A stretch of 62,204 nt of DNA, from NCBI RefSeq assembly GCF_004010195.1, contig NC_057755.1:4586859-4649062 (forward strand). Direction: 5' to 3'. The translations under genes were made by a program, and so were the position numbers. Below are positions 1 to 62,204 of this stretch, one piece after another. The DNA comes from Chiloscyllium plagiosum. Taxonomy: Eukaryota. Below the pieces are notes generated by a model. That model was not told the DNA's origin. It saw nothing but the letters and a program-made list of their open reading frames with translations, and searched no databases. The stretch's first letter is position 1, and every line of letters begins with the position of its first letter.

Positions 1-225
1 CCCCTACACCCCCCTCCCTCTCACTGTAACGTTCTCCAGCCCCTACATCCCTCCCTATCTCTGTCAGCTCCTCCAGCCCCTACACCCCTTTCAGTGTCTG
101 TTATCTCCTCCAACCCCTACAACTCATTCCATCTCTGTAAAATCCTCCAGCCCCCACAACAGCACACCACCTCAATATCTTTCTGCAGCCCCTACAACCT
201 TCCATGACCTTTACCCTCCAAAATG
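1..225. repeat. Degenerate C-rich minisatellite (~38 bp unit, core CTCCAGCCCCTACA)
   Basis: The core ctccagcccctaca or a close variant recurs near 34, 71, 108, 145 and 184. Confidence 0.75.
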
Positions 226-294
226 CCGGCAACTATCTGAGTTCCTATTATAATCTCTGCACCACTGCTGTGCCTTAGGTAGTTTGAAATTTAC

Positions 295-570
295 AAAATG
301 CAGCACCTCACATTTGTCTAAATTAATGTGACAAATCCATCTGCCACTTCTCTGCCCATTGGCCCATCTGGTCCAGATCCTGTTGTAATCTGAGGTAACC
401 CTCTTCGCTGTCCACTACACCCTCCAATTTTGGTGTCATCTGCAAACTTACTAACTGTACCTCTTTATGCTCGCATCCAAATCATTTATATAAATGATGA
501 AAAGAAGTGGACCCAACACTGATCTATGCGGAACTCCACTGGTCACAGGCCTCCAGTCTGAAAAACTTAA
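295..570 (-). mobile_element. CR1-type LINE RT fragment
   Basis: The reverse strand reads FADDTKIGG (tggtgtcatctgcaaa) in the typical CR1 RT context. Confidence 0.85.
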
Positions 571-639
571 CAACTGGTTCAGCTTTCGCTGTCTTTTGTG
601 GAAGTGTTCAAAACCTTTGAAGTTGGGAAGTTATTTTGC

Positions 640-1195
640 AGTTGTACGGGACATTGGTGAGGCCAAATTTGGAGTACTGTATTCAGTTTAAGTCACCTGA
701 CCATAGGAAGGATGTTATTAAACTAGAAACAAGTGCAATAGAAATTTATAAGGATGTTGCCAGGACTCGAGGGTCTGAGTTATAGGGAGAGTTTGGACAA
801 ATAGGACGTTTTTCTTAGTGTTGGACGACCGAGGGGAGATCTTAAAGAAGTGTACAAGATCATGAGAGGCATGGATAGAGTGAATGCACTCAGTCTTTTT
901 CCCAGGGTTGGGGAAGCGAGGACTCGAGGGCATCAGTTTAAGGCTCGAGGGGAAAGAATAAAAGGGAACCCGAGGGGCAATGTTTTTACAGAGGGTGGTA
1001 CGCACATTGAATGAGCTGCCAGTGCAATTGGTTGAAGCAGGTACACTGATGACATTTAAGAGGCATTTGGACAAATACATGGATAGGAAAGGGTTAGATG
1101 GATATGGACCAAGTGCAGGGAAATGGGGTTAGTGTGGACAGACATTTTGGCCAGCATGGACCTGTTTGGGCCGAAGGGCTTCTCTCTGTGCTGCT
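640..1195 (+). mobile_element. CR1-type LINE 3' fragment
   Basis: Degenerate RP.LEY...RKDVIKLE...RMLPG... coding remnant plus 3' UTR, similar to many other copies in the window. Confidence 0.85.
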
Positions 1196-1736
1196 GTACT
1201 CAGTACAGGAGCAGAGGGTCCTCAGGGTTCATGTGCATACTTCTCTGATGGTAGCCAGGCAAGTTGACTCAGTTTTTAAGGTTTATAGAATCCTTGTGTT
1301 TATAAATAGAGGCATAGTGTATAAAAACATGGACGTGATGCTTCACCTTGACAAATAATTGCTCCTGAGGTGTGTTGTATCATCTCTGAAAAGATTGATC
1401 AGAAAACATCTGCAGTTGCCTCTGCTCAGCCCCTACGTGATTACAAACTATACTTGGTGGTTTTGAGAGGGCCCTGAGGACTGTGATGACTGGATTTGAG
1501 TCCCACCTGCTTCAGAGGTGTGTAATAACGTTTCTGAACAGCTTGATGAGAAATCTCCTTCCAAGAGGAATCAGATGGTCACACAAGGAGTGAAATGATT
1601 ATTGGTGGGAAAGGTGGGAGGAGGAAGCTTCCTCCTGTTAGACCCCCCTCTCTCCTGTTCAAGAGAAACTTTGTCCCCTCACATAGACAGCAGAACGCAA
1701 ACAGACCCGGGTAAAGGTTTGGTTAAAACTAACAAG

Positions 1737-1742
1737 TTTATT
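1737..1742 (-). promoter_or_regulatory. Polyadenylation signal AATAAA of the CENPQ-like gene
   Basis: Plus-strand tttatt about 100 nt downstream of the stop codon at 1840. Confidence 0.65.
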
Positions 1743-1839
1743 ATAGATCTGCTTCTGGAAACATATAACTCCAATGCAAGGAATCAATTAGTTAACGGCT
1801 GAGACACAACACAGAACAAACATTAAAGGTAAAATTAAT

Positions 1840-1983
1840 TCAGTGGCCAATAGGAGAGACGTTTTCAGCTTCTGCATGGGCGTGTTCGAGGAAGGTCAAC
1901 AGGTTTTGCATGGCAGGGCAATGCTGAATAATCTGAAGGTCCTGGCGGAGTGAGACTTGATTTCCGATGGCCATCAGCTTCTC
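1840..1983 (-). CDS. CENPQ: Centromere protein Q-like, last coding exon (EKLMAIGNQVSLRQDLQIIQHCPAMQNLLTFLEHAHAEAENVSPIGH*)
   Basis: Acceptor ttcccag|GAG, phase 0, TGA stop. Resembles the recalled CENP-Q C-terminus (EILALIPNQNALLKDLDILHNSSQMKSMSTFIEEAY). Confidence 0.85.
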   Translation of the reverse strand, partial: EKLMAIGNQVSLRQDLQIIQHCPAMQNLLTFLEHAHAEAENVSPIGH

Positions 1984-2124
1984 CTGGGAACACACAATAG
2001 ACAGGAGGTTGCAGAGACAGCACAGTTACTCCCCAACACAGGGAAAGACACTGCTGCAGTGTCTCATCACGGGGGGCATGGGTTTGTGTCCGTGCGACTA
2101 AAGATGCTGGGGGATGGGTGCATC

Positions 2125-2565
2125 AGTGTGCTTGTGTGTATGTGTGCACTAGTGTACGAACGTGCGCAAGTGTGCCTGTATGTTTGTGTGTGCATGTAAG
2201 TGTGCTTGTTTGCATGTAAGTGCGTTTGGGTTGGTATTCAAGTGTGTGTGTGTATATATATATATATGTGTACGTGTGTGTTTATGCATGTGTGTACATG
2301 TCCTTGCGTTTGAGTGTGTGTACGTGTGTGCATGTGTGATAGTGCGTGTATGTATATGTACATGCTTGTGTGTGCATGTATGTGCGTGTAAGCGTATGCA
2401 AGTGTGCGTGTATGTGTACGCAAGTGTGCACATGTAAGTGTGTGTGTATGTCAGTGTGCGCGCATACATGTGTATGTAAGTGTGCCATGTATGTACCTGC
2501 GTGTACGTGCATGTCAGTGTGTGTGTGTGTGCGTGCGTGCGTGTACTTACGTGTCCGTGTATGTG
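2125..2565. repeat. Degenerate (TG)n/(RY)n microsatellite
   Basis: About 440 bp of alternating purine-pyrimidine sequence. Confidence 0.95.
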
Positions 2566-2879
2566 GAAGTGTGGAACTGCAGCAGGACCAGCCTGCAGTT
2601 GGGAATGAGCTCCTACCAGAGGTGGAAACCCATTCCGGAATGGCACCCAGTGCCCCCTGCTGGATTAACCATTCACTGCCGACGCACAGTGGGAGAGGCG
2701 TGTACCATCAGGCAAACCTCCTGGGACAGAAGCTTCCAAATTCCTACCACCTCAAAGAACAAGGGCAGCAGATATATGGGAACATCCCCCAAGCTCCCCT
2801 CCAACCCACTCACCATTCTGGGGCGGGGGTGGGGATTGTTTCGTGGCATGAAGAATAAATATTCAATCAATCACAGGCC

Positions 2880-3165
2880 AACATTTGTTTCCTGTCCGTA
2901 ACTGCCCCTCGAGAAAGTGGGACTGAGCTGCCATCTGGGACTGTTGCAGTCAGTGTGCCATAGATTGACCCTCAGTGCCCTGAGGGAGGGAATTCCAGGA
3001 TTCTGACCCGGCCACACTGAAGGAACGGCGATATATTCCCACACTATGATGGTGTGGGGCTGGGAGGGGAACTTGCAGGGGAGGGGTGGTGTTCCCATGT
3101 TATCTGCTGCCCCTTGTCTTTCCAGGTGGAAGTGGTTATGGGTTTGGAAGGTGCTGTCTGAGTGA
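2880..3165 (-). mobile_element. 3' remnant of a second LINE family (related copies near 20140-20430 on + and 15255-15360 on +)
   Basis: The reverse complement shares accatc...atatatcgccgttcctt...aatcctggaa.tccct with 20300-20400. Confidence 0.55.
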
Positions 3166-3584
3166 CCAAAAGGAAGGGGAAAAAAAAAAGAGAAGAAACC
3201 CCAGGGGATTAAGTGATTTATCAAACTCCCATCTTTTGCTTTCCAGACTATCGGTCAATAAGAACGCTGGCTTTCTTTCGCCCGTTTTCAATATCATCCC
3301 TGCAGAGCCTTGGGCTTTTGTGTTCTGTGGATGTGCCTGAACTAACTCAAGTTCTAATTCTGGACTACATCTTAAATATTAATCGGCTTTCCCATTTTTA
3401 TTTTGACAATGAATTTTTTTTTTGATAGTAAATGGATGCTGTTTGAGGTCGTCAAATGAATTAAGTGAAAGTCCCTTTCTTAATTCTGGATAGCATCATA
3501 AAAGGAAACCAATTACTCATTTTGGAGAGGGAATCAAAACACGTGGACAATGGAGCAACTCATTGAGTCGGTGGGGGGGGGGGG

Positions 3585-3865
3585 GGTAATTTAAGGATAA
3601 GGGATAAACCTTTCAGGACTGAGATGAGGTGAAACATCCTCACCCAGAGAGAGAGGTGAGCCAGTGTAACTCTCCATCACAGACAGTGGCTGAGGCCAAA
3701 CCATTGTGTGCTTTCAAGAAGGAGATGGATATAGCTCTTGTGGTGAAAGGGATGGAAGGATGTGGGGAGAGGGAGGGATTAGGGGATGAGGCTCAGTGAT
3801 CAGCCATGGTCTTATTGAATAACAGCACAGACTCAAGGGGTTGAATGGCCTACTTCTGCTCCTCG
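3585..3865 (+). mobile_element. CR1-type LINE 3' end remnant
   Basis: ttcaggactgagatgagg...gatcagccatg...gaatggcctacttctgctcct 3' motif. Confidence 0.75.
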
Positions 3866-4159
3866 CAACACAGAAAGAGAACCCAGTCCCCCCAATTCAC
3901 TCCAGTGCCACTATCCAACGGGTGAGTCGAGGTAACCGGTCTCTCGATTGTCCCTGTGTGAACGTCGGCTGGAGCTGAGAGTTCCATTCCCTCGGAGGTG
4001 AAAAGCAGATGGCTTCGCATCTCCCTGCGCTGACATTCATTCCTTTAAACACATTAATGCGTGCAGCTCTGACCACAACTGCTCCAATCCGCTTCTCCTT
4101 CCACACACTGTTCTCCCAATCCCAACCCCTTCCATCATTTCCACACTGTGGACACCTAC

Positions 4160-4228
4160 CTGAAGAGTGGTTTGCTGGAAACTGGCTTCAGGGAGCTCCG
4201 GGAGGTTTAGAACTCCAACACCCACATT
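4160..4228 (-). CDS. CENPQ: CENPQ-like coding exon (NVGVGVLNLPELPEASFQQTTLQ)
   Basis: ctcctcag|AAT...CAG|gtaggt, 69 nt, phase 0-0. Matches the GVLSLPEL...PTLQ motif of CENP-Q. Confidence 0.85.
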
Positions 4229-4257
4229 CTGAGGAGAGAGGGAGGAAGGGGGAGGGG

Positions 4258-4259
<2 letters not shown>

Positions 4260-4298
<39 letters not shown>
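4260..4298. repeat. (GA)n microsatellite
   Basis: Perfect GA run; on the minus strand it forms the pyrimidine tract upstream of the 4228 acceptor. Confidence 0.95.
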
Positions 4299-4302
<4 letters not shown>

Positions 4303-4549
4303 GTCAGTATCCTGCCTCAAGGAGAGAAGGCTCCTTTCCAGCCGGGCTCAGGAATGGCAATAAAAAGGACCAACATTGACACAATCCCTTGTTGAAAATG
4401 ACATTGAATATTGGCCAGCAGCATCTCTCCAATCTTCCTCCTTCAGAATAGTAACGAGTGCGATGATCTCTGTCCTTCCAACTAGAACATAGGAGAGACG
4501 GGCAGGACGTTTGCAGGTGACACTAACATTGGAGGTGGAGTGGACAGCA

Positions 4550-5700
4550 AAGCAGATTACCTCAGATTACTACAGGACCTTCATCAGATGGCCTGAGGAG
4601 TGGCAAATAGAGTTTAATTCAGATCAATGTGAGGTGGGACATTTCGGAAAGTCAGTGTGGATTCATTGTGCCGAGTGGCCTGGTCCCACACTGCAGGGAT
4701 TCTCCCATTCTCGTCCCAGAGAACTGGAGAATGGCAAATGGTACATGCTACTTGAAAAAAGGTTGTAACAATTGGCTCAGCAATTCTAGCCCAGTCGGGT
4801 TAACTTTGGTAGTGGGAATCTTCCAGAAACAACAGTTCTAGATAGGGCTAGTATTCCCATGGAAAAATACTGGTTCATTTGGAAGGTTCATCATGGATTC
4901 GTTCAAGGAGAATCATCTCGAACTAACTTGCTTGAGTTTCTTGAAGAGGAAGGGGATAATGAAGCTGGAAAGGGGTCAGAAAAGGTTTCCCAGGATGTTG
5001 CTGGGAATGGAGAGTTGGAGCTAGAAGGTGAGGCTGGATACGCTGAGACCTTTCTCACAGCAGCGTATGAGGTTGAGGGGTGACCTTCACGAGATTGATG
5101 AAACCATGAGGGGCATCGATAAGGTGATTAGCAAAGGTCTTTTTCTTAAGGCAGTGGCGGGGGGGGGGCAGTTCAAAACAAGGGGGAAGATTTTTAAGGT
5201 GAGAAGAGAAAGGTTTGAAAAGGACATGGGGGGGTTCAATGTTTTTTTGACACAGAGTGTGGTTAGTGTGTGGAATAAACTGCCAGAGAAAGTGGCAGAC
5301 GCAGACACAGTCACAACATTGAACAGATATTCGGATAAGTCCATGAATAGGAAAAGGTTAAGAGGGATATGGGCCAAACGCAGGCAGATAGGACTGGTTT
5401 AGTTTCGGAACATGGTTGGTGAGGACTAGTTTCTGTGATGCATGACTCGATGAGCTAACTCAGAAGGTTGATAAGGGTAACGCTGTTGATGTGGTGTACA
5501 TGGACTTCTGTTCAATATAGTGTCACACAACAAGCTTGTGTGGAAAGGTTCAGGTCAGGGAGTAAAAGGGTTCCGAAACAGACTGAAGGAGAAGAAACAG
5601 GGGAGGAACGGTGAAGGGGTAACAGGACAAAGGTTTGTGGTGGAGTTCTCCAGGGGTTGGCATTGGGACCTGAGCATTTTCTAATATATAACCACCCGCA
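4550..5700 (+). mobile_element. Cluster of decayed CR1 LINE fragments
   Basis: Remnant peptides HGFVQGESSRTNLLEF, VVSVWNKLPEKV and VDVVYMDF. Confidence 0.75.
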
Positions 5701-6461
5701 CCTTGGTGTGTAGGGGACCATTTCACAGCCTGTGAATGATACAGCACTTGGGTGCAGTGGAAACGGCAAGGGAGGCAGGTTGGTTACAGAACCTCTGGGC
5801 AATCAGGGACAGGCAATGAATGCTGGCCACATCCCAATCAAGGAATTAAATTAAAAAATGGGCACAGCAAGTTGGCAGAGTGGGCAGGCAAGTGGCAGCT
5901 GAAGTTCAGTGTGGAGCAGCGCGACGCGATGGATTTCGGAAGAACGTGCAGAGACAGCACAACAGAAAAGGTATTATTCTGAAGGGCATGCAGGTGTGGA
6001 GAGAGCTGGCTGCATCTGGGTAACTGGTCACTAAAGGTGGCAGGACAGGGACAGAGTGAATCCAGCCTGGGCTCACGGAGAGTGTATTTGAGATTTGTTT
6101 CCACAGTGTGCCCGTGGTGGAGATCAGCATACTGTGAGTCACAGCCACCATCGGGAAGAGGAAGGATAGGTTCCTGCTGGCCTGGCTGGAGTCCTACAGG
6201 GAATACCGCTGGCCCTGAATATAATTCCAAGACTCCCAGCCTGAAAGCTTGTGTCTATGGATATGCAGCATGAACAGGCTCAGGGTTAATCCTGTGCCCC
6301 AGTTTTGCCTGTGATAGTGAGTGAGGGGTGAAATGAAGGCATCGCTCCCTCCCAGTCATGAGGGCGGGTTAACCAATAGGAAGAGCCGATTCGGCTGTGG
6401 CCAATTTTGGACAATGCACTGAGCGTGTGCGGTCACAGCGGGGAGGGGGACAGACACCCAC

Positions 6462-6581
6462 CTGGAACTGCTCGTTTTCTGTCTCGTCCAGAAATGCTCT
6501 CAGAGTACTGATCTCATTCTGCAGCTTGTCCACGTCCTCGCTGTTCTGCTCCATGGTCTTGAGGATCTTATCCAACTCATC
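6462..6581 (-). CDS. CENPQ: CENPQ-like coiled-coil exon (DELDKILKTMEQNSEDVDKLQNEISTLRAFLDETENEQFQ)
   Basis: cctcag|GAT...CAG|gtgggt, 120 nt, phase 0-0, heptad-like pattern. Confidence 0.88.
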
Positions 6582-7600
6582 CTGAGGCACAAGGAGAGGC
6601 CGAGTCATCCAGGAGACACTGAATTTGGGGGAGGGGGTGGGGGTGCAGGGAAAGCAGCGAGCTGCAGTGTGTCCCTTCAGCCCATCGTCCTGGAGCCTGG
6701 AATGTAGCGGTCGGCAGCACTCGGTCAGGGTCAAGCCCCTCGCTCTGGAAAACCCACACATTTCGGGCAGAGCAAAGAGGGTCTTTCACCGAGTTGCTGA
6801 CCCCCCTCCCCTCCAGGCGCAGTTGGTTGTTTCGTCTTGGTGTGCGTCCCCGGGCGGGGATCAGACCGGAGAGCGCAGAATCCCGGGATACACAGCATCG
6901 TGGAGATGGGGAACGATTTCCTCACACAGCCGGTGCCCATCCTGTAGAATTCTCTCCCACAGAAAGGTCTGGCGGCCGGGGCCACTGAGAACATTCCGGA
7001 AAGCAAGAAGTCAGACAACGGCCAGGTTATAGTCTGACGGGTTTAATTGGAATCAGGAGCTTTCGGAACCTCATCAGGCGACAAAGCTCATGGTTTCAAA
7101 TACACCAGTGAGACTATCATCTGGGGCAGTGTAACTTCAGACATTGTGTTCACCCCAGTCCAACACCCAGCACCTCCACATCGCACATTCGAGAGAGAGA
7201 TGGAGGGAGAGGGAGAGGGAGAGGGAGAGGGATACACTTTTGGATATTAAACATGTCGAGAGCGTGGAGGGAATGCGGGAATACGGCTCGGAGATAGAGG
7301 GTCAGTCAGGGTCACATTGAATGGCAGAACAGGCTGAGAGGGGCCGAATGGCCTACTCCAGCCCGAGTTTTGATGCTTTAAGAGGGGAACTGGGTAAATC
7401 CAGGCAGGCAGGATGGTTCGCATGGGGTTTGGGGTTGACTGAGGGGGGAATGAGACTAAAATAGATGAGGTCTGTAAATAGCTAACAGCCCTAGGAGGAG
7501 CCTGATGGGTAAGATTCTCCATAGAGTGCGATGGAGATCGGGAAGCTCCTGCCTCGATTGGAATGTTACTAACTGGGTGAGTCGTGTTCGAGTTAAATAC

Positions 7601-7730
7601 CTGCAAGACTCGCAGGGAGACTTCATCCTCCTTCAGGTATTCTTCCTTGGACACACAGGACCTCTGGACATTTCTCAAATCTTTCAATTTGCTCACAGGT
7701 ACTTTGAGGGAGGAACATCGATCCAGAAAT
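7601..7730 (-). CDS. CENPQ: CENPQ-like exon (FLDRCSSLKVPVSKLKDLRNVQRSCVSKEEYLKEDEVSLRVLQ)
   Basis: ttctttccag|A TTT...CAG|gtattt, 130 nt, phase 2-0. Contains the C.xLKVP hallmark of CENP-Q. Confidence 0.9.
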
Positions 7731-7935
7731 CTGGAAAGAAGGAAAAGCACGAATGTTACTGGGCAGGCCTGAAAAATGCCAGGAAAGCTGAATGTTTGAA
7801 GAGTGCTGCTCTGGGCTGAAACGTTCCAACTACCGCTGAATGTGGGCTCTGCAGCTTCAGAGAGAGAGAGGGACTACAGCAAGATTCCCCTTCCCTCCAC
7901 ACGGCACGGCGAAGATTCCCAGCAGCCACACCTAC

Positions 7936-8004
7936 CTGTGCTTTAACTGGCTCAGATGTTCCTGACTGGCCTCCATCTTGGAACCCTTCAGTGGTAGCGC
8001 ATTG
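7936..8004 (-). CDS. CENPQ: CENPQ-like exon (NALPLKGSKMEASQEHLSQLKHR)
   Basis: tttcccgcag|C...AG|gtaggt, 69 nt, phase 2-2. Resembles IQYHLNFLKKR. Confidence 0.88.
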
Positions 8005-8523
8005 CTGCGGGAAATCAGAGCGCAAGTTTTAAAATCGGCTGCAATTTGGCACAACGAGAGATGAAAATAAAACACAGAGACGTGAGCGAGACGGGATTTG
8101 GAATAGGGAGGGGAGCAGGGTGGCAACACAGACAACCCAAACGTTCCCCGAGCACCACTGACCACAGGGCAGGAGGCTACGCGCGCACTATTCCACATGT
8201 GGCGACATGTTACTTCTGCAGGGGTCAGGGTTGGTGGGCAGTAACTGGAAGCCAGTTACATCTGGGGAGGGAGGGGTGAACGGGGGGGGGGGGGTAGAAG
8301 TGCACATGGGTCGAGAGGAGAGCCCTTTACGAAACACAGCAATAATTTGACAGGTCTCGGCCTGAGAAAAGCCTCAGGCTCTTCAATCCTCCAGTCTGGT
8401 GTCACACTGATAAATGCACCTTCTCCTTTGAGATCCTGGAAAGACTGACATCAGGCAGTTCCCAACCACTCTGTGCTCAAGGCCAATCGAAGCCATTGAT
8501 GAAACATTATGATGGGTACATAC

Positions 8524-8632
8524 TATATAGCAATGTCGATTGCTGCAGCGATGTAGTCTCTCGTACTCTGGGGTAGTGGTTTCCATCGAGCAGTGTTCAC
8601 ATTGGGCACCTTCCCCACCTTCTGTTTGGGAT
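8524..8632 (-). CDS. CENPQ: CENPQ-like exon (PKQKVGKVPNVNTARWKPLPQSTRDYIAAAIDIAI)
   Basis: ttttctgtgcag|AT...TA|gtatgt, 109 nt, phase 1-2. WKPLPQSTRDYI matches the CENP-Q WQPLSKSTRDHL motif. Confidence 0.9.
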
Positions 8633-8899
8633 CTGCACAGAAAAGAGCGCAGGTTACTGCAGTGGTCTCCGCTGTCATGGAACAAGCTCACCAAGATCGG
8701 TAACAGTGTCTGATGTGGGAGAAAGAATGGTGATTCTGCGCCTGACCGAGAAAGCTTTGTTTTGGAGCAGAAGCCAGTGTGTCAATAAACACAGCGATTT
8801 CAGCACCGCATGGAAGCTAACACAGCGTTTCGATCAACTGCCACTCAATAAGATCACAGCGCAACCGCTTACTGTCCAGCCCTGAGAACCTTTCACTCT

Positions 8900-9650
8900 T
8901 TCCCTTCTCCAGAGGATCTTCAAGGATTCGGCTTCTGAGGCAGAGAGTACAAACAAACTCAGGAGCCTCCGAGAAAAACAAATCTTCCTCCGTTTGAAAT
9001 GGACAACACACCATTTTTGAAATGGTGACACCTTTGTTCTGGATTCTGTCAGGACGGGAAACATCATCTCCACGTCCATCCTGTCAGGGCCCCTCGGGAT
9101 CTCATGCTCCCATCAAGTCACCTCTTACTGTTCTAAACTCCAGCAGGTACGAGCCTGACCTGTGCAAACATTTCTTGTGAGACCACCAAGCCCATTCCAG
9201 GTCTGAGTAAAGTTAACTTTCTCTGAACTGCCTCCAATACATTGAGATCCTTCCTTCGAAAAGGGGACCGATACTGGACAAAGCACTCCAGATGTGGTTT
9301 CACCAATGTTCTGGACAACTGAAACATGACCTCCCTATTTTTGCATTCAATCCCCCTTGCAATAAACAACAACATGGTTTTAGCTTTCCTGATTCCCAGT
9401 TGTACCTGAATACTAAGCTTTCAGAATAATTCACACATGAGGATACCCAGATTCCCATGCAATCTCTCACCATTTATGCTTTTTTAAAAATTCTTCCTGT
9501 CAATATTCTCCATATTCCCACATTGTGCTCCATTTACCAGACTTATTTCTTCTTTCTCCCCCCTCTCATGTCACCTTCACAATCTAATTTCCTCCCGAGC
9601 TTTGCGCCAGCAGCAAACGTGGCCACGATACCTCCAGTTCCTTCATCCAC
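8900..9650 (-). mobile_element. Decayed CR1 LINE
   Basis: LVKPHLECFVQYRSP...LEAVQRKLT remnant. Confidence 0.8.
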
Positions 9651-9758
9651 ATCCTCCCTCTGCCCCCAGCTCTCATTCCCCACTGTCTTGCTCATTTAAG
9701 ACAATTTCCACTTGCTCCACATGATAATTGATCGGAAACACAACACAAGAGTGCTCAC

Positions 9759-9813
9759 TCATCTGACTGGAATTGCCTGCGGTTTTTCTCTTCTTTGTGG
9801 CAGGCTGTTCATT
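9759..9813 (-). CDS. CENPQ: CENPQ-like exon (NEQPATKKRKTAGNSSQM) with a KKRK NLS-like motif
   Basis: ctgcttacag|AAT...ATG A|gtgagc, 55 nt, phase 0-1. Joins 8632 in frame. Confidence 0.8.
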
Positions 9814-9834
9814 CTGTAAGCAGAAGAGACAAGT

Positions 9835-10302
9835 TATAGAGTCACAGAGATGTATAGTATGGAAACAGGCCCTTCGGTCCAACCCGTCCATGCTGTCCCA
9901 GATATCCTAACCTATTCTAGTCCCATTTAGAGTCACAGAGATGTACAGCACGGAAACAGACCCTTTGGCCCAACCCGTCCATGCTGACCCAGATATCCTA
10001 ACCTAATCTTGTCCCATTAGCCAGCACTTGGCCCATCTCCCTCTAACCCCTTCCTATTCATATACCCATCCAAATGCCTCTTAAATGTTGCAATTGTACC
10101 AGCCTCCACCACTTCCTCTGGCAGCTCATTCCATACACGCACCACCCACTCAGAGAAAAAGTTGCCCCTTAGGTTCCTTTTTAAATCTTTCCCCTCTCAC
10201 CTTCAACCTACACCCTCTAGTTCCGGACTCCCCAGAAAAAAAGTCTTTTGCTATTTACTCTATCCATGCCCCATGGTTTTATAAACCCCTAGAAGGTCAC
10301 CC
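9835..10302 (-). mobile_element. CR1 (HER1-like) LINE 3' end with a duplicated ~92 bp terminus
   Basis: tagagtcacagagatgta...ctagtcccatt occurs at 9837 and 9928. Confidence 0.85.
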
Positions 10303-10679
10303 CGCACAGTGTCTAGCCCTGGCCCACACTTTCAGAGCACCCTCCCACCCAGGGTTAACACTGAAACCTGGAACTCAGGACAGGAAGGCGATAAGAATGG
10401 AGTCCCTCTGTGAAACTTGGGTGTCCATCGCTGTAAATGAGAGAGAGAGAGATCAAGCGAGTGGAGTTGCGAGCAGTTAGAAAATCACAGCAGGCTGTGA
10501 CTGACTGACTGACTGTTCATGGACTGAACTACTTTACTTGCTCATTTCACCCATGCTCCCGTCAAGAGGAAAGCCCAAAGCGTAAGGAGGGAAATATTTT
10601 CGGGATATTCCCAGCACTCATTCCCTTCCGACCTCTCTCATTTTATGCCCTCATCTCTTTGTCTTGCCACATGAAAGCT

Positions 10680-11105
10680 TAGACAATAGGAGTAGCCCTT
10701 CCAGTCTGCTCTCCCATTCAGTATTACCACGGCTGATCATCCAACTCAGTCCCCTGTTCTCGTTTGTTCCCCATATCCTTCAGTCCCTTTAGCCCCAAGA
10801 ACTATATCGAACTCCTTCTTGAAAGCATTCAATGATTTGGCCTCCAATCCCTTTCTGTTCAGAGAATTCCACAGGCTCCCCACTCTCTGCATGAACAAAT
10901 TTCTCAACTCAGTTCGAGATGGCCTACCCTGTATCCTTAGATGGTGAGCCCCTGGTTCTGGACTCCCCAGTTACATCTTTCCTGAGTTTCCCCTGTCTTG
11001 ACCTGTTTCTGTGAGATCTCCCCCTCATTGTTCTAATCTCCAGTGAATATTGCCTTAATCGATCCAATCTCTCTTCATACATCCCAGGAATCAGTCTGAT
11101 AAACA
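10680..11105 (-). mobile_element. CR1 LINE 3' remnant
   Basis: FIRLIPGM.YEERLDRL remnant plus 3' UTR motif. Confidence 0.75.
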
Positions 11106-11229
11106 TTCTCTCTCTACTTTCCAAGCCACATCCCTCTTGGCTTTCTCTTTTACATCTGGGTGACACTTTCTGTATCTCTTTGTGCCCCATTTCAATATTC
11201 TTTTTCCCTGCATCCCTCATTGACATGAC

Positions 11230-11256
11230 CTCAGATGCTTTCTTCCTCGGCTTCAT
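11230..11256 (-). CDS. CENPQ: CENPQ-like first coding segment (MKPRKKASE) within exon 11230-11328
   Basis: Acceptor tgtttcttcag| at 11328, accATG Kozak context at 11256, donor GAG|gtcatg, phase 0. The whole exon is open in frame, so a start further upstream is possible. Confidence 0.65.
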
Positions 11257-11562
11257 GGTCTTGGCTCTCCAGTGTCTCTGCTGGTTTTCCAGCCGTGGTT
11301 GGTTCTGGGGTTTCAATTTGGTTCGTTCCTGAAGAAACAGAAAATTAAGAGACAATTTTGAGCCACATCCACCTCAGTCTGTTTTCCCAATCAGCCACAG
11401 CTAAACCCTAGCATGACTTTGACAAACATTTGCACTTGCACGATAGGTGTGACTGGGGTCCGAGAAGGAACCAGGAATCCCCAGGTTTTATCTTAACCCC
11501 TTGGGAAGTGACAGTGTTTCTGCTGGACTTGCAATCCAGCAACTCCAGTATTGTTCAAAAGG

Positions 11563-11650
11563 GAGCTCTTGTGGTGCAGTGGTGGTGACTCTGAGCTAGA
11601 AGGACTGGGTTCAAGACCCACTTCCTCTAGAGGTATGTCCGAATATTTTA
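11563..11650 (+). mobile_element. tRNA-derived SINE head remnant
   Basis: A-box-like gtggtgcagtggt and B-box-like gggttcaagaccc. Confidence 0.5.
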
Positions 11651-12019
11651 ATTAGAAAAATAATTTATATTCTCCCCCTTTGCTCAAGCTTCTCGTTAGG
11701 CTGGGCTCATGCTCTCAGTGTACACCCAAAGATCAATGTGTTAGTATAGTGGCCCTGAAATCTCTCTCTGAAATCCAGTTTCCCACTCGGAGCTCGACTC
11801 CAACGTAAAGGCGAATGACAGTGTGCAATCTGCTCTGACCATTCAGCTGTTGCCGGCATGTTGGATAATAGCTCAGCACATCTCTAACCCTGTGAACAGC
11901 AACAAACTGGTTTCAAAAACAAAACTTGCATCTTTAACACTGGAGGAAATGTCCGACAGCACGTCACAGAACCGGAACCAAACAAAATATGACACATTCA
12001 GGGATACCTCATCATCACA

Positions 12020-12275
12020 GAATCTTTACAGTGTGGAAGTGGGCCATTCAGCCCATCAAGTCCCACTCAGATCCACCCCGTAACCCCTCATTTCCCATGG
12101 CAAACCCACCTCACTCACATATCCCCAGACACTACAGGGCAATTTCCCATGGCCAATCCACCCTAATCTGCACATCCCTGGGCACTATGGGACAGTTTCC
12201 CATGACCAATCCACCCTAATCTGCACCTCCCTGGGCACTATGGGACAATTTACCATGGCCAATCCACCCTAACCT
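12020..12275 (-). repeat. SINE tail plus 53-bp SINE-derived tandem units
   Basis: ctgcacatccctgggcactatgggacaatttcccatggccaatccacccta units. Confidence 0.85.
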
Positions 12276-13394
12276 AGTCAGCAAAATTAGGGCGCATGGT
12301 ATTGGGGGCAAAGTACTAACTTGGATTGAAAGTTGGTTGGCTGATGGGAAACTCCATTTAGGAATGGCAGGCAGTGACCAGTGGGGTCCCGCAGGGATCA
12401 TGCTGGGACCGCAGCTTTTTATAATATATATTAATGATATAGAAGATGGTATTAGTAATAACATTAGCAAATTTGCTGATGATACTAAGCTGGGTGGCAG
12501 GGTGAAATGTGAGGAGGATGTTTGGAGATTACAGGCTGACCTGGACAGGTTAGGTGAGTGGTCAGATGCATGGCAAATGCAGTTTAATGTGGATAAATGA
12601 ATGGTTATCCACTTTGGTGGCAAGAACAGGAAGGCAGACTACTATCTAAATGGAATCAATTTAGGTAAAGGGGCAGTACAGAGAAATCTGGGTGTTCTTG
12701 TACACCAGTCAATGAAGGTAAGCATGCAGGTACAGCAGGTAGTGAAGAAGGCTAATAGTATGCTGGCCTTCATAACAAGAGGGATTGAGTATAGAAGCAA
12801 AGAGGTTCTTCTGCAGCTGTACAGGGCCCTGGTGAGACCACACCTGGAGTACTGTGTGCAGTTCTGGTCTCCAAATTTGAGGAAAGACATTCTGGCTATT
12901 GAGGGAGTGCAGTGTGGGTTCACGAGGTCAATTCCTGGAATGGCGGGACTACCTTACACTGAAAGACTAGAGCGACTGGACTTGTATACCCTTGAGATTA
13001 GAAGACTGAGAGGGGATATGATTGAGAGGGGATAAGATTATTAAAGAATTGGACACTCTGGAGGCAGGAAACATGTTTCCGCTGATGGGTGAGTCCCGAA
13101 CCAGAGGACACAGCTTAAAAATAAGGGGTAGACCATTTAGGACGGAGATGAGGAGAAACTTCTTCACCCAGAGAGTGGTGGCTGTGTGGAATGCTCTGCC
13201 CCAGAGGACAGTGGAGGCCCAGTCTCTGGATTCATTTAAGAAATAGTTGGATAGAGCTCTCAAGGATAGTGGAATCAAGGGTTATGGAGATAAGGCAGGA
13301 ACAGGATACTGATTAAGGATGATCAGCCATGATCATATTGAATGGTGGTGCAGGCTCGAAGGGCAGAATGGCCTACTCCTGCACCTATTGTCTA
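12276..13394 (+). mobile_element. 5'-truncated, fairly young CR1 LINE (RT C-terminal half plus 3' UTR), disrupted
   Basis: LFIIYIND...SKFADDTKLGG...ALVRPHLEYCVQFWSP...RRNFFTQRVV with a few frameshifts; inserted inside a 53-bp array. Confidence 0.95.
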
Positions 13395-13548
13395 TCCCTG
13401 GACACGATGGGACAATTTCCCACAGCCAATCCACCCTAATCCGCACATCCCTGGGCACTATGAGACAATTTAGCATGGCCAATCCACCCTAACTTGCACA
13501 TCCCTGGGCACTATGAGACAATTTAGGATGGTCAATCCACCATAACCT
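13395..13548 (-). repeat. 53-bp SINE-derived tandem units (continuation after the LINE)
   Basis: Same unit as 12090-12275. Confidence 0.85.
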
Positions 13549-14157
13549 CAGATGTACAGCACGGAAATAGACCCTTTGGTCCAACTCGTCCGTGCCAACC
13601 AGATGTCCCAACCCAATCTAGTCCCGCCTGCCAGCACCCGGCCCATATCCCTCCAAACCCTTCCTATTCATATACCCATCCAAATGCCTCTTAAATGTTG
13701 CAATTGTACCAGCCTGCACCACTTCCTCTGGCAGCTCATTCCATACACGCACCACCCTCTGGGTGAAAAAGCTGCCCCTTTGGTTCCTTTTATATCTTTC
13801 CCCTCTCACCATAAACCTATGCCCCTCTAGTTCTGGACACCCATACCCCAGGGAAAAGACTTTGTCTATTTACCCTATCCATGCCCCTCATGATTTTGTA
13901 AATCTCTATAAGGTCACCCCTCAACCTCTGACGATCCAGGGAAAACAGCCCCAGCCTATTCAGCCTCTCCCTGTAGCTCAAATCCTCCAACCCTGGTAAC
14001 ATCCTTGTAAATCTTTTCTGAGTCCTTTCAAGTTTCACATGAAACTTTCTACACCAAGGAGAGTAGAAGTGAATGCAATATTCCAACAGTGGCCTAACCA
14101 ATGTCCTGTACAGCCGCAACATGACCTCCCAACCCCTGTACTCAATACTCTGACCAA
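13549..14157 (-). mobile_element. CR1 LINE 3' fragment
   Basis: LYRTLVRPLLEYC...RLRGDLIEIYKIMRG and FFTQRVVRVWNELP. Confidence 0.93.
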
Positions 14158-14606
14158 TCCCTGGGCACTATGGGACAATTTAACATGGCCAATCCACCCA
14201 TAAGACCATAAGACCATAAGACATAGGAGTGGAAGTAAGGCCATTCGGCCCATCAAGTCCACTCCGCCATTCAATCATGGCTGATGCGCATGGTCTTAAC
14301 CTGCACATCCCTGGACACTATGGGACAATTTAACATGGCCAATCCACCCTAACCTGCACATCCCGGGGCACTATGGGACAATTTCCCACGGCCAATCCAC
14401 ACTAACCTACACATCCCTGGGCACTATGGGACAATTTAGCATGGCCAATCCACCCTAACCTGCACATCTTTGGACTGTGGGAGCAAACTGGTGCACCCGG
14501 AGGAAACCCATGCAGACAAGGGGAGAATGTGCAAACTCAACACAGACAGTTGCCCGAGGCTGGAATTGAACCCAGGTCCCTGGTGCTGGGAGGCAGCAGT
14601 GCTAAC
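14158..14606 (-). mobile_element. tRNA-headed V-domain SINE (HE1-like) with expanded 53-bp units and a short embedded CR1 tail (14198-14297)
   Basis: The minus strand reads GGCAGCACAGTGGCTCAGTGGTTAGCACTGCTG...GGGTTCAATTCC, then TTTGCACATTCTCCCC...GGGTTTCCTCCGGGTG. Confidence 0.9.
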
Positions 14607-15384
14607 CACTGAGCCACTGTGCTGCCCTTTTGATTGTGTGATCAATAGTTTGGTTAATGGGTAGGCTTTCAACAGCACCGTGGAGGGAGAGAACGGGAGA
14701 GAGGGAGACATGTGGTTTCAGGAGAAAATCCCAGGGCCTTGGGTCAGGCTAAAGATGCTAGAGTGACTGGTGATGTCTTTAATGTTGCAGATACTTCATT
14801 GTCAAACCTGGACAAGCTGAAGTCTAAGGACTGTCAGACTGTAGGTGGTCATACTGAGGGGTAAGATAGGATTCTCCAGAACAAGTGCTCACGTTAAACG
14901 ATGAGATGAGGTAAACCCATGTGCTTGACCCCAGTTTCGAGCAATGCAAAGACTGGCATTCACAAGTTCCTTCAGTGGAGAAGGACATCTCCGAGGGAGA
15001 AAATGGATGCCTCGCCAAAAGGAGACATTAGTGAGAGAAACAAAACCCTTGGTCAACGATGTGGATCGAGAGCAATATTTTACAGTAGGAACTGGAGCTG
15101 GAGAGTCAGAAGGTTGAGAGATAGAATGTGGATCCTGAAGGAGAGGGCTGATAGAACACAGGACTTTGGATGAGCTTCAGGACAAAAGGCAGGGTCAGAG
15201 TGTGGAGATACTGTGGTCAGTAAGCGACCTGTTGACTCCTCAAAGTACGTCCACCAGCACAAGTCAGAAGTGTGATGGAAGACTCCCCACTTGCCTGGAT
15301 GGGTGCAGCTCCAACAACACTCAAGAACTTCGACACCATCCAGGAGAAAGGAGCCCGCTAGATCAGGATCTGCTCCAAAATCTG

Positions 15385-15555
15385 GAAGCTCGTGGATACC
15401 GTTGTGATACCTGCAGGAAGTGGGTGAAATTCGAGCAGCTGCAGCTCAGAGTTTATGAGCTGGAGGCTAAACTACAGACACGGCGATGTTTCAGGGAGGG
15501 AGAATGTCACCTGCATTCTATGTACCAGGAGGCAGTCACACCTCTGAGGACAGAG
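15385..15555 (+). mobile_element. CR1 ORF1 N-terminal fragment (CxxC plus leucine zipper)
   Basis: CDTCRKW...LQLRVYELEAKLQT..FREGE..L.SMYQEAVTPLR is typical of CR1 ORF1. Confidence 0.7.
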
Positions 15556-15924
15556 TGTCCTGTTGGTGTGACATGGTGGCTCAGTGGTTAGCACTGCTGC
15601 CTGACAGCACTTGATCCTGGAAATAGTAAGAATTAAAAGAGAGGGAAGAACAATTACCAGGAAAGCAGGAACTGAGTAAATTGCTGGCATTGCAAGTTGA
15701 CAAATCCTGGGTTTGGATGGATTTCATCAGAGGGTCTTAAAAGAAGCAGCAGGTAAGGTAGTTGATGTGTTTGTTCTAATTTTTCAAATTCATTAAATTT
15801 GGGAAGGTTCCTTTAAATTGGAAACTAGCTTATGTTGTTCCTTTTTTGCAACAAGGGAGGGAGACAGAGGGCAGGAAATTAGGCTGCTTAGTTGAATGTG
15901 TTATTGGGAAAATACAAAACAAGG

Positions 15925-18075
15925 CCCTATGGTCCACTCAGCCATGCGCCAATTCCTAATCCTTATTTACATCTGCTACTTCTTTCCCATATTCTGTTTT
16001 TATCCCTCTGTTTGCCTCCTGTTCATGTCTCTATCACCCTCTCCAATGGCACAGTGTTCCAGGCACCCACTACCCTCTGTGTGAAAGATTTTCCTCACCA
16101 CCTCTCCTGTAAACTTTCCCTGTCATCTTGAACCTGTGCATTCTTGCAATTGACCTTTCCACCCTGGGAAAAAGCCTCTGACCATCCACCCTCATATTTT
16201 GTAGACCTCTATCAGGGATCACCCCCTAAACCACCATCGTTCCAGAGTTTATCCAACCTCTCCTCAATAGTAAAACCCTCCAGACCAGGCAATATCCTGG
16301 TAAACCTTCTCCAAAGCATCCACAACCTTCTGGGAGCGTGGCGAGCAGAACAACATGTAATATTCCAAATGTGGCTGAACTAAAGTTTTATACAGCCATC
16401 ACATGGCTGCCAGCTTTTATATTCAATGCCCTGACCGATGAGGCAAGTGTGCTGTCTGCCTTCTTGAACACCTTTTCTACCTGTGTTGCCACTCTCAGGG
16501 ATCTGTGGACCTGTATGTCCAGATCCCTGTGTATGTCAATGCTCCTAAAGGTTCTGACATTTCTTGTATAATTTGTACCTGATTTTGATATTCCAAAATG
16601 CATTACCTCACATTTTTCCGGATTAAACTCTAGCTACGATTCATCTGCCCAAATCTGCAATCGATATTCCCGCTGTGTCCTTTTACAATCCTCCTCACGA
16701 TCTCCATCTCCGCCAATTTTGGTGGATACTTATTAATCAGACCATCTACATTGTCCTCTGGATCATTTATACATTACAAACAACAAAAGTCCCAGCACTG
16801 GGGTCCCTGTGGAACACCACCAGTTACTAGTCTCCATTCTGAAACACATTCATCCACCGCTACTCTCTGTCTTCCACGACCAAGCCAGTTTTGTATCTAT
16901 CTAAGATATCATGAGACTCTACCTTTTATACCAGCCTTCCATGAGGTACCTTATCAATTACCTGACTAAAATTCCATGTAGACAACATGCACTGCCCTTC
17001 CATCATCAATCATTCTTTGTCCCTCCTCAAAAAACTCAATCAAGTTGATGAGACATGACCTTCCCCACACAAACCCGTCCTGCTTACCAACTAACAATTC
17101 CATTTGCTTCTGAATGGAAAAACATCCTGTCTCCCATTATCTTTGCCAACGGTTTCCCCACCACTGACATCAGACTCACTGGCTTGTCATTCCCTGGATT
17201 ATCTCTGCTTCCCTCTTAAACAAAGGAACAACGTTGGTCATTCTCCAGTCCTCTGGATCCTCACCTGAGGCCAAAGAGGATGCAAAGCTATCTGTTAAGG
17301 CCCCAACTATTTCGTTTCGTAATCCCACAGTATCCTGTGATTGATCCCGTCTGGCCTTGGGGACCTGCTGACCTTAATGCTTTCAAGACATCCAACACTT
17401 CCTCTTTCATTACATCGGAGTATTCACACACCCTTCCCTAACCTCAACATCTTTCACGTCCCTCTCCTTGGTGAATACCGATGTAAAATAATCATTAAGG
17501 ATCTTGCTCATTTCTTCTGGCTCCACACACAACCTCCCTCCTCGATCCTTACGTAGGCCTATCCTTTCCCGAGCTATCCTCTTGCTCCTAATATATGTAT
17601 AAAATGCTTCAGGATTCTCCCAAACTTGCTAGCCAAGGATATTTCATAGCCCATTTTAGCCCTCTCAACTTGCTGTTCGAGCCCCTTCCTATTTTCTCTA
17701 TATTCTTCAAAGGACTTTGCCTGTTTCTGGTTGCCAAGACCTTAGGTATGCTTCCTTTTTCTTTTGACTAAGTTGATGACTTCCCCTGTCATCCGAGGTT
17801 TCTGAATCCTATTGTTCATTTTCACAGGAACATGCCTGTCCTGCATTCTAATCAACTGGTCTTCAAAAGACCCCGACGTGTCAGATGTAGATTTACCCTC
17901 AAACAGCTGGTGCCAATCCACATTCTCCAATTCTTGTCTAATTCAGTTAGAGTTGGCCTTCCCCCCAATTTAACACCTTCATCCAAGGTTCACTCTAGTC
18001 CTTATCCTTTGGTCTCTGAAAATTTATGGAATTATGGTCACTATTACCAAAATGCTCACCCACTGAAACTTCGAC
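15925..18075 (-). mobile_element. CR1 LINE fragment nested in the opposite orientation
   Basis: Remnants DLDIQVHRSLRVATQVEKVFKKA and VDWHQLFEGKS. Confidence 0.8.
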
Positions 18076-18189
18076 GTTAGAAAATATTAGAAGTAATTAT
18101 TAAAGACATGAAAACAGAGCACTCGGATACGTTCAATGTAATCACGCAGAATTGGCGTGGGTTTGTTAAAGGGAGATCATGTTTAACTA

Positions 18190-18404
18190 CAGGTAGTTTG
18201 TCTATAACACAATGGTTGTGTTGTTCTGCAACCCTGCTTATAGAAAAATTGCGCATTAGAAACAGCCCTTAGTATTGGCAACGTAATCGTATTACAGTCA
18301 GTACACTTTTTTAAAAATCACGCTTTAGAAACAGGGTCCTCAAATTCATCAATCGCTTTACAGTGAATTTGTGTTAACAAAACACGTTATAGCAGAACGA
18401 CCTG
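18190..18404. mobile_element. Tc1/mariner-type (pogo/Tigger-like) MITE
   Basis: TA|CAGGTAGTTTGTCTATAAC...GTTATAGCAGAACGACCTG|TA: imperfect terminal inverted repeats with a TA duplication. Confidence 0.8.
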
Positions 18405-18409
18405 TAATT

Positions 18410-18820
18410 TAAGTTGAGAGGTGACCTTATAGAGGTTTATAAAATCGAGAAGTATGGAGAGGCTTAATGGTATCTGTCTTTTCACTAGGATAGGGGATTT
18501 CAAGACTAGGAGGCATATTTTTAAAGGTGAGAGGAGAGAGATTCAAAAGAGACATGAGGGACAAACTATCTTCTTTACAAAGGGTGGTTCGTGTGTTAAA
18601 ATGAACTTCCTGAGGAAGTGGTGGATGTGGCCGCAATTGTGTTTCAAAGGCATTTGGATAAATACATGAGCAGGAAAGGTTTGGAGGGACATGGGTGGGG
18701 AGCAGGAAAGGTTTGGAGGGACATGGGTGGGGAGCAGGCAGGTGAGACTCATTTAGTTTGGGATTATGTTCGGCATGGACTGTTGGACCGAAGGGTCTGT
18801 TTCCCTGATGTAGGACTCTA
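18410..18820 (+). mobile_element. CR1 3' fragment nested in the older LINE
   Basis: LRGDLIEVYK remnant and 3' UTR, with an internal ~31 bp duplication at 18668-18737. Confidence 0.8.
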
Positions 18821-20615
18821 AGCAACGTGTGCTATAGATAAAGGGGAACCAGTGGATATATAATATTTGGCTTTCCAAAAGGTATTTGATAAGGTGCCAC
18901 ATAAAAGGTCATTGCAAAAAAATAAAAAAATCCTGCAAATGGTAACATATTGGCATGAATAATTGGCTGATTAACAAGAAGCAAAGAGAAGGAATAAATG
19001 GGTTATTTTCAGGCTGACAGGATGTCACGAGTGGGGCCTCAACTCTTCACAATTTACAGAAATTATTTGGATGCAGGGACTGAAGCTATGTTAGCTAAAT
19101 TTACTGATAACACAAAGATAGGTAGTAAATGAGTTGTGAGAAGGACATAAGAACTCTATAAAGGAACATAGATAGTGGGCAAATATCTGGCAAGTGGAAC
19201 ACAGTGTGGGCAAGTCGGAAATTGTCCATTTTAGCAGAAAGAATAAAAAAAGCATATTATCTAGATTATGAGAGGTTGCAGAGGTCTGAGATGCAGAGAG
19301 ATCTGGGTATCCTAGTGCACTAATTGTAAAAGGTTAGTATGCAGGTCTCGCAAGTAATCAAGAAGGTCAATAGAATGCTATGATTTCTTGTGAATTACAT
19401 GAAAGCGTAGTAAGGTTATGCTACAATTACACAGGGCATCGGTGAGACCACATCTGGGAGTACTGTGCACAATACTGGGCACTATACTCACAAGGACGTG
19501 AACGCATTGGAAGCAGTTCAGAGAAGGTTCACAGGGTCACTGGACTCAAAACATTAAACTCTGCTTCTTCTCTCTCCAGATGCGCCAGACCTGAGTTTTT
19601 CCATCACTTTTTTGTTTCATTTCAGCTCTCCAGCATCTGCAGTTCTTTGTTTTATATAAATAGATTAATACTTGGAATGAGCAGATTGTCTTATGATGGA
19701 GGTCTAGGCCTATTCTTTCAGATGTTTACAAGAGTCAGTGGTGACTTCATTGAAACATAACAGATCCTAAATAGACTTGACCAGGTTGGTGAAGAAAGGA
19801 TGTTTCCTCATGTGGGAGAAACTAGAACTGAGGTAAGAATTTAATATTAATGGGTCACCCATATGATAGCGATGAGGAAATATTTTTCCTCTCAAGTGGT
19901 TGAGAGTTTTTGGAATTCTCTTCCTCAAGAAGCAGTAGATGCAGGATCTTTAAATACTTTTAGGGCAGAGGTGGAGAGATTTATCGTGACCAAGGGGGAG
20001 AGAAATTATTGGAGATATGCAGAGTTAAGATTAAAAGCAGATCAGCCCATGATGTTATCGAATGTCACATCAGATTCAAATGGTCTACTCCTGTTCCTTG
20101 TTCACCTGCCCATCGCAGTAACCCACCTCACACCCTCAGCATTCACTCCCTCAAACAGCAATGCCATCACGTGTACCAATAACAAGATACACTGCAATGA
20201 TCCACCATGACCCTTACCACAGCATTTTCTAAACCAGTAACTTGCTTCACCTAAAAGGACAAGGGCAGCAGGAACATTGGAGCACCATCATCCTTTTGGA
20301 GCCAAACACCATCCTGACTTGGAACTATATCACCATCCCTTTACCGTCCTTGGGATAAAACCCTGGAAGTCCCTTTCTGAAAACACTACACTGCAGCAGG
20401 TAACCACCACCATCTCAAGGGCTAGTAGGGATCAATTTGATAAGCCTTAAGGACAAACTCATATATATCACCCGATAAGTCATTGTGTTTACATAAATCC
20501 AGGAAAAGATATTTTAGCTTGCTTTTGGATCAATTTGGACATGCTGAGCAGCATGTCCAATGGACACTTATTTTGACCTGTCATTAAGAATGGCATGTAT
20601 TATATTGATACCAAG

Positions 20616-20680
20616 GGTGGCACAGTGGCTCAGTGGTTAGCATTGCTGCCTCACAGCGCTAGGGATCCGGTTTCGATGCC
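20616..20680 (+). mobile_element. SINE tRNA-like head
   Basis: ggcacagtggctcagtggttagcattgctgcctcacagcgctagggatccggtttcgat. Confidence 0.8.
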
Positions 20681-20952
20681 TTCAAGGATTCACTGTCTTC
20701 TGGAAGACACTGTTTCCTGCTGGGATAGCTTGGACTAGTGGAGTTCAAACTCAGGAGTAGCAACATGAGTGGTGCCCACCACTAACAGAATGATGCTGTC
20801 AAGCCAAAGTGATATCCTGCTATCTCAAAAATAAGTAATGTGCTCTATGAATTTTAGTGCCAGTGAGATGCCAGGTATGTTGGCAGCATGCCCCAAAGAC
20901 TGGTTGTACTACATGGCCCTCTGGTGTTCACCACAATCAAGATACTGACTAT

Positions 20953-21117
20953 GAAAAAGTGAGGACTGCAGATGCTGGAGATCAGAGTCGAGAGTGTAGT
21001 GCTGGAAAAGCACAGCAGGTCAGGCAGCATCCGAGGAAGCATTCCTGATGAAGGGCTCATGCCCGAAACGTTGATTCTCCTGCTCCTCGGATGCTGCCTG
21101 ACCTTGCTGTGCTTCTT
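20953..21117. mobile_element. Short Penelope-derived fold-back element with a hammerhead-like core and 14-bp target-site duplication
   Basis: aagatactgactat at 20939-20952 and 21118-21131; inverted arms; CTGATGA-GGGC/GCCC-GAAA at 21045-21068. Confidence 0.75.
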
Positions 21118-23274
21118 AAGATACTGACTATACCCAACAAGCCCACAGTCGCAAAACTATATCTAACACGGAGATGTTTCTGCAATCAGACAATATTTGC
21201 TGGACAACCTTAAACATGTAAGGAAGTATGCTGACAATCTATACAGTACTCAGTTGGACTCTCAGTGTGGTGCACAAGAAACTACATACATTAGTACGCA
21301 GGGCCCTGTTTTTTGCAGACTTTTACTTACCCTGTACCAGTTTCAACTTACAAAAAACAGACAGCCATTCGCTGTCTCCTTTCTCAGGGCAATGTCTTGA
21401 TCAGAGCCAACCTGCCTTGTTTAAAATTTAAACAAAGTTTGCTCTCAACCAATCAGTATTAACGGCTGTATTATCCATGGCAACACCTCTAACAGAGTCC
21501 ACTTGCCAACTAATCGATATTCTCTCATGCAGTAAAAATGTTGGTTTATTCCTCAAATTTGTATCCTTGCAAGATGGCTTAATAAGTGCAAAGCAAAACG
21601 CTCCAACAAAAAATGCCGTATATGATCACTGTTCCCTAAACATATCCCTCCTGACACCTGATTCATCTCATTCTACAGAACCACATCCAGCAATGCCTCT
21701 CTGACTCGAGATCAGAAAAATACTGATCCACAAAACTCTCCTGAAAACACTTGAAACTCGTTAGCCTTTGCATAACTACCATTTTAGTGTAATTAAAACC
21801 CCCGGTTATCACCATTCTATATTCTTTGAACCCCTTTGAAATTTTCTTGCAGGTTTGGTCTTCTGCACCTTTCCTATGGCCCAAGAATAACTCTAGCAGT
21901 GCAAACAAATGGCTTCTTTTTAATCTCTAAACAAACAGAATGCTCAGAAACAAAATCTCTCTCTCCTGTACTATAATATTCTCCATAATCCACAGCATCA
22001 TCTCTCCCTCTTTCTTTCCAGCCTTACCTTTCCTGAAAACATTAATAAATAGAATTTTTAGAACATTTTTGAGCTAGGTCTCCATTATCACCAAGACATC
22101 GCTTTGTCATCTAGCTACTTACATTGACAGCTTACCATACTTGGTTCTAACCTTTTGTGTTTGCATATAAACCTAACATTAGACTCTATCAATAGATATC
22201 ATTGCCATCCCTCTTACTCTGATCCCTATCTAATCCTTTACCAATTCTTACTCTACTCCCAACTGTCTGTCACAAATCTCTTGTTCACCTTGTTTTCATT
22301 TTGGGGTACACCCAGTCAAGACTGACCCCACTGTTACAATATTAGTATGTAATAGACCTATAATCATTGTCCACCATCTTTCCAGCCAACCATTCATCCC
22401 TTCTGTTCCTTTCTTTTTATACTTTATTAGTGGCTGGCAGCATCTACACTGTGAAGCCTCTACGAATCTTATATGCTTTGCTGAGATCATCCCATCTTTT
22501 TTCCGAAATCCATTCTACACAAATCACTTCTTATTGATTTTCTAGGTTCTACCTGGTCAATCCTGGTTGCAGACTCTCTCTTGGTTAGCTAGGGTATGGA
22601 AAAGGAAAGAATTTCATATTCCAAGTGTGATTTCACCAAAGTTCAATATAATTCCAGCAAAACTTACTTTCTCGGAAATTCAAGCCTCTTACAATAAAGA
22701 GTAATATGCCATTTGTTTGTTCATTGCCTTGTGTACCTGCATGTTAACTTTCTGTGATCTCAGCAAAATTTCCCTGATCACCATTATATAAATTTGGTTT
22801 CTTCATTCTTTCTACAAAATTAATAAAGCCACATTCCCCACATCATATTCAATTTACCAACTTTTTTACATCTTCCTCAGAGCTTACCTACCCAGCTGGC
22901 TTTGCATAATAAGCAAGTTTATTGTTAAATATGTTTATTGTTACTTAACCACTGAATCAGGATTTTACTCTCCCATTAAACCTTTGTGATTCCCTGAATC
23001 ACCAGAGAGGTGGCACAGCGTATAAAGCCAAGAGTGTTAGGGTCGTTAGCTCAACACATTTGCTCACCATTCAATTGCAATATGATTGATCTGTATCTAA
23101 ATCCATCTCCTTACTTTGGTTACATGCACCTTAACATCCTGACCAAACACATACCTATAAATCTTACTCTATTTTGCTACCAAAAAAGAAACAATTAAGT
23201 ATTACCTTGCATTCACCTTTAAAACAATTGGATTTCACAGGTTTCAAAGCAGTCATCCGCAAGATATTAATATT

Positions 23275-25914
23275 CTAAGGCAAAGGCTCCCTTGGCCATA
23301 TAACGCTTTCACGTCGAGGCTCTCTTTGCAAAGCTGTGCTATCAGATGTAGCACCTTCACCCGCAGTGTTTGGATCAGCCTGTGTCTGTGCGCTCTGGGG
23401 GCCACGTTGAGGCCTACCTCGTAAAGCTGCGTTATCAGGGAGAGGGCCTTCCCCTTGTACCGTACGAGGCGCTGGACCCCTTTGGGGCTCTGTGGTCTGG
23501 CAAGCACTGCGTGGCCACAGAACACTTTCACGAAAAGGTTCTCTTTGGAATGCTATGTTGTCTTCCTCCTGCACTACCTGAGGAATTGGAGCCCTCTGCG
23601 ACTCTGCACTCGGAGGCAAAGCGTCTCTGGGCCACAGTATGCTTTCCCGTCGGGGCTCCCTACTCAAAGCCAAGTTATTTGGTGTACGGTTCCGCTGCAA
23701 TGCTGCATTTGGTGCAGACTGGTCTCTTGACCAAGTAATACTTCTACGGCGAGGATCCAAAGGCAACACTACATTAGCAGGGGCATGGCCTCTCGGTATC
23801 ACTATATTTGGGGGGAATGAGTCTCTTGGCCAAACAACACTTTCACGACGAGGGTCTCTTGGCAATGCTATTGCATTAATATCAGAATCAAGGACCCTCT
23901 GTAACAATGCAGTAGGGGGACGATCTCTTGGCCAGGCGACACTTCCACGTCGAGGGTCACCAGTTGGTGCTATGTTTTGAAGAACACGGTCCCTGTGTAC
24001 CAATGCATTAGGAAACAGATGATCTCTTGGCCACACAACACTCTCACGCCGAGGTTCTCTTAGCAATGCTACGTTATTATTATCAGTGGCTGGGTCTCCC
24101 TGTGACAATGCATTTGGGGGTGGTTGATTTCCTGGCCGTCCAGCACCTCCGCTTCGGGGATCACACTGTGCCGCAATGTTTTGAGGAATAATGTCCCTCT
24201 GTAGCAATACGTTTGGGGGAACTGCAACACTCCTTCGTTGAAGATCTCTGGTCAAAGCTCTATTAACGGGAACAGGATCTCTCTGCTGTGCTCTGTCTTG
24301 TGGAAAATCAAAATCTTCACACTGACGTGCACCAGGAAACACACTTCCAAGATCAAGAACTGAATTATTATTTGAATTGTGATTAAAGGCTCGTGCACCG
24401 GGGCCTCTTTGTGGTGGTTCATTTGAGACGCATTGCAGCAAATTATTGTTGTTGTTGATATTATCTGAATCCAAACCACTTGGCTGCTGAGCCAAGTTCC
24501 CAAACCTACATTCGTCAAACAATGGATCAACTGGATCAAGATCCTTTGACAGCAATAAAGGGATAGGAGTTTTGCTTTGTGGCCGAATACAACTTTCAGA
24601 CGGCTCTCTGCTAGGTAATGCAGTTTCAGCAGGAGTACAGTCCCTCTGTAGTTCAGTATTTTGTACTGCTCTCTCTTCTGGCCAACCAGCAGCAATCTCA
24701 CTTACCAGCACTCTTGGTCTGATCGGGTTTGTTCCCAGTAATGGATTATCAGGCTCAAAATTCCTGTGCAGCCCTATATTCGGAGGAAGGGGGATTTGTG
24801 GCCAAAGAATGTATTCACTCTGATGCTCTCTCTGCAGCACTATGTTACTACGTATAGGAATTCGACACGTACTCTGAAATCTAGATTCACTTTGCGGTAC
24901 AATATTACCACGCTGACTTGCACTTGGTATAAGAGCTAAATTTTGATGCCAGGGGTAATTCTGTAAATTCCTGACCTGCCTCTGAGCTCCTCTTGGAAAG
25001 GGAGTAGATTCATTTGATGGCCCTCTGCCCAAAACATCGATATCAGGCTCAGGGTATCTATGCAATGGACGAGTTTCTCGACGAGGGTATCTCCGCGGTA
25101 CAAACTCAATTCCTTGCAAGTTCAAACCAGATCCCTCTAGTGGCCACAACAGAGGCTGGCTCCAATTTGAAGGTCTGGAAGTCCCTGCACCAAAATCGTT
25201 CTGGTTACGTTGCACTTTTGTGCTGCCACACAATGGGCCACAAAATGCTTTTGCAACAATACTCTTTCTAAATCGCTGTGTTTTTCTTATAGCAGCTTTA
25301 TTTTTACGCTGACGTAACGCTTGGTGACCTGGCAATGCTCTCTGACAAGATGCACATGACAGGATAACTTTTTTCTGACAAGGTGCTCTTACACCAATTC
25401 TCAGTTGATTTTTCCTTTTCTTGCAGATGGTGGTCCGCGGTTGGCGGCTTGTTCTCAAATGAACATGAGCTAACCTTTTGGAAGTAGGACACTGTCGACG
25501 GGATGCTCTCCTGAAGTTTCTTCTGCTATATGGCCTTTTCGTACAAACAACTTTACGCTTACAAGGTGCTCTCTTAACAGCTGCGTTTTGCTTAACAGGC
25601 TTTCTTTTACATGGAGCCCTTTGTCTGGTGGACGCCTTCGTACGCTTTTTCGGAGCAGTTGCTCTTGCACGAAGAGCACGTTGCCGACGGGACGCTCTTG
25701 CACAAGTTGCGAGACGGCCGGCTCTTGCAGCTCGTCTTTGATTGGCAGCTCTTACACGGGCAGTCCTTTTTGGGCGCCCTGTCCTGGTGGTGGTGGCCCT
25801 CCTTTGCCTTGCGGAAGTCGTTGATTGGCGTCTCCTGTTAGCGCCACATGGCGCGCTGGTTTGTCGCGCCCGCGCCACTCTGCTGCTGAAGGTTTCAGTC
25901 ACGACCCTTGCCAG
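23275..25914 (-). CDS. Uncharacterised ~880-aa ORF: Arg/Lys/Cys-rich basic N-terminus, disordered middle, C-terminal PRRES[VI]xWP repeats
   Basis: 2.6 kb stop-free frame in non-repetitive, TE-free sequence. Repeats are conserved at the protein level despite DNA divergence. Candidate acceptor cctttag| at 25915. AATAAA at 22934-22939 and 22918-22923. No in-frame ATG, so the start is unresolved. Confidence 0.75.
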   Translation of the reverse strand: MARVVTETFSSRVARARQTSAPCGANRRRQSTTSARQRRATTTRTGRPKRTARVRAANQRRAARAGRLATCARASRRQRALRARATAPKKRTKASTRQRAPCKRKPVKQNAAVKRAPCKRKVVCTKRPYSRRNFRRASRRQCPTSKRLAHVHLRTSRQPRTTICKKRKNQLRIGVRAPCQKKVILSCASCQRALPGHQALRQRKNKAAIRKTQRFRKSIVAKAFCGPLCGSTKVQRNQNDFGAGTSRPSNWSQPLLWPLEGSGLNLQGIEFVPRRYPRRETRPLHRYPEPDIDVLGRGPSNESTPFPRGAQRQVRNLQNYPWHQNLALIPSASQRGNIVPQSESRFQSTCRIPIRSNIVLQREHQSEYILWPQIPLPPNIGLHRNFEPDNPLLGTNPIRPRVLVSEIAAGWPEERAVQNTELQRDCTPAETALPSREPSESCIRPQSKTPIPLLLSKDLDPVDPLFDECRFGNLAQQPSGLDSDNINNNNNLLQCVSNEPPQRGPGARAFNHNSNNNSVLDLGSVFPGARQCEDFDFPQDRAQQRDPVPVNRALTRDLQRRSVAVPPNVLLQRDIIPQNIAAQCDPRSGGAGRPGNQPPPNALSQGDPATDNNNVALLREPRRESVVWPRDHLFPNALVHRDRVLQNIAPTGDPRRGSVAWPRDRPPTALLQRVLDSDINAIALPRDPRRESVVWPRDSFPPNIVIPRGHAPANVVLPLDPRRRSITWSRDQSAPNAALQRNRTPNNLALSREPRRESILWPRDALPPSAESQRAPIPQVVQEEDNIAFQREPFRESVLWPRSACQTTEPQRGPAPRTVQGEGPLPDNAALRGRPQRGPQSAQTQADPNTAGEGATSDSTALQREPRRESVIWPREPLP

Positions 25915-27627
25915 CTAAAGGATGGAGTATGAAGGACTATGGTGTACGACGGACTATGGTGAACTTGGCTGCTGGGGAAAAGGTCGGTTACGTTGCTCGC
26001 CGTGACTTGGTGACTCCTGGGTGACTGTGCTTCAGTACTTCCTTGGCTTGATCCACTTGGGTGGTCACCTCTGCGGCGCAGTTGCTGTCTTGACGGCAGT
26101 TCCTCCGTTGGGTTGCTTCTCTGGCCTCTTGGTGATGGCGGGTAGGCGTGCTCACCCCAGCTGGGTACCTGCTAAATTAAACCAGGGGGAGGAGCGGCTT
26201 GATGGATCAGATGGCTTTGCCGCCTCTCGGCATCTCTGCCGCCGTTTGCGTTCGGAGCACCGGAGATGGCGCCTTTCGCCGTCGGGCAACAACCTTTGAC
26301 CAATACCGGCGTGAAAGAGAGGTAAGAGAGAAAAAGCAACAAAAAACAAAAGAAAAAGAGGGTGGGTGGGGGGGGGGGGTGGGTGCGTGGTNNNNNNNNN
26401 NNNNNNNNNNNNNNNNNNNNNNNNNNNNNNNNNNNNNNNNNNNNNNNNNNNNNNNNNNNNNNNNNNNNNNNNNNNNNNNNNNNNNNNNNNNNNNNNNNNN
26501 NNNNNNNNNNNNNNNNNNNNNNNNNNNNNNNNNNNNNNNNNNNNNNNNNNNNNNNNNNNNNNNNNNNNNNNNNNNNNNNNNNNNNNNNNNNNNNNNNNNN
26601 NNNNNNNNNNNNNNNNNNNNNNNNNNNNNNNNNNNNNNNNNNNNNNNNNNNNNNNNNNNNNNNNNNNNNNNNNNNNNNNNNNNNNNNNNNNNNNNNNNNN
26701 NNNNNNNNNNNNNNNNNNNNNNNNNNNNNNNNNNNNNNNNNNNNNNNNNNNNNNNNNNNNNNNNNNNNNNNNNNNNNNNNNNNNNNNNNNNNNNNNNNNN
26801 NNNNNNNNNNNNNNNNNNNNNNNNNNNNNNNNNNNNNNNNNNNNNNNNNNNNNNNNNNNNNNNNNNNNNNNNNNNNNNNNNNNNNNNNNNNNNNNNNNNN
26901 NNNNNNNNNNNNNNNNNNNNNNNNNNNNNNNNNNNNNNNNNNNNNNNNNNNNNNNNNNNNNNNNNNNNNNNNNNNNNNNNNNNNNNNNNNNNNNNNNNNN
27001 NNNNNNNNNNNNNNNNNNNNNNNNNNNNNNNNNNNNNNNNNNNNNNNNNNNNNNNNNNNNNNNNNNNNNNNNNNNNNNNNNNNNNNNNNNNNNNNNNNNN
27101 NNNNNNNNNNNNNNNNNNNNNNNNNNNNNNNNNNNNNNNNNNNNNNNNNNNNNNNNNNNNNNNNNNNNNNNNNNNNNNNNNNNNNNNNNNNNNNNNNNNN
27201 NNNNNNNNNNNNNNNNNNNNNNNNNNNNNNNNNNNNNNNNNNNNNNNNNNNNNNNNNNNNNNNNNNNNNNNNNNNNNNNNNNNNNNNNNNNNNNNNNNNN
27301 NNNNNNNNNNNNNNNNNNNNNNNNNNNNNNNNNNNNNNNNNNNNNNNNNNNNNNNNNNNNNNNNGGGCGGGGCGAGGCGGGGCACGTGGTGGGGGGGCTG
27401 GGAACGCCACGGGGTGGTGAGCGGGGAAAGGCGGAAAGAGAGCAGCGCGAGCAGTAGCCCCGCCCCCCCCACGCAACGTGCGGGCGCCTGGAAACCGACG
27501 GGAAACGGGGCAAATCACGTGACCCCAATGTCCCGCGGGCGGCGGCGGGGATTTTAAAACCGCCCGCTGTGGATTGTGGAGGGTGAGGGGAGCTCCATCA
27601 TTCCCGCCCACACACTTGTTCCCGCCC
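25900..27627. promoter_or_regulatory. CpG island / probable bidirectional promoter (interrupted by gap 26392-27364)
   Basis: High CpG density. GGGCGG boxes from 27365, CACGTG 27383-27388, TCACGTGAC 27515-27523, CCAAT 27525-27529, GGCGG-N4-TTTAAA 27544-27558. Confidence 0.75.
26392..27364. other. Assembly gap (973 N)
   Basis: N run. Confidence 1.
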
Positions 27628-28127
27628 NNNNNNNNNNNNNNNNNNNNNNNNNNNNNNNNNNNNNNNNNNNNNNNNNNNNNNNNNNNNNNNNNNNNNNNNN
27701 NNNNNNNNNNNNNNNNNNNNNNNNNNNNNNNNNNNNNNNNNNNNNNNNNNNNNNNNNNNNNNNNNNNNNNNNNNNNNNNNNNNNNNNNNNNNNNNNNNNN
27801 NNNNNNNNNNNNNNNNNNNNNNNNNNNNNNNNNNNNNNNNNNNNNNNNNNNNNNNNNNNNNNNNNNNNNNNNNNNNNNNNNNNNNNNNNNNNNNNNNNNN
27901 NNNNNNNNNNNNNNNNNNNNNNNNNNNNNNNNNNNNNNNNNNNNNNNNNNNNNNNNNNNNNNNNNNNNNNNNNNNNNNNNNNNNNNNNNNNNNNNNNNNN
28001 NNNNNNNNNNNNNNNNNNNNNNNNNNNNNNNNNNNNNNNNNNNNNNNNNNNNNNNNNNNNNNNNNNNNNNNNNNNNNNNNNNNNNNNNNNNNNNNNNNNN
28101 NNNNNNNNNNNNNNNNNNNNNNNNNNN
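27628..28127. other. Assembly gap (exactly 500 N, placeholder-like)
   Basis: N run. Confidence 1.
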
Positions 28128-28305
28128 TGGCCATGGGAAATTGTCACAGACTGCCCAGGGATGTGTAGGTGAGATGCATTAGTCGGGGGTCGGTGTGGTA
28201 AATGTCGAGTAGCAGGGTTGGAGAATGCGTCTGGGTGGGTTACTATTCAGAGGTCGGTGTGGACTTGTTGGGCCGAAGCACTGTTGCCGCATTGTAGGGA
28301 ATGTA
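28128..28305 (+). mobile_element. SINE 3' part starting within a 53-bp unit
   Basis: tggccatgggaaattgtcacagactgcccagggatgtgtagg...ggacttgttgggccgaag...tgtagggaat. Confidence 0.8.
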
Positions 28306-28981
28306 TGATGCTCAAGAGGCAGACAAGAGAACAAACTGGGCCCAACTGAACCTGTGCGGGGAGGTCCAGGTCATGTCCCACCAGGAAGTGCGCAATAACT
28401 TCTCTGAAAATAAGTTAAATTCAAAAATAAAACAAACTTTTAAAGGGGTATCGAGAAAGCCCCGCTGGACTACCCGCTTCAGTTATCCAAACTCAAAACT
28501 GTGTCCAATTCGGCACTCTGCGTTTTACAAAAGATATAGCAGCCTCCTAGCCAGTAAAACACAGGTTGCTAATTTGGCCAAGCAGCAAGGGATGCTGGGT
28601 ACATTGGCCACGTAAACTCAAGTCAAAAAAAAAACCCAAAACACCAGACACAGTGCAAACACAGCAGCCAGGTGCTCATGGTATAAGCAAGATGTGAAAG
28701 GCAATAGACACCCTTGAGAGACAAAGCTCCCCCCACCAACCTTATTGACTAAACAAGAGTGAGCCAAGACAGAAAAGCACTGCGTCCTGCTACACCAAGA
28801 AATGAACAGTAGCAAGCCATCTAAATGATTGACACTGTTTCCGACTATTCAGTTAGTCTCCCTGATGGGCCAGAACTATAGAACGTTCCAAAAAACCATC
28901 TAAAAGGTACAAAAACAGGGATCATTAGCAGACCCCTCCTCTTGAACATTCTGGAGATCTTCTATGGATACCATCACGGAA

Positions 28982-31900
28982 AGAGGCTGACCCGCCAGAG
29001 AGAGAGAGAGAGAGGCTGACCCGCCAGAGAGTGAGAGCGAGAGAGAGAGGCTGACCCGCCAGAGAGCGAGAGTGAGAGAGTGAGAGAGGCTGACCCGCCA
29101 GAGAGCGAGAGTGAGAGAGTGAGAGAGGCTGACCCGCCAGAGAGCGAGAGTGAGAGTGAGAGAGTGAGAGAGGCTGACCCACCAGAGAGCGAGAGTGAGA
29201 GAGGCTGACCCACCAGAGAGCGAAAGTGAGAGAGTGAGAGAGGCTGACCCACCAGAGAGCGAGAGTGAGAGCGAGAGTGAGAGAGGCTGACCCACCAGAG
29301 AGCGAGAGTGAGAGAGGCTGACCCACCAGAGAGCGAAAGTGAGAGAGCGAGAGAGGCTGACCTGCCAGAGAGCGAGAGCGAGAGAGTGAGAGAGGCTGAC
29401 CCACCAGAGAGCAAAAGCGAGAGTGAGAGTGAGGGAGCGAGAGAGGCTGACCCACCAGAGAGCGAGAGAGAGAGAGAGAGGCTGACCCACCAGAGAGCGA
29501 AAGTGAGAGAGTGAGAGAGGCTGACCCACCAGAAAGCGAGAGTGAGAGCGAGAGCGAGAGAGGCTGACCCGCCAGAGAGAGAGAGTGAGAGAGTGAGAGA
29601 GGCTGACCCACCAGAGAGTGAGAGTGAGGGAGTGAGAGAGGCTGACCCACCAGAGAGCGAGAGTGAGAGAGTGAGAGAGGCTGACCCACCAGAGAGCGAG
29701 AGCGAGAGCGAGAGGCTGACCCGCCAGAGAGAGTGAGAGCGAGAGCGAGTGAGTGAGTGAGAGAGGCTGACCAACCAGAGAGCGAGAGCGAGAGACTGAC
29801 CCACCAGAGAGCGAGAGCGAGAGTGAGTGAGTGAGAGAGGCTGACCCGCCAGAGAGCGAGAGCGAGAGAGAGGCTGACAAGCCAGAGAGCGAGAGCGAGA
29901 GCGAGAGAGAGAGAGGCTGACCCGCCAGAGAGCGAGAGTGAGAGAGAGAGAGGCTGACCCGCCAGAGAGCGAGAGCAAGAAGCTGACCCGCCAGAGAGCG
30001 AGAGTGAGAGTGAGAGAGCGAGAGAGGCTGACCCGCCAGAGAGCGAGAGTGAGAGAGGCTGACAAGCCAGAGAGAGCGAGAGCAAGAGGCTGACCCGCCA
30101 GAGAGCGAGAGTGAGAGAGAGAGAGGCTGACCCACCAGAGAGCGAGAGCGAGAGGCTGACCCACCAGAGAGCGAGAGTGAGAGGCTGACCCACCAGAGAG
30201 CGAGAGTGAGAGAGCGAGAGGCTGACCTGCCAGAGAGCGAGAGCGAGAGAGGCTGACAAGCCCGAGAGCGAGAGCGAGAGAGGCTGACAAGCCAGAGAGC
30301 GAGAGCGAGAGGCTGACAAGCCAGAGAGCGAGAGTGAGAGAGTGAGAGAGGCTGACCCGCCAGAGAGCGAGAGTGAGAGAGAGAGAGGCTGACCAACCAG
30401 AGACCGAGAGCGAGAGAGGCTGACCCGCCAGAGAGCAAGAGTGAGTGAGTGAGAGAGGCTGACCCACCAGAGAGCGAGAGTGAGAGCAAGTGAGTGAGTG
30501 AAAGAGGCTGACCAGCCAGAGAGCAAGAGTGAGAGAGAGAGAGGCTGACCCACCAGAGAGCGAGAGCGAGAGGGAGAGAGGCTGACCCGCCAGAGAACGA
30601 GAGCGAGAGAGAGAGAGGCTGACCCGCCAGAGAGCGAGAGTGAGAGAGAGAGAGGCTGACCCGCCAGAGAGCGAGAGCGAGATCGAGAGTGAGAGCAAGT
30701 GAGTGAGTGAGAGAGGCTGACCAGCCAGAGAGCGAGAGCGAGAGCGAGAGAGGCTGACAAGCCAGAGAGCGAGAGTGAGAGAGAGAGAGCGAGAGCAAGA
30801 GGCTGACCCACCAGAGAGCGAGAGCGAGAGCGAGAGAGGCTGACAAGCCAGAGAGCGAGAGGCTGACCCGCCAAAGAGCGAGAGCGAGAGGCTGACCCGC
30901 CAGAGAGCGAGAGCGAGAGCGAGAAGCTGACCCGCCAGAGAGCGAGAGCGAGAGCGAGAGAGCGAGAGAGGCTGACCCGCCAGAGAGCGAGAGTGAGAGA
31001 GGCTGACAAGCCAGAGAAGCGAGAGCAAGAGGCTGACCCACCAGAGAGCGAGAGTGAGAGAGAGAGAGGCTGACCCACCAGAGAGCAAGAGCGAGAGAGG
31101 CTGACCCGCCAGAGAGCGGGAGAGAGAGGCTGACCCGCCAGAGAGCGAGAGTGAGAGAGGCTGACAAGCCAGAGAGAGCGAGAGCAAGAGGCTGACCCGC
31201 CAGAGAGCGAGAGTGAGAGAGAGAGAGGCTGACCCACCAGAGAGCGAGAGAGGCTGACCCGCCAGAGAGCGAGAGCGAGAGGCTGACCCGCCAGAGAGCG
31301 AGAGCGAGAGGCTGACCCGCCAGAGAGAGTGAAAGCGAGAGCGAGTGAGTGAGTGAGAGAGACTGACCAACCAGAGAGCGAGAGTGAGAGGCTGACCCGC
31401 CAGAGAGCGAGAGAGGCTGACAAGCCAGAGAGCGAGAGCGAGAGAGGCTGACAAGCCAGAGAGCGAGAGCGAGAGAGGCTGACAAGCCAGAGAGCGAGAG
31501 CGAGAGAGGCTGACAAGCCAGAGAGCGAGAGCGAGAGAGGCTGACAAGCCAGAGAGCGAGAGCGAGAGAGGCTGACAAGCCAGAGAGCGAGAGCGAGAGA
31601 GGCTGACAAGCCAGAGAGCGAGAGCGAGAGAGGCTGACAAGCCAGAGAGCGAGAGTGAGAGAGAGAGAGGCTGACCCACCAGAGAGCGAGAGAGGCTGAC
31701 CCGCCAGAGAGCGAGAGTGAGAGAGNNNNNNNNNNNNNNNNNNNNNNNNNNNNNNNNNNNNNNNNNNNNNNNNNNNNNNNNNNNNNNNNNNNNNNNNNNN
31801 NNNNNNNNNNNNNNNNNNNNNNNNNNNNNNNNNNNNNNNNNNNNNNNNNNNNNNNNNNNNNNNNNNNNNNNNNNNNNNNNNNNNNNNNNNNNNNNNNNNN

Positions 31901-33108
31901 NNNNNNNNNNNNNNNNNNNNNNNNNNNNNNNNNNNNNNNNNNNNNNNNNNNNNNNNNNNNNNNNNNNNNNNNNNNNNNNNNNNNNNNNNNNNNNNNNNNN
32001 NNNNNNNNNNNNNNNNNNNNNNNNNNNNNNNNNNNNNNNNNNNNNNNNNNNNNNNNNNNNNNNNNNNNNNNNNNNNNNNNNNNNNNNNNNNNNNNNNNNN
32101 NNNNNNNNNNNNNNNNNNNNNNNNNNNNNNNNNNNNNNNNNNNNNNNNNNNNNNNNNNNNNNNNNNNNNNNNNNNNNNNNNNNNNNNNNNNNNNNNNNNN
32201 NNNNNNNNNNNNNNNNNNNNNNNNNNNNNNNNNNNNNNNNNNNNNNNNNNNNNNNNNNNNNNNNNNNNNNNNNNNNNNNNNNNNNNNNNNNNNNNNNNNN
32301 NNNNNNNNNNNNNNNNNNNNNNNNNNNNNNNNNNNNNNNNNNNNNNNNNNNNNNNNNNNNNNNNNNNNNNNNNNNNNNNNNNNNNNNNNNNNNNNNNNNN
32401 NNNNNNNNNNNNNNNNNNNNNNNNNNNNNNNNNNNNNNNNNNNNNNNNNNNNNNNNNNNNNNNNNNNNNNNNNNNNNNNNNNNNNNNNNNNNNNNNNNNN
32501 NNNNNNNNNNNGAGAGAGGCTGATCCGCCAGAGAGCGAGAGAGGCTGACCCACCAGAGAGCGAGAGTGAGAGAGGCTGACCCGCCAGAGAGCGAGAGTGA
32601 GAGAGTGAGAGAGGCTGACCCGCCAGAGAGCGAGACTGAGAGAGTGAGAGAGGCTGACCCACCAGAGAGCGAGAGTGAGAGAGTGAGAGAGTGAGAGAGG
32701 CTGACCCACCAGAGAGCGAGAGTGAGAGAGTGAGGGAGGCTGACCCACCAGAGAGCGAGAGCGAGAGTGAGAGAGAGAGGCTGACCCACCAGAGAGCGAG
32801 AGTGAGAGAGTGAGAGAGGCTGACCCACCAGAGAGCGAGAGTGAGAGCGAGAGCGAGAGAGGCTGACCCGCCAGAGAGCGAGAGTGAGTGAGTGAGAGAG
32901 TGACTGAGAGAGGCTGACCCGCCAGAGAGCGAGAGTGAGAGAGGCTGACCCACCAGAGAGCGAGAGAGTGAGTGAGAGAGAGAGGCTGATCAGCCAGAGA
33001 GCGAGAGCGAGAGCGAGTGAGTTAGTGAGTGAGAATGTGAGTGAGAGAGCGAGAGCGAGCGAGTGAGTGCGAGAGCGAGCGAGAGTGTGAGTGAGTGAGT
33101 GAGTGAGA
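28982..33108. repeat. Variant-repeat minisatellite: core AGGCTGACnnnCCAGAGAG plus variable (CGAGAG/TGAGAG/GA)n spacers; contains gap 31726-32511
   Basis: Roughly 100 cores visible at ~25-60 bp spacing. Confidence 0.97.
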
Positions 33109-34129
33109 CTGGAAATCTACAAAAGACTTGGGAAGTATTAACTGCTTAAATGGGCCAAATTGGATTAGTGATGGTATGTTTAGTATTAATGGCCCTTGGA
33201 ACTTGCTTCCTAATGAAATTGGGACTGTTTTGCATTGGTATCCGTTGCATTCGGAGTGTTTTGACTGGCTTGGCAAAGACATTCATACCCTGGTAGTTAG
33301 AGCTACCATATTTATTTAAAGAAGGAAGGAGACGCGAGAGGGCATCACCATCTCGGAGAAGGGGTTTGTGGAGGTTCGTTTGCAGCCATTCAGCCCATGT
33401 GATTCTTGCGGCCAAAAAGATAAATCAATACAGAGCTCCCCTGCCTGCTCTGTGTGAGCACTTGTTGCACCTCGAGTAAATAACAAAGTAGTTTTTAATT
33501 TAAAAAGGAACCATGGGGAGGGCTTGTCTGTGGCTCCCTCCACTGCCCTCACAGTCAAAACATTTCCTGCCGAAAGCTTCCATTAATTACTTCTAAATGG
33601 ACAGCCCTTGGTTCCTGACCCCTCTCCCGATGAGGTTCGCTCCTGCCCATCCCCCCTCTATCTTACCCACGCTGTGTTGCCCCTCCCTAAGACAGGGCAG
33701 TGCTCCTTCGGTACTGACCCTCTGCAGTGCGCAACACGCAACTTTGGCTGACGAAACAGGGAGACGTACAGCACAGAAACAGACCCTTCGGCCCAACCCG
33801 TCCCGGATATCCTAACCTAATCTAGTCCCGTCTGCCTACACTTGGCCCATATCCCCCTCAACCCTCCCCATCCACCTTTTAAATGCTGTCATTGTACCAG
33901 CCTCCTCCACTTCCTCTGGCAGTTCCTGCCGTAGGACAGTGATTCCCGCTCCAAGAAATTGGGGAAATCAGCTCCAACACTGGGGGGAAAAAAACCCACC
34001 TCAAAACAAGACCTGCACCTTTCATAGAACCATCGCCAACTCATGCTCGCCTGACAGTCCCTTGCTCTGACAGAGAGTCTCCTGAATCCACACAAACCAA
34101 ACCCAGCCCCTCACGATTAGCCGAGAATG

Positions 34130-34262
34130 ACTCAGTCATACCAACTTAAAAATCACACAACCCCAGGTTAGAGTCCAACAGGTTTAATTGGAAGCACTAG
34201 CTTTCGGAGTGACGCTCCTTCATCAGGTGATCGTAAGGAGCAGCGCTCCGAAAGCTAGTGTC
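34130..34262 (-). mobile_element. Penelope-derived terminal fragment with a hammerhead-like core (34195-34229) and a partial inverted copy
   Basis: The minus strand reads CAC CTGATGA A GGAGC gtc ACTCC GAAA GCTA GTG. Confidence 0.7.
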
Positions 34263-34264
34263 GC

Positions 34265-34800
34265 AGTCAGAGATATGTACAGCACGGAAACAGGCCCTTC
34301 GGCCCAACCCGTCCATGCTGACCCAGATATTCCAACCCAATCGAGTCCCACCTGCCAGCACCCGGCCCATATCCCTCCAAACCCTTCCTATTCATATACC
34401 CATCCAAATGCCTCTTAAATGTTGCAATTGTACCAGCCTCCACCACTTCCTCNNNNNNNNNNNNNNNNNNNNNNNNNNNNNNNNNNNNNNNNNNNNNNNN
34501 NNNNNNNNNNNNNNNNNNNNNNNNNNNNNNNNNNNNNNNNNNNNNNNNNNNNNNNNNNNNNNNNNNNNNNNNNNNNNNNNNNNNNNNNNNNNNNNNNNNN
34601 NNNNNNNNNNNNNNNNNNNNNNNNNNNNNNNNNNNNNNNNNNNNNNNNNNNNNNNNNNNNNNNNNNNNNNNNNNNNNNNNNNNNNNNNNNNNNNNNNNNN
34701 NNNNNNNNNNNNNNNNNNNNNNNNNNNNNNNNNNNNCTTCACTATCCTATCCACCTGCAACTCCACTTTCAAGGAGCTATGAACCTGCACTCCAAGGTCT
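34265..34800 (-). mobile_element. CR1 LINE fragment spanning gap 34453-34736
   Basis: 3' UTR before the gap and DLGVQVHSSLKVELQVDRIVK after it. Confidence 0.85.
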
Positions 34801-35072
34801 TGGCCCAACAAGTCCACACCGACCCTCCGAACAGCAACCCACCCAGACCCATTCCCCTGCATTTGCCCCTTTACCTAACACTATGGGCAATTTAGCACGG
34901 CCAATCCACCTAACCTGCACATTCTTGGACTGAGGGAGGAAACCGGAGCACCCGGAGGAAACCCACGCAGACACGGGGAGAACGTGCAAACCCCACACAG
35001 ACGGTTGCCCGAATTGAACCCGGGTCCCAGGCGCTGTGAGGCAGCAGTGCTAAATACTGGGCCACCGTGCGG
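34801..35072 (-). mobile_element. V-domain SINE (HE1-like)
   Basis: tRNA head, V-domain and tail all recognisable. Confidence 0.9.
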
Positions 35073-35910
35073 CCCCTGGATAGGATAAATAGACAAAGTC
35101 TTTTCCTTGAGGGTGAGGGCGTCCAGAACTTGAGGGCATAGGTTTAGTGTGAGAGGGGAAAGATACAAAAGAGACCTAAGGGGCAACGTCTTCATGCAGA
35201 GTGCGGTATGTGAATGGAATGAGCTGTCAGAGGGAGTGGTGGAGGCTGGTACAGCAGTGCTAAGCACTGAGCCACCGTGCTGGAGTGGACCTAGGTGTCC
35301 CAACATTTAAAAGGCATCAAGATGGATAAAGGAATAGGACGGGTTCATTCTTCGAGCTTCTCTGCATGAGTTTCTGATGATTCCACCTTTCAGAGGAGGG
35401 ACCCCAGACAATCCCTCCGCTCAACCAAGACTTCCTTGCCAATGTGGCCGATGGAGGTATTCGAACCATCTCCTGGACTCTGGCCCTCCCACAACAGTGA
35501 CAGTGCTCCCTCGGTCCTCACCCTCACCCACCCCGCCAGCACCAACATCCCAAAGAACATCAGCTGCCATTCCCATCTACCCCCCCCCCCGCCACCTCCC
35601 GACATATCGGATCCGAGGAAGGGTGACTGGAGTCAAAACAAACTCTGTTTTCCCTCTGCTGCCAAGCCTACTGAGCTTCTCCAACTGCTTCTGTTTTTGT
35701 GACACCTTCCTCTGCCCCCTCTCGTCCACATGGCTTGGGTGCTGTTCCCACTGGGACACCTAGGTCCACTCCAGCACGGTGGCTCAGTGCTTAGCACTGC
35801 TGCCTTATGGCACCAGGGACCTAAGGGGTAATATGTTCACCCAGAGGGTGGTACGTGTATGGAATGAGCTGCCAGAGGAAGTGGTGGGGGCTGGTACAAT
35901 GACAGCATTT

Positions 35911-35916
<6 letters not shown>

Positions 35917-35944
<28 letters not shown>

Positions 35945-38900
35945 CAGAGAGAGAGAGAACAAGTAGAGAGAGAGAGAACGAGTAGAGAGAGAGAGAGAGC
36001 GAGCAGAAGAGAGAGAGCGAGGGAGAAGAGAGAGAGCGAGGGAGCAGAGAGAGAGAGAGAGCAGAGAGAGCGAGCGAGCAGAGAGAGCGAGCGAGCAGAG
36101 AGAGAGCGAGCGAGCAGAGAGAGAGCGAGCGAGCAGAGAGAGAGCGAGCGAGCAGAGAGAGAGCGAGCGAGCAGAGAGAGAGCGAGCGAGCAGAGAGAGA
36201 GCGAGCGAGCAGAGAGAGAGCGAGCGAGCAGAGAGAGAGCGAGCGAGCAGAGAGAGAGCGAGCGAGCAGAGAGAGAGCGAGCGAGCAGAGAGAGAGCGAG
36301 CGAGCAGAGAGAGAGCGAGCGAGCAGAGAGAGAGCGAGCGAGCAGAGAGAGAGCGAGCGAGCAGAGAGAGAGCGAGCGAGCAGAGAGAGAGCGAGCGAGC
36401 AGAGAGAGAGCGAGCGAGCAGAGAGAGAGCGAGCGAGCAGAGAGAGAGCGAGCGAGCAGAGAGAGAGCGAGCGAGCAGAGAGAGAGCGAGCGAGCAGAGA
36501 GAGAGCGAGCGAGCAGAGAGAGAGCGAGCGAGCAGAGAGAGAGCGAGCGAGCAGAGAGAGAGCGAGCGAGCAGAGAGAGAGCGAGCGAGCAGAGAGAGAG
36601 CGAGCGAGCAGAGAGAGAGCGAGCGAGCAGAGAGAGAGCGAGCGAGCAGAGAGAGAGCGAGCGAGCAGAGAGAGAGCGAGCGAGCAGAGAGAGAGCGAGC
36701 GAGCAGAGAGAGAGCGAGCGAGCAGAGAGAGAGCGAGCGAGCAGAGAGAGAGCGAGCGAGCAGAGAGAGAGCGAGCGAGCAGAGAGAGAGCGAGCGAGCA
36801 GAGAGAGAGCGAGCGAGCAGAGAGAGAGCGAGCGAGCAGAGAGAGAGCGAGCGAGCAGAGAGAGAGCGAGCGAGCAGAGAGAGAGCGAGCGAGCAGAGAG
36901 AGAGCGAGCGAGCAGAGAGAGAGCGAGCGAGCAGAGAGAGAGCGAGCGAGCAGAGAGAGAGCGAGCGAGCAGAGAGAGAGCGAGCGAGCAGAGAGAGAGC
37001 GAGCGAGCAGAGAGAGAGCGAGCGAGCAGAGAGAGAGCGAGCGAGCAGAGAGAGAGCGAGCGAGCAGAGAGAGAGCGAGCGAGCAGAGAGAGAGCGAGCG
37101 AGCAGAGAGAGAGCGAGCGAGCAGAGAGAGAGCGAGCGAGCAGAGAGAGAGCGAGCGAGCAGAGAGAGAGCGAGCGAGCAGAGAGAGAGCGAGCGAGCAG
37201 AGAGAGAGCGAGCGAGCAGAGAGAGAGCGAGCGAGCAGAGAGAGAGCGAGCGAGCAGAGAGAGAGCGAGCGAGCAGAGAGAGAGCGAGCGAGCAGAGAGA
37301 GAGCGAGCGAGCAGAGAGAGAGCGAGCGAGCAGAGAGAGAGCGAGCGAGCAGAGAGAGAGCGAGCGAGCAGAGAGAGAGCGAGCGAGCAGAGAGAGAGCG
37401 AGCGAGCAGAGAGAGAGCGAGCGAGCAGAGAGAGAGCGAGCGAGCAGAGAGAGAGCGAGCGAGCAGAGAGAGAGCGAGCGAGCAGAGAGAGAGCGAGCGA
37501 GCAGAGAGAGAGCGAGCGAGCAGAGAGAGAGCGAGCGAGCAGAGAGAGAGCGAGCGAGCAGAGAGAGAGCGAGCGAGCAGAGAGAGAGCGAGCGAGCAGA
37601 GAGAGAGCGAGCGAGCAGAGAGAGAGCGAGCGAGCAGAGAGAGAGCGAGCGAGCAGAGAGAGAGCGAGCGAGCAGAGAGAGAGCGAGCGAGCAGAGAGAG
37701 AGCGAGCGAGCAGAGAGAGAGCGAGCGAGCAGAGAGAGAGCGAGCGAGCAGAGAGAGAGCGAGCGAGCAGAGAGAGAGCGAGCGAGCAGAGAGAGAGCGA
37801 GCGAGCAGAGAGAGAGCGAGCGAGCAGAGAGAGAGCGAGCGAGCAGAGAGAGAGCGAGCGAGCAGAGAGAGAGCGAGCGAGCAGAGAGAGAGCGAGCGAG
37901 CAGAGAGAGAGCGAGCGAGCAGAGAGAGAGCGAGCGAGCAGAGAGAGAGCGAGCGAGCAGAGAGAGAGCGAGCGAGCAGAGAGAGAGCGAGCGAGCAGAG
38001 AGAGAGCGAGCGAGCAGAGAGAGAGCGAGCGAGCAGAGAGAGAGCGAGCGAGCAGAGAGAGAGCGAGCGAGCAGAGAGAGAGCGAGCGAGCAGAGAGAGA
38101 GCGAGCGAGCAGAGAGAGAGCGAGCGAGCAGAGAGAGAGCGAGCGAGCAGAGAGAGAGCGAGCGAGCAGAGAGAGAGCGAGCGAGCAGAGAGAGAGCGAG
38201 CGAGCAGAGAGAGAGCGAGCGAGCAGAGAGAGAGCGAGCGAGCAGAGAGAGAGCGAGCGAGCAGAGAGAGAGCGAGCGAGCAGAGAGAGAGCGAGCGAGC
38301 AGAGAGAGAGCGAGCGAGCAGAGAGAGAGCGAGCGAGCAGAGAGAGAGCGAGCGAGCAGAGAGAGAGCGAGCGAGCAGAGAGAGAGCGAGCGAGCAGAGA
38401 GAGAGCGAGCGAGCAGAGAGAGAGCGAGCGAGCAGAGAGAGAGCGAGCGAGCAGAGAGAGAGCGAGCGAGCAGAGAGAGAGCGAGCGAGCAGAGAGAGAG
38501 CGAGCGAGCAGAGAGAGAGCGAGCGAGCAGAGAGAGAGCGAGCGAGCAGAGAGAGAGCGAGCGAGCAGAGAGAGAGCGAGCGAGCAGAGAGAGAGCGAGC
38601 GAGCAGAGAGAGAGCGAGCGAGCAGAGAGAGAGCGAGCGAGCAGAGAGAGAGCGAGCGAGCAGAGAGAGAGCGAGCGAGCAGAGAGAGAGCGAGCGAGCA
38701 GAGAGAGAGCGAGCGAGCAGAGAGAGAGCGAGCGAGCAGAGAGAGAGCGAGCGAGCAGAGAGAGAGCGAGCGAGCAGAGAGAGAGCGAGCGAGCAGAGAG
38801 AGAGCGAGCGAGCAGAGAGAGAGCGAGCGAGCAGAGAGAGAGCGAGCGAGCAGAGAGAGAGCGAGCGAGCAGAGAGAGAGCGAGCGAGCAGAGAGAGAGC

Positions 38901-41900
38901 GAGCGAGCAGAGAGAGAGCGAGCGAGCAGAGAGAGAGCGAGCGAGCAGAGAGAGAGCGAGCGAGCAGAGAGAGAGCGAGCGAGCAGAGAGAGAGCGAGCG
39001 AGCAGAGAGAGAGCGAGCGAGCAGAGAGAGAGCGAGCGAGCAGAGAGAGAGCGAGCGAGCAGAGAGAGAGCGAGCGAGCAGAGAGAGAGCGAGCGAGCAG
39101 AGAGAGAGCGAGCGAGCAGAGAGAGAGCGAGCGAGCAGAGAGAGAGCGAGCGAGCAGAGAGAGAGCGAGCGAGCAGAGAGAGAGCGAGCGAGCAGAGAGA
39201 GAGCGAGCGAGCAGAGAGAGAGCGAGCGAGCAGAGAGAGAGCGAGCGAGCAGAGAGAGAGCGAGCGAGCAGAGAGAGAGCGAGCGAGCAGAGAGAGAGCG
39301 AGCGAGCAGAGAGAGAGCGAGCGAGCAGAGAGAGAGCGAGCGAGCAGAGAGAGAGCGAGCGAGCAGAGAGAGAGCGAGCGAGCAGAGAGAGAGCGAGCGA
39401 GCAGAGAGAGAGCGAGCGAGCAGAGAGAGAGCGAGCGAGCAGAGAGAGAGCGAGCGAGCAGAGAGAGAGCGAGCGAGCAGAGAGAGAGCGAGCGAGCAGA
39501 GAGAGAGCGAGCGAGCAGAGAGAGAGCGAGCGAGCAGAGAGAGAGCGAGCGAGCAGAGAGAGAGCGAGCGAGCAGAGAGAGAGCGAGCGAGCAGAGAGAG
39601 AGCGAGCGAGCAGAGAGAGAGCGAGCGAGCAGAGAGAGAGCGAGCGAGCAGAGAGAGAGCGAGCGAGCAGAGAGAGAGCGAGCGAGCAGAGAGAGAGCGA
39701 GCGAGCAGAGAGAGAGCGAGCGAGCAGAGAGAGAGCGAGCGAGCAGAGAGAGAGCGAGCGAGCAGAGAGAGAGCGAGCGAGCAGAGAGAGAGCGAGCGAG
39801 CAGAGAGAGAGCGAGCGAGCAGAGAGAGAGCGAGCGAGCAGAGAGAGAGCGAGCGAGCAGAGAGAGAGCGAGCGAGCAGAGAGAGAGCGAGCGAGCAGAG
39901 AGAGAGCGAGCGAGCAGAGAGAGAGCGAGCGAGCAGAGAGAGAGCGAGCGAGCAGAGAGAGAGCGAGCGAGCAGAGAGAGAGCGAGCGAGCAGAGAGAGA
40001 GCGAGCGAGCAGAGAGAGAGCGAGCGAGCAGAGAGAGAGCGAGCGAGCAGAGAGAGAGCGAGCGAGCAGAGAGAGAGCGAGCGAGCAGAGAGAGAGCGAG
40101 CGAGCAGAGAGAGAGCGAGCGAGCAGAGAGAGAGCGAGCGAGCAGAGAGAGAGCGAGCGAGCAGAGAGAGAGCGAGCGAGCAGAGAGAGAGCGAGCGAGC
40201 AGAGAGAGAGCGAGCGAGCAGAGAGAGAGCGAGCGAGCAGAGAGAGAGCGAGCGAGCAGAGAGAGAGCGAGCGAGCAGAGAGAGAGCGAGCGAGCAGAGA
40301 GAGAGCGAGCGAGCAGAGAGAGAGCGAGCGAGCAGAGAGAGAGCGAGCGAGCAGAGAGAGAGCGAGCGAGCAGAGAGAGAGCGAGCGAGCAGAGAGAGAG
40401 CGAGCGAGCAGAGAGAGAGCGAGCGAGCAGAGAGAGAGCGAGCGAGCAGAGAGAGAGCGAGCGAGCAGAGAGAGAGCGAGCGAGCAGAGAGAGAGCGAGC
40501 GAGCAGAGAGAGAGCGAGCGAGCAGAGAGAGAGCGAGCGAGCAGAGAGAGAGCGAGCGAGCAGAGAGAGAGCGAGCGAGCAGAGAGAGAGCGAGCGAGCA
40601 GAGAGAGAGCGAGCGAGCAGAGAGAGAGCGAGCGAGCAGAGAGAGAGCGAGCGAGCAGAGAGAGAGCGAGCGAGCAGAGAGAGAGCGAGCGAGCAGAGAG
40701 AGAGCGAGCGAGCAGAGAGAGAGCGAGCGAGCAGAGAGAGAGCGAGCGAGCAGAGAGAGAGCGAGCGAGCAGAGAGAGAGCGAGCGAGCAGAGAGAGAGC
40801 GAGCGAGCAGAGAGAGAGCGAGCGAGCAGAGAGAGAGCGAGCGAGCAGAGAGAGAGCGAGCGAGCAGAGAGAGAGCGAGCGAGCAGAGAGAGAGCGAGCG
40901 AGCAGAGAGAGAGCGAGCGAGCAGAGAGAGAGCGAGCGAGCAGAGAGAGAGCGAGCGAGCAGAGAGAGAGCGAGCGAGCAGAGAGAGAGCGAGCGAGCAG
41001 AGAGAGAGCGAGCGAGCAGAGAGAGAGCGAGCGAGCAGAGAGAGAGCGAGCGAGCAGAGAGAGAGCGAGCGAGCAGAGAGAGAGCGAGCGAGCAGAGAGA
41101 GAGCGAGCGAGCAGAGAGAGAGCGAGCGAGCAGAGAGAGAGCGAGCGAGCAGAGAGAGAGCGAGCGAGCAGAGAGAGAGCGAGCGAGCAGAGAGAGAGCG
41201 AGCGAGCAGAGAGAGAGCGAGCGAGCAGAGAGAGAGCGAGCGAGCAGAGAGAGAGCGAGCGAGCAGAGAGAGAGCGAGCGAGCAGAGAGAGAGCGAGCGA
41301 GCAGAGAGAGAGCGAGCGAGCAGAGAGAGAGCGAGCGAGCAGAGAGAGAGCGAGCGAGCAGAGAGAGAGCGAGCGAGCAGAGAGAGAGCGAGCGAGCAGA
41401 GAGAGAGCGAGCGAGCAGAGAGAGAGCGAGCGAGCAGAGAGAGAGCGAGCGAGCAGAGAGAGAGCGAGCGAGCAGAGAGAGAGCGAGCGAGCAGAGAGAG
41501 AGCGAGCGAGCAGAGAGAGAGCGAGCGAGCAGAGAGAGAGCGAGCGAGCAGAGAGAGAGCGAGCGAGCAGAGAGAGAGCGAGCGAGCAGAGAGAGAGCGA
41601 GCGAGCAGAGAGAGAGCGAGCGAGCAGAGAGAGAGCGAGCGAGCAGAGAGAGAGCGAGCGAGCAGAGAGAGAGCGAGCGAGCAGAGAGAGAGCGAGCGAG
41701 CAGAGAGAGAGCGAGCGAGCAGAGAGAGAGCGAGCGAGCAGAGAGAGAGCGAGCGAGCAGAGAGAGAGCGAGCGAGCAGAGAGAGAGCGAGCGAGCAGAG
41801 AGAGAGCGAGCGAGCAGAGAGAGAGCGAGCGAGCAGAGAGAGAGCGAGCGAGCAGAGAGAGAGCGAGCGAGCAGAGAGAGAGCGAGCGAGCAGAGAGAGA

Positions 41901-42948
41901 GCGAGCGAGCAGAGAGAGAGCGAGCGAGCAGAGAGAGAGCGAGCGAGCAGAGAGAGAGCGAGCGAGCAGAGAGAGAGCGAGCGAGCAGAGAGAGAGCGAG
42001 CGAGCAGAGAGAGAGCGAGCGAGCAGAGAGAGAGCGAGCGAGCAGAGAGAGAGCGAGCGAGCAGAGAGAGAGCGAGCGAGCAGAGAGAGAGCGAGCGAGC
42101 AGAGAGAGAGCGAGCGAGCAGAGAGAGAGCGAGCGAGCAGAGAGAGAGCGAGCGAGCAGAGAGAGAGCGAGCGAGCAGAGAGAGAGCGAGCGAGCAGAGA
42201 GAGAGCGAGCGAGCAGAGAGAGAGCGAGCGAGCAGAGAGAGAGCGAGCGAGCAGAGAGAGAGCGAGCGAGCAGAGAGAGAGCGAGCGAGCAGAGAGAGAG
42301 CGAGCGAGCAGAGAGAGAGCGAGCGAGCAGAGAGAGAGCGAGCGAGCAGAGAGAGAGCGAGCGAGCAGAGAGAGAGCGAGCGAGCAGAGAGAGAGCGAGC
42401 GAGCAGAGAGAGAGCGAGCGAGCAGAGAGAGAGCGAGCGAGCAGAGAGAGAGCGAGCGAGCAGAGAGAGAGCGAGCGAGCAGAGAGAGAGCGAGCGAGCA
42501 GAGAGAGAGCGAGCGAGCAGAGAGAGAGCGAGCGAGCAGAGAGAGAGCGAGCGAGCAGAGAGAGAGCGAGCGAGCAGAGAGAGAGCGAGCGAGCAGAGAG
42601 AGAGCGAGCGAGCAGAGAGAGAGCGAGCGAGCAGAGAGAGAGCGAGCGAGCAGAGAGAGAGCGAGCGAGCAGAGAGAGAGCGAGCGAGCAGAGAGAGAGC
42701 GAGCGAGCAGAGAGAGAGCGAGCGAGCAGAGAGAGAGCGAGCGAGCAGAGAGAGAGCGAGCGAGCAGAGAGAGAGCGAGCGAGCAGAGAGAGAGCGAGCG
42801 AGCAGAGAGAGAGCGAGCGAGCAGAGAGAGAGCGAGCGAGCAGAGAGAGAGCGAGCGAGCAGAGAGAGCAGAGAGAGCGAGAGCGAGCAGAGAGAGAGAG
42901 CAGAGAGAGCGAGAGAGAGAGCGAGCAGAGAGAGAGAGCGAGCGAGAA
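35917..42948. repeat. ~7 kb tandem repeat with a 19-bp unit (GCGAGCGAGCAGAGAGAGA), ~355 essentially identical copies and degenerate GA edges
   Basis: The line pattern recurs every 19 lines of 60 nt; no T on the plus strand in the core. Confidence 0.98.
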
Positions 42949-43664
42949 AGTAAGGGAGTGAGGGAGTGAGCTGCTGCTCAGTGCTGCAGCTGGTTCAGAT
43001 TTGAAGTAGTTGGGCAGAATGGGGAAACAACTCTCCTGTTTATCAGCTCATCTCCCGGCCGGGGCGAGGAAGTTCCCATTGTGGAATGTCGTTTTCAGAC
43101 TTGCTCGTCATTTCCCTCCTTTCAAATTTTCAAAGCTCCGCCAAACCGAAGGAGGAGGAGGGGGAGACGCAGAGAGCTGGAGATTGTGGGGGGTCCGAAG
43201 CAGCTGAAGGTATGGCTCACAAGACCAGAGGGTGTAGGGGTAACATTAGGCTATCCCAGCCATTCGATCATAACGGAGAACCCAGCTCTCCTGCCTTCGC
43301 CCCCCCCTCACCCTCGATCCCCCTAACCAAACAACAACCTCTCTCTGCCTTAAAGACTTGGCTTTTACAGCCTTTGGGGCAATGAATTCTACAGATTCCC
43401 CAGCCTCTCCTCAGCGTTGTGCCTTCACTGTGAGCCAGAGGCCTAGTCTCTACTCCTGCTGTCAACATCTTTTCCATGTCCATTCACGAAGACTCCAACA
43501 GAAGGCCACCTCACCTCACCATCCCCACCTCCCAACCAAATCCTTCCAAACGCCACTGGGTACAGACCCAGAGTCCTCAAATGGGAGCATTCGTGTGAAA
43601 CCCAAACGCCAGCATAGCTTTCTTCCACATGGGGACCAAAGCCTGCTCAACAGTATTCCAAATG

Positions 43665-43900
43665 TGGCCATGGGGAATTGTCCCATAGTGCCCAGGGATG
43701 TGCAGGTTAGGGTGGGATTGGCCGTGGGGAATTGTCCCATAGTGCCCAGGGATGGGCAGGGTCAGGGTGGATTAGTTAGGTGTAAACGTTGAGTAATGGG
43801 GTAGGGGGAATGGGTCTGGGTGGGTTACTCTCCGGAGTGTTGGTGTAGACGTGTTGGGCTGGAGGGTGTGTTTCCACGTTGTAGGGAATCTGTGATTCTA
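43665..43900 (+). mobile_element. SINE 3' part with two 53-bp units
   Basis: Reverse complement of the unit seen at 56321. Confidence 0.8.
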
Positions 43901-44748
43901 TCTTTGCGCCATCGGCACACATCGTCACAATGCCGTCACGGAGATTAAAATGAGGGAGGGGAAGCTGGGACGGAGCGATAACATTGCCTGAAGGCAGCAA
44001 AGGAACAGCAAGGGCTTAGGGAGTGGGTAGGACAAGATGGCGATGGGGGGGGGAAGGTGTGCTTTGCTTGGAGCTTCCGAGAGGAGAGTCAGGCAGCAGA
44101 AAAGACGGACGTGCGGATGCCGAAACAGAAACAGAGCGGTCCAAGTGACGGTGCTGATTCGGGACAGGGTCAGGCGAAACCCAGGTTTGTGACGATCTCA
44201 GCGTCCAGGCAGGCAGGGGATTGGTGCAGGGAGCTCGAGAAGTCAGCTTGGGGTCAGGCACCAAGAACGGCGCCCATTTCACGGCAGCAAACCTCTGCTC
44301 CCTAGCGCTGGGTGCTGGGGACGCGCAGGCCGATGACCTGCGGACGTACCCGTGAAAACTAAAGCCACGCTCCTGGACGACAGCGCCCTGCAGAGGTGCG
44401 AGGGCTCCACTCAAGCGTACAATCAAAGCGAGGGGGAAGCGGTCAGCGGCACAGACGTTAGGGCTAGGACGGGAGAGCAGAGTCAAGGTGCAAGGGGTTA
44501 CCAAGGCCTGGCTCCAAGGGGAAGACTGGCCTCACGTGGCTCCTATTCTGAACACTGTCACCAGGGACGCAAGTCTTCTGGGCGGTGGGGGGGGGGGCTA
44601 TGGACAGGGTGGATGGGCTGCATGGCCTGTGCACGCCCTGGGTACACGCCGAGATGGCCCCTCGAGGGCTCAGCAGCAGAGCAGGCAATATGGCGCTGTT
44701 ACCCAACTGGGACTCAGCGTGATTTCGAAAGCAAGCAGGCTCTCTCAC

Positions 44749-44868
44749 CTCCTCACTGTCCAACAAGAGGCTGTCTTGCTTCTCTGGGCTGTTCAGGACT
44801 TCTTTGAGTTGCTCCTGGCTCAGCCCCTTCAGCTTGTTCATCAGAGACACCGACTGGACAGGCTCCAT
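44749..44868 (-). CDS. VPS37B/C-like ESCRT-I subunit, first coding exon (MEPVQSVSLMNKLKGLSQEQLKEVLNSPEKQDSLLLDSEE)
   Basis: Acceptor gttcctttcag| at 44875, ATG 7 nt later, donor GAG|gtgaga, phase 0. Resembles the Mod_r N-terminus (L..LS..QL.ELL...E..D.L.L.S.E). Strand conflicts with the downstream exons. Confidence 0.75.
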
Positions 44869-46639
44869 CGGGGATCTGAAAGGAACAGGGAACAGGGTGA
44901 AGATCGCCACAGCACACGAGCCCATCTGCTCCCTCTGGGCTATTAGCTGCTAAGCTCAGGGACCGGAGGTTGGTCTGTCTCCCTCACTCGCCAAACCCGG
45001 TTCGAATCATTCACAGGACGAGGATGTCATTGGCCAGGCCAGCTTTTACTGCCCGTCCCTCATTGCCCCAGAGGGCTGTTGAGTGTCTGCCCCATTGCTG
45101 TGGGTCTGGAGTCACATGGAGGCCCAGACCAGGTAAGGATGGCACTTTAGTGAACCAGGTGGGGGTTTTTTCCAGCAATCGACAACGACTGACCTTTGAC
45201 GCCTAATCCCAGATGCTTATTAAGTTCAAATTCCACCATCTGCCATGTGGCAGGATTTGAACACGGATCCCAACAACATTACAGTCGAACGATAATACCA
45301 CCAGGCCACTGCCTCCTTGCTAAAGTTTATTCAAGTCGGCTGAGGGAATCCCTTACGGACTTGACTTGTAAACCTCTCTGAGTTCATCCTGGAGATTGTA
45401 CTCTGTGGTAATCTGGAATGTGAATCTCTTACAGACAGTTTAGTTTAAATTATTACCTTGGTTTACAATGGCATCAATGTTACACTATAACATCGGTACC
45501 GACAAGCCAGGCTTGAGCTAAGGTTCTAAAGCCATTAGCGGTGTAGTGGTGCCAGCTCTTATCCCGAAGAGCTCTCTCGGGCTACTCCCCGAACTGCTGC
45601 ACACACGCTGTCTTTGTACAGAAATTGGTATTAACATTACAAAAACACCACATGCCCTTAATCAGATTAGCAGCAATAAAACAGCAAAAGTTTGTAGTGC
45701 AAGAGAAACTCGTTGCTAGGTCTGTACACGCTTGATTAGTTAAGCTACATGCACATCAAACTGGGAAACCCTGCCTAAGCCAGGCCCCAAATGCCTTGAC
45801 TAGATAAACTCCCTTTTAACAGTACATCATAACGAGAGACAAGCCTGAACTGTGTGGAAAAGGTCATCAGGTATCTTCGCTCAGCTAACATGCCTAGTAC
45901 CACTATACTACAAAACGGCTTTTTTTTTCAAAATCACCTTAGATTCCCCAGCGTGCAAATTAAATTCACGACATTCCCAGATCTCGAGCTCCAGGGAAGA
46001 ACACACAAACATTCACTCCATGACAAGCCAGTGTTCACTCAAGTCAGACCACAAAGCGTTAACCTTGCCACCAACCTCCACCCTCTCTCTCTCTCTCTCT
46101 CTCTCTCTGCCCCTTGAACTTTTAGGTCAGCGAATGTAATTTATTGAAGAATGTTTTCAGAGACACACAGATTCCAACTTCCTTACTACGTCAGTCTCAG
46201 CCTGTGTGTTTTCTCTCCTATCCTGTAATGGTCAAGATTAGGGAGCTGACCCTCCCAAGTTCATATCTGGCCCACATGAAAATGGACCAGGATTGCGTGC
46301 ATATTCCACTCAGCTTATTAAATTACAAGCTCTTGTCCTATTGAGTATCAGTTTGTTTTTTGTTTAAAAAGAAAAGGGTCTTCAATATAAACCAGAAATT
46401 CAGTTATCCAACATCCAACTGTAAAATACTTGCAGCTTCCAGCTCTTGGGGTCAAAAGGACGTACTGCCACACATTCCACAAGTGAACATCACCTTATTT
46501 ACATCTATCCATTGACAGTAAGATCAGACATCCTTAAAACTTCTGAACAAATAGCAACCCCCCCCCAACCTCCCCCCCCACCACAGCAAGCACTTTCCTA
46601 CATATCCTGTTTAGTTCAAGTATCTAGCTGATGTATTGA

Positions 46640-46790
46640 GTGAGCAAAAGCCCTTCATCAGGTCATTCCTGAAGAAGGGCTTTTGCCCGAAACGTCGATT
46701 TTCCTGCTCCTCGGATGCTGCCTGACCCGCTGTGCTTTTCCAGAACCACTCTGATCTTGACTCTAACCTCCAGCGTCTGCAGGACCCACT
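46640..46790 (+). mobile_element. Penelope-derived short element with a hammerhead-like core (46669-46698)
   Basis: CTGAAGA A GGGC tttt GCCC GAAA CGTC GA, preceded by a partial inverted copy. Confidence 0.75.
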
Positions 46791-47524
46791 TCCGCCCTGT
46801 GTAGCGGACGTGTCAAACCTCAGGCGACAAACTTCCTCGTCTGGAGTCACAAACCCAAGCTTCACTTACCACAGCCAAACAACTGCCCTCTCCCCCCCCC
46901 GCCCCCCCCACTGCTGGCTGGGAGAGGGGGTTGGGGGAATGTCTCCCCTCCCCGGAGAGTCTAGGACCAGAGGGAACGAAGGAGCACCAAGTTAAGACTG
47001 AGATGAAGAGGAATGATCTCTCTCGGAGGGGTTAATTGACTTTGGGACTGCTTGCGACAGAACGCCCTTCTGTCATATCTCAGGCTGAAACAGATACGAT
47101 CCGTGCTTCGTTGGGGATTCAAGAGTTGTGGGGAAAGGGCAGGAAAGCAGACGTAAGGAATGTCAGATCAGGCACGGGTTGAATGGTGGAGAATGTAAGA
47201 ACAAGGAGCAGGTGGTGATGGTCCAGTCCCTCCAGCCTGCTCTGCCATTCAATACGATCATGGCTGGTCTTCTCATGGCCTCAGCTCCACTCACCCACCC
47301 TCTCACTGGACCTTGTACTGTTCAAAGGTACAACCCTCTGGGTGAGGATGAAGGGCTGTCCCTCTTTTTTCTGACCTCATTTAGGGTCTTCCTGGTATGG
47401 GAGGGGAGGGGAGAAAAGGGGGGCAAGTCCAACAGAACAGCACCTTGTGGACCAACACAAACAGCACACTCTACCCACCCTGACGCAGTGCAAGACTCGG
47501 CCTAACGGACAGAGGTTTGCTCCA

Positions 47525-48110
47525 GGTGAAAGTGAGGCGCTGGAGCTCAGAGTCGGGAGTGCGGTGCTAGAAAAGCGCAGCAGGTCAGGCAGCATCAGAG
47601 GAGCAGCAGAATCGACGTTTCGAGCATAAACCCTTCATCAGGAATGAGGCCGGGAGCCTCCGAGGTGAAGAGACAAATGGGAGGAGGGTGGGGCTGAGAG
47701 TGCGATAGGTGGATGGAGGTGAGGGTGATAGCTTGGAGAGGAGGGCGGAGCGGATAGGTGGGAAAGAAGGTTGACAGGTGGGACAGGTCATGAGGGCGGT
47801 GCTGAGCTGGAAGGTTGGAACTGGTGTAAGGTTGGGGGGGGGGGGGAGGGAGGGCCAACGAGGAAACTGGTGAAGTCCACATTGATGCCCTGGGGTTGGA
47901 GGGTCCGGCGGCAGAAGATGAGGCGTTTTTAGCGGAAGGGGGGAGTTGAAGTCACGGGGCGGTGGGTTTGGCTGGTGCAGTGTCCCGGAGGTATTCTCTG
48001 AAGCGAGTAGGCGCCCTGCCTCCCCAATGTAGAGGAGATCTCATCGGGAGCGACGGATACAGGAAATGACGTGTGTGGAAGTGCGGGTGAAACTCTGATG
48101 GATGTAGAAG
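47525..48110 (-). mobile_element. Penelope-like element 3' fragment (endonuclease C-terminus plus terminal repeat with a hammerhead-like core at 47612-47643)
   Basis: The minus strand encodes RLIFCRRTLQPQGINVDF and reads CTGATGA A GGGT ttat GCTC GAAA CGTC. Confidence 0.75.
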
Positions 48111-48641
48111 GAAGTAGAAGTCTGTTTGAGACAAGTATGTGAAGCACAAAAGAGCTGGCTGAACCGAATTGGAAATTTCTCCTGAAAAAGTACTGGCCAG
48201 AGAGACAGTTAATTTGTTGCTTCCAATTTTCTAAAATTCCCTGTGTTCAAGGTATATTCTATTAGTTCAAAGTTTGGGAGAATATTCTATTAGACTGCAA
48301 AGTACCAAACATAACTCCTTTCAGGCAACAAGGGGAAGAGACAGGAATCAGGAAATTACATTGGCCGGTTCACTCAAATACAGCTTTCCCTCGCTATCCG
48401 AAAGTAGAGCGTTCCTGTGAAACCTTTGGTCAGCTGAAATGGCGGAAAGCAAAGCAGCATTAATCTCCATGGGGGAAAAAAAATTCACCCCTTTCCGTAA
48501 AAGCGAAAATCTCTTCGGATTCCTTTCGGTTCAGGGACGTGGGTCTCCCGTAAAAGCGAAACAGAGTCAGGGAGATGTACAGCACGGAAAGAGACCCTTC
48601 GGCCCAACACGTCCAGGCTGTCCCAGATATCCTAACCTAAT

Positions 48642-49312
48642 TCAAAGTCTGTGAGAAGATTTGTAGCTCGGGTGCTCGTTGTTGTGGCTCTGTTCGCCGA
48701 GCTGGGAATTTGAGTTGCAGACGTTTCGTCCCCTGCCTAGGTGACATCCTCAGTGCTTGGGAGCCTCCTGTGAAGCGCTTCTGTGATGTTTCCTCCGGCA
48801 TTTATAGTGGTTTGCATGTAGTGTTTTGTGCAGTCCTTGCATGGGATTGCAACGTAGTGTACAAAATCCCATGCAAGGACTGCACAAAACACTATATCGG
48901 ACAAACAGGAAGACAGCTAACGATCCACATCCATGAACATCAACTAGCCACAAAACGACACGACCAGCTATCCCTAGTAGTCACACACGCAGAAATGACA
49001 AGCAACATGAATTCGACTGGGACAACACTACTATTATAGGACAAGCCAAACAGAGAACAGCCAGGGAATTCCTAGAGGCATGGCACTCATCCACAGATTC
49101 AATCAATAAGCACATCGACCTGGACCCAATATACCGACCACTGCAGCGGACAGCTGGAACTGACAACCGGAAGCGGCAAATTCAAACAACTATAAATGCC
49201 GGAGGAAACATCACAGAAGCGCTTCACAGGAGGTTCCCAAACACTGAGGATGTCACCTAGGCAGGGGACGAAACGTCTGCAACACAAATTCCCAGCTCGG
49301 CGAATAGAATTA
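48642..49312 (+). mobile_element. Truncated Penelope-like retroelement: GIY-YIG endonuclease remnant between inverted terminal repeats, 10-bp TSD
   Basis: NVVYKIPCKDCTKHYIGQTGR...REFLEAWHS. Inverted repeats 48691-48813 and 49182-49306. ctaacctaat at 48632 and 49313. Confidence 0.92.
48717..48756 (-). ncRNA. Minimal hammerhead ribozyme-like motif
   Basis: GCA CTGAGGA T GTCACC taggca GGGGAC GAAA CGTC TGC, with stem I GCA/TGC. A second copy lies on + at 49241-49280. Confidence 0.7.
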
Positions 49313-50527
49313 CTAACCTAATCTAGCCCCATTTGCCAGCACTTGACCCATCTCCCTCTAACCCTTTCCTATTCATGTCCCCATCCACCTTTTAAATGCT
49401 GTCATTGTACCAGCCTCCACCACTTCCTCTGGCAGCTCATTCCATACACATACCACCCTCTGGGTGAAAAAGTTGCCCCTGAGGTCTCTTTCATATCTTT
49501 CCCCTCTTGCCCTAAACCTATGCCCCTCTAGTTCTGGACTCCCCCAACCCCAGGGAAAAGACTGTCTATTTACCCTATCCATGCCCCTCATGATTTTATA
49601 AACCTCTATAAGGTCACCCCTCAGCCTCTGACGGTCCAGGGAGGACAGCCTATAGCTCAAATCCTCCAACCCTGGCAACATCCTTGTAAATCTTTTCTGA
49701 ACCCTTTCAAGTTTCACAACATCTTTCCGATAGGAAGGAGACCAGAATTGCACACAATATTCCAAAAGTGGCCTAACCAATGTCCTGTCCAGATGCAACA
49801 TGACCTCCCAACTCCTGTACTCAATACTCTGACCAACAAAGGAAAGCATACCAAACGCCTTCTTCATAAAGTGGACTTTAAAAAAAAACGAGAGACCTGT
49901 ATGTCCTAGCAGCGGGGTTTGAAACAATTAAAGACACTCAGCCAGGCAGAAGGAACATAGCTTTACAAAGGAGAACTCATGTTTACCCAACTTATTGGGA
50001 GCTCTTTGGGGAAGTAACAGGTGCTACGGTCAAACAGGAACAATACATGTACTCGCGTTTTGATTTCTAAAGGCATTTGTTGAGACTGGTTTTGCAAAAC
50101 CGAAGCTCATGGCTTGGGAGGGAACATTGTAGTGAATAAAAGATCAGCTGCTTAACAGGAAGCAGACGGCATGAATGGGTCTTTTCCAGTTCAGTAGGAC
50201 GTAATGTGTGGTATGCCTCACATGGTGCCAAGTTCTTACAACTTGTAAAAATAGCTTGGATGGAGGGATGGAGAGAGCTGAAAATGTGTTGCTGGAAAAG
50301 CGCAGCAGGTCAGGATAGGTTAGTCAGCAGGGACAGCAAATAACCAGAAAAGCTAACAGAGTGGCATCTTTTATAGAGGACAATTGAATATAAAAGTAGG
50401 GAAGTATGCTTTTAGTTAGTGAGGGCATTGGTGTGCACAGTATTGAACTCCTTATTCGAAGGACGTAAATGCTTTACGAGTAGTCCAGGGGTGGTTTGCC
50501 CGTCTGAATGGACAGGTTAACTTAGGA

Positions 50528-50758
50528 GTCAAGATTAGAGCGGTGCTGGAGAAGCGCAGCAGGTCAGGCAGCATCCGAGGAGCAGGAAAATCGACGTTTC
50601 GGGCAAAAGCCCTTCATCGGGACTTTCATTCCTGAGGAAGGGCTTTTGCCCTTCACGTCGATTTTCCTGCTCCTCGGATGCTGCCTGACCTGCTGCGCTT
50701 CTCCAGCGCTGCACTGATCTAGATTCTGATCTCCAGCATCTGCAGGATCCACCTCTGC
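50528..50758. mobile_element. Palindromic Penelope-derived element with two opposed, mutated hammerhead cores
   Basis: ~90 bp inverted arms around actttcatt. Confidence 0.75.
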
Positions 50759-51109
50759 CGGGTTATCTTATGAGCTACGATTAGACTGGAGGGGCCTCCG
50801 GCCGATGAAGTTTAGAACAGCATTTTTCAATTAATTCAGCACTGACAAAATCCTTAAGCATTTTGATACAGAAAGGTGGGGGGGGGGGGAAAGAGGAGTC
50901 CTCTTGTGGAAGAATCTAGAAGCAGGGAGGGTCACTGTTTATAAAGTCAGCACAGAAATAAACCTCTACGAGATCACCCTTCAACCTCCTCCACTTCAGT
51001 AATCAAGGGTGACCCATATAAGAGAGGTGAAGGGAAATGTTTTGCTCAGAGGGTCACAAGTGTTTGAGATCTGAGTCAAAAGACAGTGGAAGCACAGCCT
51101 TTGATTAGT

Positions 51110-51575
51110 TTAGATTAGATTCCCCTACAGCGTGGAAACAGGCCCTTTGGCCCAACCAGTCCACACCGACCCTCCAAAGAGTAACCCATCCAGACACATT
51201 TCACTCTGACTAATGCACCTAACACTAAGGGACAATTTCCCATGGTCAATCCACCCTAACTTGCACATCCCTGGGCACTATGGGACAATTTCCCATGGCC
51301 AATCCACCATAACCTGCATATCCCTGGACACTATGGGACAATTTCCCACGGCCAATCCACCCGAACCTGCACATCCCTGGGCACTATGGGACAATTTCCC
51401 ATGGCCAATCCCACCCTAACCTGCACATCCCTGGACTGTGGAGGAAACCAGGGCAATCGGAGGAAACCCACGCAGACACGGGGGAGAATGTCCGTGTGGA
51501 GTTTGCAGCGACACCCCCGAGGGTGGGATCAGACCTGGGACCCTGGCGCTGTGAGGCAGCAGTGCTAACCACTGA
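51110..51575 (-). mobile_element. V-domain SINE with four 53-bp units
   Basis: Tail, tandem units, V-domain and tRNA head in order. Confidence 0.88.
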
Positions 51576-52651
51576 GGGGGAGGGGGGGCGGGGGGGGGGG
51601 TGCTTAAGGAAAGGAGGTGAAACATTACCAAAGATGAGCTGGAACGTGGAACTACCAGATCAGCCATGTCCCTCTGGACAGTGGAGCAGGTTGGAGGTGT
51701 TCAGTGGCTTAACTCCGGCTCCACTTGCCATGTGAGATAAACACCACGCTTTCAGAGGGAGAGCACCGAGATAGTGCTGCATTGTCGAAGGTGCCTGGGT
51801 TGGCTTGAAACCGTGGCGGCTGATGGGAACGGTTCAGCCGATGCCATTTTGAGCGTTTTTGTTTCACTGGTGACCCAGAGGCAATTCTTTACCCTGCCAG
51901 CAACAGCGCTGAACACACACAGTACACAGTTACAGGCAAAACCCCTCCCTCCAGTTTTCAAAAGTTCGCTCGATGCCATTTTACGAAAGACCAATGTTAG
52001 CACCTGCTTCCGCTAACCGAGAGAAATCCAAAGAGGATTTTCGCTTTTACAAAAATGGTTCCTGTATAAACGAATGAGTCTTCTTTCTGATAGTGATAGA
52101 AACCTGTATTAGGAGACTACCTTCTGCGAATTTGGGGTGTGCACACTGGCTGCAGTGTTTTCACCAGGCACTATGGGAAAGACAGTTATCAAGAGCCGCA
52201 GCTTGAGGGAGCTGGAAAGTGCTTTTCATTGACATTGCAAAAGGCGTTTTACATAAATGCTCTCAGTTGGGCAATCGCCGTCTAAAATTGGAATTGAGCA
52301 ACGCATTGTGAAAGTTGCAGCACAGATGCGAAACAGAGAAATGGTTAATCTGTGACTGGGTGGAGCTGAGACAGAGAGCGAGAGAAAGCCTGGCCGCCAG
52401 GGAGCGACCCTATCCAATACAACATCCGTGCAAAGTTGTGGAGATTATTGGTGATCCTTGCCCACCGTTGGGTCTGAAGTGCGGGGAAGCTGCAAGCAGA
52501 GAACAGCATGGGTCCAGGCTCCGAGTCAGCCGTGTGTCAGTGACTGAATCTGGATCACCCAGTTTCAAAAAGCAGAGAGTGATAGCACACTAAGCAAGAC
52601 CGCTTGTTACTCAATCTCTTCTTGAGTTTCGGAATTCCAGCCCCGGTTAAA

Positions 52652-52925
52652 ATCATAGAATCCCTACAGTGAGGGAACAGGCCATTCGGCCCAACACTGA
52701 CACTCTGAAACCTAACCCAAACCCATTCCCCTACCCTAATACCCTACATTAGCCCCTGACTAATGCACCTAAACTACACATCCCTGAACACTGGGGAAAT
52801 TTAGCATGGCCAATCGATCCTAAACTGCACGGCTTTGGACGGTGGGAGGAAACCGAAGCACCCGGAGGAAATCCACGCAGACACGGGGGAAAAATGTGCA
52901 AACTCCACACAGACAGACAGTCACC
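52652..52925 (-). mobile_element. V-domain SINE, 5'-truncated
   Basis: V-domain and tail. Confidence 0.85.
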
Positions 52926-53383
52926 CCAGGGTTCGGAGCACTGCAATGTACAGAAGCCTTGGTGAGCAAGCACGAGGGGTTCGGTGACTGTGGGGAGACC
53001 AGTGAAGCTGCGATTGTTCTCCTGCTGAAGGGCACTGATAGAAGGCCGAGATGTTCAAGATCAAGTGGGCTTTGCTTGAGTAAACGCAGAGGTAGTGACA
53101 ACCAGAGAGCACAGGACCAACGTCAAGTTGAAAGCCAAAGAGGAGGAAGTTTATTTGGTTGTTTCTGGAGTGGATTATCTTCAGACCATATGACCGCTAC
53201 GTGTCGAAGTGAAATAGGCCATTCAGTCCATCACATTTGCTCCGCCATTCGATGACTTCACGGCTGATCCACCAATCCTCAACTTTCCTGCCTTTGTCCC
53301 ACAACCCTCGATTCCCTTCCAGATTAGAAATCTGTCTAACTCAGCCCCTTCAGCACCAGGGATATATTTCCCTCCCCATCTGA

Positions 53384-53615
53384 TTAGATTAGATTACATT
53401 ACAGTGTGGAAACAGGCCCTTCAGCCCAACATGTCCACACCGACCCGCCGAAGCGCAACCCACCCATACCCCTACATTTACCCCTTACCTAACACTACGG
53501 GCAATTTAGCATGGCCAATTCACCTGACCTGCACATCTTTGGACTGTGGGAGGAAACCGGAGCACCCGGAGGAAACCCACGCAGACACGGGGAGAATGTG
53601 CAAACTCCACACAGT
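53384..53615 (-). mobile_element. V-domain SINE, 5'-truncated
   Basis: V-domain and (TTAGA)n tail. Confidence 0.88.
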
Positions 53616-54459
53616 CTATCTGCTTTCAAGGTGTCTGGATGGGTATACGAATAGGAAGAGTTTAGAAGGATATGGGCCAAATGCTGGCAAATGGCACTAG
53701 ATTAATCTAGGATATCTGGGCGGTATAAACAAGTTGGAACAAAGGGTCTGTTTCTATGCTGTACAGCTCTGACACTGTGACTTATGAAGCCTCATGGATT
53801 CAGGTCAAACAAGGTGAAGTTAAGTGTTCCCTTCCACTCCTCTGTTCAGTCAATACTCACTCATATTGAATTAGCTGACGTCTGAAGGGCATATCTGGTG
53901 CTCTGCATCAGTTGGTGAAGTGACAGCTCCCATTTATCCCTCCACCTCAGAGGCTCCCAGCCTTATTCCTGACGAAGGGCCTTTGCCCCAACCGTCTATT
54001 TTCCTGCTCCTCGGATGTTGCCTGACCTGCTGTGCTTTTCCAGCACCACTCTAATCTTGATTTCAATGTACTTGACCCCAGCCTTGACAGTACAAAGACA
54101 AAATACACAGACTCACGCTGCTCAGCTCTGGCTTAAACGTGCGCCGCCTTACTTAGATCATGTTGTCTGGCCCCACAAAGTGAAACAACCTCCCCGCATC
54201 GACCCTGTCAAGTCCCCTAAGGATTCTGATGCCCCTCATTCTTCTATACCCCCGCGAGTAAGGGCACAATCTACTCAAGGGTTGGCATGGGGAAATCCCT
54301 CCAAAAACTAGGGTTGACCCGAGTGAATCTTCACTGGACTACCCCAGTGCAAGTATCCAAGGGAACCAAAACTGTTCGCAGTATTCCACCTTCTCTTGTC
54401 CAGTTTTAGCATAATTTTCCACTCCATTCCCTCTGCAAAAGGCAGCCCATTGGACCGGA

Positions 54460-54740
54460 GTTTTGAGAAGATCTGTAGCTCAGGTAGAAGCATGGCATTC
54501 CTCCCAGAACTCGATCAACAAACACACTGAGTTAGACCCCATCTACCACCCCCTTGGGAAAAAAAAAGAGCAGAAAGTCACTTCACCACAGGAAATGACA
54601 TCACCAACCCAAAGAAACCCAAACATAAATAGAAAGCAGGAATCAGCAGTGCTTCGCCTGAGACCCACTGAAGAGGTTACCCAGTAGGGTGACGAAACGT
54701 CTGGAAATGAACCTTCCAGCTCAGCGAGCAAACCTACATG
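54460..54740 (+). mobile_element. Penelope-like 3' fragment with a hammerhead-like core (54665-54704)
   Basis: EAWHSSQNSINKHTELDPIYHPL, and CCA CTGAAGA G GTTACCC agta GGGTGAC GAAA CGTC TGG. Confidence 0.8.
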
Positions 54741-55084
54741 CACAAGGCCAATTGTCCATCTGCCTTTCCCATTCCCTGCTGAAGTCACATACTAGCTTTC
54801 CGTGAATTATGTCTGAGGACACCTGGTATGTGTAGAGCGGTCTCCCGCTCTCAAGGGGAGGCCTAGTGTGGTCTGGAGGCTAGGTGTTGGCGTGGACTGG
54901 GTTACAAAGACTAGTTGTTCTGAACTTTCTATTTCCTGTTCTAATTTATTCCTGAGACCTGCAATCCTATTTTTTGCATTTATTTTCTTAAGCATTTGTA
55001 CGGAAGAATCTCAAATGAGGGAAATTTGTGCCCAACACTGCACGATAAGGGGCAGCTTGTAAATACTGCACTGTACTCAGAGTG

Positions 55085-55612
55085 CTGTACAGCACAGAAA
55101 CAGACCCTTCGGTCCAACCCCTCCATGCTGTCCCAGATATCCTAACCTAACCTAGTCCCATTTGCCAGCACTTGGCCCATCCCCCTCTAACCCCTTCCTA
55201 TTCATGTCCCCATCCACCTTTTAAATGCTGTCATTGTACCAGCCCCCACCACTTCCTCTGGCAGCTCATTCCATACACGCACCACCCTCTGGGTGAAAAA
55301 GTTGCCACTTAGCTCCCTTTTAAATCTTCCCCCACTCACCTTAAACCTATGCCCTCGAGCTCTGGGCTCCCACCATCTTGTCTATCCACCCAATCCATGC
55401 CCCCTCATGGTTTTGTAAACCTCTATAAGGTCACCCCTCAGCCTCCGACGCTCCAGGGAAAACATCCCCCGGCCTGTTCAGCCTCTCCCTGTAGCTCAGA
55501 CCCTCCGACCCTGGCAACATCCTTGTCAATTTTTCCTGAATCCTTTCAAGTTTCACAACTTCCTTCCCATAGGAGGTAGGTTAGAATTGAACGTAGTATT
55601 CCAAAAGTGGTT
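55085..55612 (-). mobile_element. CR1 LINE 3' fragment
   Basis: Similar to 13549-14157. Confidence 0.9.
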
Positions 55613-55820
55613 AGCCATTCGAGTACGTGACAGTAAAGCTAATTCAGTTCAAACCCCTCTGTGCTCCAGCTTCCTGTAACGTGGAAAGAGTTTTGATTGG
55701 ATGCTTTCCTTTACGGAAAGGGCTAGAAGGGGTCAGAGTTCAAAAAGAAATGGTATCCCATTTACCATTGGGAGGAGGAGGAGGAGATTTTCCTCACAAA
55801 TGCGTTTTTGTAACTCTGCA

Positions 55821-56320
55821 NNNNNNNNNNNNNNNNNNNNNNNNNNNNNNNNNNNNNNNNNNNNNNNNNNNNNNNNNNNNNNNNNNNNNNNNNNNNNNNN
55901 NNNNNNNNNNNNNNNNNNNNNNNNNNNNNNNNNNNNNNNNNNNNNNNNNNNNNNNNNNNNNNNNNNNNNNNNNNNNNNNNNNNNNNNNNNNNNNNNNNNN
56001 NNNNNNNNNNNNNNNNNNNNNNNNNNNNNNNNNNNNNNNNNNNNNNNNNNNNNNNNNNNNNNNNNNNNNNNNNNNNNNNNNNNNNNNNNNNNNNNNNNNN
56101 NNNNNNNNNNNNNNNNNNNNNNNNNNNNNNNNNNNNNNNNNNNNNNNNNNNNNNNNNNNNNNNNNNNNNNNNNNNNNNNNNNNNNNNNNNNNNNNNNNNN
56201 NNNNNNNNNNNNNNNNNNNNNNNNNNNNNNNNNNNNNNNNNNNNNNNNNNNNNNNNNNNNNNNNNNNNNNNNNNNNNNNNNNNNNNNNNNNNNNNNNNNN
56301 NNNNNNNNNNNNNNNNNNNN
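55821..56320. other. Assembly gap (exactly 500 N)
   Basis: N run. Confidence 1.
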
Positions 56321-57078
56321 ACCTGCACATCCCTGGGCACTATGGGACAATTTCCCATGGCCAATCCACCCTAACCTGCACATCCCTGGGCACTATGGGA
56401 CAATTTCCCATGGCCAATCCACCCTAACCTGCACATCCCTGGGCACTATGGGACAATTTCCCATGGCCAATCCACCCTAACCTGCACATCCCTGGGCACT
56501 ATGGGACAATTTCCCATGGCCAATCCACCCTAACCTGCACATCCCTGGGCACTATGGGACAATTTCCCATGGCCAATCCACCCTAATCTGCACATCCCTG
56601 GGCACTATGGGACAATTTCCCATGGCCAATCCACCCTAACCTGCACATCCCTGGTCACTATGGGACAATTTCCCATGGCCAATCCACCCTAATCTGCACA
56701 TCCCTGGGCACTATGGGACATTTCCCATGGCCAATCCACCCTAATCTGCACATCCCTGGGCACTATGGGACATTTCCCATGGCCAATCCACCCTAACCTG
56801 CACATCCCTGGTCACTATGGGACAATTTCCCATGGCCAATCCACCCTAACCTGCACATCCCTGGGCACTATGTGACAATTTCCCATGGCCAATCCACCCT
56901 AACCTGCACATCCCTTGGCACTATGTGACAATTTCCCATGGCCAATCCACCCTAACCTGCACATCCTGGGCACTATGGGACACTTCCACATGGCCAACCC
57001 CACCCTAACCTGCACATCCCTGGGCACTATGGGACAATTTCCCATGGCCAATCCACCCTAACCCTGGGCACTATGGGA
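56321..57078. repeat. 53-bp SINE-derived tandem array (~14 copies)
   Basis: Unit acctgcacatccctgggcactatgggacaatttcccatggccaatccacccta. Confidence 0.97.
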
Positions 57079-57887
57079 GTTTTGGTGGAGGTGTTGACTG
57101 GCATGAAATGTTTTCGATAAGAATGAAATGCGATGAAAATGATTCCAGTGGCAGGAGGGTCAGTAATGAGAGCGACACGTAGCTGTAAGTGTGGTTGGCT
57201 TGGCCAGCGTTTATTACCCACCCCTAATTGTCTCCTGAGAAGGTGGTGAGCTACCATCATGGGCCAGTTGTGCTGAATGGCCTCTATCTTGTGTACATTT
57301 CATAATCATCTTATGATTCTAGCTGGTGGTAATGCCTGACAAGAATGAAACCTGGTCCTGATAGGTGCTAAGTTTTTTTTTAGTAGTAGTTGTTTCGGTG
57401 TGGTGATTTCTCTCTGAGCAAACTCACAAAAGGCTGCCAACATACTTCGGACAATGTCGCACCGAAGTCTGTGGCAAGCAAAGGGAAAGCCTGCTGTGCG
57501 GTACAAGAGGGATATGAGACTATTTTGTTACGAATAACAGAAATAAAGGCTAACTTTTTTCCCTCAACGACAGTCATAGGGATTCTCGATCGCAACGAAA
57601 ATCCGCCTTCTGTCCACTTCCAAGCTCCTTGGTCCAATCTCGTGAGTCATCCGAATATTCTGCCTCCGCTCAACGTTAGTTCAGGCCTCTTCCTGGGACC
57701 CTTGAACAAATTACAAACAAAACTCCTAACAGAGGTTTCTAAACCACTTCCACAGCGCTCTGCTTCAGAAGTTGCACTAAAGCACTCACTCCGAACTCCT
57801 ACTGCCTTGCTTGGTATGGAGTCCGCTCTGCTGTTAATGTAGATTTTCTCTCAAAAGAAGCCTCAGTTCTGTCTGTCTAAAGAATGA

Positions 57888-58620
57888 GGAGATTCCGGTG
57901 TTGGACTGGGGTGGGCAAAGTTAAAACCCCCACAACACCAGGTTATAGTCCAACAGGTTTATTTGGAAACACTAGCTTTCGGAGCGACGCTCCTTCATCA
58001 GGTGATTGTGGAGAATAAGATCATAAGGCACAGAATTTATAGCAAAAGTTTACAGTGAGATGTTACTAAAATTATATATTGAAAAAGACCTGGATTGTTT
58101 GTTAAGTCTCTCATCTTTTAGAATGAACATGTTGGTTTCAGTTCTTTCAAATGGAAATAGCACAACGTTTTAAAAAAAAAAATTACATTCTCAAGTGAAC
58201 TTGGTGTCACGTCGGCCCAGATAATGGATTGAAGGTGTGAGCTTTCCTGTGTCTCTCTCTCTCTCTCTCTCACTCTCTCTCACTCTCTCTCACTCTCTCT
58301 CACTCACTCACTCACTCACTCACTCACTCACTCACTCACACACACACACGCCCTCTCACACTTTCTCTCCCACACGTGCACTCTCGCTCACATACTGTCT
58401 CTCATGACTTGGAGATGCAGGTGTTGGACTGGGGTGGACAAAGTTAAAAATCACACAACACCAGGTTATAACCCCAACAGGTTTAACTGGAAGCGCTAGC
58501 TTTTGAGCGACGCTCCTTCACCAGGTGGTGGTGGTGATGATGAAGGAGCAGCGCTCCGAAAGCTAGTGCTTCCAATTAAAGCTGTTGGACTATAACCTGG
58601 TGTTGTGAGTTTTAACTTGG
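57888..58620 (-). mobile_element. Penelope-derived terminal repeats (direct and inverted) with hammerhead-like cores at 57970-58004, 58494-58526 and 58538-58568; CT/CACT microsatellite at 58252-58350
   Basis: Repeated ggtgttggactggggtgg...caccaggttata...ctagctttcggagc...gctccttcatcaggtg. Confidence 0.75.
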
Positions 58621-59191
58621 TCTTTCTAAGTGAAATCGATCCTGCCTGGTTGTGTCATTGGCATCAAGCTACTAGATAGCAGCACCCCAAATTGTTTATT
58701 TCGTCCATCTATGTTTCTAACGCAGAGAAGTATTCGCTTTAGGAGTTTTAAGGAGCTCATTTAAATGGCTATAATCAAACTTCCAGACAAGCTGAAAATA
58801 CTATGTACATAAAAGTTGCAGCTCTCCCCTTCCTTTTGAATTTCATAGGATATAAACCCAATTCCAACTGAAAACAACACGTCTGTTTGACATTGGAACC
58901 GAAGTTACTAATGAGTGATGACGATCACCCTTAACTTTCCTCACCTTCCTGACAAAAAAATAAACATGATGCAGAGTTTATCTGCCTTCGCTGGCTGTGT
59001 CCTCGAAATGCTGGTATCTGCAACTCCCTTCAGATCGAAGCCAGATTAGTGCGATTTTTTGTTTTTCCCTTTTGAAACGCTGGTATCTGGCCAAACGCGA
59101 CGAGTTGTTGCAGGCACAGGGGGGCAGCTCGATTATGGTATCGGCGCGGGGCACTTTGTTTTGTAAACACAGGACTCCCTGATCTTTGCAG

Positions 59192-59274
59192 AAAGATTTT
59201 CAAAGGCAGCGGATACGGATCTTCTACTGTCGACGCTGCAGGCCGAGGGAGCGAAGGTCGAGGAAGAGTCCGAG
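59192..59274 (+). CDS. VPS37B/C-like penultimate exon (RFSKAADTDLLLSTLQAEGAKVEEESE)
   Basis: tctttgcag|AA...GAG|gtgagc, 83 nt, phase 1-0. LQAEGAK.EE.SE is the Mod_r motif. Confidence 0.9.
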
Positions 59275-59774
59275 GTGAGCAGGTTCGGTTCTGTTCTCGC
59301 GGGGGAGTGGGGGCAGGCTGGTGGGTGGGCTCCTGGTGAGTGTGGCCTGGGTGGGGCAGAGCTCCGTCTCTCTCTCTCTCTCTCTCTCTCAGTCCCGTCG
59401 CTGGGCTGTAAATTTTCTTTGTTTTGTGGTCGTTGTTGCTGATCAGGCACCATCCAGTTCCATTTTCCAGCACGTCTAGGTACCGGAAGAGACCATTCAG
59501 CCCCTCCCCTTGAGCCTGTTCTGCCATTTAAGGAGATAACAGCTGATCATTGGCCTCACTCTGCATATCTGCCTTGAGCCCATATCCCTGAGAACCGCTG
59601 CTCAACGTTAATCTATCTGTCTCTGATTTAAATGTAACAGCTGATCCAGCATCCCCTGCTGTTTGTGGAAGAGTACCAAACCTCTCCCACCCTTGTGTGT
59701 GTGTCACAGTGCTTCCTAACGTCTATCCTGAACACTGTGGGTCCTCATTCTCAGACTCTGCTCGCTCTCATAGT

Positions 59775-60380
59775 GCCATAGAGATGTACAGCACGGCAAC
59801 AGACTCTTCAGTCCCTGCCAACCAGATATCCCAACCTAATCTAGTCCCATTTAGAGTCATAGTGATGTACAGGATGGAAACAGACCCTTCAGCCCAACTC
59901 CTCCATGCTATCCCAGATATGCCAACCCAATCTAGTCCCAACTGCCATTACCCGGCCCATATCCCTCCAAACCCTTCCTATTCATATACCCATCCAAATG
60001 CCTCTTAAATGCTGCAATTGTACCAGCCTCCACCACTTCCTCTGGCAGCTCATTCCATACACGTACCACCCTCTGGGTGAAAAAGTTGTCCCGTAGGTCC
60101 CTCTTATATCTTTCCCCTCTCACCCTAAACTTATGCCCCTCTAGTTCTGGACTCCCTGAACACAAGGAAAAGACTTTGTCTATTTACCCTATCCATGCCC
60201 CTCATGATTTTATAAACCTCTATAAGGTCATCCCTCAGCCTCTGATGCTCCAGGGAAAACAGCCCCAGCTTGTTCAGCCTCTCCCTGTAGCTCAAAACCC
60301 TCCAACCCTGGCAACACCCTCCTCTAAAGTCTTCACCTCCTTCCTAAGATACGGTACCCTGAACCTGACACAGTTTTCCA
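59775..60380 (-). mobile_element. CR1 LINE 3' fragment with a duplicated terminus
   Basis: FFTQRVVRVWNELPEEVVEAG remnant. Confidence 0.9.
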
Positions 60381-60669
60381 ACTGAGAGCAGGCCATTGTT
60401 ATGCCAAAAGTTCATCCTAATCTCCATGCTTTTCGTTTTCTTCCCTGTGCCTCCATTTATAAAACACATGATCCCACAAGTCTTCGGTTTTGGCAGCACC
60501 TGTGGGGAGAGAAACCAAGTTAACACCATGAGTCCATTTATTCTTCAATCCCTGAACTTTCCTCGGAATCTATCCCTCTGTGGTAATCACACTAGGAGAG
60601 TTTTAAAGAGGGAATTCAAAGTGCTTAGAGCCTGCGGTTTGAAATTCGTACAGTACCGGAACAGAGTCA

Positions 60670-61130
60670 GTTTACATAGGAATTCTCATCGTGTGACCTG
60701 TTTACGTGGGAATTCTCATAGTGATCTGTTTACATAGGAATTCTCAGTGATATGTTAACATAGGAATTCTCATCGCGTGACCTGTTTACATGGGAATTCT
60801 CATAGTGGCATGTTTACATAGGAATTCTCATCGCGTGACCTGTTTACATAGGAATTCTCATCCTGTGACATGTTTACATAGGAATTCTCATCTCGTGACA
60901 TGTTTACATAGGAATTCTCATCGCGTGACCTGTTTACATAGGAATTCTCATCCCGTGACATGTTTACATAGGAATTCTTATCCCGTGACCTGTTTACATA
61001 GGAATTCGCATAGTGACATGTTTACGGAGGAATTCTCATAGTGACCTGTTTACATGGGAATTCTCACAGTATGACACGTTTATGTAGGAATCCTCACAGC
61101 GTGACATGTTTACATAGGAATTCCCACTCT
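60670..61130. repeat. 28-30 bp minisatellite (TGTTTACATAGGAATTCTCATCGCGTGACC), ~16 copies, in the last intron
   Basis: Period 30 visible at 60841-61000. Confidence 0.95.
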
Positions 61131-61240
61131 GATGTTCGCATAGGCGGGTCCCCACGGAGGGGTGGTGGCGGGGGGGGGGGGGGGGGAGAAGGGTTTACGG
61201 TTGGTAATATTGCGGTTCCGACCCCTGTCTTGTTTTCCAG

Positions 61241-61744
61241 GAGCTGGCGGAGAGATTCCTCGAAGGCCGCTTTGCCCTGGAGGTATTCCTGGAGCAGTAC
61301 AACGAGCAGCGGAAACTGGCGCACCTTCGCCGGGTGCGGATCGAGAAGCTGCAGGAGATCTTGAGTCAGCCCGGCCCAGCGCCCGCCCAGCCCGCCGCCC
61401 AGCCCAGCCCCAACCTGCCCCAGCGGCCGCCCCCGCCTGTCCCCTGCCCCACGGCCGCCCCGCCCCTGCCCTACGACCCCAACCCGGGCGCGGCTGGCGT
61501 CCCCCGCCAGGGGGCGCCCGCTTACCCCCCCGCCTCCACCGCTCCACCTCAATTCTACCCCCGGCCCATTCAGCCTCCGCGCCCCCCCTACCCCGTGCAG
61601 GGGCAGTTTGCGGCGAGCCAGCCCCCTTACCCCCTCTACCCCATGCCCACTTACGTCTACGGCCCTTCAGGGCCTCCCCAAGTCCCACCCAGACCTGGGT
61701 ACAAGACCCCCCAGCCTCCATACCACATGCCCCAGCCTTACTGA
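61241..61744 (+). CDS. VPS37B/C-like last exon: VPS37 C-terminal helices plus Pro/Tyr-rich tail
   Basis: tgttttccag|ELAERFLEGRFALEVFLEQYNEQRKLAHLRRVRIEKLQEIL...PQPY*. Matches the conserved FL.G...LE.FL..Y...RKLAH.RRV.IEKL motif. Confidence 0.93.
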   Translation, partial: ELAERFLEGRFALEVFLEQYNEQRKLAHLRRVRIEKLQEILSQPGPAPAQPAAQPSPNLPQRPPPPVPCPTAAPPLPYDPNPGAAGVPRQGAPAYPPASTAPPQFYPRPIQPPRPPYPVQGQFAASQPPYPLYPMPTYVYGPSGPPQVPPRPGYKTPQPPYHMPQPY

Positions 61745-61963
61745 GCACTGGGAGGCTGGGCGTGTGTGAGAGTGTGTAAATATTATACAGACTACAGTAT
61801 TTATTTGGACTGTGTTGTATCTCTGGGTAACGCCATGCCATTTGTACCGTGACTCACTTGACACCAAGGCCAGGCTGCGTCCCTCTGCCAGAGTGGCGTG
61901 CGGTTTGGCCTTTGACCCCCACCCCACTCACTGTCACCAGGCCACCTTGCTGTCCCTGGCTGC

Positions 61964-62196
61964 TGCAGGGGTGTGGTGCGTGCCCCCTGGGCTCCAAGTC
62001 TGAAGGTCTTGATTACGACCCAACAAGGTTTGGGCCTGGATTCCCACGCTGAGGGAGCAGGCACTGTCGGAGGGTCAGTGCAGGGGTGTGGTGCGTGCCC
62101 CCTGGGCTCCAAGTCTGAAGGTCTTGATTACGACCCAACAAGGTTTGGGCCTGGATTCCCACGCTGAGGGAGCAGGCACTGTCGGAGGGTCAGTGC
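61964..62196. repeat. Exact 115-bp tandem duplication
   Basis: Copies start at 61964 and 62079. Confidence 0.95.
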
Positions 62197-62204
62197 TGAG
62201 GGAG

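Follow-up and report, generated by a model that had tools for sequence, protein, structure and literature searches.

Can the message of a vertebrate kinetochore gene carry a second, large protein that opens without an AUG? The question arises at the CENPQ locus of the shark Chiloscyllium plagiosum, where a long reading frame lies ahead of the CENP-Q coding exons in the window analysed here, a stretch of 62,204 nt (features in Table 1). The original prediction, made from the bare sequence, had pointed to an open frame of about 880 codons on the CENPQ strand; on the minus strand, 23275..25914 is indeed open over 879 sense codons up to a UAG, far beyond the longest chance ORF in 1000 third-order Markov simulations (mean 167, maximum 343 codons), and the remaining five frames across the same interval carry 24-71 stops. 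Two properties went unmentioned in that prediction: the frame is free of in-frame ATG, and it shares its frame with CENP-Q, a single UAG standing between the two.

The open frame and its place in the CENPQ transcript

The frame lies 11.9 kb from CENPQ exon 2, in keeping with the predicted distance of about 12 kb. The CpG island predicted beside it is present (observed/expected CpG of 0.65-0.91 between 25001 and about 27600), but the frame does not sit directly downstream of the island, which overlaps the 5' third of the ORF. The expectation that the frame is free of TE sequence holds, with no TE domain and a single copy: DNA at 24300-26300 matches only itself in its own genome, and 23275..25914 has no similarity to the remainder of the window. 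When the C-terminal 341 aa of the ORF were compared with the same genome, the matches were the ORF itself and four sites on contig C95738; these four weak matches were rejected as ORF copies, the contig being satellite (one locus translated). The two AATAAA noted about 340 nt after the stop are also in place, but their significance is slight, at least two occurring in 5.8% of shuffles, which puts the count near chance.

The identity of the downstream gene as CENP-Q is supported by a match of the RefSeq isoform X1 protein to PF13094 (E 3.6e-10), by an exon 6 that is 100% identical to a Chiloscyllium plagiosum RefSeq protein, and by 23206-23256, exon 2 and exons 3-9, which together rebuild XP_043539002.1 letter for letter. 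This isoform X1 protein starts at an AUG at 23256, in weak context and 18 nt behind the ORF stop, and the AUG at 11256 in exon 2 is the annotated CENP-Q start in Hemiscyllium ocellatum.

Four public runs were aligned to 22300-26325, as contigs (runs X11, X5 and X1) or as raw single-cell reads (run X15). Run X11 comes from organism C, with contigs that follow the window nearly letter for letter, and run X5 from organism B, which is about 3% diverged. In both, contigs stop following the window at 23205, where their sequence changes to the opening letters of CENPQ exon 2; these junction contigs come from RNA, because the joint spans an 11.9-kb GT-AG intron. The evidence for the splice junction thus consists of loose-end letters in two of the four runs together with RefSeq isoform X1, and since contigs and isoform share the junction at 23205, the 3' end of the ORF belongs to an exon, annotated as leader of CENPQ. 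The prediction that the frame is nested in CENPQ intron 1 is accordingly not borne out, its 3' end being spliced to exon 2, although isoform X2 may still treat the ORF as intron.

Silence at the locus had been named as grounds for giving up the gene; contigs in three of the four runs (X11, X5 and X1) in fact leave little of 23205 to about 26300 uncovered, with no internal joint. The leader extends at least to 26347, and a gap of 973 N lies just upstream. The longest piece joined to exon 2 holds 1509 nt of the 3' end of the leader exon, no single contig in the four runs covers the whole ORF plus the exon-2 junction, and contigs do not phase molecules. Depth is 78.7 and 152.8 in the junction contigs, averages that include CENPQ exons, versus 12.6 and 4.5-7 for the contigs upstream, and given this step, shorter isoforms may supply most CENP-Q. 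From the raw single-cell reads of run X15, about 2% of the run yielded one read pair. Alternative polyadenylation, which the original prediction had offered as one way to feed two proteins from one promoter, finds little support: the AATAAA region at 22705-23109 is uncovered in all four runs, in an assembly type that drops rare forms. One short unspliced contig at 23137-23342, the only piece at the donor in run X1, would be compatible with such an ending.

Table 1. Positions of the features discussed, numbered along the window
Feature	Coordinates	Strand	Remarks
CpG island, likely promoter region	25001..27627	.	Interrupted by 973-N gap 26392-27364
Transcribed leader	25915..26347	-	Single AUG, at 26233, with an 8-codon ORF; one contig extends 22 nt beyond 26325
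Orphan ORF	23275..25914	-	98.7 kDa, pI 11.5 if read from first codon
First codon of frame, CUG, weak context	25912..25914	-	
Best candidate start, GUG codon 13	25876..25878	-	C-4, A-3, G+4; inferred
Predicted basic N-terminal region, codons 1-230	25225..25914	-	31.7% Arg+Lys, 0.4% Asp+Glu, 12 Cys
Seven predicted repeats, core R-(E/D)-P-R-R-E-S-(V/I)-x-W-P-R	23278..24066	-	
Leader exon end, 69 nt	23206..23274	-	23 sense codons, in frame with ORF and CENP-Q
Two AATAAA within intron	22918..22939	-	336 and 352 nt after ORF stop
Intron, 11.9 kb, repeat-rich	11329..23205	-	Donor AAG/GTAATA, acceptor TTCAG/GAA
Alternative upstream exon, coding part, RefSeq isoform X2	15295..15339	-	
CENPQ exon 2	11230..11328	-	AUG at 11256, context ACC AUG A
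CENPQ exons 3-5	9759-9813, 8524-8632, 7936-8004	-	
CENPQ exons 6-9	7601-7730, 6462-6581, 4160-4228, 1840-1983	-	

Coding signal, AUG depletion and the predicted protein

Several features of the frame point to coding. A frame-blind self-comparison of the DNA gave 29 internal self-matches, every one offset by a multiple of three, and none in three shuffles; mismatches between the matched segments are more frequent at third positions (0.41) than at the others (0.31 and 0.28). Among seven repeat cores dN/dS is 0.25 in frame, and the alternative frames give 1.1 and 1.6; choosing the cores by protein motif, as was done, favours a low in-frame value. One Arg column of the repeats uses all of CGG, CGA, CGT and CGC. 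A frame broken in a close relative had been put forward as a sign against the gene; organism B instead shows no indel anywhere in the ORF, whereas 383 nt of leader contain two non-triplet ones, of 17 and 29 nt, which separate either species or alleles (P 0.016). The proposed dN/dS comparison with a relative came out less clearly than the repeat cores did: over 23278-24713, an almost fully listed interval computed by hand, 11 synonymous and 19 non-synonymous changes yield a value of about 0.66, with no significant difference from neutral (P 0.10-0.18), which fits a fast-evolving protein but is no proof of constraint. Of the 37 ORF changes listed against organism B, none creates a stop or a Met, and with 40 of 79 differences listed, the absence of stops is established for roughly the last 478 codons only. 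Judged by these sequence patterns, the orphan ORF that occupies the CENPQ leader at 23275..25914 is real and probably coding, and it is unannotated.

A match to a known gene or TE ORF would likewise have spoken against the original prediction, and none was found in any database searched. Pfam has no domain in the 879-codon ORF, in agreement with the earlier impression that no domain could be recognised; phmmer against 1.84 billion representatives gave 0 matches at E 0.001; word-index searches gave no homologue of residues 250-879 among proteins of 483-1539 aa (8000 candidates scored) or of residues 560-879 among proteins of 30-482 aa (7585 candidates). The ESM Atlas had no usable match for the whole protein, with a best score of 0.75 for the C-terminal part, IMG/VR held no relative of the C-terminal 341 aa, and Rfam had no match on 22800-27627. 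No other shark genome was among the sequences searched, and these blanks therefore do not date the gene. Among the literature matches listed for CENPQ upstream ORF, Chiloscyllium CENPQ and bicistronic CENP-Q, no report on this locus was found. An origin of the ORF from a TE or virus was considered and rejected, given the lack of a TE or viral domain in Pfam, the single copy and the lack of an IMG/VR relative, a remote origin of this kind being possible.

The frame is further marked by what it avoids. Its 33 in-frame ATN codons include no ATG (P 4e-4), and 124 of its codons lie one step from ATG. AUG density is 6.1/kb in the ORF versus 20.6/kb in the intron, and the ORF region holds 16 AUGs in sense versus 38 in antisense. 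Out-of-frame AUGs are not significantly scarce as a whole (16 versus 20 expected, synonymous shuffle P 0.13); it is their context that departs from expectation, with A at -3 in 0/16 versus 5.4 expected (synonymous shuffle P 0.0007). Likewise, an AUG has formed at 0/15 potential sites with A at -3 versus 16/34 without it (pooled P 0.0007; P 0.015 and 0.06 when split by frame), these -3 tests being post hoc and the repeat copies not independent. Avoidance extends over both parts of the ORF, with 0/10 potential sites realised in codons 1-350 (versus 6/11 of those lacking A at -3) and 0/5 further down. Along the transcript, 19 AUGs precede the exon-2 start, all weak or medium and 0/19 with A at -3, such that A at -3 first appears at the AUG of the exon-2 CENP-Q start, 11256; as a control, 8/16 internal AUGs in the CENP-Q coding sequence have A at -3. 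Organism B gains one AUG with A at -3, which meets a stop immediately (a one-codon ORF), and one weak AUG opening 35 codons.

With no AUG of its own, the ORF would probably be read from a near-cognate codon. The positions C-4, A-3 and G+4 are conserved in efficient non-AUG starts (available text of PMC9082881), and the candidate GUG carries all three (Table 1); a GC-rich hairpin follows it directly, nearer than the 14-16 nt optimum.

The predicted product combines a basic head with a repeat tail. The repeats have Trp at codons 628, 661, 695, 728, 761, 800 and 873, and weaker copies occur near codons 353-392 and 564-612. The pattern RRx(S/T)-hydrophobic is found six times versus 0.4 expected, each time in the repeats, and these RRxS-hydrophobic sites, of the PKA/Aurora-type consensus, are putative phosphorylation sites. 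A reading of the repeats as PP1-docking (RVxF) sites was rejected, at one match versus 0.3-0.85 expected. FoldIndex is negative in 81% of windows, no hydrophobic segment was found in the predicted protein, and AlphaFold2 run with no alignment gave a mean pLDDT of 34.9 with residues 49-82 as the sole predicted helix, so that by these models the orphan protein that the CENPQ mRNA probably encodes is likely mostly unstructured. Our best guess from composition is a phospho-regulated, nucleic-acid- or chromatin-binding role, with the basic head as one element and the repeat tail as the other.

A dicistronic reading and its rivals

We lean, with a little more belief than doubt, towards a single mRNA that encodes both a basic, disordered orphan protein of about 98 kDa, from a near-cognate start, and CENP-Q, by leaky scanning. 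The observations behind this reading are the open frame, the splice junction, the missing in-frame AUG, the weak upstream AUGs and the triplet-spaced repeats; from them we infer one molecule with the whole ORF and CENP-Q, translation of the ORF, its start codon, and scanning over about 3.2 kb. Specifically, a share of ribosomes would initiate at a near-cognate codon, most likely the GUG at 25878, and produce the orphan protein, and other ribosomes would arrive at CENP-Q by bypassing the few weak AUGs or by reinitiating once they had read short ORFs of 1-56 codons. Reinitiation is poor after translation of a long ORF; an in-frame AUG would commit the ribosome to just such an ORF, and the in-frame class of AUGs is therefore absent. 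Lying 69 nt before its junction, the ORF stop is past the 50-55-nt limit of the decay rule, so that ribosomes reaching CENP-Q would also protect the mRNA. The predicted arrangement of one transcription unit serving two unrelated proteins thus seems to stand, but its either/or route to them would give way to both ORFs on one mRNA. Against dicistronic scanning it is also worth noting that 19 AUGs precede the exon-2 start, and that the viral precedent covers about 895 nt with none.

A bolder version of the dicistronic reading is tentative, and on balance we doubt it: an operon-like vertebrate gene whose Met-free chromatin-binding protein of about 870 aa opens at the GUG, with more than 3 kb of scanning and an M-phase switch to CENP-Q. 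Start-codon stringency increases in mammalian mitosis (bioRxiv 10.1101/2024.04.06.588385, available text), and it is possible to speculate that such a rise would favour CENP-Q over the orphan protein; the link from mitotic start-codon stringency to CENP-Q supply is one that can be tested.

The alternative that survives best, unlikely as we consider it, divides the two products between isoforms, with a long, rarer mRNA giving the orphan protein and little CENP-Q, in the manner of a LUTI (long 5'-extended mRNA), and shorter mRNAs giving CENP-Q. The depth step between junction and upstream contigs is what this division would produce, but 3' bias of poly(A) libraries explains the step as well; the separate upstream exon used by RefSeq isoform X2 also agrees with it, as do the 19 upstream AUGs, which are many to scan past. 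However, AUG avoidance is equally clear in codons 1-350 and further down, contig breaks vary by run (24183, 24713) with no common internal start seen, and LUTI repression needs uORFs, yet the CENPQ leader is AUG-poor. The shorter mRNAs would start in the 3' part of the ORF or use the isoform X2 exon.

An ordinary AUG could instead come from a small exon hidden in the assembly gap and spliced to 25914, with an ORF-only mRNA ending at the intronic AATAAA, a pairing near to the original prediction that we find improbable. The stretch directly upstream of the CUG at 25912..25914 does resemble a splice acceptor, being pyrimidine-rich and ending in UAG exactly where the frame opens, and 973 N are unseen; but contigs from three runs (X11, X5 and X1) read through 25914 unspliced, with no loose end there. 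Similarly, the unspliced contig 23137-23342 in run X1 would suit an ORF-only mRNA, but the AATAAA region is uncovered in the four runs, the number of AATAAA is near chance, and a separate monocistronic message would need no AUG purge. If only the hidden AUG exon holds, the mRNA is still dicistronic.

Less probable again is stop-codon readthrough, by which the orphan protein would be fused to CENP-Q in a product of about 1,166 aa. The ORF, 47 linker codons and CENP-Q do share one frame with a single UAG, the exon-1 part of the linker is open in organism B too, and an open linker arises in 5.4% of shuffles, before the 1-in-3 chance of a frame match. Yet the UAG-AAU-AUU context is absent from the readthrough types listed in the available text of PMC3542737, linker folding is unremarkable (z -0.8) with no Rfam match, the linker changes seen are non-synonymous, and in Hemiscyllium ocellatum the annotated CENP-Q begins at the exon-2 Met. 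Least probable of all is that the frame goes untranslated, as a long AUG-poor 5' UTR left by an old tandem duplication or a dead gene: the missing start codon, the lack of any homologue found and a between-species dN/dS not significantly below 1 would suit such a relic, but every repeat offset is a triplet, the cores differ mainly at synonymous sites, the ORF is indel-free in organism B, and 879 codons are far above chance.

Comparison with known systems

Under the dicistronic reading, a protein of about 98 kDa would, if translated, have been missed in a vertebrate by annotation since it is AUG-free, and it is in no database searched. Large AUG-free genes, if real, would make up an overlooked class, recorded as UTR by annotation pipelines, and we suggest a screen of annotated 5' UTRs for long Met-free frames with triplet-spaced repeats.

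By analogy, the locus appears to work like a stoned-type mRNA and is a candidate member of that class. The closest known design is that of stoned (StonedA, of about 850 aa, and StonedB) and Snapin, in which two ORFs do not overlap and the first has no in-frame internal AUG. These Drosophila dicistronic mRNAs were reportedly described by Wall et al. in 2005. Two features of stoned-type mRNAs are found at the shark locus: 0 in-frame AUG in the 879 codons of ORF 1, and near-cognate codons as the only ORF 1 starts ahead of a stronger ORF 2 start. In stoned and Snapin, the lack of in-frame internal Met in the first ORF is required for downstream translation (available text of PMC2978622), and the design is also described in the available parts of PMC3372440 and PMC11291117. 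Furthermore, StonedA resembles the predicted shark protein in being restricted to one lineage and in having a basic domain at the N terminus and repeats at the C terminus (PMC3373503, as far as available). Unlike stoned, the shark locus has a first ORF with no AUG even at its start, its two ORFs lie in one frame and its host is a vertebrate kinetochore gene; no search suggests a sequence relationship between the two, and translation of both shark ORFs is a prediction.

Other systems resemble the locus in part. Rice tungro bacilliform virus ORFs I-III combine a non-AUG first start, an AUG-purged region and a downstream ORF reached by scanning, but the viral region spans about 895 nt, is free of other AUGs and is helped by shunting, versus about 3.2 kb and 19 AUGs in the shark (available text of PMC3542737). 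Green-algal bicistronic genes, like the shark locus, have a weak first start and under-represented start codons before ORF 2; their ORF 1 opens with AUG and is 291-357 nt long at the median, whereas the shark ORF has 2,640 nt and no AUG (available text of PMC11291117). ZBED6 in ZC3H11A is likewise a large single-exon ORF on a host transcript that also holds host coding sequence, but it originates from a DNA transposon and relies on intron retention, whereas the shark ORF has no TE domain and its 3' end is spliced as an exon (available text of PMC5834713).

Among mammalian genes, CERS1/GDF1, SNURF/SNRPN, POLG/POLGARF and EIF4G2 have a second protein in the 5' leader (PMC4705651 and PMC9082881, in the parts available), and near-cognate starts with C-4, A-3 and G+4 are common to mammalian non-AUG genes and the shark candidate (PMC9082881, same parts). 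POLGARF, at 260 aa, overlaps POLG, and in EIF4G2 a GUG starts the main ORF; the available descriptions in these two sources include no AUG-free first cistron of this size. LUTI mRNAs are, like the shark transcript, long and 5'-extended, with a leader that governs downstream translation; their repression is uORF-dependent, whereas the shark leader avoids strong AUGs and its frame is under apparent protein-level constraint (available text of PMC8153250). The shark leader holds 19 upstream AUGs, depleted in number and none in strong context. If the dicistronic reading is true, scanning would cover a longer distance than in any of the examples compared here, and the stoned-type design, seen in insects, algae and viruses, would gain a vertebrate example in a kinetochore gene.

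Leader and CpG island of CENPQ

In the transcribed leader ahead of the orphan ORF, a 17-nt tandem unit (window 25933-25962) differs in copy number: run X11, whose contigs match the window almost letter for letter, carries one copy fewer, and organism B, a relative about 3% diverged, carries one more. The 29-nt insertion in the organism B leader contains an additional short AUG-started ORF, its frame read by hand. Two motifs lie within the stretch 27500-27570 of the CpG island (Table), of which we take TTTTAAAA to be CHR-like.

Table. Coordinates of further features of the window
Feature	Window position	Strand	Remark
Upstream exon of RefSeq isoform X2	15295-15339	-	donor at exon end is GC
E-box-like GTCACGTGA	27500-27570		CpG island, upstream of the gap
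TTTTAAAA	27500-27570		CpG island, upstream of the gap
First long GA-rich tandem array	28900-33100
Second long GA-rich tandem array	35800-43000
Mod_r (VPS37-type), N-terminal part	44467-44949	-	E 0.019
Mod_r (VPS37-type), C-terminal part	61208-61741	+	E 7e-7

Alternative and distant CENPQ exons

The sequence around the upstream exon of isoform X2 presumably resembles a LINE ORF2 remnant on the opposite strand. Separately, the last CENPQ exon has a solitary, degraded duplicate 1.35 Mb away in the same genome (locus L007, G000:C46:5943473-5943616, plus strand), which is 53% identical to it and contains a TGA in frame; the 29 kb preceding it hold neither further CENPQ exons nor a copy of the ORF.

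GA-rich arrays and Mod_r pieces

Across about 6 kb of the second GA-rich array the plus strand is devoid of T (AT skew 1.0), and spurious ORFs of more than 2,300 codons arise from this array; the GA-rich arrays are possibly collapsed or artificial in the assembly. The two Mod_r pieces sit on opposing strands; they are perhaps paralogues of each other, though a partial copy in inverted orientation or an assembly error could also account for them.
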